A stretch of DNA of 64,000 nt from Candidatus Latescibacterota bacterium. Its GTDB lineage: Bacteria > Latescibacterota > UBA2968. Where the stretch lies: positions 6,080,001-6,144,000 of the forward strand of contig OZ240241.1 of assembly GCA_965198115.1 (NCBI GenBank), written 5' to 3'. Of this stretch, positions 1-64,000 are shown piece after piece (the stretch's first letter is position 1; each line of letters begins with the position of its first letter). The notes under the pieces were generated by a model. It was not told the origin of the DNA and ran no database searches. It worked only from the letters and a program-made list of their open reading frames with translations. A program made the translations under genes and the position numbers.

Positions 1-681
1 ACCGCACTGAACGGAGTCACCGCCGAGGTTTCATCCGGGGGCGCTCTGTGTCTTCTCGGCCCGAACGGCGCAGGCAAGACGACCCTGATACGCCTCATCG
101 CAGCACTCTCTCGGCCAACCTCGGGCACGATCCACGTAGAGGGTATCGACCTGTCCAAACAGCCCGAGCGAATCCGCCGCAGGCTCGGCGTTATTTCCCA
201 CCAGACCATGCTCTACGACGACCTCACCGCACGTGAGAACCTCCGGTTTTACGGCGACCTGTATGGGGTCGAAAATATGAACCACAGGATCGATCGCGTT
301 CTCGACAATGTCGGTTTGGCCGGAAACGAACATCAACGGTTCCGTACGTTCAGCCGCGGAATGAAGCAACGTCTGGCCATCGCTCGAGCGGTGCTCCACG
401 ACCCCAGCATTCTGCTCCTCGACGAGCCATTCACCGGTCTCGACACGGCGGCGCGAGACACGCTCGCTGCCAGCATTCTCGACTTTCGCGAGGAAGGTCG
501 CACCATCGTCCTCGTAACCCACGACCTCACGCAGGCCTTCGCCCTCAGCGACGAATTCATTCTTCTCTCACGAGGTCGCATCGTTCGCCACGGCAAGACC
601 GCCGACACAACCCTCGACGATCTACAATCCCTCTACCGGACCGCCGTCGACGCGGACACCACCCTCGAGCCCACCCAATGA
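1..681 (+). CDS. ccmA: Heme export ABC transporter ATP-binding protein CcmA (5' truncated by window)
   Basis: Frame is open from base 1. Walker A GPNGAGKT, signature FSRGMKQR, Walker B LLLDEPF. Lies upstream of ccmB/C/D-like genes. Confidence 0.9.
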   Translation, partial: TALNGVTAEVSSGGALCLLGPNGAGKTTLIRLIAALSRPTSGTIHVEGIDLSKQPERIRRRLGVISHQTMLYDDLTARENLRFYGDLYGVENMNHRIDRVLDNVGLAGNEHQRFRTFSRGMKQRLAIARAVLHDPSILLLDEPFTGLDTAARDTLAASILDFREEGRTIVLVTHDLTQAFALSDEFILLSRGRIVRHGKTADTTLDDLQSLYRTAVDADTTLEPTQ

Positions 682-784
682 CAGATTTTCACTTTCACTC
701 AGAGCGATCGGACGAAGAGATCGCCACGCCTGCTCTCCCGCTCGCCCAGTCTCCCGTTCACCCGCTCGGTACAGAGACGACCCC

Positions 785-1468
785 GTGACTCTCTTCACGA
801 GACAAACCCTCGCCATCCTCCACAAGGACCTCCGAATCGAGTTCCGTGGAAAAGAACGACTCAGCAGCATGATCTTCTTCGCGGCGCTCGTGCTTCTCAT
901 CTTCAGCTTTGCGCTGACACCCGGATCTGCTGCCATGGTCGATGGTGCCGGCGGTATCTTCTGGATCACGGTCGTCTTCTCCGGCTTCCTTGGTCTGAGT
1001 CGATCCTTCGCGCAGGAGCAGATCAACGATTGCATGATGGGGTTGCTGCTCGCTCCGGCAGATCGTGCCGCCATCTATCTCGGCAAGACACTCGGAAACT
1101 TTTTAACGATGACGCTGCTCGAGATCTTCCTGTTGCCCGCGTTCGCCATCCTGCTTAACGTGCCCGTTGTGAAGCCACTCCCCGGTCTGATACCGGTCAT
1201 CCTGTTGGGCACGTTGGGCTTCGCATCCGTGGGCACGCTGTTCTCTGCTATGTCCGTCAACACCCGTCTTAAAGAGGCGATGGTGCCGCTCTTGACGCTC
1301 CCGATCCTCGTGCCGGTCATTCTCGCGTCCGTTGAATCGTTCAACGCCCTTCTGTCAGGAGGGAGTCTTTCGTCTGTCGGGGCGTGGGTTCGCACTTCCG
1401 CGGCCTTCTGTTGTATTTTCTTTGTGACTTGTCTCATCCTGTTCGACTACGTCGTGGAGGAATCGTGA
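785..1468 (+). CDS. ccmB: Heme exporter protein CcmB
   Basis: KDLRIEFR N-terminal motif, about 6 TM helices, LLTLPILVPVI motif typical of CcmB. Confidence 0.9.
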   Translation: MTLFTRQTLAILHKDLRIEFRGKERLSSMIFFAALVLLIFSFALTPGSAAMVDGAGGIFWITVVFSGFLGLSRSFAQEQINDCMMGLLLAPADRAAIYLGKTLGNFLTMTLLEIFLLPAFAILLNVPVVKPLPGLIPVILLGTLGFASVGTLFSAMSVNTRLKEAMVPLLTLPILVPVILASVESFNALLSGGSLSSVGAWVRTSAAFCCIFFVTCLILFDYVVEES

Positions 1469-2178
1469 GTCGTCGATTCTACCTGTTGTCCACCGTCTTC
1501 GGCGCGCTCGCGCTCGTCGGCATGATCATCACGCCCTGGATGGCGCTGGTCCAGGCCGGTATCGAACAACAGATGGGCGTTGCGCAAAAAATCATGTACT
1601 ACCACGTCCCCTCGGCTTTCATGATGTATCTGGGCTTCTTCATCTGCTTCATCTTCAGCATTCTGTATCTTTGGAAACAGAACAAGCGCTACGATCTCTG
1701 GGCATCTTCCGCTGCCGAAGTCGGTTTACTCTTCTGTGTGCTCGTCCTTCTGTCGGGACCTCTCTGGGCAAAGCCCATCTGGAACGCCTGGTGGGTATGG
1801 GATGCCCAGCTCACACTCGTCTTCGTCACGTTCCTCATCTTCGTCGCATACGCGATGCTCAAGAGCTACAGCGAAGAGTCGATTCAGAGCGCCAAGTTCA
1901 GAGCCGTCCTCGGCATTATCGGCTTCCTCGACGTGCCACTCATCCACTACTCCGTCAAGCTCTGGCGCACCCATCATCCAGCCGTCGTCCGAGCCGACAG
2001 TTCTGGTTTACCTCCGGACATGACCAACGCCCTGATCGCCTGCGTACTGACGTGGCTCGCTCTGTTCTGCGCCATTCTGTTCCGTCGTGTCTCGGTCGAA
2101 ATGGCTCGAGACGAACTCGATTACCTGAAGGCCGAGATCCGAGACCGCAAAGCCATCCTCGGCCAAATGGCGACATAG
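1465..2178 (+). CDS. ccmC: Cytochrome c biogenesis heme-delivery protein CcmC
   Basis: GTG start overlaps the ccmB stop (GTGA). YYHVP motif, Trp-rich WAKPIWNAWWVWDA motif, WRTHHP. Confidence 0.92.
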   Translation: MSRRFYLLSTVFGALALVGMIITPWMALVQAGIEQQMGVAQKIMYYHVPSAFMMYLGFFICFIFSILYLWKQNKRYDLWASSAAEVGLLFCVLVLLSGPLWAKPIWNAWWVWDAQLTLVFVTFLIFVAYAMLKSYSEESIQSAKFRAVLGIIGFLDVPLIHYSVKLWRTHHPAVVRADSSGLPPDMTNALIACVLTWLALFCAILFRRVSVEMARDELDYLKAEIRDRKAILGQMAT

Positions 2179-2377
2179 GTTGGCGCACTCAAGCCCCGAA
2201 CGCGAAGTTTTCGCGGCCGACTGCGTACGACAGCTGCTCCTGAGTAGGTTTCGTGAGGAACAAATCGAATGGGCATTGTCCCATGACTTGCACACAACAC
2301 AATCGCAGGGTTTCACGGCCCACGGCTCACGGCCGACCGCCCACGACCCTTGCTTCACTACTGTAAACAGGTTCGCA

Positions 2378-2542
2378 ATGCAATTCCTCGAATACATGGC
2401 CGCCGCCTACGCCATCATCTGGGCTGCCATCCTTGTCTACTTCCTGATGTTGGGAAAGAAAGAAAAAGAGATCTGGGAAGAGATTCACGAGGTTCGCAAG
2501 AGATTGTCCGAAGGCGAAAACGCCCCAAGACCCGACGCATAA
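2378..2542 (+). CDS. ccmD: CcmD-family small membrane protein
   Basis: 54 aa; AAYAIIW single TM helix followed by a charged helix; position after ccmC. Confidence 0.75.
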   Translation: MQFLEYMAAAYAIIWAAILVYFLMLGKKEKEIWEEIHEVRKRLSEGENAPRPDA

Positions 2543-2644
2543 TTCGCCACTGCGTTCGACGTCACTCCTGGTTGATCTTGAATTCTCCGTGTTCTCCGTG
2601 CCCGGAGTTTATCCCGAGCGGAGTCGAGGGGTGGTAGGTTTTTC

Positions 2645-3406
2645 ATGGCCGTCACTGGATCCAAACGCATCCTCACCCTGAAAAAGCGAAAAGCCCGCGA
2701 GCGTGAGCGGGCTTTCTTGATTGAAGGGGTGCGTCTGTGCGAAGAAGCTGTTTCGTCAGCGCCCGACAACGTCGAGCAACTCATCTTCGCGCGGGACATG
2801 CTCGACAACCAACGACTCGCCGAACTCAAGTCGCTGGCGGAATCGAAAAACCTCACCGTTCAGCTCACCGACCGCCGGGCGCTCAAAGGCATGTGTGAAA
2901 CCGAGACGCCTCAGGGCGTGCTCGGCGTCGCCCGCATTCCCGACCGGGATCGTCAGGCTGCGCTCTCCTCCGGCCGGACCCTCGTCCTACTCGATCGAAT
3001 TCGTGATCCGGGCAATCTCGGACTTATCCTCCGTACGGCCGAGGCAGCGGGAGCTGGCGGGGTATTCCTCTTGAAAGGATCGGTCGAGCTCTACAATCCG
3101 AAGGTCGTTCGCTCCACGATGGGATCCATCTTCCGCCTTCCTGTCTTTTTGGATGAGCGCCCACCCAAACTCATCAGCGAACTGAAGTCCGTGTCGGTTC
3201 CGATCGTCGCCACTTCGATCGATGCCCCGTCCTTCGACGAAATCGACCTGCCCACACCACGCGCCTTTCTCCTCGGGAACGAAGCCTTCGGCGTAGACCC
3301 GGCGCTCCTTGAATCCGCGGACCACGCCGTTTCGATCCCCATGGCCGGACCCGTCAACTCCCTTAACGTCGCCATCGCCGCCGCGGTCCTGCTCTACCAC
3401 TCGTAG
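2645..3406 (+). CDS. TrmH/SpoU family RNA methyltransferase
   Basis: FLIEG, DPGNLGLILRTA, GNEAFG, IPM and SLNVA SPOUT motifs. Confidence 0.92.
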   Translation: MAVTGSKRILTLKKRKARERERAFLIEGVRLCEEAVSSAPDNVEQLIFARDMLDNQRLAELKSLAESKNLTVQLTDRRALKGMCETETPQGVLGVARIPDRDRQAALSSGRTLVLLDRIRDPGNLGLILRTAEAAGAGGVFLLKGSVELYNPKVVRSTMGSIFRLPVFLDERPPKLISELKSVSVPIVATSIDAPSFDEIDLPTPRAFLLGNEAFGVDPALLESADHAVSIPMAGPVNSLNVAIAAAVLLYHS

Positions 3407-3524
3407 GTCCGTCTCCCCGCGCTTCCGTCTCTGATTTCAGTCCTTTCTCCCGTCTCATTGTCGCTACGCATCGCCTATATTCCCATATCTGTCTCGTCAG
3501 CTAACTGTCGGGTTTGGAGGTAGA

Positions 3525-4976
3525 ATGCAGGGATTCGTCGGGCCGCTTGCAGTCACCGGACTGTGCGTGACCGTCCTCTTTTCACCCGTTGAGGCGCAAA
3601 CCTCATTCGGAGCATCGCCCGACTCGGCTGTCGTGGACACGCTTTACTTCCACGATCCTTACGATCTTTCCGCTGCCGCGCCCGTCGACAGTTCGGATGT
3701 CTACAGCTCACCCGGACGTTCGATTCTATCCTTTCCACAGGTTCTCTGGGACGTCCTTGTCTATCCCATCGGCGAGTTCACGATCTACGCCGAACACGGC
3801 AAACTCCTTCAGCAGTACTATTCGTGGTTCACGAACGCCGACGGCACCATCGGCGTCTTCCCCAGCGTCGCCCTCGGGGGCGAAACGGGGACGGGCGGAG
3901 GACTTCGCGCATTCCACACCAACCTCTGGAACAAGGAAAAGATCCTCACCGGTCAGTACATCTACTCGGGTGGCCGAGGACAGACCGGGCTGGCAGCTTA
4001 CATCGATCCAGACCTGTTTGGATCGGGGCTGCACGGGATTATCGACGTGGATTTCCTCCGAACGCGCCACGACGATTCCAGCATCAACGCCGCGATCGAA
4101 GAGGACGACACCCGTGTTTTCCGTCTCGACAGCATCGACCTCACGAGCAGCCTGAGATGGCGTAGAAACCGCGGTCCGATGTTTCCTTACAAGCCCAATA
4201 CGCAGGCAGAACTGTGGGTAGGTTACAGCCGGCGTGACTTCCGCGCTTTCCGCGGTGGAACGGGCTTACTGACAGATCAAGGATCGACACCTGAGGCGCG
4301 ACGCCTACGCGGCATCGGATCCAACTACACATTGTATCGGGTCGGTGGACGACTCACCCACGACGATCGCGACTACAAACGACCCCGCGACAGCGTCATC
4401 CTCCCACTCAATTACAAACTTCCGGGCAGGATCGCCATCGAGCACGAGGGACTCTACTACTTCTGGCGGGACCTCGGCTATCCGGAAAGCGGGGGCACAA
4501 TCCAGGGCGAACTCGAGCTCAACCACGGATCCGACGATTTCCGATTCGTCCGGATGGGTGCAGAGCTACAACGCTTCTTCACACTCTTCTGGCAAAACCG
4601 GATTCTCGCGGTTCGAGCACGGCTCGATAAAGTCTCGTCCCTCGGGAACCACTTCGTTCCATACACCGAATTGAGACGACTCGGCGGTGGAAACTCCGCA
4701 CGAGGCTACCAACGGGGATTTTTCACCGGTGAAGGGGCCGTCATCATCAATGTCGAATACCGGTGGCCTATCTGGGATACGTGGAATGCCTATCTCTTTT
4801 GGGATGAAGGTCAGGTCTTCGACCGATTCGGCGACATCTCCCGGGCGGGGTTTACGACATCCGTCGGGGGCGGTATCGCGATTCGTACCGAAATCGGCTT
4901 GATCGCAAAGGTCCAGGTCGGCCACAGTGCCGACAGCGCGGCACGTGTGAGCTTTGTGGTCGGAGGGGGATTCTGA
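3525..4976 (+). CDS. Omp85/BamA-TamA family outer-membrane beta-barrel without obvious POTRA domains
   Basis: Signal peptide, LGGGNSARGY (VRGY-like lid loop), VEYRWPI, FWDEGQV, C-terminal Phe. Confidence 0.8.
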   Translation: MQGFVGPLAVTGLCVTVLFSPVEAQTSFGASPDSAVVDTLYFHDPYDLSAAAPVDSSDVYSSPGRSILSFPQVLWDVLVYPIGEFTIYAEHGKLLQQYYSWFTNADGTIGVFPSVALGGETGTGGGLRAFHTNLWNKEKILTGQYIYSGGRGQTGLAAYIDPDLFGSGLHGIIDVDFLRTRHDDSSINAAIEEDDTRVFRLDSIDLTSSLRWRRNRGPMFPYKPNTQAELWVGYSRRDFRAFRGGTGLLTDQGSTPEARRLRGIGSNYTLYRVGGRLTHDDRDYKRPRDSVILPLNYKLPGRIAIEHEGLYYFWRDLGYPESGGTIQGELELNHGSDDFRFVRMGAELQRFFTLFWQNRILAVRARLDKVSSLGNHFVPYTELRRLGGGNSARGYQRGFFTGEGAVIINVEYRWPIWDTWNAYLFWDEGQVFDRFGDISRAGFTTSVGGGIAIRTEIGLIAKVQVGHSADSAARVSFVVGGGF

Positions 4977-5953
4977 GCACCCGCCCACTGCTACCCATTC
5001 TGATCGGGCTGATGTTCGGGTGCGCGACACCCCTCCTCAAACCCGACGAACTCGTGCCCGAAGTGCAGGGTCCGAGCGTGATTCAGCCCGGCGCAGAGGC
5101 GATTCGGTTCGCCGTGTATGGCGACAACCGATTGGCTCGCGGCCGTGTCGACCGGGATTCACTCTCGTCACGGCGGCGGCGGCGGCGACGCGTTACGGGT
5201 GCCATCGCCGCAGGACAACCGGACTTCGTTCTTCACACGGGCGATCTCGTGGAACGGGGCGACGATCGAGAGCTCTGGCAGGCCTTTCTGAGTGACTCGA
5301 GACCCCTGCTTCGGCCTCGCTACTTCTATCCTGCCGTCGGCAACCACGAATACAAGGGCGATTTCCTGGAGGCCTTTCACGAAATCGCGCCCAACGGAGC
5401 GAAAAACGTCAAGGGCTATGCGTTCCGGGCAGGGTCTTCCTACGTGATCGTCTTCGATTTCTCCGCGGAGCCTCATCCGACGGTCGCCGACGGATTTCAT
5501 TCGGCTTGGCTAAAGGAGCGTCTTCTGGTCGCACAATCGGCGCGCTTCCTGTTCGTCGTCAGCCACCACCCACTCTATTCGAGCGGCCGGGGACCGGTAG
5601 GGCGTTTTCTGATCAGTCGAGGGGAAGGCGGCCACGCCCCGCGCAAAAAGGACATCGCACTGAGATCGATCTTGCGTCAGAATCTTCAACAACGGAAGAG
5701 GCGAGATCCGTCCGCCAGAACCGTCGTCCTGACGGGTCACAGTCATTTCTACGAACGCTACGTCGCCGACGGAATCGACTACGTCGTGACCGGGGGGGGT
5801 GGTGCGCCGTCTCACACCCCGACTCGCACAGCCCCGCATCGGAAAGAAGCCTACGAAGGAGATCACTTCGTGGAAATTTCCTGCGCGGATGACACACTCA
5901 AGATCGACATGATTCCCGTAGGTACGGGGGACTGGATTCAAAGGGCACGATGA
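4973..5953 (+). CDS. Calcineurin-like metallophosphoesterase, predicted lipoprotein
   Basis: GDNR, TGDLV, GNHE, HHP and GHSH metal motifs. An in-frame CTG at 4973 overlaps the upstream stop, follows GGAGG, and gives STRPLLPILIGLMFG-C (lipobox-like). The ORF track start is 5012. Confidence 0.8.
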   Translation: MSTRPLLPILIGLMFGCATPLLKPDELVPEVQGPSVIQPGAEAIRFAVYGDNRLARGRVDRDSLSSRRRRRRRVTGAIAAGQPDFVLHTGDLVERGDDRELWQAFLSDSRPLLRPRYFYPAVGNHEYKGDFLEAFHEIAPNGAKNVKGYAFRAGSSYVIVFDFSAEPHPTVADGFHSAWLKERLLVAQSARFLFVVSHHPLYSSGRGPVGRFLISRGEGGHAPRKKDIALRSILRQNLQQRKRRDPSARTVVLTGHSHFYERYVADGIDYVVTGGGGAPSHTPTRTAPHRKEAYEGDHFVEISCADDTLKIDMIPVGTGDWIQRAR

Positions 5954-7617
5954 GACGTCTTGCCCATCCCATCCTGCTCGTATTATTCGGCGCTTGCACA
6001 TCGTCCCGGCCGCTCGTCACCGACCCCATCAAATGGGTCGACCTCGACAACGCGCCCATCCCCGAGCCGGCCGAAGTCGTCGAAAACCAGATCTGGGATA
6101 TCGCGGACCACACGATCTTCTATCAGCTCAGAAAAGTCATCGATGTGGGGTGGTCGGGACGTCGAATCGGAAACGCCCTCGGGGTCGCCGGCCATCGCCA
6201 GGCCGACAACGTCAACGCGCTCGACGAAGCCCCTGCGTCATCCTGGTTCCAAAACCGACACTACTTCCGTCGCCTGACCCGAGAGGAGCTCCAGATCGGC
6301 CCGGGTATCGCTGCCCCGGATTCAGAGAACGGATTGGAGGTCATCGCTGGAAAGTTCGAAGGAGGCACGGCCGGCTTCACGATTCGAGACAGCAGGGGTC
6401 AGCTTTACCTGCTCAAGTTCGACTCCGAAGGCAACAACGAGATGGGGTCCGCAGCCGAGGTCATTGCCACCAAAGTTTTCCACGCGTGCGGATACAACGT
6501 GCCCCGAAACTCTGTCTATTACTTCGATCCCGCTAAACTCAAGATCGGAGAGAAGACGACCGTCCCCGACGGAAAAGGCGGCAAGCACCCGATGCTCGAA
6601 GCCGATCTGCAGAGCATCCTCGACAACATCATCCCGCAGATGGACGGTCGGCTCCGGTGTGTGGCCAGCGAATTCTTGCGGGGGAGACCCGTCGGGATCT
6701 TCAACTACCACGGTCGACGCGAGGACGACCCGAACGACCGCGTTTCGCACGAGCATCGGCGCGAGCTGAGAGGCCTCCGCGTCATCGCGTCTTGGATGAA
6801 CGACGCGGATCGTCGCGCGGCCAATACGCTCGACATGTATGTCACGAACGGCGATCGACGAGGCTACGTGAAACATTACCTGATCGACATGGGCTCCGCG
6901 TTCGGCAGCAACAACCTCATGCCGCATCTCCCGAAATACGGGAACGAATACGTGTGGGACCCCGGCAACGTCGCAAAGTCCCTCGTAACGTTCGGATTTT
7001 GGGAAAAGCCCTGGGAGCGGCCTCTTCCCATGCCCTACCCCGCGCTCGGCTATTTCGAGAACGAAACGTTCGACGCCGAAGGATGGGTACCCACCTACCC
7101 GAATCCAGCCTTCGAAAGGACCACTGGCCGCGACGGGTATTGGAGCGCGAAGATCCTCCTGGCCTTCACCGACAACGATATCGCCGCGCTCGTCGAAATG
7201 GGCCACTACAGCGACCCCGGCGCAGCAGCGGAGCTGACACGATTGCTCATCGAACGACGCGACGAAATCGCCCGGTATTGGTTCACCCGGGTCAACCCTC
7301 TCGATCGGTTTACGGTCGATCGGCGGGGCATCAGGTTCCGTGATCTCGCCATCGACGGCGGACTCGAATCCCAGAGGGACACACGCTATCGCTACCGGTT
7401 CACCGGCGACAGCGGGCTGCCTTCGGGCCCCTTCCTGTCGCTCGAACCAGGCCAAACCGTTGCTCTGCCCGCAGATCTCCTCGCGGGGAGGTATTACGGG
7501 ATCGAGCTTCAGACCATCCGCATCAACGACAGGACCTGGAGCAAGGCCACTCGGGTCCTTTTCTTTAAACACGGACCCGGGCGCTACCAGATCGTCCGAG
7601 TCGAGCGAGAAGACTGA
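5950..7617 (+). CDS. Predicted lipoprotein with atypical (HipA/PI4K-like) protein-kinase-like fold
   Basis: LVLFGA-C lipobox; Gly-rich GKFEGGTAG; LLKFD Lys; AEVIA Glu; catalytic-loop-like DADRRAAN; metal-binding-like YLIDMG. ATGA overlap upstream, TGATG overlap downstream. Confidence 0.65.
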   Translation: MRRLAHPILLVLFGACTSSRPLVTDPIKWVDLDNAPIPEPAEVVENQIWDIADHTIFYQLRKVIDVGWSGRRIGNALGVAGHRQADNVNALDEAPASSWFQNRHYFRRLTREELQIGPGIAAPDSENGLEVIAGKFEGGTAGFTIRDSRGQLYLLKFDSEGNNEMGSAAEVIATKVFHACGYNVPRNSVYYFDPAKLKIGEKTTVPDGKGGKHPMLEADLQSILDNIIPQMDGRLRCVASEFLRGRPVGIFNYHGRREDDPNDRVSHEHRRELRGLRVIASWMNDADRRAANTLDMYVTNGDRRGYVKHYLIDMGSAFGSNNLMPHLPKYGNEYVWDPGNVAKSLVTFGFWEKPWERPLPMPYPALGYFENETFDAEGWVPTYPNPAFERTTGRDGYWSAKILLAFTDNDIAALVEMGHYSDPGAAAELTRLLIERRDEIARYWFTRVNPLDRFTVDRRGIRFRDLAIDGGLESQRDTRYRYRFTGDSGLPSGPFLSLEPGQTVALPADLLAGRYYGIELQTIRINDRTWSKATRVLFFKHGPGRYQIVRVERED

Positions 7618-7800
7618 TGAACGACGAACAGAAGAATCCGATCGAACGACTGCTGGGGCTATTCACCAAAGTACAGGCGGGCGAAGGGACGACTTGCTTG
7701 CTGCTCACACTGAACGTCTTCGCATTGCTCACCACCTACTACATCGTCAAACCCGTGCGTGAGGCGCTCATTCTCACGGGCGGTGGAGCCGAGGTCAAGA

Positions 7801-8442
7801 GTCATGACCTCCGGCAAAGCCGGAGGCTTGAAAACTTGTGAACCGCTCAAAGCGGTTGGAAACCAAGCGCCACCTAAAGGTGGCGATTACCTGAAAATGT
7901 TGAGCTGGTCGAGACGCCGGTCCTCCCGCTCCTGGTTCTGGATATACTCCCGAACCGTCTGTTCATCCTTGCCAACGGTGGAGACCCAGTAGCCTCTTGC
8001 CCAGAAATGCTGCCCGGTGAAGTTCGACCTAACCTACGTCCCAGATAGTTCCGAGCAATGTGAATCGCACTCTTTCCTTTGATGAACCCTACCGTCTGAG
8101 CTACTGAGTGCTTCGGCGGGATCGAAATCAGCATGTGCACATGGTCGGATCGCAGGTGACCCTCTTCCACACGGCATTCCTTCTGTGCGGCCAAATCCCG
8201 AATCACCTCGCCCAGATAGCGACGAATTTCACCATACAACACTTTTCTACGATACTTCCGAACCCAAACAACGTCATACTTGCACTCCCAAACCGTGTGA
8301 CGTAGACTCCTTACATTGTTCATTAGAGAGCCTTCCTTCCGTGTGCTTTGAGCGGTCCACGGCAAGGGAGGCTCTTACATATTTCTGGAACTGTCAAACT
8401 CTGGGAGTCTCCCCGGCAGAGCCGGGGGCTTACCAAGGTTTA
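7801..8442 (-). mobile_element. IS200/IS605-family element (tnpA only, 642 bp)
   Basis: Subterminal hairpins CCTCCGGC-AAA-GCCGGAGG and CCCCGGC-AGA-GCCGGGG. Host frame is restored on removal. Ends are ambiguous by up to 3 bp. Confidence 0.9.
7887..8323 (-). pseudogene. tnpA: IS200 Y1 transposase TnpA, frameshifted by a 5-bp duplication
   Basis: HUH motif DHVHM. FWARGY and YIQNQ lie in the shifted frame. ACCTA-ACCTA at 8027-8036. Confidence 0.85.
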
Positions 8443-9637
8443 GTTATGCTGCGGCCGGACAGAGCATTCTGTTGCTCGGGGCCGTCCCGTTGTATGGTTT
8501 TCTCGCGGGCAAATTTGCCCGTCGCCGGCTGATTAACACCGTCACGTTATTCTTCGTGGCGTGTCTGGTCGTCTTCTACCTCCTGGCCCAGGCGAAGGTG
8601 CCACTCGGTGTCGTTTTCTACCTCTGGGTTGGCGTTTTTAACCTCATGGTCATCGCTCAGTTCTGGGCGTTTGCTAACGACATCTACAGTGTCGACGTCG
8701 GGAACCGCCTCTTCCCCGTCGTTGCGTTCGGCGCCTCTTCGGGAGCGGTTGTCGGCAGCGCTCTGGCCGAACGTCTGATCGCCCCGGTCGGCGTCTATCA
8801 GCTGCTTTTGTTGTCCGCGGGACTGCTTGCTCTGACCCTGCTCGTCACCAACGCCATCGATCGACGTGAGAAGACGCCTTCTGGCGAGGGCACCGTCGTC
8901 CAATCCGATGAACCACTTGGCGACGAAAATGCCTTCCTTCTCGTCCTGAAAATCGATACCTGTTGCTCATCGCATTCATGATCCTCGTGCTTAATTGGGT
9001 GAACACGACGGGAGAGTTTATCCTCGGCCGCACCGTCGCCGCGGCAGCAGCGCAGGCTGTTGCCGATGGCTCGTCCGGCGGCCTGAATGAAGCTCAGTTT
9101 ATCGGAAAATTCTACGCGGGCTTCTTCACAGTCGTGAACCTGGCGGGGATGGTCGTGCAGCTCTTCCTGGTCTCCCGAATCGTGCGGTTCCTGGGTCTCC
9201 GGGTTGCCATTCTCATCCTCCCGGTCATCGCCTTCGGCGGCTACGCGCTCCTGGCCTTTTTCCCGATCCTGGCAGTCGTGCGCTGGGCCAAGACCGCGGA
9301 GAACGCGACGGACTACTCGCTTCAGAACACGGTGCGGCAAATCCTCTTCCTGCCCACGACACGAGAGCAGAAATACAAGGCCAAACAGGCGATCGACGGC
9401 TTCTTCGTCAGGGCGGGTGACGTGCTCTCTGCGCTCCTCGTCTATGTCGGCTTGAACCTACTCACCTTCGGAACGGCAGATTTCGCCGTCTTCAACATGG
9501 TGCTCGTACTCGCGTGGATCGTCCTGTCCGTCCTCATCGCTCGTCACAATCGCCAACTCACCGAGGAAGACCGAGAAGCCGCCTAGCCCTTCCATCGAGC
9601 GGGTGCGTTCACAGACCCCGATTCCCTATTTCACTTA

Positions 9638-10931
9638 GGGTTTGCCACGAAATAAGTGCTGCACTTTTCAAGGTAATGATCTTACGCTCGGAGTGTGGAC
9701 GTCGAAACTCTCCGAACGAAGTATGAAGCCTTGGCTCCGGTGCTGACGGAACGCACGCGTCGTCTGTGGGCCGCCACGGAAGCCGAAGCGTTGGGTCACG
9801 GTGGGATCGCGATTGTGGCTCTGGCGACAGGAATGTCCAGAGAGCGGATCTTTCGTGGCATTCAGGAGTTGAGGTCGGACGAACCTTTGGACCCGGCTCG
9901 CATCCGGCGTCCAGGCGGCGGTCGTAAGCGGAAGGCCGACACGGACCCGACGCTGTGGCAGGACCTGAATGATCTGGTCGAGCCAACGACTGCGGGGTCG
10001 CCTGACGACAATCCTCTGAGATGGACATCGAAGAGCACTCGCAAACTGGCCGCCGAGTTGCAAGCGATGGGGCATTCGGTGAGCCCCAGGATCGTTGCCA
10101 ATCTCCTGCACGAACACGATTACACGCTGCAGGCGAATCGGAAGACAAGGGAGGGATCTGCACACCCGGATCGGGACGCTCAGTTCGTTTACCTCGATGA
10201 TCGGATTAGCCAGCAGCAGCAGCAGGGCCTTCCCGTTATCTCGGTGGACACCAAGAAGAAAGAGTTGATCGGCGACTTCAAGAATCCTGGCCGAGAATGG
10301 CGACCCAAGGGAGACCCGGAGCGTGTGAAGGTACACGATTTCATAGTGCCTGCTCAGGGCAAGGCGATCCCTTATGGAGTGTATGATCTGAGCCGTGATG
10401 AAGGCTGGGTAAGTGTCGGTATCGATCACGACACGGCCAGCTTCGCCGTGAATGCGATCCGAAGTTGGTGGAAGAACATGGGACGGCCCGCCTACGGCAC
10501 TTCGACGCATCTGCTAATCACGGCGGACGCAGGCGGCAGCAACGGCGCCAAGACGCGGCTGTGGAAGTGGGAGCTGCAGCGCTTTGCGAATCGCACTGGC
10601 CTGACGATCACCGTATGCCACTACCCTCCTGGCACTAGTAAGTGGAACAAGATCGAACATCGCCTGTTCTCCTTCATCGCTATGAACTGGGCGAGGCAAG
10701 CCCCTGGTCAGCCTGGCTGCAACCGTGAATCTCATTGCCGGAACGACCACTCAAGCCGGTCTCCGAGTACGCTCCGAGATCGACAAGCGACCCTACCCTA
10801 ACGGGGTCAAGGTGACCGATGAACAGATGACCCAAATCGATCTCACTCCGCACGATTTCCACGGCGACTGGAACTACACGATCCGGCCAATGGCTCAACA
10901 TTGAGATCGACCGTTTATTTATTCCGAACCC
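9638..10931 (+). mobile_element. ISAzo13-family IS, copy A (intergenic)
   Basis: Ends GGGTTTGCCACGAAATAA / TTATTTATTCCGAACCC, flanked by TA. Near-identical to the copy at 14424-16341. Confidence 0.9.
9695..10904 (+). CDS. ISAzo13 transposase (extra G near 10690, probably a sequencing error)
   Basis: ISVDTKKKE, ADAGGSNG, HYPPGTSKWNKIEHRLF; copy B is intact. Confidence 0.85.
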
Positions 10932-10977
10932 TAATTTCCCAATTTCCTAATAGTCCTTCTCCTCGCATCTTTCAGCC

Positions 10978-13671
10978 GTGGCACGCATCCTCGACATTCG
11001 AGCCGGGGAACTCGGCAGACTGATCCCGCTTACCCTGGCCTACGGCTTCGTCCTGGCCTCGATCTACGTCCTGAAGCCCGTTCGCAACACCCTCTTTCTC
11101 GATCGAATCGGGATCGAGCAGCTCCCGTATGTGCTCATCCTCGTGGCAATCGTGGGCGGCATTTCCGCAACCCTCTACACCCGCCTGACCGATCGTATTC
11201 GGATCGATCGCCTGATTCTGGGCACGTTTCTATTCCTCGCGACCAACCTCCTCCTGTTCCAATGGCTCTTTTCTTTCAACCACCCATCGATCTACTACAT
11301 CTTCTACGTCTGGGTCAACCTCTACGGCCTGCTCGTCGTCTCGCTGCTCTGGCTCCAGGCGAACGCCTTGTTCAACCCCCGCGAAGCCCGCAGGCTGTTC
11401 GGACTCATCGGAACCGGAGGAATCGGCGGGGCGATTCTCGGTGGCGTCTTCACGCGCTGGGCGGCCGACAACGTCGGCACAGAAAACCTGACGTTCGTCT
11501 GCGCGGGAATCCTGGTCCTCTGCGCAGGACTCGTTCGGGTCGGGGGCCGGGCCGACGGTGACGCGTCGCCCCCCCGACGCGACGACGAGATCGGCGAAAG
11601 CGCCTTCGGGATCATCTGTCGGGTCGGGCTCCTCAAGCGGATCGCCACCATCGCGGCCATCACCGCCGTCGTCGCTGCCGTCGTCGACGTCCAGTTCAAC
11701 GAAGCCGTCAGCCGAGCCTACCCCTCGAGCGATCAGAAAACGGCGTTCTTCGGCGAGTTCTTCGCGTATCTCAACGGGTTCGCATTCCTGTTTCAGCTTC
11801 TCATCACACCGCTCGTCCTGCGCACCGTCGGTGTGGGACCCGCCTTGTGTGTCCTGCCCATCGCGACGGCTCTCGGGTCAGGCGCGATCCTGCTCCTTGG
11901 CGGAATCGTCGGCGGAATCGCCGTAAAAGTCGGCGACATCGGTTTCAGACACTCCATCCACAAGTCCGCGATGGAGATCCTCTATCTCCCGATCCCGCCC
12001 GGTATCAAAAACCGCGCAAAAGTGCTGCTCGACACCACCATCGACAACCTCGCAACCGGCGTCGGCGCGATCTTCGTGCTCGTCCTCACGACCGTCTTCG
12101 GCGTGGCTTACGGCGATCTCGCCTACCTGACGGTCGGTCTCGTAGTCCTCTGCATCGGCGTCCTCGTGAGTACACGCCGGGCCTACGTCGATGCCTTCCG
12201 ACGTGGGTTGGAACGCCGCGAAATCGATGCGGACGCGTTTCGCAGCGACTTCAGCGAATCTTCGATCGACGAGACCCTCAACAACGCGTTGCAGTCACCG
12301 CAGGAGCGGCAGCTCCTCTACGCCATCGACATGATCGGACTGATGGGGGCCCAGCGATGGAGGCCTGCCATCCAACCCCTGATCGACAACCCACATCCCG
12401 CCGTACGGGCGGCCGTACTCCGAACACTGACCGAGATCCCGGCCAGATTGCCCGACGACATCGTCGATCGTCTGGTCGAGGATGACGACTTCGACGTCCG
12501 GGTCGAAGCAATCCGCCAGCGGGTCGCCGACAACACGGACGCCCTCTCCATCCTCCTCTCACACGGCAGGACGGATCTGAAAGTCTCGGCACTGGCCTAC
12601 GTTTCCCGCTACGGGTCAGGTCGGGAAACGGATCTCGTAGACGCCCGCCTGATCGAAGAACTCATCGGCCACGGCGAAATGGCACGTGTGCAGGTGGCCC
12701 AGGCCCTCGGCCGGATCGATCGGCCCGACCTCCTCCCATATCTCGATGCTCTGAAGGACGACGCCCTGCCAGATGTCTTCGAGGCGGCCACCCGATCCCT
12801 CGGTCTCCTCAGGCAAGACGCGCAGATTCCGTGGCTCATCGAAAAGCTGGGCGACGGCCGCTACAGAGCGGCTGCCCGCGACGCCCTGATCGATTTTGGT
12901 GACGATGCGCTCGACCCCCTCGTTCGGGTCCTCAAAGATGCGACCCATGAGCTGCGGCAAAGACAGTCAGCGGCACGCACACTCGGATGCATCCCATCGG
13001 CACGAGCCGTCAGAGGTCTGATCGAAACGCTTTCCGAAGCGGTCGAATCCGATCTTGCGTACGAAGCCATCAAATCTCTCAACAAACTCCGCGAGGCGGG
13101 GACCCACACCGACGTGGAGACGGAGTTCCTCGACCGCAGACTCACGGTGCAAATCGAGCAGTTCTACGAGAGACGCCACGCACGCCACCTTCTCGAAACA
13201 TCGCCCGATACACCGGCATTTTCGTTGCTGAAGCAGACCCTTTTGGAGAAATCAGACCGAACGCTCGAATTCGCATTCCGCCTTTTGGGGTTGCAGTATC
13301 AGCCACGCGATGTGTACAATGCCTACCTGGGTGTGACGGGTCCAGATCGCCGCGTTCGGGCCAGCGCGATCGAATTTCTCGACAACATCCTGCATCGTCG
13401 TCATACCGAACTCATCGTGCCGTGCCTCGATCCTCAGTCGATCGATGATCTGATCGTCTTCGGTGCCGGACGGTTCGGCCAGAAATTCTGGACGGTCGAC
13501 GACGTCGTTTCCTATTTTATACAGCAGAACGACACCTGGTTGCGCGTCTGTGCCGTTCACTGTGTCAAGGACCTTGGAGTTCCCTATCTTCGGAACCTCG
13601 TTGAGAACCGCCGAAACGACGCCTCCTCTCTCGTCGTCGAAACGGCGAAATGGGTCCTTCATCAGTCGTAG
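10978..13671 (+). CDS. NTT-family nucleotide transporter fused to C-terminal HEAT repeats
   Basis: N-terminal ~400 aa with about 12 TM helices, YVLKPVRNTLF, FNPREARRLFG and RAKVLLD; C-terminal HEAT-like repeats (VRAAVLRTL, RQSAARTLG, RASAIEFLDN). Confidence 0.88.
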   Translation: MARILDIRAGELGRLIPLTLAYGFVLASIYVLKPVRNTLFLDRIGIEQLPYVLILVAIVGGISATLYTRLTDRIRIDRLILGTFLFLATNLLLFQWLFSFNHPSIYYIFYVWVNLYGLLVVSLLWLQANALFNPREARRLFGLIGTGGIGGAILGGVFTRWAADNVGTENLTFVCAGILVLCAGLVRVGGRADGDASPPRRDDEIGESAFGIICRVGLLKRIATIAAITAVVAAVVDVQFNEAVSRAYPSSDQKTAFFGEFFAYLNGFAFLFQLLITPLVLRTVGVGPALCVLPIATALGSGAILLLGGIVGGIAVKVGDIGFRHSIHKSAMEILYLPIPPGIKNRAKVLLDTTIDNLATGVGAIFVLVLTTVFGVAYGDLAYLTVGLVVLCIGVLVSTRRAYVDAFRRGLERREIDADAFRSDFSESSIDETLNNALQSPQERQLLYAIDMIGLMGAQRWRPAIQPLIDNPHPAVRAAVLRTLTEIPARLPDDIVDRLVEDDDFDVRVEAIRQRVADNTDALSILLSHGRTDLKVSALAYVSRYGSGRETDLVDARLIEELIGHGEMARVQVAQALGRIDRPDLLPYLDALKDDALPDVFEAATRSLGLLRQDAQIPWLIEKLGDGRYRAAARDALIDFGDDALDPLVRVLKDATHELRQRQSAARTLGCIPSARAVRGLIETLSEAVESDLAYEAIKSLNKLREAGTHTDVETEFLDRRLTVQIEQFYERRHARHLLETSPDTPAFSLLKQTLLEKSDRTLEFAFRLLGLQYQPRDVYNAYLGVTGPDRRVRASAIEFLDNILHRRHTELIVPCLDPQSIDDLIVFGAGRFGQKFWTVDDVVSYFIQQNDTWLRVCAVHCVKDLGVPYLRNLVENRRNDASSLVVETAKWVLHQS

Positions 13672-13704
13672 GGCACCCGGCCAGACGGGACACGACGGCC
13701 CCAT

Positions 13705-14126
13705 ATGCTGACCGTCGTCGAAAAGGTCATCTCGCTTCAGAGCGTCGATATCTTCTCGGAAGTTTCAACCGAGCAACTTTCGCACCTCGCCCTGATTGCG
13801 AACGAAGTGAATTACGAGGCCGAGGCGGTCATCTTCGAGGAGGCCGATCCTTCGGACTCGCTCTACCTCGTACTCGACGGTCGGGTTCGCTTGCACCGTC
13901 AAGAGCTCGACGTGACCGTCGCAGCCGCGAACGGCGTCTTCGGAACGTGGGCACTCTTTGACGACGAACCCGGGTGGTCACGGCCACCACGCTCGAATCG
14001 ACGACCGTCCTCCGCATCGACAAGGAGAATTTCGTCGACCTGTTGGCTGACCACGTTCAGATCACGCAGGGTGTGCTCAAGGCGCTCGTCAACCGACTGC
14101 GCACACTCGTCGGACGCGTCTCCTGA
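13705..14126 (+). CDS. Stand-alone cyclic-nucleotide-binding domain protein (frameshift near 13968)
   Basis: LTVVEKVISLQSVDIF, SLYLVLDGRV, FGTWAL. Adding one C in a C-run gives EPRVVTA...LLADH...VS* ending at 14126. Confidence 0.82.
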
Positions 14127-14441
14127 TCGGGTTTTTCCTTCCGTTTCCGAATAACTAACGAAGGCACGCCACGATGGTAGAAAAAGGACAGCTGGTCATC
14201 GTCGATGACGAGGAAATGGTGCTCACGAGCATCAATTCCTTCCTCATGCTCGAGACGGAATACGATGTCTCGACCTTTACGTCGGCCAAAGAAGCGATCA
14301 CCTTCATCGAACAGAACGATGTCGACCTCGTCATATCCGACTACCTCATGCCAGAAATGGACGGTATCTCCTTTCTCGCAACGGTCCGAGACATCAAACC
14401 CGAGATCCCTCGCATCATCCTAAGGGTTCGCGAATAAATAA

Positions 14442-15057
14442 GGCTATATCCGGATCTCTCAACGAGATGAAGTGGGTGAAGGTGCCGTGGTTCCTGGCAT
14501 GGGGGCGCGGTTAGAGTGTGCGGAACCTCTTCGGAATCTGCTCAGGGATGTTTATGTCTCCGACGGTAAGGAAGATCATATCGTTGAATGCGTCGAGTGT
14601 GCGGAATCCGCTGGCTCGGTTCTTGACGATTTGGACGATTCGGTTGAGGCCTTCGGCGATGGCGTTGGTAAGACGCGTGTTCACGAATGCGAGGACGCCG
14701 AAGAAGTGCTGTCGCAGGGTCCTGACGAACTTTCGCAGGGGTTCAAGTCGACTTCTGAGTGCGGACGTCGTCCAGCATTTCAGGAAGCGTTCGGCAGCCC
14801 AGGGCGCTTTGTATTCCCAGAACTGCTCGAACTCGTCCTTGAGTCTCCAGGCTCTATAGATTCGGTAGTTCGCCTCCTCAAACCACCAGCTGACAACACG
14901 GAACCCCTTGAATCTCAGCAGTTTCGATAGTAATCTGCTCCCGGTCATAGGTCGCACCCCCTTCGCTTTGATTGTCCTACACACACAACCAAGCGTAGGG
15001 AACGATCTATGACCTTGTCATTCTATAGTTTCACCGTTGAGAAACCCGGATAGAGCC
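14442..15057 (-). mobile_element. Internally deleted ISL3 derivative (616 bp, non-autonomous)
   Basis: Both ISL3 IRs present; 8-bp TSD ATAAATAA; about 800 bp of the transposase deleted near 14875. Confidence 0.92.
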
Positions 15058-15075
15058 ATAAATAAACGGTCGATC

Positions 15076-16284
15076 TCAATGTTGAGCCATTGGCCGGATC
15101 GTGTAGTTCCAGTCGCCGTGGAAATCGTGCGGAGTGAGATCGATTTGGGTCATCTGTTCATCGGTCACCTTGACCCCGTTAGGGTAGGGTCGCTTGTCGA
15201 TCTCGGAGCGTACTCGGAGACCGGCTTGAGTGGTCGTTCCGGCAATGAGATTCACGGTTGCAGCCAGGCTGACCAGGGGCTTGCCTCGCCAGTTCATAGC
15301 GATGAAGGAGAACAGGCGATGTTCGATCTTGTTCCACTTACTAGTGCCAGGAGGGTAGTGGCATACGGTGATCGTCAGGCCAGTGCGATTCGCAAAGCGC
15401 TGCAGCTCCCACTTCCACAGCCGCGTCTTGGCGCCGTTGCTGCCGCCTGCGTCCGCCGTGATTAGCAGATGCGTCGAAGTGCCGTAGGCGGGCCGTCCCA
15501 TGTTCTTCCACCAACTTCGGATCGCATTCACGGCGAAGCTGGCCGTGTCGTGATCGATACCGACACTTACCCAGCCTTCATCACGGCTCAGATCATACAC
15601 TCCATAAGGGATCGCCTTGCCCTGAGCAGGCACTATGAAATCGTGTACCTTCACACGCTCCGGGTCTCCCTTGGGTCGCCATTCTCGGCCAGGATTCTTG
15701 AAGTCGCCGATCAACTCTTTCTTCTTGGTGTCCACCGAGATAACGGGAAGGCCCTGCTGCTGCTGCTGGCTAATCCGATCATCGAGGTAAACGAACTGAG
15801 CGTCCCGATCCGGGTGTGCAGATCCCTCCCTTGTCTTCCGATTCGCCTGCAGCGTGTAATCGTGTTCGTGCAGGAGATTGGCAACGATCCTGGGGCTCAC
15901 CGAATGCCCCATCGCTTGCAACTCGGCGGCCAGTTTGCGAGTGCTCTTCGATGTCCATCTCAGAGGATTGTCGTCAGGCGACCCCGCAGTCGTTGGCTCG
16001 ACCAGATCATTCAGGTCCTGCCACAGCGTCGGGTCCGTGTCGGCCTTCCGCTTACGACCGCCGCCTGGACGCCGGATGCGAGCCGGGTCCAAAGGTTCGT
16101 CCGACCTCAACTCCTGAATGCCACGAAAGATCCGCTCTCTGGACATTCCTGTCGCCAGAGCCACAATCGCGATCCCACCGTGACCCAACGCTTCGGCTTC
16201 CGTGGCGGCCCACAGACGACGCGTGCGTTCCGTCAGCACCGGAGCCAAGGCTTCATACTTCGTTCGGAGAGTTTCGACGTCCAC
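15076..16284 (-). CDS. ISAzo13 transposase, intact
   Basis: 402 aa with family motifs ISVDTKKKE, SKWNKIEHRLF and HGDWNY. Confidence 0.92.
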   Translation of the reverse strand: MDVETLRTKYEALAPVLTERTRRLWAATEAEALGHGGIAIVALATGMSRERIFRGIQELRSDEPLDPARIRRPGGGRKRKADTDPTLWQDLNDLVEPTTAGSPDDNPLRWTSKSTRKLAAELQAMGHSVSPRIVANLLHEHDYTLQANRKTREGSAHPDRDAQFVYLDDRISQQQQQGLPVISVDTKKKELIGDFKNPGREWRPKGDPERVKVHDFIVPAQGKAIPYGVYDLSRDEGWVSVGIDHDTASFAVNAIRSWWKNMGRPAYGTSTHLLITADAGGSNGAKTRLWKWELQRFANRTGLTITVCHYPPGTSKWNKIEHRLFSFIAMNWRGKPLVSLAATVNLIAGTTTQAGLRVRSEIDKRPYPNGVKVTDEQMTQIDLTPHDFHGDWNYTIRPMAQH

Positions 16285-16582
16285 ACTCCGAGCGTAAGAT
16301 CATTACCTTGAAAAGTGCAGCACTTATTTCGTGGCAAACCCTAACAGGCTATGCCGACAAAGAAAACGCCATCAAGGCCATCAACGAAGTCGGCCTGTTC
16401 CAATACATAGAAAAACCCTGGGACAACAACGACCTGCGCATCATTATCCGCAACGGTCTGGAAAAGAAGCTTCTCATGCAGCAACTGCAGGGGAAGATCG
16501 AGCAAATCAACAAAGCCTACTCCGAACTCCAGTCGATTCAGCAAGAAGTCCTCAAGACCTTCGTCTAGCGAAGGCTCCACCT

Positions 16583-18826
16583 TTGGTCTTCTCCGAGTAC
16601 GACCGCCCAGGGAAGTCAAACCTTTCTCCCTCGCGTCGTTTCCTCCCTTTCGCGGTTCTCGTCTTCCTCATCGCGAATTCCTTCGGTGGGGGGTTCGACG
16701 CCTCCGCCCAAACCGCCCTCTCCACTCACCTGATTACCGACGGACGCCAGACTGCGCTTCTTCCGGGCTACAAGCTCAGGGATGGGTGGCGTTGGTCGGG
16801 TCGGTACTCATCGGGTTGGACAGAACGTGACTTCGACGATTCGGCCTGGCAACCGATCGACGCCCCGTTTCCGCAGAAATCCGGCATTCTTCCATCAGAA
16901 GGTTGGATGGGGGTGGGCTGGTTTCGACGTGAGCTCTTGCTCGCGGGTGATCTGCAACAAATTCATCTGGCGTTCCTCGTCTCCTGCATCGGAGCGGCCG
17001 ATGTCTACGTCGACGGGGAGCCCCTTGCATCGCTCGGCAAGGTCGGCAGCCGACCCGAGGAAGAAACACCCATCCTCTCGACCGACGCGAGCCCTCACGT
17101 CATTCCGTTCGATCCCGCCGGCCGATCTCGGTTCGTCATCGCCGTTCATCATTCAAACCACGTCGATCGGCAACGTCCCGGACTGGACTATGACCACGGT
17201 TTCGATATCGACATTGCACCATTCACGTCGATCACAAGGAACCTGGAAGACCTCGTTCGTCATCGGACCGTTCACTCTGTCTTCTTCACGGGTGTGGCGG
17301 CAACGGTATCACTTCTCCATCTACTGCTCTTCGCCTTTTACCCGGCCGCACGCGAGAACCTCTATTACGCCCTGTTCACGTTCGGCGTTGCGCTGGCCGC
17401 GATTCTACCTGCACAGATCTACGTTTTTACGACCGACCTTCAAATCTTCACCGTGCTCGACCTTTTGTGGAAGACGACGCTCGCTGCGTTGACACCTCTC
17501 TTACTACGTTTTCTTTACGCGGTCTTCGGCATCCAGCCTCCCTCTTACTACCGATGGTTCCTTCGAATATCGGCGATCTTGATTCTCCTCAGCTACCGTC
17601 TGCCGCTCGATGTTTACTACATCCTCGTGCTCATCGGGTTCTCGGAGACACTCCGGATCACGATCAGCGCCATATACCATAGGAAAGACGGTGCCATCAT
17701 CATCGGAGCCGGAATCGGAGCGGTCGTGGTCACATCCGGACACGTCATCCTTACCGAGCTCGGAATCGTCCAATTCTTCTTTCCCTTCGCTTATCTGTAT
17801 GGGTTCACGGTCATGATCTTCGCCATGTCTCTTCATCTCGCGAGAGACTTCACGAGACTCCAGGCTCAGCTGCATCATCGCGTAGATGAGGTGGGAAATC
17901 TTTCGAACCGTCGGATCGAACAGGAAAGGCAACTCGCGGAGAGGGCGCGTCGACAGCAGGAAGAGGAGACCCGCAAGCAGTTGCTCGAAGCGGACAACGC
18001 GCACAAACTGAACGAGCTCGAGGAGGCCAAGCGCCGCCGAGAGATACTCGAGGAGCTCGAACGCACGACGCAACAGCTACAGGAAACGCACGACCAGCTG
18101 ATCCAATCCGAGAAGATGGCCGGACTCGGAACATTGGTCGCAGGAATCGCTCACGAGATCAACACGCCCGTCGGGGCCATCAACAGCATGCACGACACCC
18201 TGACTCGAGCGGTCGATCGACTGAAGTCCGATCTGGATCAGCTCGACGACTCCGAAATCCAGAGAGCGCTCGACGTCATCGACGGTGCGAATTCCGTCAT
18301 TGCTACCGGCACGTCACGTGTCACGGAGATCGTCCGCAGCCTCCGCAGCTTCGCACGGATGGATGATGCCGACACGAGGGAAGCCGACCTCAACGAAGGA
18401 ATCGACAGCACGCTCCCGCTCATCCAGCACCAGCTTCGGTCAGGGATCGAGATTGTCAAGCACTACGGGATCATCCCACCCGTGCTTTGCTACCCAAGCC
18501 GACTCAACCAGGTCTTTTTGAACATTCTCATCAACGCCGCTCAGGCCATCGACGGCGAAGGCACCATCACGGTTCGAACGTTCGAACGGGACGGTCGAGT
18601 CGTCGTCGAATTCGTGGATACCGGTGAAGGCATCGACGCTGAAAACCTCGATCGGGTCTTCGATCCAGGCTACACGACGAAAGGGGTCGGGGTCGGAACG
18701 GGACTGGGTCTCTCGATATGCTATCAGATCGTGAACGATCACGACGGCGACATCCACATCGACAGTCAACCCGGCGAGGGTACGACCGTTACTGTTTCAA
18801 TCCCCGTCCAGATGAGGGCCACGTGA
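16583..18826 (+). CDS. Sensor histidine kinase (sugar-binding-like periplasmic domain, 7TM, coiled coil, HisKA, HATPase)
   Basis: FDDSAW/GWFRR jelly-roll-like motifs, about 7 TM helices, AHEINTP, NILINA, DTGEG, GTGLGL. Start position uncertain. Confidence 0.85.
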   Translation: MVFSEYDRPGKSNLSPSRRFLPFAVLVFLIANSFGGGFDASAQTALSTHLITDGRQTALLPGYKLRDGWRWSGRYSSGWTERDFDDSAWQPIDAPFPQKSGILPSEGWMGVGWFRRELLLAGDLQQIHLAFLVSCIGAADVYVDGEPLASLGKVGSRPEEETPILSTDASPHVIPFDPAGRSRFVIAVHHSNHVDRQRPGLDYDHGFDIDIAPFTSITRNLEDLVRHRTVHSVFFTGVAATVSLLHLLLFAFYPAARENLYYALFTFGVALAAILPAQIYVFTTDLQIFTVLDLLWKTTLAALTPLLLRFLYAVFGIQPPSYYRWFLRISAILILLSYRLPLDVYYILVLIGFSETLRITISAIYHRKDGAIIIGAGIGAVVVTSGHVILTELGIVQFFFPFAYLYGFTVMIFAMSLHLARDFTRLQAQLHHRVDEVGNLSNRRIEQERQLAERARRQQEEETRKQLLEADNAHKLNELEEAKRRREILEELERTTQQLQETHDQLIQSEKMAGLGTLVAGIAHEINTPVGAINSMHDTLTRAVDRLKSDLDQLDDSEIQRALDVIDGANSVIATGTSRVTEIVRSLRSFARMDDADTREADLNEGIDSTLPLIQHQLRSGIEIVKHYGIIPPVLCYPSRLNQVFLNILINAAQAIDGEGTITVRTFERDGRVVVEFVDTGEGIDAENLDRVFDPGYTTKGVGVGTGLGLSICYQIVNDHDGDIHIDSQPGEGTTVTVSIPVQMRAT

Positions 18827-20943
18827 GCATCTTTGTCCTCATCCTACTCCTTCTGGGCTCAGCCGAAGCGACCTCGTTCACGCTGAATGTGGAAACCCTC
18901 GAAGCCGGTACGCCCGGTGATCCCATTGGCGTGTTCTGGCTGGATGGGGATTGGCTCTTCCGGACGGGAGACGATCTGTCCTGGGCGTCACCCGGCTGGG
19001 ATGACTCCGATTGGACCAGACGCGAGACAATCGCGTTCGGACGTGACGAAATCGGATGGTTCAGAACTCGCCTATCGGTAGCCGAGCGTCTGGACGGAGC
19101 ACCTCTCAATCTGGTACTCATCAGACCGGGGCGTCCGAAATCTACATCGACGGCGTTCGGGTCGGGGGCGCCGGAATCGTTTCGCCATCCACCCAGACCG
19201 AAGCACGAGAGGTGCACTGGAATCGTGGTTATAAAATTAGCCTTTCTCTTCGACAGGGAGAGCATTCACTCGCCGTTCGCTGCTCGGACCACACCCTCGC
19301 TGTCTATCCTTGGGTCAAGTGGTGGGAAGTCCCGGCGGGCGTACGTATCGGTTTCACGAGCCTCGACCACGCACTGGAAATCGGCACGGGGATCAATCGC
19401 ACCATCACCGGCATCCAGATGCTCTGGGGCGTGCCCTTCGCCCTGGCCATCCTCCATTACTTGATCTATCTGTTCAATCGCGAAGAACGCACCCACCTCG
19501 ACTACGGCCTGTTTGCCGAGGCGACGGCGGGCATGCTCTTCTTCCCGTTCCACGTCGGCTATCAGTCCTGGCCACCCTGGATCATCCTGTGCACGGCGCT
19601 TTTTAGAGTCTCTCTGATCTGCAGTGCCTACTTCGGCCTCCGGTTCGTCTACAGAACGTTCGACCACAGCCTCCCTTCTTTCTTCAGGCGTCTCGGGAGA
19701 ATGACCCTTGTCCTCTGTCTCCTCTCGTGGGCTATACCGACCTTCGTTTACTATTTCGTCGTACTCGCCGGATTCTTTTGGATGCTCTCAGTCGTCTACC
19801 GCGCACTGCGTCGCGGGCAGGAAGGTGCTCGCATGATCGGTGTCGGATGTGCAATGCTCACTCTCTTCTCGACCATCCAGGTCTTCATCGACGTGGTGCT
19901 CCAATCACTTTCTTTCCCTTACGTTTATGGCGTGCTTGCGCTCATCCTCTCCATGTCGATTCACCTCGCCCGCTCGTTCGCCTCGACGCACCGAAACCTG
20001 CAGTATAGACTCGACGAAATCGAAACCCTGACGCGACTCACCGTCGAGCAGGAGCGGGAAAACCGGGAACGGGAAGCCGTTGTTCAGGAGCGGGAGGTGG
20101 AGCGGCAGCTCCTGGAGGCTGAGAATGCCACCCGATCCTCCGAGCTCGATGAGGCGCGAAGACGTCAACAGGCCCTCGAAGAGCTCGAGGCGTCGAACCA
20201 CGCGCTCCGTGACGCGCAGTCTCGTCTGGTCCAGACCGAACGGATGGCCGCCATCGGCAACCTGGTCGCCGGCATCGCCCACGAAATCAACACGCCGGTC
20301 GGTGCCATTCACAGCAGCCACGACACGTTCGTCAGAGGTGTAAACCGGCTGACGGATCGACTGACATCGCACCATCCCGATGCCTCCGAGCGGAGCGCGC
20401 CTACGCTGCGTGTCGTCTCCGACGCCAATCGCATCATCACGACGGGAACGCAACGCGTGACCGAAATCGTACGCAGCCTCCGGAACTTCGCCCGTCTCGA
20501 CGAAGCCGAAATGAAGGAAGCCGATCTGCACGACGGTCTGGACAGCACGCTCCCCCTCGTGCATCATGAATTGAAGGGCTGGATCGAAGTCGAGCGCGAT
20601 TACGGCGGTCGTTTGTTACCCCAGCCGTCTCAACCAAGTATTTCTCAACCTCCTCGTGAACGCTTCACAAGCCATCGAGGGGGAAGGCCGAATCACGATT
20701 CGCACGCGGCACACGAATGACACGGTCGTTGTCGAGATTCAGGACACGGGCAGGGGTGTGCCCGAGGACATTCTACCCCACATCTTCGAATCGGGGTTCA
20801 CGACAAAGGCCGAGGGGAAGGGGACAGGCCTGGGCCTGGCCATTTCGCGACAAATCGTCGACGATCATCGAGGCCACATCGACGTGGAAAGCCGACCTGG
20901 CGACGGCACCACGTTTCGAGTCAATCTGCCGGTCGGTGGATAG
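18823..20943 (+). CDS. Paralogous 7TM sensor histidine kinase (frameshifts near 19125 and 20608)
   Basis: GTGA overlap; WDDSDW/GWFRT, AHEINTP, GTGLGL. The second shift appears to lack about 11 nt relative to the paralog. Confidence 0.8.
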
Positions 20944-20961
20944 CCCCTACACAGGACGCTC

Positions 20962-23429
20962 TTGAGCAGAACGAATTCGAGATTCTGGTTGTCACTGGCG
21001 CTCATCACGACGTTCGTGGGCGTGGGCCGCGCGCAATCCCCCGTCCGAGTGGGCGTCGTCATCGATGGTCCGTGGGAACGAAACGCGGAGATCAACGGGG
21101 CGTTCGAACAGGAGATCCGTGATCTTGTCGGACGCGAGTTCGACGTGCGATTCCCGGCGGAAAAACGACTCGTCGGCGACTGGAGTGTCACCACGGTCAC
21201 AGCCAACCTCGATCGACTGCTCTCCGACGCCTCTGTCGATATCATCATTGCCTCGGGGCCGCTCGTCTCCCACGAAGCCGGACACCGCAGTAACCTTCCC
21301 AAGCCCGTGATCGCCCCTTTCATCATTAATCAGGCGATCCAGGAGATCCCGATCGATGCGGGTGCCAGTGGTGTGCGCAACCTCGTCTACGTCTCCTGGC
21401 CGAACGATCTCCAGCGCACGCTCGAAGTTTTCCAGAGCGTGGTCCCGTTCAAGCGGATGGCGTATATCTATCCCCCCATGATTCTGAACGGAATCCCGAA
21501 CCTGGTGCGTAATCTGGCCACGGCCACCGAGGCACTCGGCATTCAAACCGACTATGTCGCTATTCAGAGCGACGTGCGAGCAACCGTTCGATCCATCCCC
21601 GACCACGTCGAAGCGGTTTACGTACTGCCCTTGTTACCCACCACGGCTTGACCCATCGAGCCGGGTGATAGGTGCCTGTGCAGCCAATCACGAGCATCCC
21701 ACAGAATGCGAGGGCGGTGAAGCGCGTTAACAGAGTTCGATCTGGATCGGGCGACGACCGACCAATTCATCGAAGCCTTGAACGAACGCAAGCTCCCGAG
21801 CTTCTCGGTCGTCGGGACGAGCGATGTCGAGCGCGGCATGCTTGTCGGCACTGCGGCAGACTTCAGCATTCCCAAACTCGCCCGACGTGTCGCTATCAAC
21901 GTACAGCGCATCCTCCTTGGCGAGGACCCCTCGACATTCCAGGTCGTCTTCACGCGAGACGAACGCTTGACGATCAACATGGCCACGGCGCGCAAGATCG
22001 GCGTCTACCCAAGTTGGGCGGCCCTGACGGAGGCCACGCTGATCGACCCCACACGGACACAGGAAGCGCGTTTCCTCGATCTGGGGAAGGTGGTCCGTGA
22101 AGCCGTCGAAGCGAACCTCAACGTGCGAGCGAGCAAACAGGCCGTGGCCACCGGCCGTCAGGAGGTCGCCGTGGCGCGGTCTCTGCTCCTGCCTCAGTTC
22201 GAAGCCGGTTTCGCAGCAGCCGTCATCGACGAGGATCTGGGATCCCCGATTCAGGCGGAAAAACAGCTGACCGGCTCCCTCATTGCGACCCAGCTGATCT
22301 TCTCGGAAAAGGCGTGGGCGAATCTGGCCGTTCAGAAAAGGCTACTGGCGGGCAGGGAAGCCGGGCATCGTCGCGTTTATCTCGATGTCGTGCGCGAGGC
22401 CACGGTCTCCTATCTGAACGTACTGCGGGCGCTCACGTTCGAGCGCATACAGCGAAACAATCTCAAGGTCTCGCGTCACAACCTCGACCTGGCTCAGGTC
22501 CGCCGGGAAGTCGGCACGTCCAACCGCAGCGAGGTCTTCCGTTGGCAGAGCCAGATCGCCAACGACCAACAGGCCGTCATCGACGCGAACGTCAAACGCA
22601 ACCTGGCCGAAATCGATCTGAACCGTGTCCTCCATCGTCCTCTCGAAGAACCGTTTCAACCGGAAGAAATCGGGCTCGACGACCCTCGTCTCCTCATTGC
22701 GCACACGCGTCTCAAGCGCTACATGGAAAACCCGGGGCGTTTTCGAGTGTTTCGGTCGTTTCTGGTCGAGGAGGGATTGTCGAATGCGCCCGAGCTCCGT
22801 CAGCTGATGAAGCAATCGGCGCCCAGGAACGCGCCCTCTCATCCTCCAAACGTAGCTTCATCAGCCCGACCGTCGGTCTGCGTGTCGAAGCAACAGGCAT
22901 CCTCGATCGCAGCGGGGCGGGTGCCCAACTTCCCGCCCAGGGCGGTGACCGTTCGTGGACGGCGGGGGTCAGTGCCTCCCTCCCCCTCTTCGAAGGCGGG
23001 GGACGATTTGCGGACGTCGCCCGAAACAGCAGCGAGCGAGCCCGACTCGTCCTGGAACGCGATGCCACGCGAGATCTGATCGAACAGCGTACCCGATCGT
23101 CTCTCCATCTGATGGGCGGATCTTTCGCGTCGATTCGCCTATCCCGTGAGGCGGCCGAAGCGGCTGCCAACAACCTCGAGCTCACGATCGACGGATACTC
23201 TCGTGGTGTCGTGTCCATTCTTGACCTGATCGACGCCCAGAACGCAGCCCTCGCCTCCGACCTCGGTGCCGCGAACGCCGTCTACGAGTTCCTGATCGAC
23301 CTGATGGATGTCGAGCGGGCCGTGGGCCGATATTCGTTCTTCATGGACGACGCGGAAATCGACGACCTCCTGAATCGACTCGACGCCTATTTCGTACGAA
23401 CCGCACAGAGCAGGGGGAACACGCAATGA
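20962..23429 (+). pseudogene. TolC-family outer-membrane protein with N-terminal substrate-binding-like domain, interrupted by a 102-bp insert
   Basis: LTINMATARKIG (ABC_sub_bind-like) and TolC helical repeats (SILDLIDAQ). In-frame insert with stops at about 21636-21737; frameshift near 22807. Confidence 0.8.
21633..21737. other. Small structured insertion (MITE/PATE-like?) bounded by GTT
   Basis: Removing 102 bp restores YVLPLFDLDRATTDQF in frame. The insert holds two TGA stops and a stem-loop. Confidence 0.55.
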
Positions 23430-24512
23430 GAAAAACGCCCACGATGATCTTCGCGCTGGCCATCGGATTCGTCGCCTGTGGACAGGATGAACCGTCCCCC
23501 GAGTCGGTGATCCGTCCTGTCCGCTACGAGCAAATCTTCGAATCCGGCAGCGCGCGTGAAAGATCCTTCTCTGGCACGTCTCAGGCTGCCCTCGAGTCGA
23601 AGTTCAGCTTCAAGGTGGCCGGCACCGTCAACACCGTGTCCGTCAAAGTCGGGGGACAACGTCAAGGCCGGCGCGCTCATCGCACGTCTCGACGACATTG
23701 ACTACCGTCTCCAAGTTCAGGAAGCCGAAGCTACGCTTGCCAGTCTCAAGGCTCAGGCCAGAAGCTCGGATGCCAACTACGGCCGGGTTCGGGCGCTCTA
23801 CGAGAATCGAAACGCGTCTGCCAACGACCTCGACGCCGCCCGAGCCGCGTCTGAATCCGCTACGGCGCAGGTCAACCGAGCCGAAAAGGCGGTCGAGCTC
23901 GCCAAGTCTCAGCTGAGTTACGCCACGCTGCGTTCTCCGGTCAGCGGGTCCATCGCGGCAGTACCGATCGAGGAGAACGAGAACGTCTCCCCAGGGCAAA
24001 CGGTGGCCTTGCTCACGTCCGGATCACAGCTCGAAGTCGAAGTGACCATTCCCGAAATCCTCATTTCACAGATCCGCGAAGGTGACAAAACAACCGTCTC
24101 TTTCGATGCGATTCAGAGTAAGGTCTTCCCCGCAACCGTCACCGAGGTCGCCGTCGCCGCGACCGGCATGGCGACGACATTCCCCGTCACCGTGCGACTC
24201 GCCGAAGCGGACGAATCCTGTCGACCCGGGATGGCGGCCGAAGTCCATTTCACGTTTGGATCACGGGACGGCCAGAAACGAATCATCGTGCCAACGGTCT
24301 CCGTGGGCGAAGACCGCCAGGGTCGTTACGTTTTCGTTCTGGAGAAACTTGAAAACGGGTTCGCCAACGTGGGTCGCCGCGAAGTGTCGATTGGCGAGCT
24401 GACGCAGGAGGGTATCGAGATTCTCGAAGGACTACAGGATGGGGAGCTCGTCGTCACGGCGGGCGTCACACGGATCGCAGACGGACAACGCGTTCGGGTG
24501 CCCTCGCGATGA
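23426..24512 (+). CDS. RND efflux membrane-fusion (adaptor) lipoprotein (frameshift in G-run near 23651)
   Basis: FVA-C lipobox, SFKVAGTV, LRSPVSGSI, RPGM, GLQDGELVVTAG. Confidence 0.88.
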
Positions 24513-24546
24513 GCGGTCTACGCTCTCATCTTCTGGTGACCACAAC

Positions 24547-27500
24547 ATGTCGCTGACACAAACCGCCATCGAGAGGAATCGGGTCACGGTCGTGGCTCTC
24601 CTCGTCATCGTTTTCGCCGGCTTCAGCGCCTACCAGACCATGCCACAGAATGAAGATCCTGGCTTTATCATCCGAGCTGCCCAGGTCCTGACCTTCTTCC
24701 CCGGTGCGAGTCCCGAGCGAGTCGAGTTGCTCGTTTCGGACAAGCTGGAAAAGGTCATCCAGGAAATCCCCGAGCTCGACTTCGTGACCAGCACTTCCCG
24801 CGACGGCGTTTCGATTATCATCATGAACATCCTCGAGAGTGAACGTGACATGCGTCCGATCTGGGATGACCTGCGCCGCAAGATCGAGCGTGGAAGCCGC
24901 GATCTACCGGATGGGGTGATCGGCCCGTTCGTGAACGACGAGTTCGGTGACGTCTTCGGAACGGTTATCGCGTTAACGGGTGAGGGTTACAGCTACGCCG
25001 AACTGAAAGAGGTCGCCGATCAGGTCAGGAACGTGCTCCTCGACATCCAAGGACGCCGCCAAAGTCGAGATCAAAGGTGCCCAGGAAGAGCACGTGTTCG
25101 TCCAGTACAACAACGCACGCCTGGCCGACCTTGGGCTGTCTGCCTTCCAACTCAAAAACATCCTCTCGTCACAGAACATCCTCCTTCCCGGCGGGGACAT
25201 CAACACGGGAGACGAACGAATCATCCTCGAACCGTCTGGCAACTTCGAATCGGTCGGGCAGCTTCGCCGAACCGTCATCAACCTGCCGGTAGAAACGAGC
25301 TCGTTTACCTCGAGGATATTGCCGAAGTCTACCGCGGATACGTGGACCCACCGACCGAGATCGTCCGATCCTCGAACCAACCCGCGCTGGTCCTGGGTGT
25401 TTCGCTGCGGGAGGGCGGGAACCTGATCAGGCTGGGCAACGATGTTAGGGTAAGCATTGCCCGCCTCCAGGAGCGATATCCGATTGGACTCGAATTCGAC
25501 GTCATCTACTTCCAGCCCCAGATCGTCGAGAAGAAGGTCGACGAATTCGTTTCCAATCTCGTGCAGGCTATCATCATCGTCGTCGTCGTCATGTTGCTCA
25601 GCCTGGGCGTGCGCACGGGTCTTATCGTCTCATCGCTTATTCCCATGACGATGATCATGAGCATCTGGGTCATGACCATGTTCGACATCGGCCTCGACCA
25701 GATGTCGCTCTCCGCCCTCATCATCGCCCTGGGGCTTCTTGTCGACAATGCAATCGTCATGTCCGAGTCTATCCAGGTCCGAATGTCCGAAGGCGATGGT
25801 GCGAAAGATGCGGCGGTGAAGTCAGCCGAGGAGCTACGCATCCCGCTCCTCACCGCATCACTCACGACAGCGGCTGCCTTCCTGCCAATCTACCTGGCGG
25901 AATCGACCGTCGGGGAATACACAGCGCCCCTCTTCCAGGTCGTCAGCATCGCATTGCTCTGCTCGTGGGTCCTCGCGCTCACGATGATTCCCACCTTGAG
26001 CGTCCAATACATGAAGGTCCAACCCGCTAAAGGTGATGAGACCTTCGGTTCGCGTCCCTACGTTTTTATCGAGGGTTTCTGCAGACGTGTCTTCGGCGGC
26101 CCGTTGTAACGGTGCTGACCACCATCGTCATCTTCTTTGTCGCCATGCAGGGCTTCGCCCTCATCCCCAGCATCTTCTTCCCAGCAAAGGATCAGGCCAC
26201 CTTCACCGCGGAGTTCGAGCTGCCCGTTGGGGCGCCCATCGAGCGGACGGAGGCGCTCGCGAAGGATCTGGATGCATTTATCGAGAACGAGCTCAAAGCG
26301 GGGCCCGGACGACCGGACGGCGTATCGAACTGGGCGACCTTCATCGGACAAGGTCCGCCCAAGTTCGCGCTCCCGTTCAATTCCCGGTCGGCGAATCCCG
26401 AGTATGTCATGATCCTGGCCAACACGACCTCCTATGAGGCCATTTTCGATCAGATGGAGCGCCTCGAAGGCTATGTCGTCGACAACTTCCCCGATGTCGA
26501 CCCCGACATTCGAAGCCTGCTGAATGGACCGCCCGTCGCCGACCCGATCGAGATCAGGATCTCCGGACAGGAAGAAGACCAGGTCTTCGGCCTGGTCGAT
26601 CGCGTGAAAGCAAAGCTCGCCGAGATCCCCGGCACGAAGAACATCTCCGACAACTGGGGATCTCGAACAAAAAAGTTGGCCGTGCGTATCGACCAGCCTC
26701 GAGCCCGTCGCGCCGGCCTCACGAGTCAAGACGTCGCCGTATCTCTGCAAACCGGCCTGAGCGGATTCGAGACAACTCAGTACCGCGAGGACGACGAGAT
26801 CATCCCCGTCACCCTTCGATCCGTCGACGCCGATCGACACGACGCCGGCAAGCTCGAAAGCCTGAACATCTTCTCACAGCTCACCGGCAGTACGGTCCCC
26901 TTAAAGCAGATCGCAGATATCGAAGTCGTGTGGCAACCATCCAAAATCCTGCGCCGCGACCGTCTCAAAACGGTCACCGTCGCGTCGGGTCTCCAGAGCG
27001 GCGTAAACGCCATCGCCGTATTCCAGGCCATCCAACCCTGGCTCGATGCCGAGAGCGCGACCTGGCCCGTCGGCTACAAGTATGAATTCGGCGGCGAGTA
27101 TGAGGCGTCCGTCGAGGAATGAATCGATCGGGGTAAAGGTCCCCGTCGCCGGTCTCATCATCGTCCTCCTTCTCGTGGGACAGTTCAACTCGCTCCGGAG
27201 ACCCCTCATCATCCTCCTGACGATTCCCCTGGGCTTGATCGGTGTCGTAATCGGTCTCATCGTCGCACGATCCTACATGGGATTCGTCACTTTCCTGGGT
27301 GTCATCGCCCTCGCCGGTATCGTCATCAACAACGCCATTGTCTTGCTCGACCGCATCAAAATCGAAATTGAAGAACACGGTCTCGATCCGCACAAGGCGG
27401 TCATCGAAGCAGCACAGCGGCGTCTCCGACCCATCATCCTCACAACGTGCACTACCATCGGTGGCATGCTCCCGCTCTGGTACGGGGGTGGCCCTATGTT

Positions 27501-27618
27501 TGAGCCCATGGCCATCGCAATCATCTTCGGCCTTTTCTTCGCCACCGGACTCACCCTCGTCTTCGTCCCCGTCCTCTACGCCATCTTCTTCCGGCTGAAC
27601 TTCAGGGATTACGCGTAG
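24547..27618 (+). CDS. RND efflux permease, AcrB/CzcA family (several apparent frameshifts)
   Basis: EDPGFIIR, GLLVDNAIV, GIVINNAIVL, RLRPIILT. Pieces lie in different frames. Confidence 0.88.
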
Positions 27619-27665
27619 CCCATCGTGATGTGTATACTATCGTCTGTTATGCATAAGGAGTCACG

Positions 27666-27905
27666 ATGAAGACCAACCTGACCGTAACGATCAATCGGGA
27701 CCTTGTAACTGCAGCAGAGCGCTATGCCAAGTCCCACAGTACAACATTGTCGCAATTGATCGAGGACAGCCTTCGGGCAGCCATCTCTAAGAGACCATCC
27801 GAGGAAAGCGTGCAATCGCTGGCGGGCCTGCTTCGGGAAGAGGAGAGACGACCCGTGACACTCGATGAAATGGACCGCGTCATTCAGAAAGCACGCTCGA
27901 TGTGA
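27666..27905 (+). CDS. Orphan RHH/DUF6364-like antitoxin
   Basis: MKTNLTVTI...AERYAK...LSQLIE; AAGGAG RBS; N-terminus paralogous to the downstream antitoxin. Confidence 0.65.
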   Translation: MKTNLTVTINRDLVTAAERYAKSHSTTLSQLIEDSLRAAISKRPSEESVQSLAGLLREEERRPVTLDEMDRVIQKARSM

Positions 27906-27984
27906 TCGAACTGAATGCATCCAGCTCACCCGCTCGACAGTCACAAGCTATGGGCGGATAGGGCTCCTGAAGTCCCCATTGGCC

Positions 27985-28034
27985 TTGACGATCGAGATTC
28001 GTATACGTATGTTAAATACACGTATACGTGTATT
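27985..28034 (+). promoter_or_regulatory. Sigma70-like promoter and palindromic operator of the TA operon
   Basis: TTGACG-N17-TATGTT; perfect 20-bp palindrome AATACACGTATACGTGTATT at 28015-28034; second CGTATACG at 28000-28007. Confidence 0.75.
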
Positions 28035-28044
28035 AGGAGAATGG

Positions 28045-28269
28045 ATGAAGGCTAAGCTGACCGTCACGATCGACGAAGAGTTGGTGCCAATCGCCAAGCA
28101 GTATGCGAGAAATCGGGGGCTCTCTCTGTCACAGGTCATCGAGAATAGTCTCAGATTACTGACGAGCGGCGCAACAGAGACATTTTCGGAGCGGTGGAAG
28201 GGTAGGTTTAAGCCGGCAGCGAAGAAGGATGCCCGCTACGAACGTCTTGCCGCAAAGTATCTCAGGTGA
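28045..28269 (+). CDS. DUF6364-like RHH antitoxin
   Basis: MKAKLTVTIDEELV...AKQYARNRGLSLS; AGGAG RBS; GTGA overlap with the PIN gene. Confidence 0.8.
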   Translation: MKAKLTVTIDEELVPIAKQYARNRGLSLSQVIENSLRLLTSGATETFSERWKGRFKPAAKKDARYERLAAKYLR

Positions 28270-28676
28270 AATTACTCGTCGACACGGATGTTCTGATCGA
28301 CGTTGCGTTGGACAGACGACCGCACGCTGAGCACTCCGGCAGGCTTCTGGAGTATCTCGAGCGCAATCCAGGCAGCGGGTGGATTGCCTGGCATTCTGTC
28401 GCGAATTTCTACTATCTGGTCTCTACGCGTCGAAACGAAAAAATGACGCGGGATCTTATCGTGGAACTGACCACCTTCTTAAGTTTTCCATCGACCAACA
28501 CGGAGCACCTTCAATTTGCCCTGAACCTTCAACTCAGGGATCTTGAAGATGCCATGCTGGTCGCCGCCGGCAGTTCAGCAGGAGTCGATATCATCGCAAC
28601 ACGCAACCTCAGAGATTATGTACGATCTCCGATTCCAGCTGACTCACCCAAGTCATTGATGAAAGCGCTCAGGTAG
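28266..28676 (+). CDS. PIN-domain (VapC-like) toxin
   Basis: LVDTDVLID, DLEDA, IATRNLRDY. Confidence 0.88.
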   Translation: MKLLVDTDVLIDVALDRRPHAEHSGRLLEYLERNPGSGWIAWHSVANFYYLVSTRRNEKMTRDLIVELTTFLSFPSTNTEHLQFALNLQLRDLEDAMLVAAGSSAGVDIIATRNLRDYVRSPIPADSPKSLMKALR

Positions 28677-28678
28677 AT

Positions 28679-29164
28679 TCAGGCCTTTCGATTCCGAATA
28701 ACTTTCGCCGGTGTCCCGCCCACTACGGTGAACGGCGGCACATCCTTCGTCACCACCGCCCCGGCTCCCACGATCGATCCCGTTCCCACCGTCACGCCTC
28801 CGATTACCACGGCGTTGGCTCCGATCCACACATCGTCCTCGATCACGATCTCCTTCTTCTGAGCCGATTGTTCCACCATCGGGATATCCACGCGATCATA
28901 CCCGTGGCCGATGCTCGCGAGCGTCACGTGCGCGGCAACCGCCACGTTGTCCCCGATCGTTAGCGGACCGTAGAGCACGCCATAGGGCGCGAAGTGCGTG
29001 TTCGACCCGATCGTGATGTGCGCCCCGCACGGCGATAGATAGACACCATACATGAGCAGCACATCGTCCCCGATCGAGATGCGCTCCGGACTCAGCAATC
29101 GAACGTCATCTTCGAACCGAACATTTGTACCGATCGCATTCAGTTTGGTTTGATCAGGAAGCAA
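28679..29164 (-). CDS. Hexapeptide-repeat acyltransferase
   Basis: IEDDVWIGANAVV, IVGAGAVVTKDVP. Confidence 0.88.
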   Translation of the reverse strand: MLPDQTKLNAIGTNVRFEDDVRLLSPERISIGDDVLLMYGVYLSPCGAHITIGSNTHFAPYGVLYGPLTIGDNVAVAAHVTLASIGHGYDRVDIPMVEQSAQKKEIVIEDDVWIGANAVVIGGVTVGTGSIVGAGAVVTKDVPPFTVVGGTPAKVIRNRKA

Positions 29165-29301
29165 TAGTCGTCCCTATCTCTCGAGCAGGCAACACGGCGA
29201 GCCCACCTTCGCAAGGCTCCGGTGGCAGGCGTGGCAACAGCTACGCGTTCACGTTCAGCATGACAATCGCCACGCCTGCTCGCCCGTTCGCCCGCTCGTC
29301 T

Positions 29302-30228
29302 CTAACTGGCGTACTTCCCCGTAAGCTGCGGCGTCGGCCCCTCCTCCCCAGCCTCGGCTCGTTGACCCCGCGTCTCCCGTCCCCACGTCCGCTTCAGCTC
29401 GTCGCCAACGACGAAGGTCAGCTTACCCAACCCCTCGATCTCCTGTTCGACGACATCCCCGTCCTGCAGCGGATGCAGCTGCTGATGATTCACGCCGAAT
29501 GCGATCAGATCGCCGGCTTCGAGCGTCGTATTACTCGTCACGAATGCAATCGTCTCGGCGATCGTGTAAGCCATGTCATCCGTGTTGTAATCGTGTGCGA
29601 CGTCGCCGTTGTTCCACTGTTGAACGTGCAGGTTGTGCGGGTCGCTGACCTCGTCGGCCGTCGTGATGTAAGGTCCGATCGGTGCGAAGGTATCCTGACA
29701 CTTCATGAAGTAGGGCAGACCCATGCCCGTCAGGAGCCCACGCGCCGATCCATCCACGAAATTCACGTAGCCGAAAACATAGTCCATCGCTTCGTCTACC
29801 TGCACCTTGGACGCACGTTTGGAAACGACCATCGCCAATTCAGCTTCACCTTCGAAAATGGAGGCGGGCACATCCGGAAGCTGCATGATATCACCGTCCC
29901 CGATGACCGTGTGCGAATGCTTGATGAACGCCTGCTGGACCGGCTTCTCCTTCAGCGTGCCGAACTCCATGTAGTTCCCTGCCATGCACACCATCGCCGT
30001 CGGACAGGGCGTCGGCGCACGAAGACGTGCTTGATCGCGAGCGATCGGCTCAGCAGAATCGATAGCCGCTTTGAACTGCCCCTCGTAGTCTGACCACTGC
30101 TCGATCACCGTCTTCATGACCAGCTGCGGCGGAAAACCATCCACGCCCTGCAAAGTCGAATCAAGCGGAACCACCCCATCGTCGGTGACTGCCCCCAGTC
30201 GATAGTCGTCGAAGAATCCCAGCTTCAT
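29302..30228 (-). CDS. Fumarylacetoacetate hydrolase family protein
   Basis: EGEAELA, KCQDTFAPIGPYI, LEAGDLI. Confidence 0.88.
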   Translation of the reverse strand: MKLGFFDDYRLGAVTDDGVVPLDSTLQGVDGFPPQLVMKTVIEQWSDYEGQFKAAIDSAEPIARDQARLRAPTPCPTAMVCMAGNYMEFGTLKEKPVQQAFIKHSHTVIGDGDIMQLPDVPASIFEGEAELAMVVSKRASKVQVDEAMDYVFGYVNFVDGSARGLLTGMGLPYFMKCQDTFAPIGPYITTADEVSDPHNLHVQQWNNGDVAHDYNTDDMAYTIAETIAFVTSNTTLEAGDLIAFGVNHQQLHPLQDGDVVEQEIEGLGKLTFVVGDELKRTWGRETRGQRAEAGEEGPTPQLTGKYAS

Positions 30229-30315
30229 GAGTCTCTCCCGTTGAAATGTGGTACTGCCACGCCCGCTCTCTTCACGCCTGCCCGAGAATGCGGCCCTTCG
30301 TTCTTACGTCATCTA

Positions 30316-31631
30316 TCAGGTCAACGACCCCACGTTCTCCCGATCCACGAAGGCCTCATAAATATGCGGTCTCCGCTGCATCCAGTTCGTACCACGATAG
30401 CACCCCTTATTCGACGGCCTGAACCCGTCATCCAGATCGACCGTCGCGCTCACAATGTCATCAGTCCCGTCATTCCACGCCAGCACGTGGCCCGTCCGAT
30501 CGATGATGCAGCTCCCCTCGCCGTTATTCACAGCCACCACGATGCAAAGCTGATTATCCATCGCCCTGGTCTGCATGATCCCACTGAACCGCTCGGCGTC
30601 CCACGTGTGGCTCTCCGGATGCCAAGCGCGATGGTCCCCCATGATCGGCAGCAACAGGAAATCCGCGCCGTTCAGTCCGATCATACGCGACGACTCCGCA
30701 GCCGAGCTGCCATACAGATGTTGCAGCCTATACGTCCCATGTCCGTGTCGAACACTGGAAACGACTCACCCGGTAGAATCCCCGAATCCATCTCCCGGCC
30801 GACGGCCAGGTGGACCTTGCGATAGACACCTTCGACCTCCCCGCCCGCATCAATCAGCGCCGCAGTGTTGTGCACAGCATCCTCATCCCGCTCCAGCAGA
30901 CCCAGCAGAATTTTCACACCGTGACGACGGGCAATCGACCTGAATCGCTCGACCTCCGGACTCGACAGTGGAACGGCGAGGTTGAGCGGACTGCCATCGA
31001 CACCATACTGCACGGCAATCTCCGGCAGGACAATCAGATCTGGCTCGCCTTGGGCCGCTTTTTCACTGAGCGCCGCATAGTAATCGACCTTCGCCTCGAC
31101 GGTTCGCGGGACGTCTTCGAAATTGCTTCGGATACCGGTCGCCACGGCGATCGTCGCTGCCCCTGGCCAGACCTCTGCCTCGACGACATCGATTTCGGGG
31201 AGCGTCCAATCAGAGCTCCCTTCCGTCGTCCATCGAAACGTGAAGCGCACGGAGAGCTGATCGGTCCCCTCCGGTGCCGTGAACGTGCGTTCGAATCTCA
31301 GGCTACCATCGTCCTGCGGCTCGGGCAGGAGGTAGTCCCATTCGACCACTTCTTTGCCCCTGCGACGATCCTCATCCGCGGGGACCTCGCCCCAGTAGGC
31401 GACGCACTGCAGCCGATCCCGCCATTCGTCCACATCACGGCACCTTGCGTGGGTCCGGATTCGGTAGGCTTTGCCTGGAACGGCCCCAGCATAGTTCATC
31501 TGCCAACCACCCACGCACGTCCGTGTTCCATTCGCCGCAATCGCCAGCGTATCGCCACTCCGCTCCGTCAGGGGAGCGGCCTTAGCGTGCGGCGCCCAGG
31601 ACTCGATGCTCAGCAATTCGAGTGTGCTCAT
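30316..31631 (-). CDS. Carbon-nitrogen hydrolase (nitrilase superfamily) with N-terminal extension (frameshift near 30715)
   Basis: VLPE, YRKVHL and GCNIC triad motifs; C-terminal QRRPHIY. Confidence 0.85.
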
Positions 31632-31789
31632 CGTCGACTCCCTTGTCCTTCGCGATTCCGTCAGCTCCAGCGATTCTCGTGTAGCCTCACGTCTCGCCAT
31701 CGCACCCGGAAAAATCGTGTTTCTCGCGCGAGCTGTCCAGCAACTCGGTCAGTGCGACTTCGGTGCTCGATTCTAGATACTCGATCTCC

Positions 31790-33778
31790 TCACCATCCGT
31801 GAACCCAGTGCCCCTCATCCGGAAACCAGATGAAATCCACAACCGTCGACAGTGCAACCCCGAACAGGTATCCCACGATGAATCCATACCACAGAGGCAA
31901 TGATTGTCTGTAGAGCCGTACCCCGCCGTAGCGAATGACCAGCAGTTTGCTGACCCACACGACCAGAAGGCTGAACCCGTATCGACGTACGGGGAATGCC
32001 ACCGCAGCGGGGTGAAAGGGCCACCACGTCCATCGGTTTCGAAGTTGGATCAGAATGACGGCCTGGACGAATCCTGCTCCCCAGACCGCCCATTTTCAGG
32101 ATCGAGGTGTTCGACTTTGGTCCCCTCGATGATCGGAACCATCTGTACGAGCCGAGTCCAATCCCCCAGATAGACGGGACCGTTCATCCCGCCGTCGACG
32201 TAGCCCCTGTACATCGAATCGCCGACCGTCACGGTGCAGCCCACCACGTAGGCCAGGACAGCGGCCGACCAAACGAGGGGGTTCCGTCGAAAGTGATCCC
32301 CCAACATCCTGAAGTAGTGTGGCACGGACATCGTCCCTGTCAGCCGGATCGGCATACCCGCGAGAGCGTTCCGGTTCACCATCCATATTGCCGTCAACGT
32401 ACCTGGGGACATGTTTGCCGTCCCACCCAATTGCATCCAGACGGCACCGCCCTTGTCTGCGCCGAGCCCCGCGTTTCCGCCAGGGGACAGAAAGGTGAAA
32501 CCCGTGGCCGCCGCGTATTTCGCCACTCCGAACAGGGCCACGAACATCAGTAAAAGCTGAACGACCATTGCCCAGAATTCCATCCCCGCGGCTACGCACC
32601 AGCCGGCGAGAAATAAAACGGAGCACGTCAGCCCGAGCCACGCCGTTCGATACGTGACGGGAACGCCTTCGTCCGAGGATCGGTCGAGGTCCACGGCCTG
32701 CCGAAACGTCCTCGCCAGGTGCGTCCGTGATACCCAGACCGACCAACCCACGAGAAACACGAGGGCGCCGTGCGCCTCGAGCATCAACATCTCCCCGGCC
32801 CCAACTTGCTGCCCCTGCAGCCCGATGGAGAACCCGGACCGGTTGATCAGACCTTCCTTGACGATGTTCGCGATGTTGTAGAACCAGAAACTGAAGAGCA
32901 GGTCGAGCGGGCAGAGGTAGGCCAACCCCATGATGACGGGCTGAATCCGAAGGTAGTAGTTGGGAAAGTGATAGCCGAGCGGAACGGCCATGCTGCGCCA
33001 GTGATCGAACAGCGTGATATGCGGAAGCGTGTGCACGAAGTAGCCGGCCACATTCCAGCACAGAATCCCGCCCGCGAACACGAAGCCGCCCCAGAAAAGG
33101 GGAGCATACATCACCGACGGGAGACGACGCCCTGGCTCTTCACGAAGCATATCGGCCGGGAAAGTCGCCATGGGAAACGTCAATCGTTCGATTTCGTGCC
33201 ATTGCTTGAAGAACAGCACGCTCCCGAAGAACCCCGCCATGACGATCGACATGCTCGCGGCCGACCACCAGAAGACGGGCCGCACCCACGGTTGCCAGGG
33301 AATAGCCACCTTCGGCGGAAGCCCGCTCAGAAGCCCACCGATGACCAGCGGATCAGGCTCCGGAAAAAGCCAATCGGCCAGCAGCGGTTGCACCACCTCG
33401 TCGACACGATTTTCAGGAGAGGCCAGGTAAAAGGGCGCCGAAATGTCGCCGAGGAGGTAGCCCGCCCATCCTGTCGTCGGGAGGTTGCCAACGAACCACA
33501 CCATGAAGAACACCGTCAGCATCTCAATTCTCGACAATGCTGCCCGTGGCCACACGAGTCGGAGGATCGCATTGAGCCCAATCCACGCGACGAACGGAAA
33601 TCAGTGCCGATACCGGCATGTAGTTCTTGATCAGATTCCACCCAAAGTGCGTAATGTAGAACGTCATCCCCACGATCGTCAGCACACCCAGAACGAGCGC
33701 CCGAAGGCTAATTCCTGGTTCTGCCGGTTGCGCTTCAGCGTGCGGTTGCTCGTCTATCTCAGAAATGGCCAGACTCAT
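31790..33778 (-). CDS. DUF6785/DUF6784-like (OPT-related) polytopic membrane protein (frameshifts near 33597 and 32090)
   Basis: ASPEN, IPWQPW, KQWHEIERLTFP, LDLLFSFWF, WWPFHP, RYGGVRLY. Confidence 0.75.
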
Positions 33779-33849
33779 TCAGACCATCCCCTCGCGCGGT
33801 CCACGTGATCGACGCTCGAAGTTCAATACTCATGTTTGATATTCGATTC

Positions 33850-35124
33850 TCAATGCCTTCTCACGCCCCAGCGTACTGTTAGAGCCTCGGCGCAGAACCC
33901 ACAGAACAGAGCCGTGATTCCTCGTGTGGCTCCCTCGATTGCCATCATTCCGGTTACCGTTAGTGCAACCCAGGCAGCGAAGAGCCGGGCAGGACCACTT
34001 GGCGCCAGCGCTTCCGTTTTCCTCAGAACCAAACCCCTGCCGTGGTAATACGTACGCAGACTCACGGCCAGCGGGAAGAAGGTAATGATGTAAAGGGGGA
34101 CGATACAGAGCACGGCCAGGCTGGCGCTGATACCGATCAAATCTTCCAAAATCCACGTTCGAATCGCCGGGATCCAGAACAGGGTGAAGGCCATGATGAG
34201 GCCCAAAGCGCCGCACGCGACGATAAAACGACGGACGACCCGATCGTAACCCTTTTCATTCTGAAAGGCGGGCGCCAGGCTTCGCAGTTCGTTCAGCCAT
34301 CCGTAGTGGACGTGCCCGAGGGCGTAGACCACCGTCAGTACCGCAAGGGCTTCCGTCGCATCGCTTCCCCGAGAAACGTAGAGATTGATCAGGGGGCGCG
34401 TCAGCCCTTGCATCGCCATGATGACGACCAACGGCCAGAAGAATCGGAGAATGCTCGTGTAGTCGATCGATTCACCCTCTTCGGCGAGATTCGGTCGGAC
34501 CCACACGAAATGACCGAACAGCAGCACGAGCAGTTCGACCATGACGCCACCGAGCGTCGCTGCGACAGGGAGAAAGATGGGTCGCGCCTGGACGAAGGCC
34601 GCGTCGATCATCGCGAAGATGATGCCGATCCGTACGGCGATGCCCAGCAGGCTGCTGGCGCTGACGACCTCGGTTCTCCGCACTCTAGCGAGCAGACCGG
34701 AGTAGTAACGTACCCAACCGTTGAGCAGAGGAACGGGAGACATCACCCAGAGCGCCAGCTTGACCTCGCGCGCCAGGTCCGGATCGACACGGTGGAAATC
34801 CTGGATGACCCACGTTCCCACATCCGAGCCCCCGAGGAACCCCATCAGCATCGAAAGAGACAGCCCCGAAACCGAAACACACAGGGTCACGCGTCGTAAC
34901 TGAGGTCTGTTTTCGACGAGGACAAGCCCGAGTTGACGAGCCTGAGACAGGGCGTAGGTCAGAATCGTCGTCAGTCCGAACGCCAGACCGAATGCCGCGA
35001 GGGTCTCGGTCGCGTATGGAATTCGGGCCATGCCCCCGTTGATGAACTGAAGACTCAGCTCCTGGGCTGCCATCGCCAGAACGAGTGGCAGGAGGAATCG
35101 GGCAAATGCACTGTAGAGATTCAA
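33850..35124 (-). CDS. ANKH (progressive ankylosis)-like MOP/MATE-fold transporter
   Basis: Colinear with the human ANKH sequence as recalled, e.g. [25 protein letters not shown] and [12 protein letters not shown]. Likely TTG start at 35124; the ORF track extends to 35307. Confidence 0.75.
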   Translation of the reverse strand: [424 protein letters not shown]

Positions 35125-35317
35125 TTCGAGCTCGGAAAAAGAGAAACCCGCCCGGAGGGCGGGTTGACCATCAAAATCACACGGGTCGAGCCGATCACCC
35201 GAGGGCTCGCCGAACGTTGATCGCGCAGTGTAGAAATCCTTCGTCGTTAGGGTACGTCCTGTAGGCGTCCAGATCAGGGAAATACGGGACGACGTAGAGT
35301 GCTCCAATTCCCGATGC

Positions 35318-35480
35318 TCAATTTACCAGCTCCCCCAAGTCCGCCAGGTACACTCTCCGTACTCCCTTGTCGCACCCGTTGAATACGATCTTGCGATAGT
35401 CTCTGTCCCACGCCGGATGCGGATCGATTCGCAGCTCTCGCCCGGGGCCGGGAGGGCGAGAGCTGCGTAGCGGATCCTCT
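35318..35480 (-). pseudogene. C-terminal remnant of a TolB/oligogalacturonate-lyase-like beta-propeller
   Basis: LRIDPHPAWDRDYRKIVFNG...RRVYLADL resembles a final propeller blade; no N-terminal part. Confidence 0.45.
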
Positions 35481-35486
35481 TTCACC

Positions 35487-37766
35487 TCAGAAATAGCAGG
35501 CAGGATCATCTTCAATCACACCGTCTCGTCCCTGGGAAATCGCACACAGCCGTAGCAGCGCCAGGGCGAGATCGGCGCTCCCCCCGCGGTTGCTGTAGGT
35601 TTCCCACCCAGTCAGGAACCCGTCGCGGAACCGGGGAACGGTCGGCGGACCGCACACGAACCAACCGTCACGGACGTAGCGGTCGTGAGCATATCGAGCC
35701 ATCCTCAGGGCCCCGTCGAGATAGCGTGGATTGCCCGTTGCCTCGTAGACATTGCTCCAAGCCCCGATCGCCTGTGCCAGCAAACCCGCCGAAATCGGAT
35801 AGACATCGTCCTGCTCGAACTGCGACAGCTCGAACAACGGTTCAAAACAATCGAACGACTCCAGCAGGTCCGGCTCCATTGTCACCTTGTAGGCATAGGC
35901 AAGACTGACCGCCGCTCGAATTCCCACCACTCCGCTCGCCTTCTCCGTCTCCCCGGCCTGGGGTGTCAGCTGCCAGCCATCTGTCACGCGGTCGAACAAC
36001 GGCGAACCCGTCAGAACGTTGAACGTCGCGAAAAAATGGCCACGTTCGTCGATCTCGAATCGACGCGTGAACGACCGAATGTATCCGAGCGCCTGATCGC
36101 GGAATGTCGTGTCGGTCGTGTCACCCAGCAGCCGCTGAGCGTGGAGCAGATTGACCGCCAGCCAATTCATCGGATCCAGGTGTTCCGTCCTGTTCGCCCG
36201 CTGGCGATGAGTCGGATCCTCGATCATCTCCGGATAAGCCGCATCCGCCGGGTGGGCCGCAAGAAGACCCGTCTCAGAGTTGCGGAGAGACCAGAGATAG
36301 TCGGCCATCGATCGGGCCCACGCCAGATACGTCGGCTCCTGGGTTTGCCTGTAGAGAAAAGTCCAGGCCACGATCCACGCCCCGGCCGACGAGCTCGCAC
36401 AATGAGGGGTTTCACCCGGCGGAAAGTGTCGGTTGAACGCCAGGGATCGGTCCTCGTCGATGATGTGCTTTCGAAGCGCGACGATCTGACGCCCCACGGC
36501 GACCGGGTCGATCTCGTACATACGATCCCAGAGCGGCAATGCCACCTTGAACTCCCCGTGTCCCTCGATCGCATCGTCTTCGAAAACATCGTATCCGCGA
36601 TGGTCGCCCCACGGAAAGTAGCCTGACGGCAACGGCAGGTTTTCCAGATAGTAGCTCAGGTAATCGTCAGCCGCGTCGCGGTACTTCCCATCTTCCGCCA
36701 GATCCGACAGACCGTAGAGCAACCTGAGCAATCCACCGTCGAACTGGAGGTTATTCGTCCGCGGGCCCGCTCCGCCACGCCGATCAGCCACGTATAGCGA
36801 CGTGGCCGCGTCGGGCGGTTTCTCTTCACGAATGTCGATCTGGCTCACAAACAGAGGGGTGTGGATATCGCCATAAACGTCACGACCCTTGGTGAGCAGC
36901 AGATCGGCGAACCCGATGATCGAAGCCGACCAGCTCTCAATCGGTATGCCGGATTCACCCTGGAAGACGCGATCGGTCGAAGTCAATCCGAGCAAGAGGA
37001 GCAGCACGCCCAGGGCATCCAACCAGAGGGGCTGGAAGTGGATGGGTCCCGACGGATCGCTCGTCAATCCGGGTACTTCGACACCCAACACCCCATACAA
37101 GAGAATCGGAATGCCATTGTAGAGCGCGTGGCCGAGGAGACAGGGCAGCAACGAACGAGAACGCACATACCACCAGCCGAAGATGGCGCCGACGGCAGTC
37201 GCGCCGGGAAACTGCCAGGGATTCAGATGGAAGGCGCCGAACAGAAGGGCGGAGATCAGAATAGCCCGGCCGGCTGAATAGTGGGCGAGGTATCCGCGTA
37301 GTATCACGCCGCGAAACAGACACTCCTCCGTGATCGGGGCGACGATCATGCCCACAAAAATCGAGAAAAGTATGTGGGAATCGCCACCGACCAGCCGAAT
37401 GAACGATTCGCGCATCGACTCCGGTACCGGCATCATCGACTGAATCACATTGTCGATTTCCGACACCAGGAACACGCAACCCAGGAGTGTCATCACCATG
37501 CCCGGCAAGAGGGCCGTCGGCACCGGCCGTACGGGAAGCACGAATCGCCACGCCATGCCGCTCCGACGAACGCCGAGACGTATGCCATAGCCCAATGCCG
37601 CGATGTTCACCACACTCAGGAACAGGGGATGCGTGGTCACCCACTCGGCATCCAGCCCCATCGCCGTGATCCCGATCGGGAAAGACACCAGCGTCATCAC
37701 AAAGACCACGAGCAGGAGCAGCCAGATCGACTGAGGTAGGTTGGGATAGCTGGGCGTCAGCGCCAA
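35487..37766 (-). CDS. CPBP (Abi/CAAX) intramembrane metalloprotease fused to a pectate-lyase-family-2-like helical domain
   Basis: APITEECLFRG, FGAFH, GHALYN, then TPLFV, LLYGLS...YRDAAD, FPWGDH and FNRH. Confidence 0.7.
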   Translation of the reverse strand: MALTPSYPNLPQSIWLLLLVVFVMTLVSFPIGITAMGLDAEWVTTHPLFLSVVNIAALGYGIRLGVRRSGMAWRFVLPVRPVPTALLPGMVMTLLGCVFLVSEIDNVIQSMMPVPESMRESFIRLVGGDSHILFSIFVGMIVAPITEECLFRGVILRGYLAHYSAGRAILISALLFGAFHLNPWQFPGATAVGAIFGWWYVRSRSLLPCLLGHALYNGIPILLYGVLGVEVPGLTSDPSGPIHFQPLWLDALGVLLLLLGLTSTDRVFQGESGIPIESWSASIIGFADLLLTKGRDVYGDIHTPLFVSQIDIREEKPPDAATSLYVADRRGGAGPRTNNLQFDGGLLRLLYGLSDLAEDGKYRDAADDYLSYYLENLPLPSGYFPWGDHRGYDVFEDDAIEGHGEFKVALPLWDRMYEIDPVAVGRQIVALRKHIIDEDRSLAFNRHFPPGETPHCASSSAGAWIVAWTFLYRQTQEPTYLAWARSMADYLWSLRNSETGLLAAHPADAAYPEMIEDPTHRQRANRTEHLDPMNWLAVNLLHAQRLLGDTTDTTFRDQALGYIRSFTRRFEIDERGHFFATFNVLTGSPLFDRVTDGWQLTPQAGETEKASGVVGIRAAVSLAYAYKVTMEPDLLESFDCFEPLFELSQFEQDDVYPISAGLLAQAIGAWSNVYEATGNPRYLDGALRMARYAHDRYVRDGWFVCGPPTVPRFRDGFLTGWETYSNRGGSADLALALLRLCAISQGRDGVIEDDPACYF

Positions 37767-37768
37767 GG

Positions 37769-38875
37769 CTATGCCCCGTCCAGAATGTTCAGATAAACCT
37801 CACCCGTGCGCGTCCACGAATATTCACCGTGGACATAAGTGCGTGCGTTCTCTCTGAGCGCTCGCTGTTCTTCCGGAGACAGATCCAGACACGACCGGAC
37901 TCGTTCCGCAAACGCTTCGTAGTCGCTCTCCGGAACAAGATAACCGCCCTCCCTCACGCTCTCTGTCAAGGCATCCACGTCGAACGCCACGACGGGCAGC
38001 CCTTCGTACATAGCCTCGAGAGGGGCGATCCCGTATCCCTCCACGTCGTTCGGATAAACGATGTTCGGCATGACGAACAGATCGCAGGAACGCCTCAGCA
38101 TCGTCGTCGTATCATCATCCACACGGCCCAGCACCCTCACTCGATTCCCCAGACCCAACCGGGCAACCGCCTCACGAATGGGCGCGTTTTCGGAACCCTC
38201 ACCGCAGATGACCACATAGATGTCGGGAAGTTCTGGAATCACCTGTTCGACGAATGGAACGATCCCTTTCCTCGGAATCTGACGACCGATGCTCAGAAGC
38301 ACGCGGTCTTCCCCGAACCGGATGCCGTGATCGGCCTCGAACGTGCCACGCAAGAGTTCGTAGCGATCCTCCTCGAGCGGATCGGGCTGGATCCCGTTGT
38401 AGGCGATCCGAATCCGGTTTGTCGCGACACCCGCCCTTGACGCCAGCTCTCCGGTGTTGCGGCTGACCACACAGACCTGGTCGCAGGCCAGCGTGCCACG
38501 TCGAATCAGCCCGCTGAAGATCGACTCCCCCAACGCCAACTCGGCACCGTGGATCGTCACGACCAGCCGAGCCGACGTAAAAGGCCGCAGATACGGCGCA
38601 AGACAGGCTGTCACGCCATCCGCGAAGTAAACCGCATCCGGTCGCCAGGCCAGACATCTCCATAGAGATCGTATGAAGGCAAGAGGAATGAACCAGGCAA
38701 GATGGATCAGAGGATCGGGACGGAGCGCAATCAGGTGCACGCGTCGGCCGGCATCCACAAGGTGGCGGTAGAGATGACCGACAAACCGCTGGATCCCCCC
38801 GACGCTGGGTGGGAATCTGCGCGTCAGAAACAGAATGCGCTCGGCTCTCTGGGAATCGACCAAGGTATTTCCCAT
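37769..38875 (-). CDS. GT4 family glycosyltransferase
   Basis: FPPSVGGIQ, GRQIPRKG, EGYGIAPLEA. Confidence 0.9.
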   Translation of the reverse strand: MGNTLVDSQRAERILFLTRRFPPSVGGIQRFVGHLYRHLVDAGRRVHLIALRPDPLIHLAWFIPLAFIRSLWRCLAWRPDAVYFADGVTACLAPYLRPFTSARLVVTIHGAELALGESIFSGLIRRGTLACDQVCVVSRNTGELASRAGVATNRIRIAYNGIQPDPLEEDRYELLRGTFEADHGIRFGEDRVLLSIGRQIPRKGIVPFVEQVIPELPDIYVVICGEGSENAPIREAVARLGLGNRVRVLGRVDDDTTTMLRRSCDLFVMPNIVYPNDVEGYGIAPLEAMYEGLPVVAFDVDALTESVREGGYLVPESDYEAFAERVRSCLDLSPEEQRALRENARTYVHGEYSWTRTGEVYLNILDGA

Positions 38876-38887
38876 CGGCTCCGGGGT

Positions 38888-39985
38888 TCAGGACTCTACG
38901 ATCTCCGAAAGTCGCTCCTCGAAGATCTCCCGCTCGGGTTCAGTGCCCACCGTCACTCGGAAGCATCGATCCAACGGAGGTGCACCCGGCTTTCGCACGA
39001 ATACACCACGTGACTGGAGGGCGTTCAGAATCGCCTCTGCTCGTTCACGACTGCCGGCATCGAACGTCACGAAATTCGTTCCCGATGGGAGCGTGGGCAA
39101 TCCCAACGAGGCTCCGATCCGATCGTAGTCCCTTCGCCCCGCCTCGACGCGCGTCACGACATCCTTTACGAACCCTGCATCGCCGAGCGAAGCCAGCGCA
39201 CCGGCTTGAGCGATGCGATTGACGCCGAAATGCAGACGCACTTTGTCAAAAGCCACGGCCACGTCCTCGTGGCAGATCGCATACCCCACGCGAAGTCCCG
39301 CCATTCCGTGGGCTTTCGAAAACGTCCGAAACCGGATCACACGACCATCGACGGGCCCGATCGGCGAGATTGCACCAGCCGGTGCGAACTCGGCATACGC
39401 CTCGTCCAACAGCACCGTGCACGAGGCCGGCAGCGCATCCAGCATCGACGCGATCTCCGAAACCTCACACCACGTGCCAGCCGGATTATCCGGATTGGAC
39501 AGATACAGCAGCCGCGCGCTCGACGCGTCCACCGCCTCGACGAGTGCCTCGAGGTCATTCCGATCCTCGCGATAGGGTCGTGTGACCAGTTCGCAGCCGA
39601 ATCCGTTCACGTGGTAAACGAACGTGGGGTAGGCGCCGAAAGAAGCGACCACCGCATCCCCGGCCTCCACGAAGAGACGCACGGCAAGTCCCAGAAGATC
39701 GTCGATACCGGCACTGACCGCGATTTCCTCGGGTCGAACACCGTGGTGGATCGACAGAGCCACCTTGAGGTCGTGGTTCTCCGGATCGTTGTAGTGGCAC
39801 ACGCGTGACGCTTCTGCTCGCATCGCATCCAGCGCCACGGGGGAGACACCGAACGCACTCTCGTTCGCTCCCAAACGGGCATCGAATCGTCGTCCCATAC
39901 GTCGCTCGATCGCCTCGGGGCCCACGAAAGGAATCGTCGCAGGCAGGGCGCTGACGATCGGCGTAAAGTTACGTTTATCAAACAT
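38888..39985 (-). CDS. Class I/II PLP aminotransferase (histidinol-phosphate aminotransferase-like)
   Basis: LGANES, NPDNPAG, DEAY, RTFSKAHGMAGLRVGY. Confidence 0.88.
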   Translation of the reverse strand: MFDKRNFTPIVSALPATIPFVGPEAIERRMGRRFDARLGANESAFGVSPVALDAMRAEASRVCHYNDPENHDLKVALSIHHGVRPEEIAVSAGIDDLLGLAVRLFVEAGDAVVASFGAYPTFVYHVNGFGCELVTRPYREDRNDLEALVEAVDASSARLLYLSNPDNPAGTWCEVSEIASMLDALPASCTVLLDEAYAEFAPAGAISPIGPVDGRVIRFRTFSKAHGMAGLRVGYAICHEDVAVAFDKVRLHFGVNRIAQAGALASLGDAGFVKDVVTRVEAGRRDYDRIGASLGLPTLPSGTNFVTFDAGSRERAEAILNALQSRGVFVRKPGAPPLDRCFRVTVGTEPEREIFEERLSEIVES

Positions 39986-40143
39986 TTAGCATCCGGAGCT
40001 GAGGGGTTTCAGAGCCGCTAAGTAAACGCCGAACATCTCCCGCTGCAACCGTGTTGTTTGGTCATCATCCTCCAAATCGGTTAGGTTTGCTCCGATCGGC
40101 CCTTCGCACTTCATGATCCCAAAATCCTCGATCTCCATTCCAA

Positions 40144-42515
40144 ATGGTCCTGCTCGCGCTCATCCTGCTAGCCATCGATCTACACGCGTCATCGACGACC
40201 AATGTCATCGTCCGCGGAAGCGTGCGGGACGCGACGTCGGGACAGCCGCTCTCGCCCGCCACCGTTCGCGTCGATAACACCTATCTCGGAACGATCACCA
40301 GCCAGCAGGGTGAATTCGAACTGCGCATCGAACGGTTACCCGCGCGTCTGCTCGTGAGCCATATCGGATACGAATCGACCGATCTCACGATCTCCTCCTC
40401 CGGAAGCTACGACTTCCACCTCCTACCGGTAACTTACGAAATGGAAGAGCTCGTCGTCACGGCCGAAGACCCTGCGATCAGCATCATGCGCAAGGTGATC
40501 GAGCGGAAACGCCAGTGGCGGCAGGACCTGAAGACGTTTCGTGTCGACGCCTATAACCGGTTCACGCACCGCAAGGACTCGACGATCGTTTCCGTCATCG
40601 AAAGCCTGTCGGAAGCCTACTGGGATCACGAAAAGGGCTGGCGCGAAATCGTCAAATCCAGACGACAGACCAAGAACATCGACATCGAGGATTCGTTTCC
40701 GGCCGCCGTCTTTATCGACAACCTCTACGACGACAATGTCCTGGTCGCCGGGCACCGCCTTCAGGGCGTCACCCATCCCGACGCGCTCGATGTCTACGAC
40801 TTTACGCTCGCCGGACGACGCCGGATGGACGATCGAACCGTCTACGACATCGAGGTTCGCTCAAAGAGTCCGCGATCGTCCGCCTTCGAGGGCCGCATCG
40901 CCATCCTGGACGAAGCTTATGCCATGCTCGAGGCCGACCTTCGTCCGAATGACTCTTTCATCTTCCCGCCTCCGCTGCGTCTCTTCAAGGTCACCTATCG
41001 CCAGCAGTACAGCGACTTTGGCGGAGACTACTGGCTCCCCATCGGAAACCGTGCGACCATTGTCCTCGACATCGGCATCGTAGGTTTCGGATCCCCTCGA
41101 TTCGCGGAGAACCAGGTATCTCGTCTTTCAAACTACGAAGTCAACGTCTCCCTCCCCGATTCACTCTACCAGTCCGAGGACGTGACCACCGTTGACTCTG
41201 TGTCAGTGCAGGTCGATACACTCCTCGCCAAGGGTGGCTTGGCCCTCAGTCTCGAGCCCGAAGAGAAAGAAGCCTATGTCACCATCGACAGCACACAGAC
41301 GCTCGAAAAGGTTTTCAGCCGGAAGGGTTTCTCGCTCGGATTTTCATACGCGACGACGATGACGGGGGTGATAGCGGGAAAAGCGAGGGCAAAGACGGTA
41401 AAAAGAAGAACCGACCTCTCTCATTCGGGCTGAAACCCACGCTCTACTACAATCGCGTCGACGCAGCAAGACTAGGAGGGCGCCTGCTCTCGCGGTCGAA
41501 ATCACGAGATATCGAAGTCGGCGTCGGCTTCGATTACGGAACGAGGTCCAAATCGTGGAACCAGACTGTCAGGATCCACAAAGAATGGGGACCGCTCTCG
41601 GTCAACGCCACCTATTTCGATGGGATAGAACCCCGCTACAGCTCCGATCTTTACTCGCGATTCTCGGCCAGCATGCTTCCCCTCGTGGGCAAAGACGACT
41701 ACTTCGATTACGTCGACACGAAGCGGTGGCGTGGGGGGCTCAGCCTCACGTCGCGCAGGCTGGACGCGAGACTCGATGTCGAGCTGAACCACGAGAGGCA
41801 CGCTTCGGTCGCGAAATCGACGGACTACTCGATCGTCCGCACCTTCACACAACGTCCAAATCCGTCCATCGACCCCGGAAGGCTTCGCTCGGTCATCCTG
41901 CGATTGTCTCACAACCAGGAGGAAGGTCCACCCGCCCTTTTCGGTCAAAAAAAGCTCGAACTGGCGTTGGAACGGTCGCCTGGGGGCGTACTCTCGAGCG
42001 ACTTCGACTTTACGCGTCTTGCGTTCCGCGCGGTCTGGCGCTTTCCGACTTTCTACAGCCGTCGTCTGCTCCCGAACACGCTCGACGTGAGTCTGATCAC
42101 GGCCACGTCTTGGGGTCGTCTCCCTCGGCAGCGATTCCCGATCCTCGACGTCAGCCTCGACGGCTGGAACGAGCCGGGAGCCTTGCGCGCGCTCGTCACC
42201 TATCCCTACGAGGGAGAAAAGACCCTCGGATTCACGTGGGAACACAATTTCCGGACGCTCGCTTTCGAATGGCTCGGTTGGGACGCGCTCGTCAGACGCT
42301 CCATCGGCTTCATCCTCTACGGAGGTCACGGACGGACGTGGATCCCGGACGCTCGGCTCGCCGGACTGGCCGACACACCCCAGTACCAGGACCGGTTCCA
42401 CCACGAGGTCGGTCTCTCCGTCAACGGCATCTTCTCCCTGTTTCGGATCGACTTCACCCAGCGCCTGGATCGTTCTGACTTCGTCGTCGGGATGGGCATC
42501 GCCCGGCTCTTCTGA
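40144..42515 (+). CDS. Carboxypeptidase-regulatory-like plus DUF5686-type outer-membrane protein (frameshifts near 41317 and 41500)
   Basis: Signal peptide, RGSVRDATSGQPL, VSHIGY, EDPAISIMRKVI, YNRVD; C-terminal beta-strands ending in Phe. Confidence 0.75.
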
Positions 42516-42651
42516 CGACCCCCCTCTCCCGCCGGTCCTGAGCATCGTCTAAGTATCGACCGAAGTTCGCTCTACCGAAGGGTAGCCTGCGTATATCGGG
42601 CTCCCCGTCTTTCTTCGTGCCTTCGCGACTTCGTGTTCGTTTTTTCTCTAC

Positions 42652-45624
42652 GTGAACCTCAACCCTCGACAACTCCAGGCTGTCCACGCGCCCATCGGCC
42701 CCGTCCTCGTCGTAGCCGGACCCGGGACGGGGAAGACCCGCGTTCTTACGGAGCGCATCCGCTATCTCGTCACCTGCCACGGGGCTCCTCCCGAATCGAT
42801 TCTGGCCCTGACCTTCACCAACCGGGCGGCCGGCGAGCTGGCGGACCGACTGACAGACATCCAGCCGCTCGATCAACCGATCCAGGCAGCGACGTTCCAT
42901 CGTTTCTGCCTGAACGTACTCCGAACACACGCATCGACGGCCGGGCTGCATCCTCGCTTTGCGCTGGCCGACCCCGATCTTCAGCGCACGGTGCTCTATC
43001 GATCGATTCCGAACCTGAGTGCGGAAGAAAGCAACCTTTTGAACACCGTCCGCCATCTCGAAGCCATCAAACGGAAGCGACGCGAAGACGACCACCCGCT
43101 CTCGACGGGCGACCGTGAACTCTACGAAGCTTACACCGAAGAAATGAAGCGGGAAAGACTACTCGACTTCGACGACCTCATCACGCTAAGCATCGATCTC
43201 TTTCGGAAAAACCCTTCCGTCCTGGCCGATTACCAGAATCGCTGCGCGCACATCCTCGTCGACGAATTCCAGGACACCGACCGGTCCCAGTACGAGCTCC
43301 TCCATCTCCTGGCAGAGCGGAGTCGAAGTCTGTTCGTCGTCACCGACGCTCGCCAAACGATCTACGCGTGGCGATCCGCCGACCCGGAAAACCTGGTCCG
43401 TCTCCGTCGTGATTTTCCGAAGCTATCACCCCCGCTGACCCTGGAAGAGAATTACCGATCCTCACGGAACATCCTCGCTGCGGCATCGGCCGTCATCACG
43501 CCCTCGAGCAACGAACCCTCACCCATCCGTTCGATGCGCGAAGGCGCACCGATCAGAGTTCTCGCCTTCCCATCGTCTCTCGACGAAGCACGGTTCATGC
43601 TCGGCGAAATCAAAAGCCAGCTGGGTCAGGATGATCTCCAACCACCTGACATCGCCGTCCTCTATCCCCAACACGCGATCGGGGACGAAATCGAGCGCGT
43701 CTTCATGGAAGGCACGCTCCCCTGTTCACTTGCTCATCAAAGAGGGACCTTCGAACAGCCCGTCATACGACACTGTCTCTCGGCGTTGCGATACGCCCTG
43801 AACAGCGAGAATGACGCCGGTCTCGAGGACTTCCTCCGCAAGGAGCTCGATGCGTTCGATCTCGCCATCTATCCGGCTATCCGCGCGCATCAACGCCAAC
43901 GAGGAACCAGCTTCAAACAGGCCGTCTTCGACTACATCCAAACCGCCCCACGAGAGACGCGTCGACTCGTAGAACGTGTCGTCGGACTCGCCGGATCGGC
44001 CGCCGGCGCCCTTCAGCACGGAAGTCGACAATCCTTCTCGAGTCTGGTTTCCGACCTGCTCGATCAGCTCCATCAGGAGACCGAGCCCACAGTGCGGGCG
44101 GAACTCGAGAGAGTCAGCGATCCAGCCGCCCTCTCAGAAGTCACCTCTGTTGCGCAACACGTGAGCACCATCCTCGACCGCAAGGGTCGAATCTACGTCA
44201 CAGGCGATGAAGTTCTCGCGCATCTGGTCGCACGCATCCTGCGCCGTGGTTTCAGGGGGAATGGGGCCGAAATCCTCGTTGCCTCCCGCGGTCACCGTAT
44301 GGACCTGAGCGACGAAGCGATCGCTCTTTCTGTCGATCGGAACCCGGTAGACCCACTCCTCTCCCTCACGAGCGACGGGATGGGACCCGTGCTTACGGCC
44401 TACAAGGTCGTACAGCTGCTCCTCACGCCTTCCGATCGAGATCTTCAGGACTACGTCGCCCTCGACGTCGAAACCACGGACATCGATCTCGACAGGGCCG
44501 AAATCATCGAGCTGGGCGCCGTACGCGTGCGGCGCGGAAACATTATCGGTCGTTTCCACACGATGGTCCGGCCCAGGGGCAAAGTCACACCCGGCGCCGT
44601 CGAGACACACGGCATCACGAACGCCGCACTGTCCGATGCCCCGACGTTTCGTGACGCCGGTCATCGATTTGTGAATTTCGTCGGGAACGACGTTCTTATC
44701 GCTCACAACGGTTATGGCTTCGATTTTCGGGTACTCAACCGCGAGTTCGATCGCAACGGACTGGCCCGGATCCCCAACGCCCGGTTCGACACGCTGCCCC
44801 TGGCTCGGAGCTACTACCCCGAGGGCCCCAACTCGGTCGACGCCCTGGCTGACCGATTCAAGATCGACATCGAGACCGGCCGTCACCGTGCGCTCCACGA
44901 CGCTCGATTTCTTCACCAGATTGTCCAGGGTCTGATGCGCGAGAGAGCGGCAAGGGCCCGCAAGGGCGCGCTCGAGAGTGCGCTCGACACAGTCGCGCTC
45001 GCTCTCCTCTTCCAACCTTCCGATTTCGACCGTCGCTGGACCCCCGAAGAAGAGATCCTCTACAACCTGGGCGGCATGCGACTCCTCGGTCCATCCAACA
45101 CGGAATGCGCGAGCCTTTGTCGCGCCTTTCCCAGATTGTCGCCCGAGACCCTCGCCACCCGCATCCGGAGCGCGCTTCGGGAAGAGCCGACCGCCTCGAA
45201 ACTCGCCTCCCAGGCGCCCGAGCAGATGCAGCGATTGAAGAACCTCTCGAAGACGTTCGAGCGAAGGACGTCGACCACGAGAGAGGCCATCGAACAGCTT
45301 CTGGACTTTGCGGGTCTGCATCGCCTGGAAAGCGATCGTCAACGTTCGAACGCGGTTCACCTCCTCACACTCCACGCCGCCAAAGGCCTCGAGTTTCGCC
45401 ACGTCTACATCTGCGGCCTGGAAGAGAAGACGCTCCCCAACGCCCGCGCAGTCAACACCGGCAACCGAGATGAAATGGACGAACAAAGGCGTCTCCTTTA
45501 CGTCGGCATGACTCGAGCGAAGGACCGACTGACCCTCACACACGCCGAGCGGAGACCGGGTCGGGCAAACCTCGAGCCGTCCCACTTCCTCGCAGACATC
45601 CTCCCTCATCTTCGCCAATCGTAA
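42652..45624 (+). CDS. UvrD/PcrA-family SF1 helicase with inserted DnaQ-like DEDDh 3'-5' exonuclease
   Basis: AGPGTGKT, DEFQD, ENYRS, TLHAAKGLEF, YVGMTRA; insert with DVETT, AHNGYGFD and HRALHDA. Confidence 0.9.
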   Translation: MNLNPRQLQAVHAPIGPVLVVAGPGTGKTRVLTERIRYLVTCHGAPPESILALTFTNRAAGELADRLTDIQPLDQPIQAATFHRFCLNVLRTHASTAGLHPRFALADPDLQRTVLYRSIPNLSAEESNLLNTVRHLEAIKRKRREDDHPLSTGDRELYEAYTEEMKRERLLDFDDLITLSIDLFRKNPSVLADYQNRCAHILVDEFQDTDRSQYELLHLLAERSRSLFVVTDARQTIYAWRSADPENLVRLRRDFPKLSPPLTLEENYRSSRNILAAASAVITPSSNEPSPIRSMREGAPIRVLAFPSSLDEARFMLGEIKSQLGQDDLQPPDIAVLYPQHAIGDEIERVFMEGTLPCSLAHQRGTFEQPVIRHCLSALRYALNSENDAGLEDFLRKELDAFDLAIYPAIRAHQRQRGTSFKQAVFDYIQTAPRETRRLVERVVGLAGSAAGALQHGSRQSFSSLVSDLLDQLHQETEPTVRAELERVSDPAALSEVTSVAQHVSTILDRKGRIYVTGDEVLAHLVARILRRGFRGNGAEILVASRGHRMDLSDEAIALSVDRNPVDPLLSLTSDGMGPVLTAYKVVQLLLTPSDRDLQDYVALDVETTDIDLDRAEIIELGAVRVRRGNIIGRFHTMVRPRGKVTPGAVETHGITNAALSDAPTFRDAGHRFVNFVGNDVLIAHNGYGFDFRVLNREFDRNGLARIPNARFDTLPLARSYYPEGPNSVDALADRFKIDIETGRHRALHDARFLHQIVQGLMRERAARARKGALESALDTVALALLFQPSDFDRRWTPEEEILYNLGGMRLLGPSNTECASLCRAFPRLSPETLATRIRSALREEPTASKLASQAPEQMQRLKNLSKTFERRTSTTREAIEQLLDFAGLHRLESDRQRSNAVHLLTLHAAKGLEFRHVYICGLEEKTLPNARAVNTGNRDEMDEQRRLLYVGMTRAKDRLTLTHAERRPGRANLEPSHFLADILPHLRQS

Positions 45625-45782
45625 GAGGTAGGCGGTCGGTCGTCGGAAAAGCTTCAGATAATTTGTCCTCCTCCCAAACACGGGGCGTATAATATGTTTC
45701 GTCCCCACCGGAATCTTCCGGCCAGGGTTTTCCCTCCGTGTTCTCCGTGTCCTCAGTGGCTGCCTTGTCTTTCGGGGTTTTC

Positions 45783-46550
45783 TTGTCCAAACCGGTCTAC
45801 TTCATCTCCGACATTCACCTCGGCGAACCCTACCCACAACGGAATCCCCGCGAAAAGGAAGATGCTCTCATCGCGTTTCTCCAGCACGTGAGGGAGCGTG
45901 CCGACACGCTTTACATTGTCGGCGACCTCTTCGATTTCTGGTTCGAGTATAAACGGTCCGTTCCAACAACGGGTGCCCGCGTGGTCTTCGAACTGTATGC
46001 GGCCGTGCAGGGCGGACTGCGCATCGTCAGTCTCCCGGGCAACCACGACATCTGGATCGGTGATTACCTGTCGCGGCAGGTGGGTCTCGAACTGCCCGGA
46101 GGCCCCGTCGATACGGAAATCCAGGGGCGCAGGGTCCTCATTGCCCACGGCGATGAATTCCGCGAAGACCTGCCCTTCCGTATCAGCCGTGGCATACTCA
46201 AAAGTTCCTTCTGCATTCGCCTGTTCAGCTGGATCCATCCCGACGTCGGCGTGAGGCTGGGCCGATGGACCTCTCACCTGTCCGAGGCCAGGACGGGAAA
46301 CACACATGTTCACAACAGGCGAGTTTACACCAAAGCCGCGAATCGATTACTCGCTGGAGACGCCGACGTGGTCGTGTTCGGCCACTATCACGCGCCGATT
46401 GTCGAACAGCTCGACGGAGGCACGTTGATCGTCCTCGGCGACTGGGTCATCGAAGACAGCTATGCTGTTCTGGAAGATGGGACGTTCAGACTCATGCGGT
46501 GGGAAAACGGCAAGGGCGTGGAAGTCTCATCGACGGTCGCGACAGCGTGA
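45783..46550 (+). CDS. lpxH: UDP-2,3-diacylglucosamine diphosphatase (LpxH-like)
   Basis: YFISDIHLG, GDLFDFWFEY, GNHD, AHGD, FGHYH, LGDW. Confidence 0.8.
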   Translation: MSKPVYFISDIHLGEPYPQRNPREKEDALIAFLQHVRERADTLYIVGDLFDFWFEYKRSVPTTGARVVFELYAAVQGGLRIVSLPGNHDIWIGDYLSRQVGLELPGGPVDTEIQGRRVLIAHGDEFREDLPFRISRGILKSSFCIRLFSWIHPDVGVRLGRWTSHLSEARTGNTHVHNRRVYTKAANRLLAGDADVVVFGHYHAPIVEQLDGGTLIVLGDWVIEDSYAVLEDGTFRLMRWENGKGVEVSSTVATA

Positions 46551-46569
46551 CGACGCCGGCGTTCAGAAA

Positions 46570-48050
46570 ATGATCCTCGCCATCGATCAGGGCACGACGG
46601 GAACGCGGGCCGTCATCGTCGACGCCACCGGGCGCTACGTGTCATCAGCCTACCAGGAGTTCCCCCAGATCTTTCCCCAGCCCGGCTGGGTCTCGCACGA
46701 CATCCGCGAGATCTGGACCTCCACGACCGACGTGATCGACAAGGCTCTCTCCGACGCCACCTCGTCCGAAATCGTCGGAATCGGCATCACCAACCAACGT
46801 GAAACGACCGTCATCTGGGACCGCAGGACCGGCGAGCCGGCTCACGACGCCATCGTCTGGCAATGCCGTCGCACGACCGACCTGTGTCGGGCGTATCGCG
46901 ATGCGGGACTCACGGACACCGTCGCCGAGAGAACCGGACTCGTCATCGATCCCTATTTCTCAGCCACTAAAATCGTATGGCTGCTCCAAAACGTGAAAGG
47001 GCTCCGTCAACGAGCCGATGCAGGGGAGCTCTGCTTCGGAACGATGGACAGCTTCCTCCTCTTCAAGCTGACGGGGGGCGCAGTTCACGCGATGGACGTC
47101 ACAAACGCGTCTCGTACGATGATCTTCAACATTCACGATCAGCGATGGGACGACGATCTCTGCGAAGGCTTCGACATCCCGCCATCCCTTCTTCCCGAAG
47201 TCTACCCGTCAGCCCACGCTTTTGGAGTCACGGTGAGCGGCCTCGGTTCGCTGCCCGCCGGGATCCCCATCGCGGGAATGGCCGGAGACCAGCAATCGGC
47301 CCTCTTTGGACAACGCGGAACCTCCATCGGGGACATCAAGAACACTTACGGAACGGGCTGCTTTACCCTCTTCCAGACGGGTGATCGTGCGATCGCATCC
47401 CACAACGGGTTACTCACGACCATCTCCTGTGGCGCCAACGGTCTACCTGCCTATGCACTCGAAGGTGCTGTCTTCAGCGCGGGTTCGGCCGTTCAATGGC
47501 TCCGCGACGGTTTGGGGATCATTCAAAACGCCGCCGATACCGAGGATCTTGCCCGCTCGATTTCCAACACCGATGGCGTCTACCTGTCCCCGCTTTCACC
47601 GGCCTGGGCGCGCCGCACTGGGACCCGGACGCCAGGGCAACGCTCGTCGGCATCACGCGCGGCACCGAACGGGCCCACATTGCGCGCGCGGCTTTGGAAT
47701 CGATCGCCTACCAAACCGCCGACCTCATCCACGCCATGTCCGCCGACGCCGGCAGCCCCGTTACATCCCTTCGTGTCGACGGTGGCGCGTCGGCCAACGA
47801 CTTTCTCTTGCAGTTTCAGGCCGACATCCTCGACGTGACTGTCGTTCGGCCCAGGAACATCGAGACCACAGCCATCGGCGCAGCCATGCTCGCTGGCCTC
47901 GTCACCGGCGTCTGGCAGTCGTCGGACCTCTCGGACCTCAATCCTCCGGAAAGAACCTTCGACCCATCAATGGATGCCGACCGACGCGCCTCATTGCTCC
48001 ACGGTTGGCATCGTGCGGTCGACACCGCTCGCCGCCACGGATCGCTGTAG
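46570..48050 (+). CDS. glpK: Glycerol kinase (frameshift near 47590)
   Basis: [48 protein letters not shown]. Confidence 0.93.
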
Positions 48051-48112
48051 CCACCACACGCATAAGACCGCTTAAGTTGTGGCTACGCGTCCCTGTGCAC
48101 AATACAGGGACG
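48047..48112. terminator. Two stem-loops (REP-like or bidirectional terminator) between convergent genes
   Basis: GTAGCCAC...GTGGCTAC (48047-48086) and CGTCCCTGT...ACAGGGACG (48088-48112). Confidence 0.45.
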
Positions 48113-48198
48113 AGGGGATCGCATCGTCTATCAAAAACCCGCGCCACGCCTCGCCCTCGTGCTCTGCACGAGGGTGCTGTTCGGCGTAACCCTGATGC

Positions 48199-49369
48199 TC
48201 AACCCGAGTAGGGCGCAATCGCTTTAGACCGCAAGTATTCGACATTCAGATCGAAGCCCAGGCCCGGCCGACGTGACAGATGCAGATGTCCATCGCGAAC
48301 GTCGAGCGGATGATCGACCAGGACATCATACGCGTTGAGCTTTGCGCGGCTCGTCTCGAGCTTGTAGAAATTCGGAACCGTCATCATCACGTGGGCGCCG
48401 GCAACGACGTTGATCGGGCCGCTCGCATCGTGAGGCGTGATCGGAACATAGTAGGCTTCAGCCAATGTCGCGATCTTCTTCAACTCGGAAATGCCACCGG
48501 CCCAGGTCACGTCGGGCATCACATAATCGGCCAGTTTGTTCTCGAAGATGGGGACGAACTCATAGCGGGTATGGAGTCGTTCCCCTACACAGATGGGCAC
48601 ACTGATATGCTCGCGGACTTGAGCCAGCGCGTTGTAGGACTCGACAGGAACCGGTTCCTCGAACCATCCGATCTTGTAGGGTGCGAGCCGGTCCGCGAGA
48701 CGGATCGCGGTTGCTACGTCGAACCGACCGTGACAGTCGATCAGGATCTCCGTTTCGGGACCGACAACCTCACGAACGGCGGCAATCAGGGCGACACCGT
48801 GCTCCTCGCCCCCGAACGACATCTGTCCACTCAGATAGCCCCGCGATTCTTCGGGTTGCGTGGGGGAAAGGATCCGTCTTGAGCGCCGTGTGTCCCGTAT
48901 CGACGATCGCCTTGCAGTGAGCGGCCGTCGCGTCGATTTCCCTGCGGCCGCCCGGATGCGTATAAAGGGCAATCGATTCCCGAACAGGACCCCCGAAAAG
49001 GTCATAAATCGGTTGACCCAATTCTTTCCCGCGGATGTCCCAAAGGGCAATGTCGATCGCGCTGACAACGTTCGAAGTCGCCCCACGCGTACCCATATAC
49101 GTGAAAGCGCGGAAAACCTCGTTCCAGATCGCCTCGATGTGCGAGACGTCTTTCCCCTTCAGAAGATGCTCGCACTCTCCTAGGATCGCGCAGACCGCAC
49201 GGTTGGCGTATCGGTAAGTGCCCGTAATCTCACCCCAGCCTGTCAGACCCTCATCCGTGTCGATCTGGAGAAAGACGTATTCTCGTTCGTAACCGAGAGA
49301 TTCACCTGCCGTATCCAAGTAGGGTGCTTGGGATTGAATAAGCCAGGGAACAACGCGTGAAATTTTCAT
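48199..49369 (-). CDS. Mandelate racemase/enolase-superfamily sugar-acid dehydratase (DgoD-like; frameshift near 48862)
   Basis: SAIDIALWDIRGK, ALKTDPF, IDCHGR, WFEEP, GER, PHD; GAGGAGG RBS. Confidence 0.88.
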
Positions 49370-49987
49370 GCACGTCCTCCTCAAATTTCCATCCACAACG
49401 CTCAACCATTCCCGGTAAACATCCTCGAACCGGTTTGTCAGCCTCGCTTTACAGCTCGACCGTACACGAAAAAACCGCCGACGCGGTAACGTCGGCGGTT
49501 CATCGATTCTCCAAGGGGCTAACCGAGCAAATCCACACGCCCCCCAACGCCTTCCTGCCGCCCCGCGTTGATCTGCCGAAAGGTATTGTTCAGCAGACCT
49601 TGACTCGCGCGTCGCGGCGTTTCGACGCTTCCCTCTGCGTTCTTTGGTGCCGGAAGAGGCCCCCGAGGCATCGCGAAGTTCTGAAGCAGCATCTTCGGGC
49701 TGAGATCGGGGCCTGCTACGCGTCCGGGCATGGAATCCTCCAGGAAAAGGGGTGGTCCTTTTCCATCCATGGGGTCGGACGTCAATCCTTGACTGCTTCA
49801 AGAATAGCGCATTTCAAATGTTGGTGCAAGCACCTTTTTTGACATTACTTCTTAATCTACTCGACTTACGATCTGTGGAAATGGGGTGGCGATCGCAGAC
49901 GGTTGTGGCTGCCCATGTTCCAGCCACCCTATCACAGGCTGAGTCGGATCAGGACAGAAACTCGGACTAACTCTCAGAAGATTTGTC

Positions 49988-52900
49988 TTGGACAGAACCA
50001 GGAACATACTCATAGGCCTGTTCGCTGCGGCCACGGTAATCGGGTGGCTCTGTTTCGACGAACGGTTGTTCCCGATCGGCGACAATGCCGAATTCATCGT
50101 TCTGGCACGCAGCATCCTGCAGGGCGAGGGACTCTCCTACATCAATGGTCCGATCCCGGAGCCTTCCAGCAAATATCCACCCGGATTCCCTCTGATCCTC
50201 ACCATCCCCGAGCTGATCAGTCCGGGGAATCTCGACCTGATGAAGTCGGTCAGCATCTTCTTTTTCGCCCTCGTCGTTCCGCTCACGTGGATCCTCATCC
50301 GCAAAGTGGATTCCGAGGAAATGGCGTGGCTCGGACAGGGTGTGTTCTGGCCTCCACTCACCTGATCGATTACTCCCACATGATTCTGTCCGAGATGCCC
50401 TACGCGGCCTTCTCGCTAGCGGCGCTATGGGTCGTGATCGAGTCGCGTCGACTCATCGACGACCGACGCGCTGCCGCCTTCATCGCGCTGGCGGTCGTCC
50501 TGACCTTCTACATACGGTCGATCGGAGTGGCGCTCGTCGTGGGGGCCATCGTGGCACAGTTCCTCGACGGGCGCACCAGGCGGGGTCTGCTCCTCACCGG
50601 AGCGTCCTTTCTGCTTGTCCTTCCCTGGATGCTCATCAGCGGCGTTTACTTCGATCAACTCACCCACGTCAACCCGTACCAGACTGAGCAGAGTACCTCG
50701 GTCTCGGTGAACAGCCTGCTCGACCGCCTCGGTACGAACGCCCTGGCCTACGGCCTGGGACACCTGCCGAACGCTTTGATACCTTTCCAGCACTTCTCCC
50801 GGGAATCCGGTTGGATCACGAAGACGGTGGCGATCTTTCTGGACATCCTGATCGCCTATTTCTTCGTCAGTCGGCTCAGACAGGGAAAGCAGCGCGTGGT
50901 AGGGATCTACCTCGGTGTCTACCTGGGGGTCGTTCTCTTCTGGCCCGAGGTCTGGGGTGACATCAGGTTTATCGTACCCGCCATTCCATTGTTCATCTAT
51001 GCGGTCTTATGCGGAATGAAAGAACTCCTGTCCGCAGCGGGCCAGGAGAAAGCTGGACGCTGGGCGTTCATCGCCCTCGGTATTCTGTTGTTCTCGTCGA
51101 ATGCCTTGGCCAGTTGGTGGAAGTTCCCTGACGATACGTCCTATCACAAGGCCTGGCAGCACTACTTCGCTGCGGCAACCTGGGTCCGAGCGAACACCCA
51201 TCCAGATGCGATCGTCGCGTGCAGGAAACCTTACCTCCTGCACGTCGTCTCGGGCAGGAGAACCATTTCGTATCCCTGGAAAGAACCCAAAGAAATCCTC
51301 TTTGCTTTCGAGAAACAGAACGTCGATTTCGTCGTCCTCGATCAGATTTCCAAATCCTCGCAGGAATACCTGGCACCTACAATCAGGCAGAACAGGAAGA
51401 ACTTCCTGGCCGTTCAGGTCTACGATCGTCCTCAGACGATGGTCCTGGAGTTCTTTCCTGATTCACCAAAAGACTCGAACAACCGGATACAGAGGAAGCT
51501 CGCAGCTCTGAGGAAGGCCCTGGGTTACGCGCCATCGAACAAAAGACTATGGAGACAACTCTTCTCCGTTGGGACGATGCTTCAGCAGAGAGGCAGCCTT
51601 GACCAGGCCCTCGAAGTCTACGAGGAGGTCTCACTCGAAATGGAGAACAACTCGATCCTGTTCCACAACCTCGGGCTCCTCTACTCTGCACGCGGCCGCT
51701 ACGATGAGTCGGCTGTAGCCTTCGAGAAGGCAGTCGCCATGTCGCCGGAAAGGGCGGCCGGCCACCTCGGGCTGGCTCAAGCCTATGAGAAGCTGGGAAA
51801 GGATACCGAGGCGGTAGCCGCGGCTCGAAGATCGATCGCCGTGAACGCGACGGCTAAAGCCCACCGATTCCTCGGGAGAACCGAACGCCGGGCGGGTAGC
51901 CTTGAAGCAGCGGAGAACGCCTATCGGAAAGCACTGGAAATCGACGCCGGAGACAATCAGTCGTGGTACGGCTTGGCTTCCCTTCTATCGGAAAGAAGGG
52001 AATTCGACGAAGCGGCCCAGATCCTACACGACCTGGTCAGGAAACTGGAGCATCAGCCTAAAATAAGGCTCTATCCGGGTTTCTCAACGGTGAAACTATA
52101 GAATGACAAGGTCATAGATCGTTCCCTACGCTTGGTTGTGTGTGTAGGACAATCAAAGCGAAGGGGGTGCAACCTATGACCGGGAGCAGATTACTATCGA
52201 AACTGCTGAGATTCAAGGGGTTCCGTGTTGTCAGCTGGTGGTTTGAGGGGAGAAGCTGCTTCGTCATCGCCGTAAAGCCACATAAGAATGGTTGTTGTTG
52301 TCCGGAGTGCGGCCGTCGAGGTAAAATCGTCCGCACAATGCCCATCTGCGTCGGTGGCGTGACATTCCGGTGTGCGGGTGGAGGGTCTGGCTTCTCTACC
52401 ATCCTCGGGAGATTCGGTGTCCTACCCACGGTCGTGTGGTCGAGGAGATTCCGTGGGCGGAGCGGTTCTCTCGGGTGACGTATCGCTTCGAGTATGCCAT
52501 GCTGCGCTACTGCCAGACCATGACGCAGAAGGCGGCGTCCGAGTTGCTGCGCATCTCTGCCTCGACGCTGTCGGATCTCCTTCACCGATCCATCACGCGG
52601 CTTCGTGAAGGTCATCGTATCCGAGGGCTCAAAACCATCGGGATCGACGAGATCTCCTACGCCAAGCGTCACAGGTACGCCACGCTCGTTTACGATCTGG
52701 ACCGCTCCTGCGTGGGTGTGGGTTGGCCGCGGCAGGGCGCGTAAAACGATCGATCGGTTCTTCACAGAGGCTCTCAGTCCCTACCAGAGATCCAAGATCG
52801 AGTGGGCCTGCTGCGACATGAGCGAAGCTTACATCGGAGCCATCCAGGAATATTGTCCGAATGCCAAGCTGGTCCTCGATCGCTTTCACATCGTCAAGGC

Positions 52901-53691
52901 TCTCAATGCCGCCGTTGACGAGGTCCGTAAGGACCAGTGGCGTAAAGCTGCCCCGGATGAGCGCAAAGCCATGAAGGGCCTCCGATGGCTCCTCTACCGG
53001 CACTCAGCGACACGCTCCAGAGGGGATACTCGGACACTCAAAGCACTGGAGAAGGCGAACTACCGAATCTATAGAGCCTGGAGACTCAAGGACGAGTTCG
53101 AGCAGTTCTGGGAATACAAAGCGCCCTGGGCTGCCGAACGCTTCCTGAAATGCTGGACGACGTCCGCACTCAGAAGTCGACTTGAACCCCTGCGAAAGTT
53201 CGTCAGGACCCTGCGACAGCACTTCTTCGGCGTCCTCGCATTCGTGAACACGCGTCTTACCAACGCCATCGCCGAAGGCCTCAACCGAATCGTCCAAATC
53301 GTCAAGAACCGAGCCAGCGGATTCCGCACACTCGACGCATTCAACGATATGATCTTCCTTACCGTCGGAGACATAAACATCCCTGAGCAGATTCCGAAGA
53401 GGTTCCGCACACTCTAACCGCGCCCCCATGCCAGGAACCACGGCACCTTCACCCACTTCATCTCGTTGAGAGATCCGGATATAGCCTAAAATAAGGGCGG
53501 ACCTGGTCGACGTTCTCCTCCATATAGGTCGCACGGAAGACGCAGACCGAAATTTTCGAGTCCTAGTGAACAATCACGCCGAGATGACTCTTCGGGGTGA
53601 CCTGTCTCAGAGAACTCGAGCGCTCGCCGATCGACTGGGGGCCCAACTCGGTGTATCGGCCGTATCACTCCTGCCGGGGAAGGGGAACTGA
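49988..53691 (+). pseudogene. GT-C/ArnT-like membrane protein with C-terminal TPR repeats, interrupted by ISL3
   Basis: GDNAEFIVLARS, KYPPGFP, LSEMPY, RFIVP and TPR motifs. The frame resumes after the TSD (QPKIRADLVDVL...GN*). Frameshift near 50320. Confidence 0.78.
52067..53486 (+). mobile_element. ISL3-family IS (1420 bp); transposase 52140-53417 with two compensating indels
   Basis: IRs GGCTCTATCCGGGTTTCTCAAC / GGCTATATCCGGATCTCTCAAC; TSD TAAAATAA; GIDE, CDM, DRFH and TNAIAEGLN. Confidence 0.95.
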
Positions 53692-53817
53692 TCGCGGAAG
53701 AATTCGTTCAGCGATCAGTCTTGGAATAGACAAGTCGATCGACAATGTGCAGCGTGCACAACAGCGACGGATGACTCTATCATTCAACCACACTCGCCAC
53801 CCAACACATTTCAGCCT

Positions 53818-54459
53818 GTGCACACGATCTACACACTCCTCGTAGTGCTCGCTCTTCACCCCGCAAAAGCGGAGGACCGAAAACCTCTTACCGTCCTCTT
53901 CTTGGGCGACAGCATCACCGCGGGTTACGGTCTGGCCAACGTAGACGATGCGTTTCCCGCTCTGCTCCAGAGCCGTATCGACAGTCTCGGTTGGGACGTC
54001 AAAATCATCAACGCGGGACTGAGCGGCGAAACATCCTCGGGTGGACTTCGCAGGATCGACTGGTTGCTACGACGTCACATCGACGTGCTTGTCCTCGAAC
54101 TCGGAGCGAACGATGGTCTGCGAGGCGTCGCTCTCGACCTGACGAAACAGAACTTGCTCGCGATCGTGAAAAAAACGAAGGCGGCCCTTCCCGATGCCCG
54201 CATCATCATCGCGGGAATGGAAATGCCGCCCAATCTGGGTGAGGATTACGCCTCTGCGTTTCGTGAAATATTTCCAGCGATCGCGCTCGAAACCGAGTCT
54301 GACCTGATTTCATTCCTGCTCGAAGGCGTCGGAGGCAAACCGGATCTCAACCTCGCCGACGGCAAACATCCCAATGCCGCTGGCCACCGTCTCGTCGCCG
54401 AAACAGTGTGGCCCGTGCTCGCGCGCCATCTTCGCGAACTAACAACGTCATCTCCCTGA
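53818..54459 (+). CDS. tesA: GDSL arylesterase/acyl-CoA thioesterase I
   Basis: GDSITAGYG, NAGLSGETS, ELGANDGLRG, DGKHPN. Confidence 0.88.
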   Translation: MHTIYTLLVVLALHPAKAEDRKPLTVLFLGDSITAGYGLANVDDAFPALLQSRIDSLGWDVKIINAGLSGETSSGGLRRIDWLLRRHIDVLVLELGANDGLRGVALDLTKQNLLAIVKKTKAALPDARIIIAGMEMPPNLGEDYASAFREIFPAIALETESDLISFLLEGVGGKPDLNLADGKHPNAAGHRLVAETVWPVLARHLRELTTSSP

Positions 54460-54535
54460 CAAGACCCCATCGCTTTTTATCCCCCAGCCAGGAAGAGATC
54501 GTCGACCCGAACATTTTTCCCCCGCCGCTGTAGAC

Positions 54536-57067
54536 TCAATACTCCGCACGGAGCACTTCGAGGGGCGGCCGTGACGCAACGCCTCGACTGTTTGCAGCCC
54601 CCACGACGACTGTCAAACCCGCCACGATCGCGAAAACCGCGAACACCTCCACACCAGGCCGCACGAACCCCACGTCGAAAACGGTCACTGAAAGCGCCCA
54701 GGCGGCGCCAACGGCAAGGCATCCCCCGGCCAATCCGGCCAGGCTACCCAGCAACAGATACTCGAGAAGCAGGATACGATGGATCTGTTTTCTCGACGCG
54801 CCAATCGTCCGCAGCAAGACGCTTTCCCGGATCCGTTGATAGCGACTCGAAATCACGGCCGCCGTGAGGACGATCAACCCTGTACCGACGCTGAACAGAG
54901 CCATAAAACGCATGACGAATCCCACGCGTGACAGGACATCGTCGGCCGTTTTCAACACTAGCCCCAGATCGATGACGGAGACGTTTGGAAAGCGCTTCAC
55001 CAGACGGCGTTGCATCAGCGCGGACACCTCCGTCGAAGACACGCGCGACGTTACAACCTCGAACTGTGGCGCTCCTTCGAGCACCCCGGCTGGAAAAACG
55101 ACCCAGAAATTCGGTTGAATTCGCTGCCAGTCGATCTGTCGGGTGCTGGCAACGACACAATCGATCGGCACACCCTGCACGTCGAATGTCAACGAATCAC
55201 CCAGTTCCAGCCGCAGATTTCGGATCAGACTCTCACCGACCGAAATAGGGACGGGCCCCTGATCGGGATCGTGATCCCCAATCCACTCACCCTCAGTCAC
55301 CGTCTCCGAATCGAACAGAAAGGATCGGTATGTCGAGCGATATTCACGTGTCAGCACCCAGGTAGAAGGCCGACGCTCCCTATCCATCATCGCCTGGATC
55401 GCTTCCCCTTTGACCGAAGCCAGTCGCATCGTCACCACCGGCACCTTGTGCACGACCGGGAGACCCTGATCTCTCAGAACCCCGATCACGTCCTCTGTCT
55501 GATCCGGTTGCACATCGAACAGAACGACATTCGGTCGATCGCCCCCGCCGGCCAGAGCGACCTGGTTCAAAAGCGTATCCTGCATCAGGTAAAGCGTCGA
55601 AATCAGGAAGGTCCCGAGCCCCAGCGACAAAACCAGCACGTGAGTTTGATTCCGAGGCCGGTAGAGGTTCGCTGCTCCCTGGCGCCACACATACGGCCAC
55701 GAACGAGGCAAGAGCCGGCGCACAATACGAGTCAATGCATAGGCCGCGGCGGCCAGAACGACGAAAGCGGCGACCATCCCGGCGGTCAGACCCAACCCGT
55801 TCCTGAGTCCCCCCATGTGCGCGATCGACAGCGTCGACACGATCGCAAGAACCAGCCCTGCGATCACGAACTGCGCAGGATCAGGGCGTCGGGTCCCTTC
55901 GTACGAAGCCCTCAAGCTCAACAGGGGCGATACTCGACGAACCGCAATCAACGGGAACATCGCAAAGAGCAACGACAAACCCGTTCCGATTCCCACTCCC
56001 TGAATCACGGCCTCGACATCGACTTCCGTATCCACGTCCACTGGCAGCAAATCACTCAACACGTAAGGCAGGATACCCTGTAGCACCGCTCCGCCCACCG
56101 CCCCCATCGACGAACCTAACGCTCCCAGCCCCAACGTCTGAACCACGTAAACGGCCAGAGCCTGCGTGGGCTGAGCACCCAGACAACGCAAGACAGCGAC
56201 CGTCGACAGCTTCTGACGGATGTAGACGTGGATGGCGCTCGCTACACCTACACACCCCAGCAGAAGAGCCGCGAAACCGGACAGACTCAGATACCGATAG
56301 AGGTTGTCCAGGGTGCGACCCATCCTTCTGACGCGGCGGGAAACCGTCTCATACCGAACCCCGTGCTTCTCGCGGAATCCCCGGAGATACCGCGTCAAAG
56401 CTGTCATATCGGTCTCAGCTGGAAGCTCGAACGTGACCCGATAGGACACGATGCTACCGTGTTGGATCAGCCCCGTCGCATCCAGATCCCTCATCGGTAT
56501 GAACACACGAGGCGCGGCATCCATTAAGGCAGCCGATTCACCCGACACGGCCTCGACACGTCCCACGATTTCGAACGTAGAAGTGCCCAATCGCAGAACA
56601 TCACCGACGTTCACGTCATACTGGATCATCAGTGCCGCATCGACCAGGGCCGTTCCCGAACCGAATCGCGTCGCACGTGCATCGGACGGCGTTGTACGGA
56701 ACGTCCCGTAGAACGGAAACTCACCCTGAATCGCGCGAGCCTGAATCAGCCGCGTCCCGTCAACCCGGGGGAAGTAGACCATCGACGCGAACCGCACTTC
56801 CCTCGCCTGGCGACCCCCGAGGGAATCGATCAAAGCCTCAGTCGCGTCGTTAAACGGTCGCTGACTCGACAGCTCGAGATCCGCACCCAGAAGAGCCTTC
56901 GCCTGCGTCTGAACCGCCCGTTCCAGATGACCACCCACCGACCGGATTGCTACCAGGGCGCCGACGCCCATCGCAATACACGAAAAGAACAACAACAGGC
57001 GTCGTCGATACGTCCGCGTATCGCGCCACGCCATTTTCCACACCCACGGATCGAGAAAAACAGTCAT
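54536..57067 (-). CDS. YbbP-like FtsX-family ABC permease
   Basis: MAWRDTR, LLGADL, AVLRCLGA, FDVQPDQ, LLRTIGA, PPLEVLR. Confidence 0.88.
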   Translation of the reverse strand: MTVFLDPWVWKMAWRDTRTYRRRLLLFFSCIAMGVGALVAIRSVGGHLERAVQTQAKALLGADLELSSQRPFNDATEALIDSLGGRQAREVRFASMVYFPRVDGTRLIQARAIQGEFPFYGTFRTTPSDARATRFGSGTALVDAALMIQYDVNVGDVLRLGTSTFEIVGRVEAVSGESAALMDAAPRVFIPMRDLDATGLIQHGSIVSYRVTFELPAETDMTALTRYLRGFREKHGVRYETVSRRVRRMGRTLDNLYRYLSLSGFAALLLGCVGVASAIHVYIRQKLSTVAVLRCLGAQPTQALAVYVVQTLGLGALGSSMGAVGGAVLQGILPYVLSDLLPVDVDTEVDVEAVIQGVGIGTGLSLLFAMFPLIAVRRVSPLLSLRASYEGTRRPDPAQFVIAGLVLAIVSTLSIAHMGGLRNGLGLTAGMVAAFVVLAAAAYALTRIVRRLLPRSWPYVWRQGAANLYRPRNQTHVLVLSLGLGTFLISTLYLMQDTLLNQVALAGGGDRPNVVLFDVQPDQTEDVIGVLRDQGLPVVHKVPVVTMRLASVKGEAIQAMMDRERRPSTWVLTREYRSTYRSFLFDSETVTEGEWIGDHDPDQGPVPISVGESLIRNLRLELGDSLTFDVQGVPIDCVVASTRQIDWQRIQPNFWVVFPAGVLEGAPQFEVVTSRVSSTEVSALMQRRLVKRFPNVSVIDLGLVLKTADDVLSRVGFVMRFMALFSVGTGLIVLTAAVISSRYQRIRESVLLRTIGASRKQIHRILLLEYLLLGSLAGLAGGCLAVGAAWALSVTVFDVGFVRPGVEVFAVFAIVAGLTVVVGAANSRGVASRPPLEVLRAEY

Positions 57068-57117
57068 TTCAATGTTCTCACCTTCCCCTGCGGGCTCCAC
57101 CTCCGCCACCGGGTGAC

Positions 57118-57840
57118 TCAGGTCGTCCCTTCGGCCTTCCTTCGTGTCTTCGTGTCTTCGTGGTTCAGCTTCTTGTTTCCCGTAAGCTCGCCGCCGTGCA
57201 GGCGAATCACCCGATCCGTTCGGCCGGCCAACTCCAGATCGTGTGTCGCCATCAACAGCGTCGTTCCGGCTTCCCGGTTCAGATCGAACAGAAGATCCAC
57301 GATCGTGTGACTCGTATCCGCATCCAGGTTTCCGGTCGGCTCATCCGCGAACAGAATTCTCGGACGGTTGATGAAGGCTCGGGCAATCGCGACGCGCTGC
57401 TGTTCTCCGCCCGACAACTGCGCCGGGTAGTGATCCATTCGATCCCCCAGACCAACGCGATCGAGAAGCTCTGCGGCCTGGCGCTCGACCTGACGTTCCC
57501 CACGCAGCTCCAACGGTACCATCACGTTCTCGATAGCCATCAACGTCGGGATCAGCTGAAAACTCTGGAACACGAATCCCACGCACATGCCACGAAGATC
57601 CGAAAGCTGATCTTCCGTCAAATCATTGAGCGCCACATCGAGCAGAAGGATCGACCCGGCCGTCGGCCTGTCCAGCCCGGCACAGAGCCCCAGCAACGTC
57701 GTTTTACCGCTTCCTGATGGTCCCACGAGCGAACACGCCTCGCCCTGTGTCACATCGAATGTCACGTCTTTAAGCACCACCAGCTCGTGCGATCCGGTCG
57801 AATACCGCTTCGTCAGATTCTCTACTCGAAGCATCCTCAT
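57118..57840 (-). CDS. YbbA-like ABC transporter ATP-binding protein
   Basis: [26 protein letters not shown]. Confidence 0.9.
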
Positions 57841-57862
57841 TCCTTGGTCGAGACATTAAAAA

Positions 57863-59282
57863 GGCTCTATCCGGGTTTCTCAACGGTGAAACTATAGAAT
57901 GACAAGGTCATAGATCGTTCCCTACGCTTGGTTGTGTGTGTAGGACAATCAAAGCGAAGGGGGTGCGACCTATGACCGGGAGCAGATTACTATCGAAACT
58001 GCTGAGATTCAAGGGGTTCCGTGTTGTCAGCTGGTGGTTTGAGGGGAGAAGCTGCTTCGTCATCGCCGTAAAGCCACATAAGAATGGTTGTTGTTGTCCG
58101 GAGTGCGGCCGTCGAGGTAAAATCGTCCGCACAATGCCCCATCCGCGTCGGTGGCGTGACATTCCGGTGTGCGGGTGGAGGGTCTGGCTTCTCTACCATC
58201 CTCGGGAGATTCGGTGTCCTACCCACGGTCGTGTGGTCGAGGAGATTCCGTGGGCGGAGCGGTTCTCTCGGGTGACGTATCGCTTCGAGTATGCCATGCT
58301 GCGCTACTGCCAGACCATGACGCAGAAGGCGGCGTCCGAGTTACTGCGCATCTCTGCCTCGACGCTGTCGGATCTCCTTCACCGATCCATCACGCGGCTT
58401 CGTGAAGGTCATCGTATCCGAGGGCTCAAAACCATCGGGATCGACGAGATCTCCTACGCCAAGCGTCACAGGTACGCCACGCTCGTTTACGATCTGGACC
58501 GCTCCTGCGTGGTGTGGGTTGGCCGCGGCAGGGCGCGTAAAACGATCGATCGGTTCTTCACAGAGGCTCTCAGTCCCTACCGGAGATCCAAGATCGAGTG
58601 GGCCTGCTGCGACATGAGCGAAGCTTACATCGGAGCCATCCAGGAACACTGTCCGAATGCCAAGCTGGTCCTCGATCGCTTTCACATCGTCAAGGCTCTC
58701 AATGCCGCCGTTGACGAGGTCCGTAAGGACCAGTGGCGTAAAGCTGCCCCGGATGAGCGCAAAGCCATGAAGGGCCTCCGATGGCTCCTCTACCGGCACT
58801 CAGCGACACGCTCCAGAGGGGATACTCGGACACTCAAAGCACTGGAGAAGGCGAACTACCGAATCTATAGAGCCTGGAGACTCAAGGACGAGTTCGAGCA
58901 GTTCTGGGAATACAAAGCGCCCTGGGCTGCCGAACGCTTCCTGAAATGCTGGACGACGTCCGCACTCAGAAGTCGACGTGAACCCCTGCGAAAGTTCGTC
59001 AGGACCCTGCGACAGCACTTCTTCGGCGTCCTCGCATTCGTGAACACGCGTCTTACCAACGCCATCGCCAAAGGCCTCAACCGAATCGTCCAAATCGTCA
59101 AGAACCGAGCCAGCGGATTCCGCACACTCGACGCATTCAACGATATGATCTTCCTTACCGTCGGAGACATAAACATCCCTGAGCAGATTCCGAAGAGGTT
59201 CCGCACACTCTAACCGCGCCCCCATGCCAGGAACCACGGCACCTTCACCCACTTCATCTCGTTGAGAGATCCGGATATAGCC
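57863..59282 (+). mobile_element. ISL3-family IS (1420 bp)
   Basis: Same IRs as the other copies; TSD ATTAAAAA; inserted 22 bp upstream of the ABC ATPase start. Confidence 0.95.
57936..59213 (+). CDS. ISL3 transposase (full length, TNAIAKGLN variant)
   Basis: Zn-finger CPECG, GIDE, CDM, DRFH. Confidence 0.9.
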   Translation: MCRTIKAKGVRPMTGSRLLSKLLRFKGFRVVSWWFEGRSCFVIAVKPHKNGCCCPECGRRGKIVRTMPHPRRWRDIPVCGWRVWLLYHPREIRCPTHGRVVEEIPWAERFSRVTYRFEYAMLRYCQTMTQKAASELLRISASTLSDLLHRSITRLREGHRIRGLKTIGIDEISYAKRHRYATLVYDLDRSCVVWVGRGRARKTIDRFFTEALSPYRRSKIEWACCDMSEAYIGAIQEHCPNAKLVLDRFHIVKALNAAVDEVRKDQWRKAAPDERKAMKGLRWLLYRHSATRSRGDTRTLKALEKANYRIYRAWRLKDEFEQFWEYKAPWAAERFLKCWTTSALRSRREPLRKFVRTLRQHFFGVLAFVNTRLTNAIAKGLNRIVQIVKNRASGFRTLDAFNDMIFLTVGDINIPEQIPKRFRTL

Positions 59283-59285
59283 ATT

Positions 59286-59314
59286 AAAAAGAGGGACCAG
59301 AAACCCGGTCCCTC
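59286..59314 (-). terminator. Intrinsic-terminator-like hairpin
   Basis: GAGGGACC/GGTCCCTC stem followed by a T5 tract on the minus strand; the ISL3 landed in its A/T tail. Confidence 0.5.
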
Positions 59315-59466
59315 CAGACATCGAAATTTACACAATCTTCATTCAGCGTCTACCCTACTAACCTGAATCATGCATGAATTTGAGTTTAGGTTGTTTTGGA
59401 ATGATGTGATCACGCACAGGATTTGTTCTCGGCTTCTTCGGATGTCCAAGGTCCCGTAAGCGGTTT

Positions 59467-60854
59467 GGTGAGGTCCCTATCCTAGTTGAAACTTAAAGGG
59501 CTCCAAACTTACGTTGTGGGTAGACGTGTGAGAGCGTGTACCCGTAAGAAAGGAGCCCACGATGGAGAAGCTATTTGCAGGGGATGGCGAAGTCAAGGTT
59601 GGGTCAGACGTTATGGATTTGGAGACGCGTTTATCGGTGATCCGGGCGCTGATTCCGCTGGGTCTGGAGGCCGTTGCCGACGTGCTCCAGCAGGAGGTGG
59701 AGCAGCTCGCAGGCGTTCGGTATGCGCGTAAGGGTTCAGAGCAGTCGCATCGTCGATGGGGAAGCCAGAAAGGGTCCGTGTATCTGATGGACCAGAAGCT
59801 GCCGGTGGCCGTTCCCCGTGTGCGCGACGTCGAGTCCGATACGGAGGTTTCTCTGGCCGCATACCGGGGGATGCAGAGGCCCAGAGCGATGGATGAGAAG
59901 CTGCTGCTTCGTGTGCTCAAGGGAATCTCCTGTCGCAACTACAGAGCCTGTGCAGAGTCGGTACCCGAAGCGTTCGGAATCTCGGCATCCTCCGTCTCGC
60001 GACGGTTCATCAAAGCCACCGCAAAGAAGCTGAAGCAGTTCCAGGAACGACCGCTCGACGACTACGACTTGGTCGCCCTGTTCATCGACGGAAAGAGCTT
60101 TGCCGACGAAGAGATCGTGATCGCTCCGGGCGTCACGACGGACGGCCAGAAGATCCCCCTGGGCTTCGTCGAATCGGCGACGGAGAACGAACGGATCTGC
60201 CGTCAGCTGATCCAGGATCTCATCCGGAGAGGCCTGTGCTACGACCAGGGCCTTCTCGTTGTGCTGGACGGCTCAAAGGGACTCCGCTGTGCCGTCACCA
60301 AAGCCCTCAAAGGGGATGTGTGCGTGCATCGCTGTCAGTGGCACAAGCGCGAGAACGTCGTCAGCTACCTCCCGGAGGCAGAACGTCCAAGAGTTCGACG
60401 GAAACTTCAGAAAGCCTATGACTGCGACACCTACGAGGAGGCAAAGGCCGCACTCGAATCACTCAAACCCGAACTCAAGCTGATGAATCAGTCTGCCGTG
60501 GCAAGCCTCGAGGAAGGACTGGAGGAAACCCTGACCCTCCACCGGCTGGGGATGCTCCCGTTCTTGAAGCGAAGCTTCCGAACCACCAATTGCATCGAGG
60601 CGCTCAACAGCATGACCGGCAACCTGATACGGAAGGTCAACCGCTGGAACAACTCTCCTCAGCGACACAGATGGGTCGCGGCCGCACTCCTCGACATCGA
60701 ACCACGCCTGCGACGCGTGAGCGGATACAAACACCTCCCGCTGCTCAGGCAAGCACTGAAAAACAACCTGAATCTCGGCGACAATCAAGATGCTCGGCAG
60801 AGAGCATGAATACCACGGAGCCCGATGAGTTTCAACTGACTATGGGACTTGACC
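59467..60854 (+). mobile_element. IS256-family IS (1388 bp)
   Basis: IRs GGTGAGGTCCCTATCCTAGTTGAAACT / GGTCAAGTCCCATAGTCAGTTGAAACT; TSD AGCGGTTT/AGCGGTCT (1 mismatch). Confidence 0.9.
59562..60809 (+). CDS. IS256 (Mutator-like) transposase
   Basis: LFIDG, VLDGSKGL, RCQWHKREN, TTNCIE. Confidence 0.9.
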   Translation: MEKLFAGDGEVKVGSDVMDLETRLSVIRALIPLGLEAVADVLQQEVEQLAGVRYARKGSEQSHRRWGSQKGSVYLMDQKLPVAVPRVRDVESDTEVSLAAYRGMQRPRAMDEKLLLRVLKGISCRNYRACAESVPEAFGISASSVSRRFIKATAKKLKQFQERPLDDYDLVALFIDGKSFADEEIVIAPGVTTDGQKIPLGFVESATENERICRQLIQDLIRRGLCYDQGLLVVLDGSKGLRCAVTKALKGDVCVHRCQWHKRENVVSYLPEAERPRVRRKLQKAYDCDTYEEAKAALESLKPELKLMNQSAVASLEEGLEETLTLHRLGMLPFLKRSFRTTNCIEALNSMTGNLIRKVNRWNNSPQRHRWVAAALLDIEPRLRRVSGYKHLPLLRQALKNNLNLGDNQDARQRA

Positions 60855-60950
60855 AGCGGTCTCTACGAGTCGCAAGAGTCACGATTTTCGTCCGGAACAG
60901 GTGTTGTTTTGCGACGTGTACATAGCTGTCCCCGGTATAGATCGGCGTTG

Positions 60951-62229
60951 TTACTGCGTGTTCGTTTCGAGCCTGGTGATGATTGACACCAAGACGTTTT
61001 TGAGTGGATACGATGTTGGAAAATGGAATCGGATTCTTCGTGCGCTTTCAATGACTCTCGCGCCGATTTTGAGGAAACGGTTCTGTATCGTGTTGACCTG
61101 AGGTTTGGTCCACGCGGTGCCCTTGAGTCCCTGTGATCGGAGTGCGTGAAGCAAGGCGTATGCAGCACTGTGTAGAAAGAGTCGGAACTGGTTGGCTTCA
61201 AACTTGTGGCACGATGTTCGATCGGATACGATCATAGATAAAGCCGTCTCGATTACTCTGTAAATTGGTCACGCGGTATCTTGGATTTGCTTCGCCGTTT
61301 GTGACTTCAGCCTTGTGAATGATCCGGCGAGGCTGCCGGTAGGTGCCAGCCTGATATGAGAAGGATGAGAACAAGCGAATCGTCTCCTTATGCTCGCTCA
61401 GACGTAGCGCTTGGTCCATCAGGTTTTGTCCAGCCGCTTTGAGCTTGGAGTTGGCGCCCTGGCCCAGAACGTAGTAGATACCGTTGTCTTCGCAGAAATC
61501 GTGCATCTCTGGTGAGCTGAACTTTGAGTCTGCGCGAACGATGATCTCCACGTTTGGCCAAGATCCGCGTAGGTGTTCCACCAAGCGCTTGAGAATAGAA
61601 ACGACCTGTTTACCGTTCGTCGGATGCCCGGGTCTCAAGATCGTCGTAATGAGCTTGCCGCTTTGGCCTTCATAGATATGTAGCGGCATATAGCAGTGTT
61701 CATTGTAATACGCGTTGAAGAGTGAAAATTGTTGCGCACCGTGCGTTGGGTCATCCGTGTCGTCGATATCGAGAATGATGCTTGGGGGTGCCTGGTCATA
61801 CGATGCGATGAACCCGTCTACAAAAGCCCGTGCGAGCCGATACAAATCCGAGCGTCGCACATCATTCTCAAGTCGTGTCATCGTTGATTGGCTCCCGAGA
61901 TCAGGACCGGAAAGAGGAAGCCGATCGCAGGCAGCCTTGACGCCCGGATCGTGGCGCAAATCATCACAATCGACGGCATCTTCATAGCCGCAAGCGATCT
62001 GAAAAACACGCTGCTTCACAAGATCCAAAAGCGTGTGATCGATATAGCTTGGGTGACGACGATCTCGCAAAGCATCTACCATTCTGGCGATCAATCCCAT
62101 CTGAGACTCAAGGGCGCGAAGCAACAGAACTCCACCGTCACTCCTGACGGCGCCACCGGCAAAATCAGCCTCAACTACCTTGCCCGAAATGCTTGCGAAT
62201 GGTAACCGGATCTGACTAGGTTCTATCAT
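60951..62229 (-). pseudogene. IS1380 transposase with internal deletion and frameshift near 61240
   Basis: SDGGVLL, IACGYED, LDIDDTDD, RADS, SDRTSCHKFEANQFRL. The R-G-x-x-E-N-x-I-K segment expected before SDRTS is missing. Confidence 0.85.
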
Positions 62230-62315
62230 GGTAGTTCCTTCCAAGTGTTGTTTTGATGTGTCAGCCCTAATGTAGGGAAAAACAAACACTTGTACAAGGA
62301 GACTACCTTTTTTAT

Positions 62316-63735
62316 GGCTATATCCGGATCTCTCAACGAGATGAAGTGGGTGAAGGTGCCGTGGTTCCTGGCATGGGGGCGCGGTTAGAGTGTGCGGAAC
62401 CTCTTCGGAATCTGCTCAGGGATGTTTATGTCTCCGACGGTAAGGAAGATCATATCGTTGAATGCGTCGAGTGTGCGGAATCCGCTGGCTCGGTTCTTGA
62501 CGATTTGGACGATTCGGTTGAGGCCTTTGGCGATGGCGTTGGTAAGACGCGTGTTCACGAATGCGAGGACGCCGAAGAAGTGCTGTCGCAGGGTCCTGAC
62601 GAACTTTCGCAGGGGTTCACGTCGACTTCTGAGTGCGGACGTCGTCCAGCATTTCAGGAAGCGTTCGGCAGCCCAGGGCGCTTTGTATTCCCAGAACTGC
62701 TCGAACTCGTCCTTGAGTCTCCAGGCTCTATAGATTCGGTAGTTCGCCTTCTCCAGTGCTTTGAGTGTCCGAGTATCCCCTCTGGAGCGTGTCGCTGAGT
62801 GCCGGTAGAGGAGCCATCGGAGGCCCTTCATGGCTTTGCGCTCATCCGGGGCAGCTTTACGCCACTGGTCCTTACGGACCTCGTCAACGGCGGCATTGAG
62901 AGCCTTGACGATGTGAAAGCGATCGAGGACCAGCTTGGCATTCGGACAGTGTTCCTGGATGGCTCCGATGTAAGCTTCGCTCATGTCGCAGCAGGCCCAC
63001 TCGATCTTGGATCTCCGGTAGGGACTGAGAGCCTCTGTGAAGAACCGATCGATCGTTTTACGCGCCCTGCCGCGGCCAACCCACACCACGCAGGAGCGGT
63101 CCAGATCGTAAACGAGCGTGGCGTACCTGTGACGCTTGGCGTAGGAGATCTCGTCGATCCCGATGGTTTTGAGCCCTCGGATACGATGACCTTCACGAAG
63201 CCGCGTGATGGATCGGTGAAGGAGATCCGACAGCGTCGAGGCAGAGATGCGCAGTAACTCGGACGCCGCCTTCTGCGTCATGGTCTGGCAGTAGCGCAGC
63301 ATGGCATACTCGAAGCGATACGTCACCCGAGAGAACCGCTCCGCCCACGGAATCTCCTCGACCACACGACCGTGGGTAGGACACCGAATCTCCCGAGGAT
63401 GGTAGAGAAGCCAGACCCTCCACCCGCACACCGGAATGTCACGCCACCGACGCGGATGGGGCATTGTGCGGACGATTTTACCTCGACGGCCGCACTCCGG
63501 ACAACAACAACCATTCTTATGTGGCTTTACGGCGATGACGAAACAGCTTCTCCCCTCAAACCACCAGCTGACAACACGGAACCCCTTGAATCTCAGCAGT
63601 TTCGATAGTAATCTGCTCCCGGTCATAGGTCGCACCCCCTTCGCTTTGATTGTCCTACACACACAACCAAGCGTAGGGAACGATCTATGACCTTGTCATT
63701 CTATAGTTTCACCGTTGAGAAACCCGGATAGAGCC
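62316..63735 (-). mobile_element. ISL3-family IS (1420 bp) nested in the IS1380 left end
   Basis: IRs present; TSD TTTTTTAT. Confidence 0.95.
62385..63662 (-). CDS. ISL3 transposase (same protein as 57936-59213)
   Basis: Identical 425-aa translation including TNAIAKGLN. Confidence 0.9.
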   Translation of the reverse strand: MCRTIKAKGVRPMTGSRLLSKLLRFKGFRVVSWWFEGRSCFVIAVKPHKNGCCCPECGRRGKIVRTMPHPRRWRDIPVCGWRVWLLYHPREIRCPTHGRVVEEIPWAERFSRVTYRFEYAMLRYCQTMTQKAASELLRISASTLSDLLHRSITRLREGHRIRGLKTIGIDEISYAKRHRYATLVYDLDRSCVVWVGRGRARKTIDRFFTEALSPYRRSKIEWACCDMSEAYIGAIQEHCPNAKLVLDRFHIVKALNAAVDEVRKDQWRKAAPDERKAMKGLRWLLYRHSATRSRGDTRTLKALEKANYRIYRAWRLKDEFEQFWEYKAPWAAERFLKCWTTSALRSRREPLRKFVRTLRQHFFGVLAFVNTRLTNAIAKGLNRIVQIVKNRASGFRTLDAFNDMIFLTVGDINIPEQIPKRFRTL

Positions 63736-64000
63736 TTTTTTATGCATAATTCAGGCTAATGCACGAGTAAGTACCGAGTTCCGATTGATCCCGAAATGCG
63801 ATTGAAAGAGACTGTGGTCTCTGGATGCAATCCTGTATCATCTGTCTTCTGTTACTCAGCTCACAACAGGTTCGCGGTCGGGAAACCGCTCCCACCGGTC
63901 ATCGAGCGAAGCCATACCGCACACAGCCCACCGCCGACCGCCCACGTTCTACTCATCCGTCACGCACCCCTCGCTCGCTGTCTTCACGTTCTTGATGTAC

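Follow-up and report, generated by a model that had tools for sequence, protein, structure and literature searches.

An Omp85 barrel and an atypical kinase-fold lipoprotein at the core of a bacterial gene module, with a possible link from NTT carriers to envelope phosphorylation

A gene for an Omp85-family barrel and a gene for an atypical kinase-fold predicted lipoprotein, which we designated K1, form the fixed core of a gene module; NTT carriers and phosphatases are frequent, but not constant, companions of this pair. The module was analysed in a 64,000-nucleotide stretch of the genome of a Candidatus Latescibacterota bacterium (the window). An even chance is given to the reading that it is a conserved envelope module in which ATP exported by NTT carriers fuels phosphorylation in the envelope. 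The original prediction had put it forward as a candidate undescribed system, and no description of the module was found in a literature search whose coverage excluded most subscription journals.

Arrangement and condition of the locus

The features of the locus are as follows.
3525..4976, + strand: Omp85-family barrel, 483 aa (PF01103, E 6e-12)
4973..5953 (CTG start) or 5012..5953 (ATG start), + strand: calcineurin-like metallophosphoesterase (PF00149, E 4e-11)
5950..7617, + strand: K1, atypical kinase-fold predicted lipoprotein, 555 aa (predicted fold, motifs)
7617..7799, + strand: 5' fragment of the gene for the single-domain carrier (NTT/TLC), a pseudogene (67% identity to the intact NTT of locus L001 over its residues 1-63)
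~7800..8446, - strand: IS200/IS605-family element within the NTT gene (tnpA 7874-8365, PF01797, E 7e-25)
8447..9586, + strand: rest of the NTT gene, split over two frames (62-63% identity to the L001 NTT; TLC matches)
~9634..10934, + strand: ISAzo13-family element separating the carrier genes (PF07592, E 3e-115)
10978..13671, + strand: NTT-HEAT fusion, 897 aa, intact open frame (TLC E 5e-13, HEAT_2 E 2e-21)
13705..14126, + strand: stand-alone cyclic-nucleotide-binding (cNBD) protein, frameshifted (PF00027, E 3e-8)

All six genes of the original prediction are real, and all except the kinase have Pfam matches, but the single-domain NTT and cNBD genes are damaged. The start/stop overlaps that had been taken to join four genes are present in the sequence (CTGA 4973-4976, ATGA 5950-5953, TGATG 7615-7619); the fourth gene, that of the NTT, is however interrupted by the IS200/IS605-family element and is also frameshifted near 8950-8965. 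The NTT-HEAT and cNBD genes were likewise found on the same strand as claimed, but the former is preceded by the ISAzo13 element and the latter is frameshifted near 13965-13975, where two frames both match the L001 cNBD. Scans for promoters (3 vs 3.1 expected) and terminators (8 vs 8.8) were at chance level, and no RNA data set containing the locus was listed. Histidine kinases of the 7TMR-DISM type lie downstream of the module in the window genome, and one lies within the module at locus L210.

Both insertion elements are abundant in the genome, with 40 near-full copies among 71 matches for the IS200/IS605-family element and 74 among 83 for ISAzo13. Contigs of runs X1 and X2, which represent one sample and possibly the same source as the assembly, span both frameshifts without gaps and enter the IS200 element from either side, covering both junctions; no empty-site joint (the NTT gene without IS200) is listed among these contigs. 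An origin of the insertion and frameshifts in assembly error is not supported by the X1 and X2 contigs. The single-domain NTT of the window is a pseudogene and, because neither this carrier nor the cNBD gene is intact, the window copy of the module is probably decaying or reliant on NTT-HEAT alone.

The kinase-fold lipoprotein and its partners

K1 carries Cys16, a kinase domain at about 110-447 and an Fn3-like domain at 448-543. In a predicted model (pLDDT 95.5), K1 is a two-lobed atypical kinase fold of the Fam20C/PI4K/CotH type. The best match of the model among structures searched with Foldseek was Fam20C (E 9e-6), and Z scores were 14.3 for CtkA (rmsd 3.4, 215 aligned), 13.1 for Fam20C, 12.5 for PI4KIIalpha and 12.2 for CotH. 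The fold is thus shared with Fam20C/Fam20B, PI4KII, CotH, CtkA and HipA (Z 11-14) at 11-15% identity; the predicted lipoprotein signal, the C-terminal Fn3-like domain and the fixed link to an Omp85 barrel set K1 apart from the Fam20/CotH group. Fam20 and CotH kinases also act outside the cytoplasm, and Fam20C depends on the delivery of ATP to the ER/Golgi lumen.

In an alignment of 146 rows, the positions presumed to be catalytic were kept almost throughout (K156 in 139, E/D170 in 137, D287 in 141, N292 in 139 and D313 in 140); we take their roles from the motif pattern of Lys, Glu, Asp...Asn and a DFG-like Asp. K1 had no Pfam match at E<=0.1 and none in NCBIfam, its 146-row profile matched no PDB sequence, and no sequence match tied it to the Fam20C family model (PF06702) or to the CotH family proper. 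The Atlas returned only unnamed clusters at 0.98, and its matches to Fam20C, HipA_2, LepB_N and FJX1 at 0.77-0.79 are leads only.

A hydrophobic N-terminal stretch was present in 136 of the 146 family members, compared with 2 and 6 for control windows placed inside the proteins; none had a later TM-like segment. K1 has a lipobox-like LFGAC16, with Cys in the same column of 80 of 146 rows, and is a predicted exported lipoprotein. The predicted model, Foldseek, the motifs and the hydrophobic N-termini support the kinase fold and the export-type N-terminus proposed for 5950-7617.

The barrel at 3525-4976 has a signal-peptide-like N-terminus, PF01103 as its sole Pfam match and no POTRA match, and its profile matches the BamA/TamA barrels in PDB from position about 95 onward. 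This Omp85 barrel thus lacks POTRA and any further N-terminal domain, as does the 'noNterm' subfamily (Heinz and Lithgow 2014, PMC4104836). The same paper describes 'noNterm' and 'Metallo' barrels as similar and, in the latter, ties PF00149 to an Omp85 barrel, as in the present module. In the window the two are separate genes rather than a fusion, and they appear to work like a split analogue of 'Metallo' Omp85.

The metallophosphoesterase contains the motifs GD, GD, GNHE, HH and GHxH, and has an orthologue of 45% identity in the same gene position at L210; against PDB sequences nothing was found at E<=0.01. Its start is predicted to be CTG 4973, because GGAGG lies 6 nt upstream and the resulting lipoprotein-like N-terminus matches the L210 orthologue. 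The earlier identification as a metallophosphoesterase lipoprotein holds through the PF00149 match, with the lipoprotein part predicted for the CTG start.

Two further kinase families were encountered. The Bacteroidota 'Metallo' Omp85 proteins carry phosphoesterase, kinase fold and barrel in one chain, with the kinase fold lying between the other two and Arg at the usual Lys position; the main text of PMC4104836, by contrast, labels PF00149 a metalloprotease and does not contain the word 'kinase'. Membership of this middle domain in K1 was rejected (no K1 HMM match; hhalign 22.7%), and the two families are distinct. K1 itself occurred in 1 of 101 genomes of the Bacteroidota phylum sample, that one being the centre genome. 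A fusion of kinase and barrel exists in one protein (P0121). The second family, K2, consists of small kinases of exported type, and in the window genome it lies near a phosphatase lipoprotein and an NTT-HEAT gene. Four proteins are K2-metallophosphoesterase fusions; a single-protein query found no K2 in the other 80 genomes of the window's own phylum.

Gene neighbourhoods across phyla

The neighbourhood survey comprised 80 K1 loci from many phyla, with NTTs counted within the fetched flank and with opposite-strand shadow clusters (of histidine kinases, Ser/Thr kinases and module genes) excluded from neighbour counts. The barrel lies directly upstream of K1 in 71 of the 80 loci; the barrel match at L044 is an opposite-strand ORF and was scored as not adjacent. 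Cultured bacteria are among the carriers of the module, namely Paludibaculum fermentans (L058) and Sorangium sp. (L044). An NTT was present at 27 loci (24 within 3 kb, against about 0.2-0.7 expected from gene density) and a phosphatase at 26, counts that are partly circular in that kinase-linked loci were also the basis of both profiles (NTT and phosphatase). The NTT was absent from the fetched flank at the other 53 loci, and where at least 7 kb was available on both sides it was present in 14 of 45. The phosphatase was of the metallo type at 14 loci and of the PAP2 type at 13, with both at 1, such that two unrelated phosphatase folds occupy the same place by K1. The predicted co-occurrence across taxa thus held for the barrel and, as a frequent but not constant association, for the NTT and phosphatase; the cNBD gene was rare (5/80).

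Genome-wide tallies were made with our own alignment (A3), as PF03219 was too insensitive (4/101 genomes). Among 81 genomes of the window's phylum, 13 had an NTT at E<1e-100; all 13 had the kinase, within 10 kb in 11. The remaining 10 of 23 kinase-positive genomes lacked an NTT at this threshold, and all 10 have a more distant NTT. In Acidobacteriota, no NTT match was found in 2 of 12 genomes with a strong K1 match or in five weak-K1 genomes, which were scored as kinase-negative, and an NTT was present in 15 of 15 K2 genomes, within 10 kb in 6. At 10 of 16 fetched K2 loci there was no nearby NTT. Of 19 genomes carrying K1 or K2, 17 had an NTT, as did 5 of 41 genomes carrying neither (the unpublished G246 excluded). 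Fisher tests on the genome tables gave p of about 1e-8 to 1e-9, to which no weight was given because related genomes are not independent.

The carriers and the proposed source of phosphate donor

The carriers show clear homology to AtNTT1, PamNTT1 and the chlamydial carrier 9j3n (E 8e-44 to 9j3n and 3e-36 to 9j3j). The position of AtNTT1 K527 / PamNTT1 K446, Lys in canonical NTT1-type carriers, is Asp in the window's single-domain NTT and Thr in its NTT-HEAT. Among 24 kinase-linked single NTTs it is Asp in 18, Lys in 5 and Ala in 1, and the E245 equivalent is Gly in 18. The main kinase-linked clade thus differs from AtNTT1 and PamNTT1 in carrying Asp and Gly at these positions, whereas a smaller clade keeps the Lys; the main clade also has a Lys located four residues N-terminal to the K155 position. 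Intact members of the two clades are the NTTs at L001:11730-13061 (Asp) and L002:7620-8930 (Lys).

A K-to-E change at the K446 position was reported to favour ADP entry, suppress ATP entry and block Pi transport and, for ATP import, to lower the Vmax and raise the Km from 8.6 to 552 uM (PMC2606016); ATP binding is lost in AtNTT1 K527E (PMC3306366). Because of these effects, the Asp-clade NTTs may not be ATP carriers at all; NTT homologues with NAD or other nucleotides as substrates are reported, as are homologues with no detectable transport (Major, Embley and Williams 2017, PMC5381601). That paper describes NTT-HEAT(-cNBD) proteins of free-living bacteria with the gene order seen here, NTT-HEAT with the cNBD gene directly behind, the latter being frameshifted in the window. 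It proposes uptake, or exchange between compartments and cells, and leaves the function in free-living bacteria open; its main text does not mention the further components of the present module (barrel, exported kinase, phosphatase and a single-domain NTT paired with NTT-HEAT).

In the mechanism that we propose, the NTT carriers would move cytoplasmic ATP out and periplasmic ADP in, an exchange that by our own reasoning would run downhill in a free-living cell. K1, likely docked on the neighbouring Omp85 barrel, would use the exported ATP to phosphorylate an envelope target, and the predicted exported phosphatase would reverse the mark. NTT-HEAT with the cNBD probably serves as a regulated or partner carrier rather than a required part. 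The acceptor is perhaps a lipid or glycolipid head group, which we rate a little short of even; a protein is less probable though plausible, and a glycan or small molecule unlikely.

A broader version is offered tentatively, at somewhat below even chances: that many diderm phyla possess a bacterial counterpart of ER/Golgi lumenal phosphorylation. NTTs, some retuned from Lys to Asp for ADP in and ATP out, would feed at least two exported kinase families (with a third, fused, in Bacteroidota), paired phosphatases would erase marks at the outer membrane or surface, and cyclic nucleotides would exert control. The periplasm is commonly regarded as devoid of usable ATP, and envelope machines have been explained on that basis. 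If true, the coupling of a dedicated ATP exporter to exported kinases would overturn that view for several phyla, provide a first function for the NTT carriers of free-living bacteria, and reassign the 'Metallo' Omp85 subfamily as phosphoesterase-kinase-barrel proteins.

Among the alternatives, the best placed, although unlikely, is that barrel and kinase form an active envelope kinase whose donor arrives by another route (lysed-cell nucleotides, another exporter or polyphosphate), with the NTTs only recovering ADP or other products, or being accessory. No NTT lies nearby at two thirds of the K1 loci or at any of the 20 Bacteroidota long-Omp85 loci, and other membrane or phosphate genes occur instead: DUF4956 in L033 (with similar ORFs clustering in L034, L035 and L046), HD-PycTM in L190, L193 and L196, and polyphosphate kinase in L194. 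The preference of an acidic residue at K446 for ADP over ATP entry points the same way. The adjacency of NTTs to two separate kinase families argues against this alternative, as does the absence of the kinase-linked NTT type (E<1e-100) from all 58 kinase-negative genomes of the window's phylum.

It is improbable that the module is a scavenging unit. In such a unit, nucleotides or phosphorylated solutes would enter through the barrel, be trimmed or trapped by the phosphatase and the kinase-fold enzyme, and be taken up by the NTT. Nutrient scavenging is a common role of exported phosphatases of the calcineurin-like and PAP2 types, and the NTTs characterised up to 2017 were all from parasites or plastids and all for uptake. 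Yet a kinase outside the cytoplasm would still need a donor, the kinase-phosphatase fusions seen in two independent families fit reversible modification better, and neither a TonB-dependent receptor nor a nucleotide catabolism cluster was prominent among the annotated neighbour clusters.

Least probable, and very doubtful, is a sensing system with little phosphotransfer, in which the kinase fold binds periplasmic ATP/ADP and NTT-HEAT/cNBD and nearby histidine or Ser/Thr kinases relay the signal: the 7TMR-DISM kinases, a cytoplasmic Ser/Thr-kinase motif at 14 of 80 K1 loci (6 with an NTT) and the divergence of NTT-HEAT domains at canonical nucleotide-binding positions would suit it, but 139-141 of the 146 rows retain the catalytic Asp287, Asn292 and Asp313, and the partner phosphatases imply a phosphorylated product.

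The predicted kinase and the state of its module

The protein encoded at 5950-7617 had no sequence match in Pfam, NCBIfam or PDB. A model built from 146 aligned relatives (pLDDT 95.5) ranked Fam20C first in Foldseek (E 9e-6), and a wide structure search returned CtkA (Z 14.3), Fam20C (13.1), Hydra Fam20 (12.6), PI4KIIalpha (12.5) and CotH (12.2), with an Fn3-like domain at residues 448-543. Residues K156, E170, D287, N292 and D313 were conserved among the relatives; we take their roles from the motif pattern. A hydrophobic N-terminal stretch was found in 136 of the 146 rows; internal control windows gave 2 and 6. The model and motifs support the kinase fold that had been proposed for this gene, and the N-terminal stretches are in keeping with the proposed export signal. 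The gene is predicted to encode a protein of kinase fold whose N-terminus is of export type. This fold group comprises protein, glycan and lipid kinases, and the fold therefore leaves the substrate unnamed. The family, designated K1, had 2775 representatives (50% identity) at E<=0.001, 784 of these at 1e-30, and its named close homologues were mostly from Latescibacterota.

All six genes of the original prediction lay where it had placed them, and its three start/stop overlaps were confirmed in the sequence. The set was intact only in part: the frames of the Omp85 barrel, phosphoesterase, kinase and NTT-HEAT (nucleotide carrier) genes were open, and the single-domain NTT and the gene for the cyclic-nucleotide-binding protein (cNBD) were damaged, as follows.

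Lesions in the window copy of the module
about 7800-8446, IS200/IS605 element, splits the single-domain NTT gene
near 8950-8965, frameshift in the single-domain NTT gene
about 9634-10934, ISAzo13, ahead of the NTT-HEAT gene
near 13970, frameshift in the cNBD gene

The same frameshifts and IS junctions were present in contigs from two sequencing runs (X1 and X2) of one sample, possibly the source of the assembly, and the genome held 40 near-full copies of the IS200/IS605 element and 74 of ISAzo13. The window copy is partly pseudogenised and ill-suited to experiments.

The genome as a whole showed heavy IS expansion, with many ISL3-end matches besides these two elements and several interrupted genes near the window. 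At 14175-20720, a response-regulator-like gene (by eye) was broken by ISL3 and ISAzo13 and followed by two 7TMR-DISM histidine kinases, a type that also sits within the module at L210. Upstream, at 208-3406, lay ordinary genes without conserved association to the module: ccmA/B/C-like cytochrome c maturation genes (by eye) and a SpoU/TrmH methylase (Pfam).

Gene neighbourhoods of two kinase families

A motif scan of 3 of the 64 parts of the GTDB collection yielded 121 K1 loci (about 2600 estimated overall); flanks were obtained for 80, and the other 41 were left out of the counts. By title, the 80 came from Acidobacteriota, Myxococcota, Gemmatimonadota, Latescibacterota, Rhodothermia, Ignavibacteria, Zixibacteria, Eisenbacteria, Krumholzibacteria and Bdellovibrionales. 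The predicted co-occurrence held for the barrel, which in 71 of 80 loci directly preceded K1 on the same strand (70/76 where at least 600 bp of upstream sequence was available), and was partial for the NTT (27 loci, NTT-HEAT in 15), the metallophosphoesterase (14) and the cNBD (5). A PAP2 phosphatase was found near K1 in 13 loci, and both phosphatase types together in only one. Most lay within 3 kb of K1 (NTT 24/27, metallophosphoesterase 13/14, PAP2 11/13). Rough gene-density expectations were 0.2-0.7 loci for NTT, 2.0 for metallophosphoesterase and 0.3 for PAP2, a contrast inflated because the NTT and phosphatase profiles were built from these same loci. The NTT was absent from the fetched flanks of 53/80 loci, including 31/45 with long flanks on both sides, which speaks against a fixed system. 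One kinase-barrel fusion (P0121) was found among two longer matches. In G153 (L210), a genome of a different family, barrel, phosphoesterase, kinase, NTT, NTT-HEAT and cNBD followed the gene order of the window with open frames, a histidine kinase being inserted ahead of the cNBD.

Among 81 genomes of the window's own phylum, 23 had a kinase match and 47 an NTT at E<=1e-20. All 13 genomes with an NTT at E<1e-100 carried the kinase, within 10 kb in 11, a test that is partly circular because the NTT profile contains rows from the same group. In the remaining two (G004 and G022) the kinase is found at another site, and the barrel has stayed beside the NTT pair. In ten kinase-positive genomes, the NTT matches were all either partial or more distant.

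A second family of small, predicted exported kinases, K2, repeats the kinase-NTT link. Its locus in the window's genome is:

contig C1:3450722-3456644 (L201:2720-8615), minus strand, kinase, phosphatase lipoprotein, STAS-like gene and NTT-HEAT

This K2 protein (269 aa, signal-like N-terminus) matched the PI3/PI4-kinase family PF00454 below cut-off (E 1e-5; Atlas 0.98). Behind it come genes for a phosphoesterase lipoprotein of purple-acid-phosphatase type with fused HEAT repeats, for a short STAS-like protein (by eye) and for an NTT-HEAT protein, the last with a frameshift. K2 occurred in 15 of 61 Acidobacteriota genomes, all 15 with an NTT at E<1e-100, within 10 kb in 6; the 16 K2 loci fetched had an NTT in 6 and none in 10. 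Four proteins fused K2 to a metallophosphoesterase, three of them beside NTT-HEAT(-cNBD). An NTT was present in 17/19 genomes that had K2 or matched K1 strongly, versus 5/41 of the others (the unpublished G246 excluded, and five weak-K1, NTT-less genomes counted among the 41). These comparisons make a strong case for coupling to the NTT.

Five K2 kinases, most with signal-like N-termini, stood in tandem at L222:8419-12881, 2 kb from an NTT-HEAT gene. The window's genome and its congener G001 also carried a further (NTT-)HEAT and cNBD pair followed by a secretin gene (L203:7735-12224 and L217:2821-8538).

The envelope kinase module is real and widespread, and apparently undescribed. No description was found in the literature searched, including the available parts of PMC12419801, PMC9758233 and PMC13595192; subscription papers or supplements could contain one. 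The accessible part of Major et al. 2017 (PMC5381601) describes NTT-HEAT(-cNBD) proteins without a function and does not mention barrel, exported kinase or phosphatase partners.

A predicted kinase fold within 'Metallo' Omp85 proteins

Heinz and Lithgow 2014 listed 'Metallo' and 'noNterm' Omp85 subfamilies; the portion available (PMC4104836) terms PF00149 a metalloprotease and lacks the word 'kinase'. We chose 20 loci for their long Omp85 frames among 101 genomes sampled from the phylum of G041, which is Bacteroidota judging by the title of the centre genome. Eighteen of them encoded a protein of 1190-1340 aa with a barrel at its end, and 17 of these proteins also had a phosphoesterase match; the middle domain was common to 850-905-aa forms without that match. 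The middle-domain model (pLDDT 90.9) resembled PI4KIIalpha (Z 14.2) and, more closely, CotH (Z 15.0, rmsd 4.1, 256 aligned), suggesting that a third kinase-fold family sits unannotated in the 'Metallo' architecture. The domain has Arg at the usual Lys position. Phosphoesterase, predicted kinase fold and barrel share one chain and therefore form one natural unit. None of the 20 loci had an NTT, which counts against universal NTT supply.

Membership of the middle domain in K1 was rejected by family comparison. Eleven of the loci have flanking genes in common and are probably one clade. The proteins with the unannotated domain (L181-L197 and L200; e.g. L181:7739-11470, minus strand) neighboured HD-PycTM proteins, SdiA-regulated propellers, adenylate/guanylate cyclases, polyphosphate kinase and PAP2.

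The carriers and the proposed mechanism

The NTT profile matched the solved ATP/ADP carriers 9j3n (E 8e-44) and 9j3j (E 3e-36). By hand count in the alignments, K71, E161 and K443 of 9j3j had the spacing of AtNTT1 K155, E245 and K527 (offset 84), and K527 aligned gap-free with the D of 'RxGD'. Of 24 single NTTs, 18 had Asp at this position, 5 had Lys and 1 had Ala; the window's single-domain NTT had Asp, and most relatives in its phylum Lys. NTT-HEAT domains diverged more at these positions. The accessible part of PMC3306366 reports that AtNTT1 K527E lost ATP binding. Asp here would fit an ADP-in/ATP-out carrier and equally one that abandoned ATP, a reading that relies on mutants of distant homologues.

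The likeliest mechanism, to which we give an even chance, is one in which ATP would leave the cell via the NTT in exchange for ADP, a lipoprotein kinase docked on the Omp85 barrel would phosphorylate an envelope molecule, and the phosphatase would reset it. For this still hypothetical export mechanism, Fam20C and the ER carrier offer an analogy of an exported kinase supplied with ATP. Gene order and fusions suggest the barrel as kinase anchor. The acceptor may be a lipid or glycolipid, our preference because PAP2 can substitute for the metallo-enzyme, patatin-Omp85 genes adjoin some loci (L033 and L057 by Pfam, four others by related ORFs) and PI4K folds score well in the structure comparison; a protein target is almost as probable. 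That the kinase uses a phosphate donor other than NTT-supplied ATP is rather unlikely given the K1 and K2 links to the NTT, and would suit the NTT-less loci, where DUF4956 (L033) is a candidate alternative supplier. Scavenging in place of export is improbable, and a sensing role slightly more so.

At L033:7926-18182, without an NTT, lay a barrel, K1, patatin-Omp85, a 903-aa protein that joins kinase and Omp85 as in the Bacteroidota family, DUF4956 and an SdiA-regulated-like protein; similar ORFs were present in L034, L035 and L046, also without an NTT. At L056, L077, L081 and L092, cytoplasmic Ser/Thr-kinase genes lay near short (720-780 aa) NTT-HEAT genes without a cNBD match, possibly as an alternative form of regulation.
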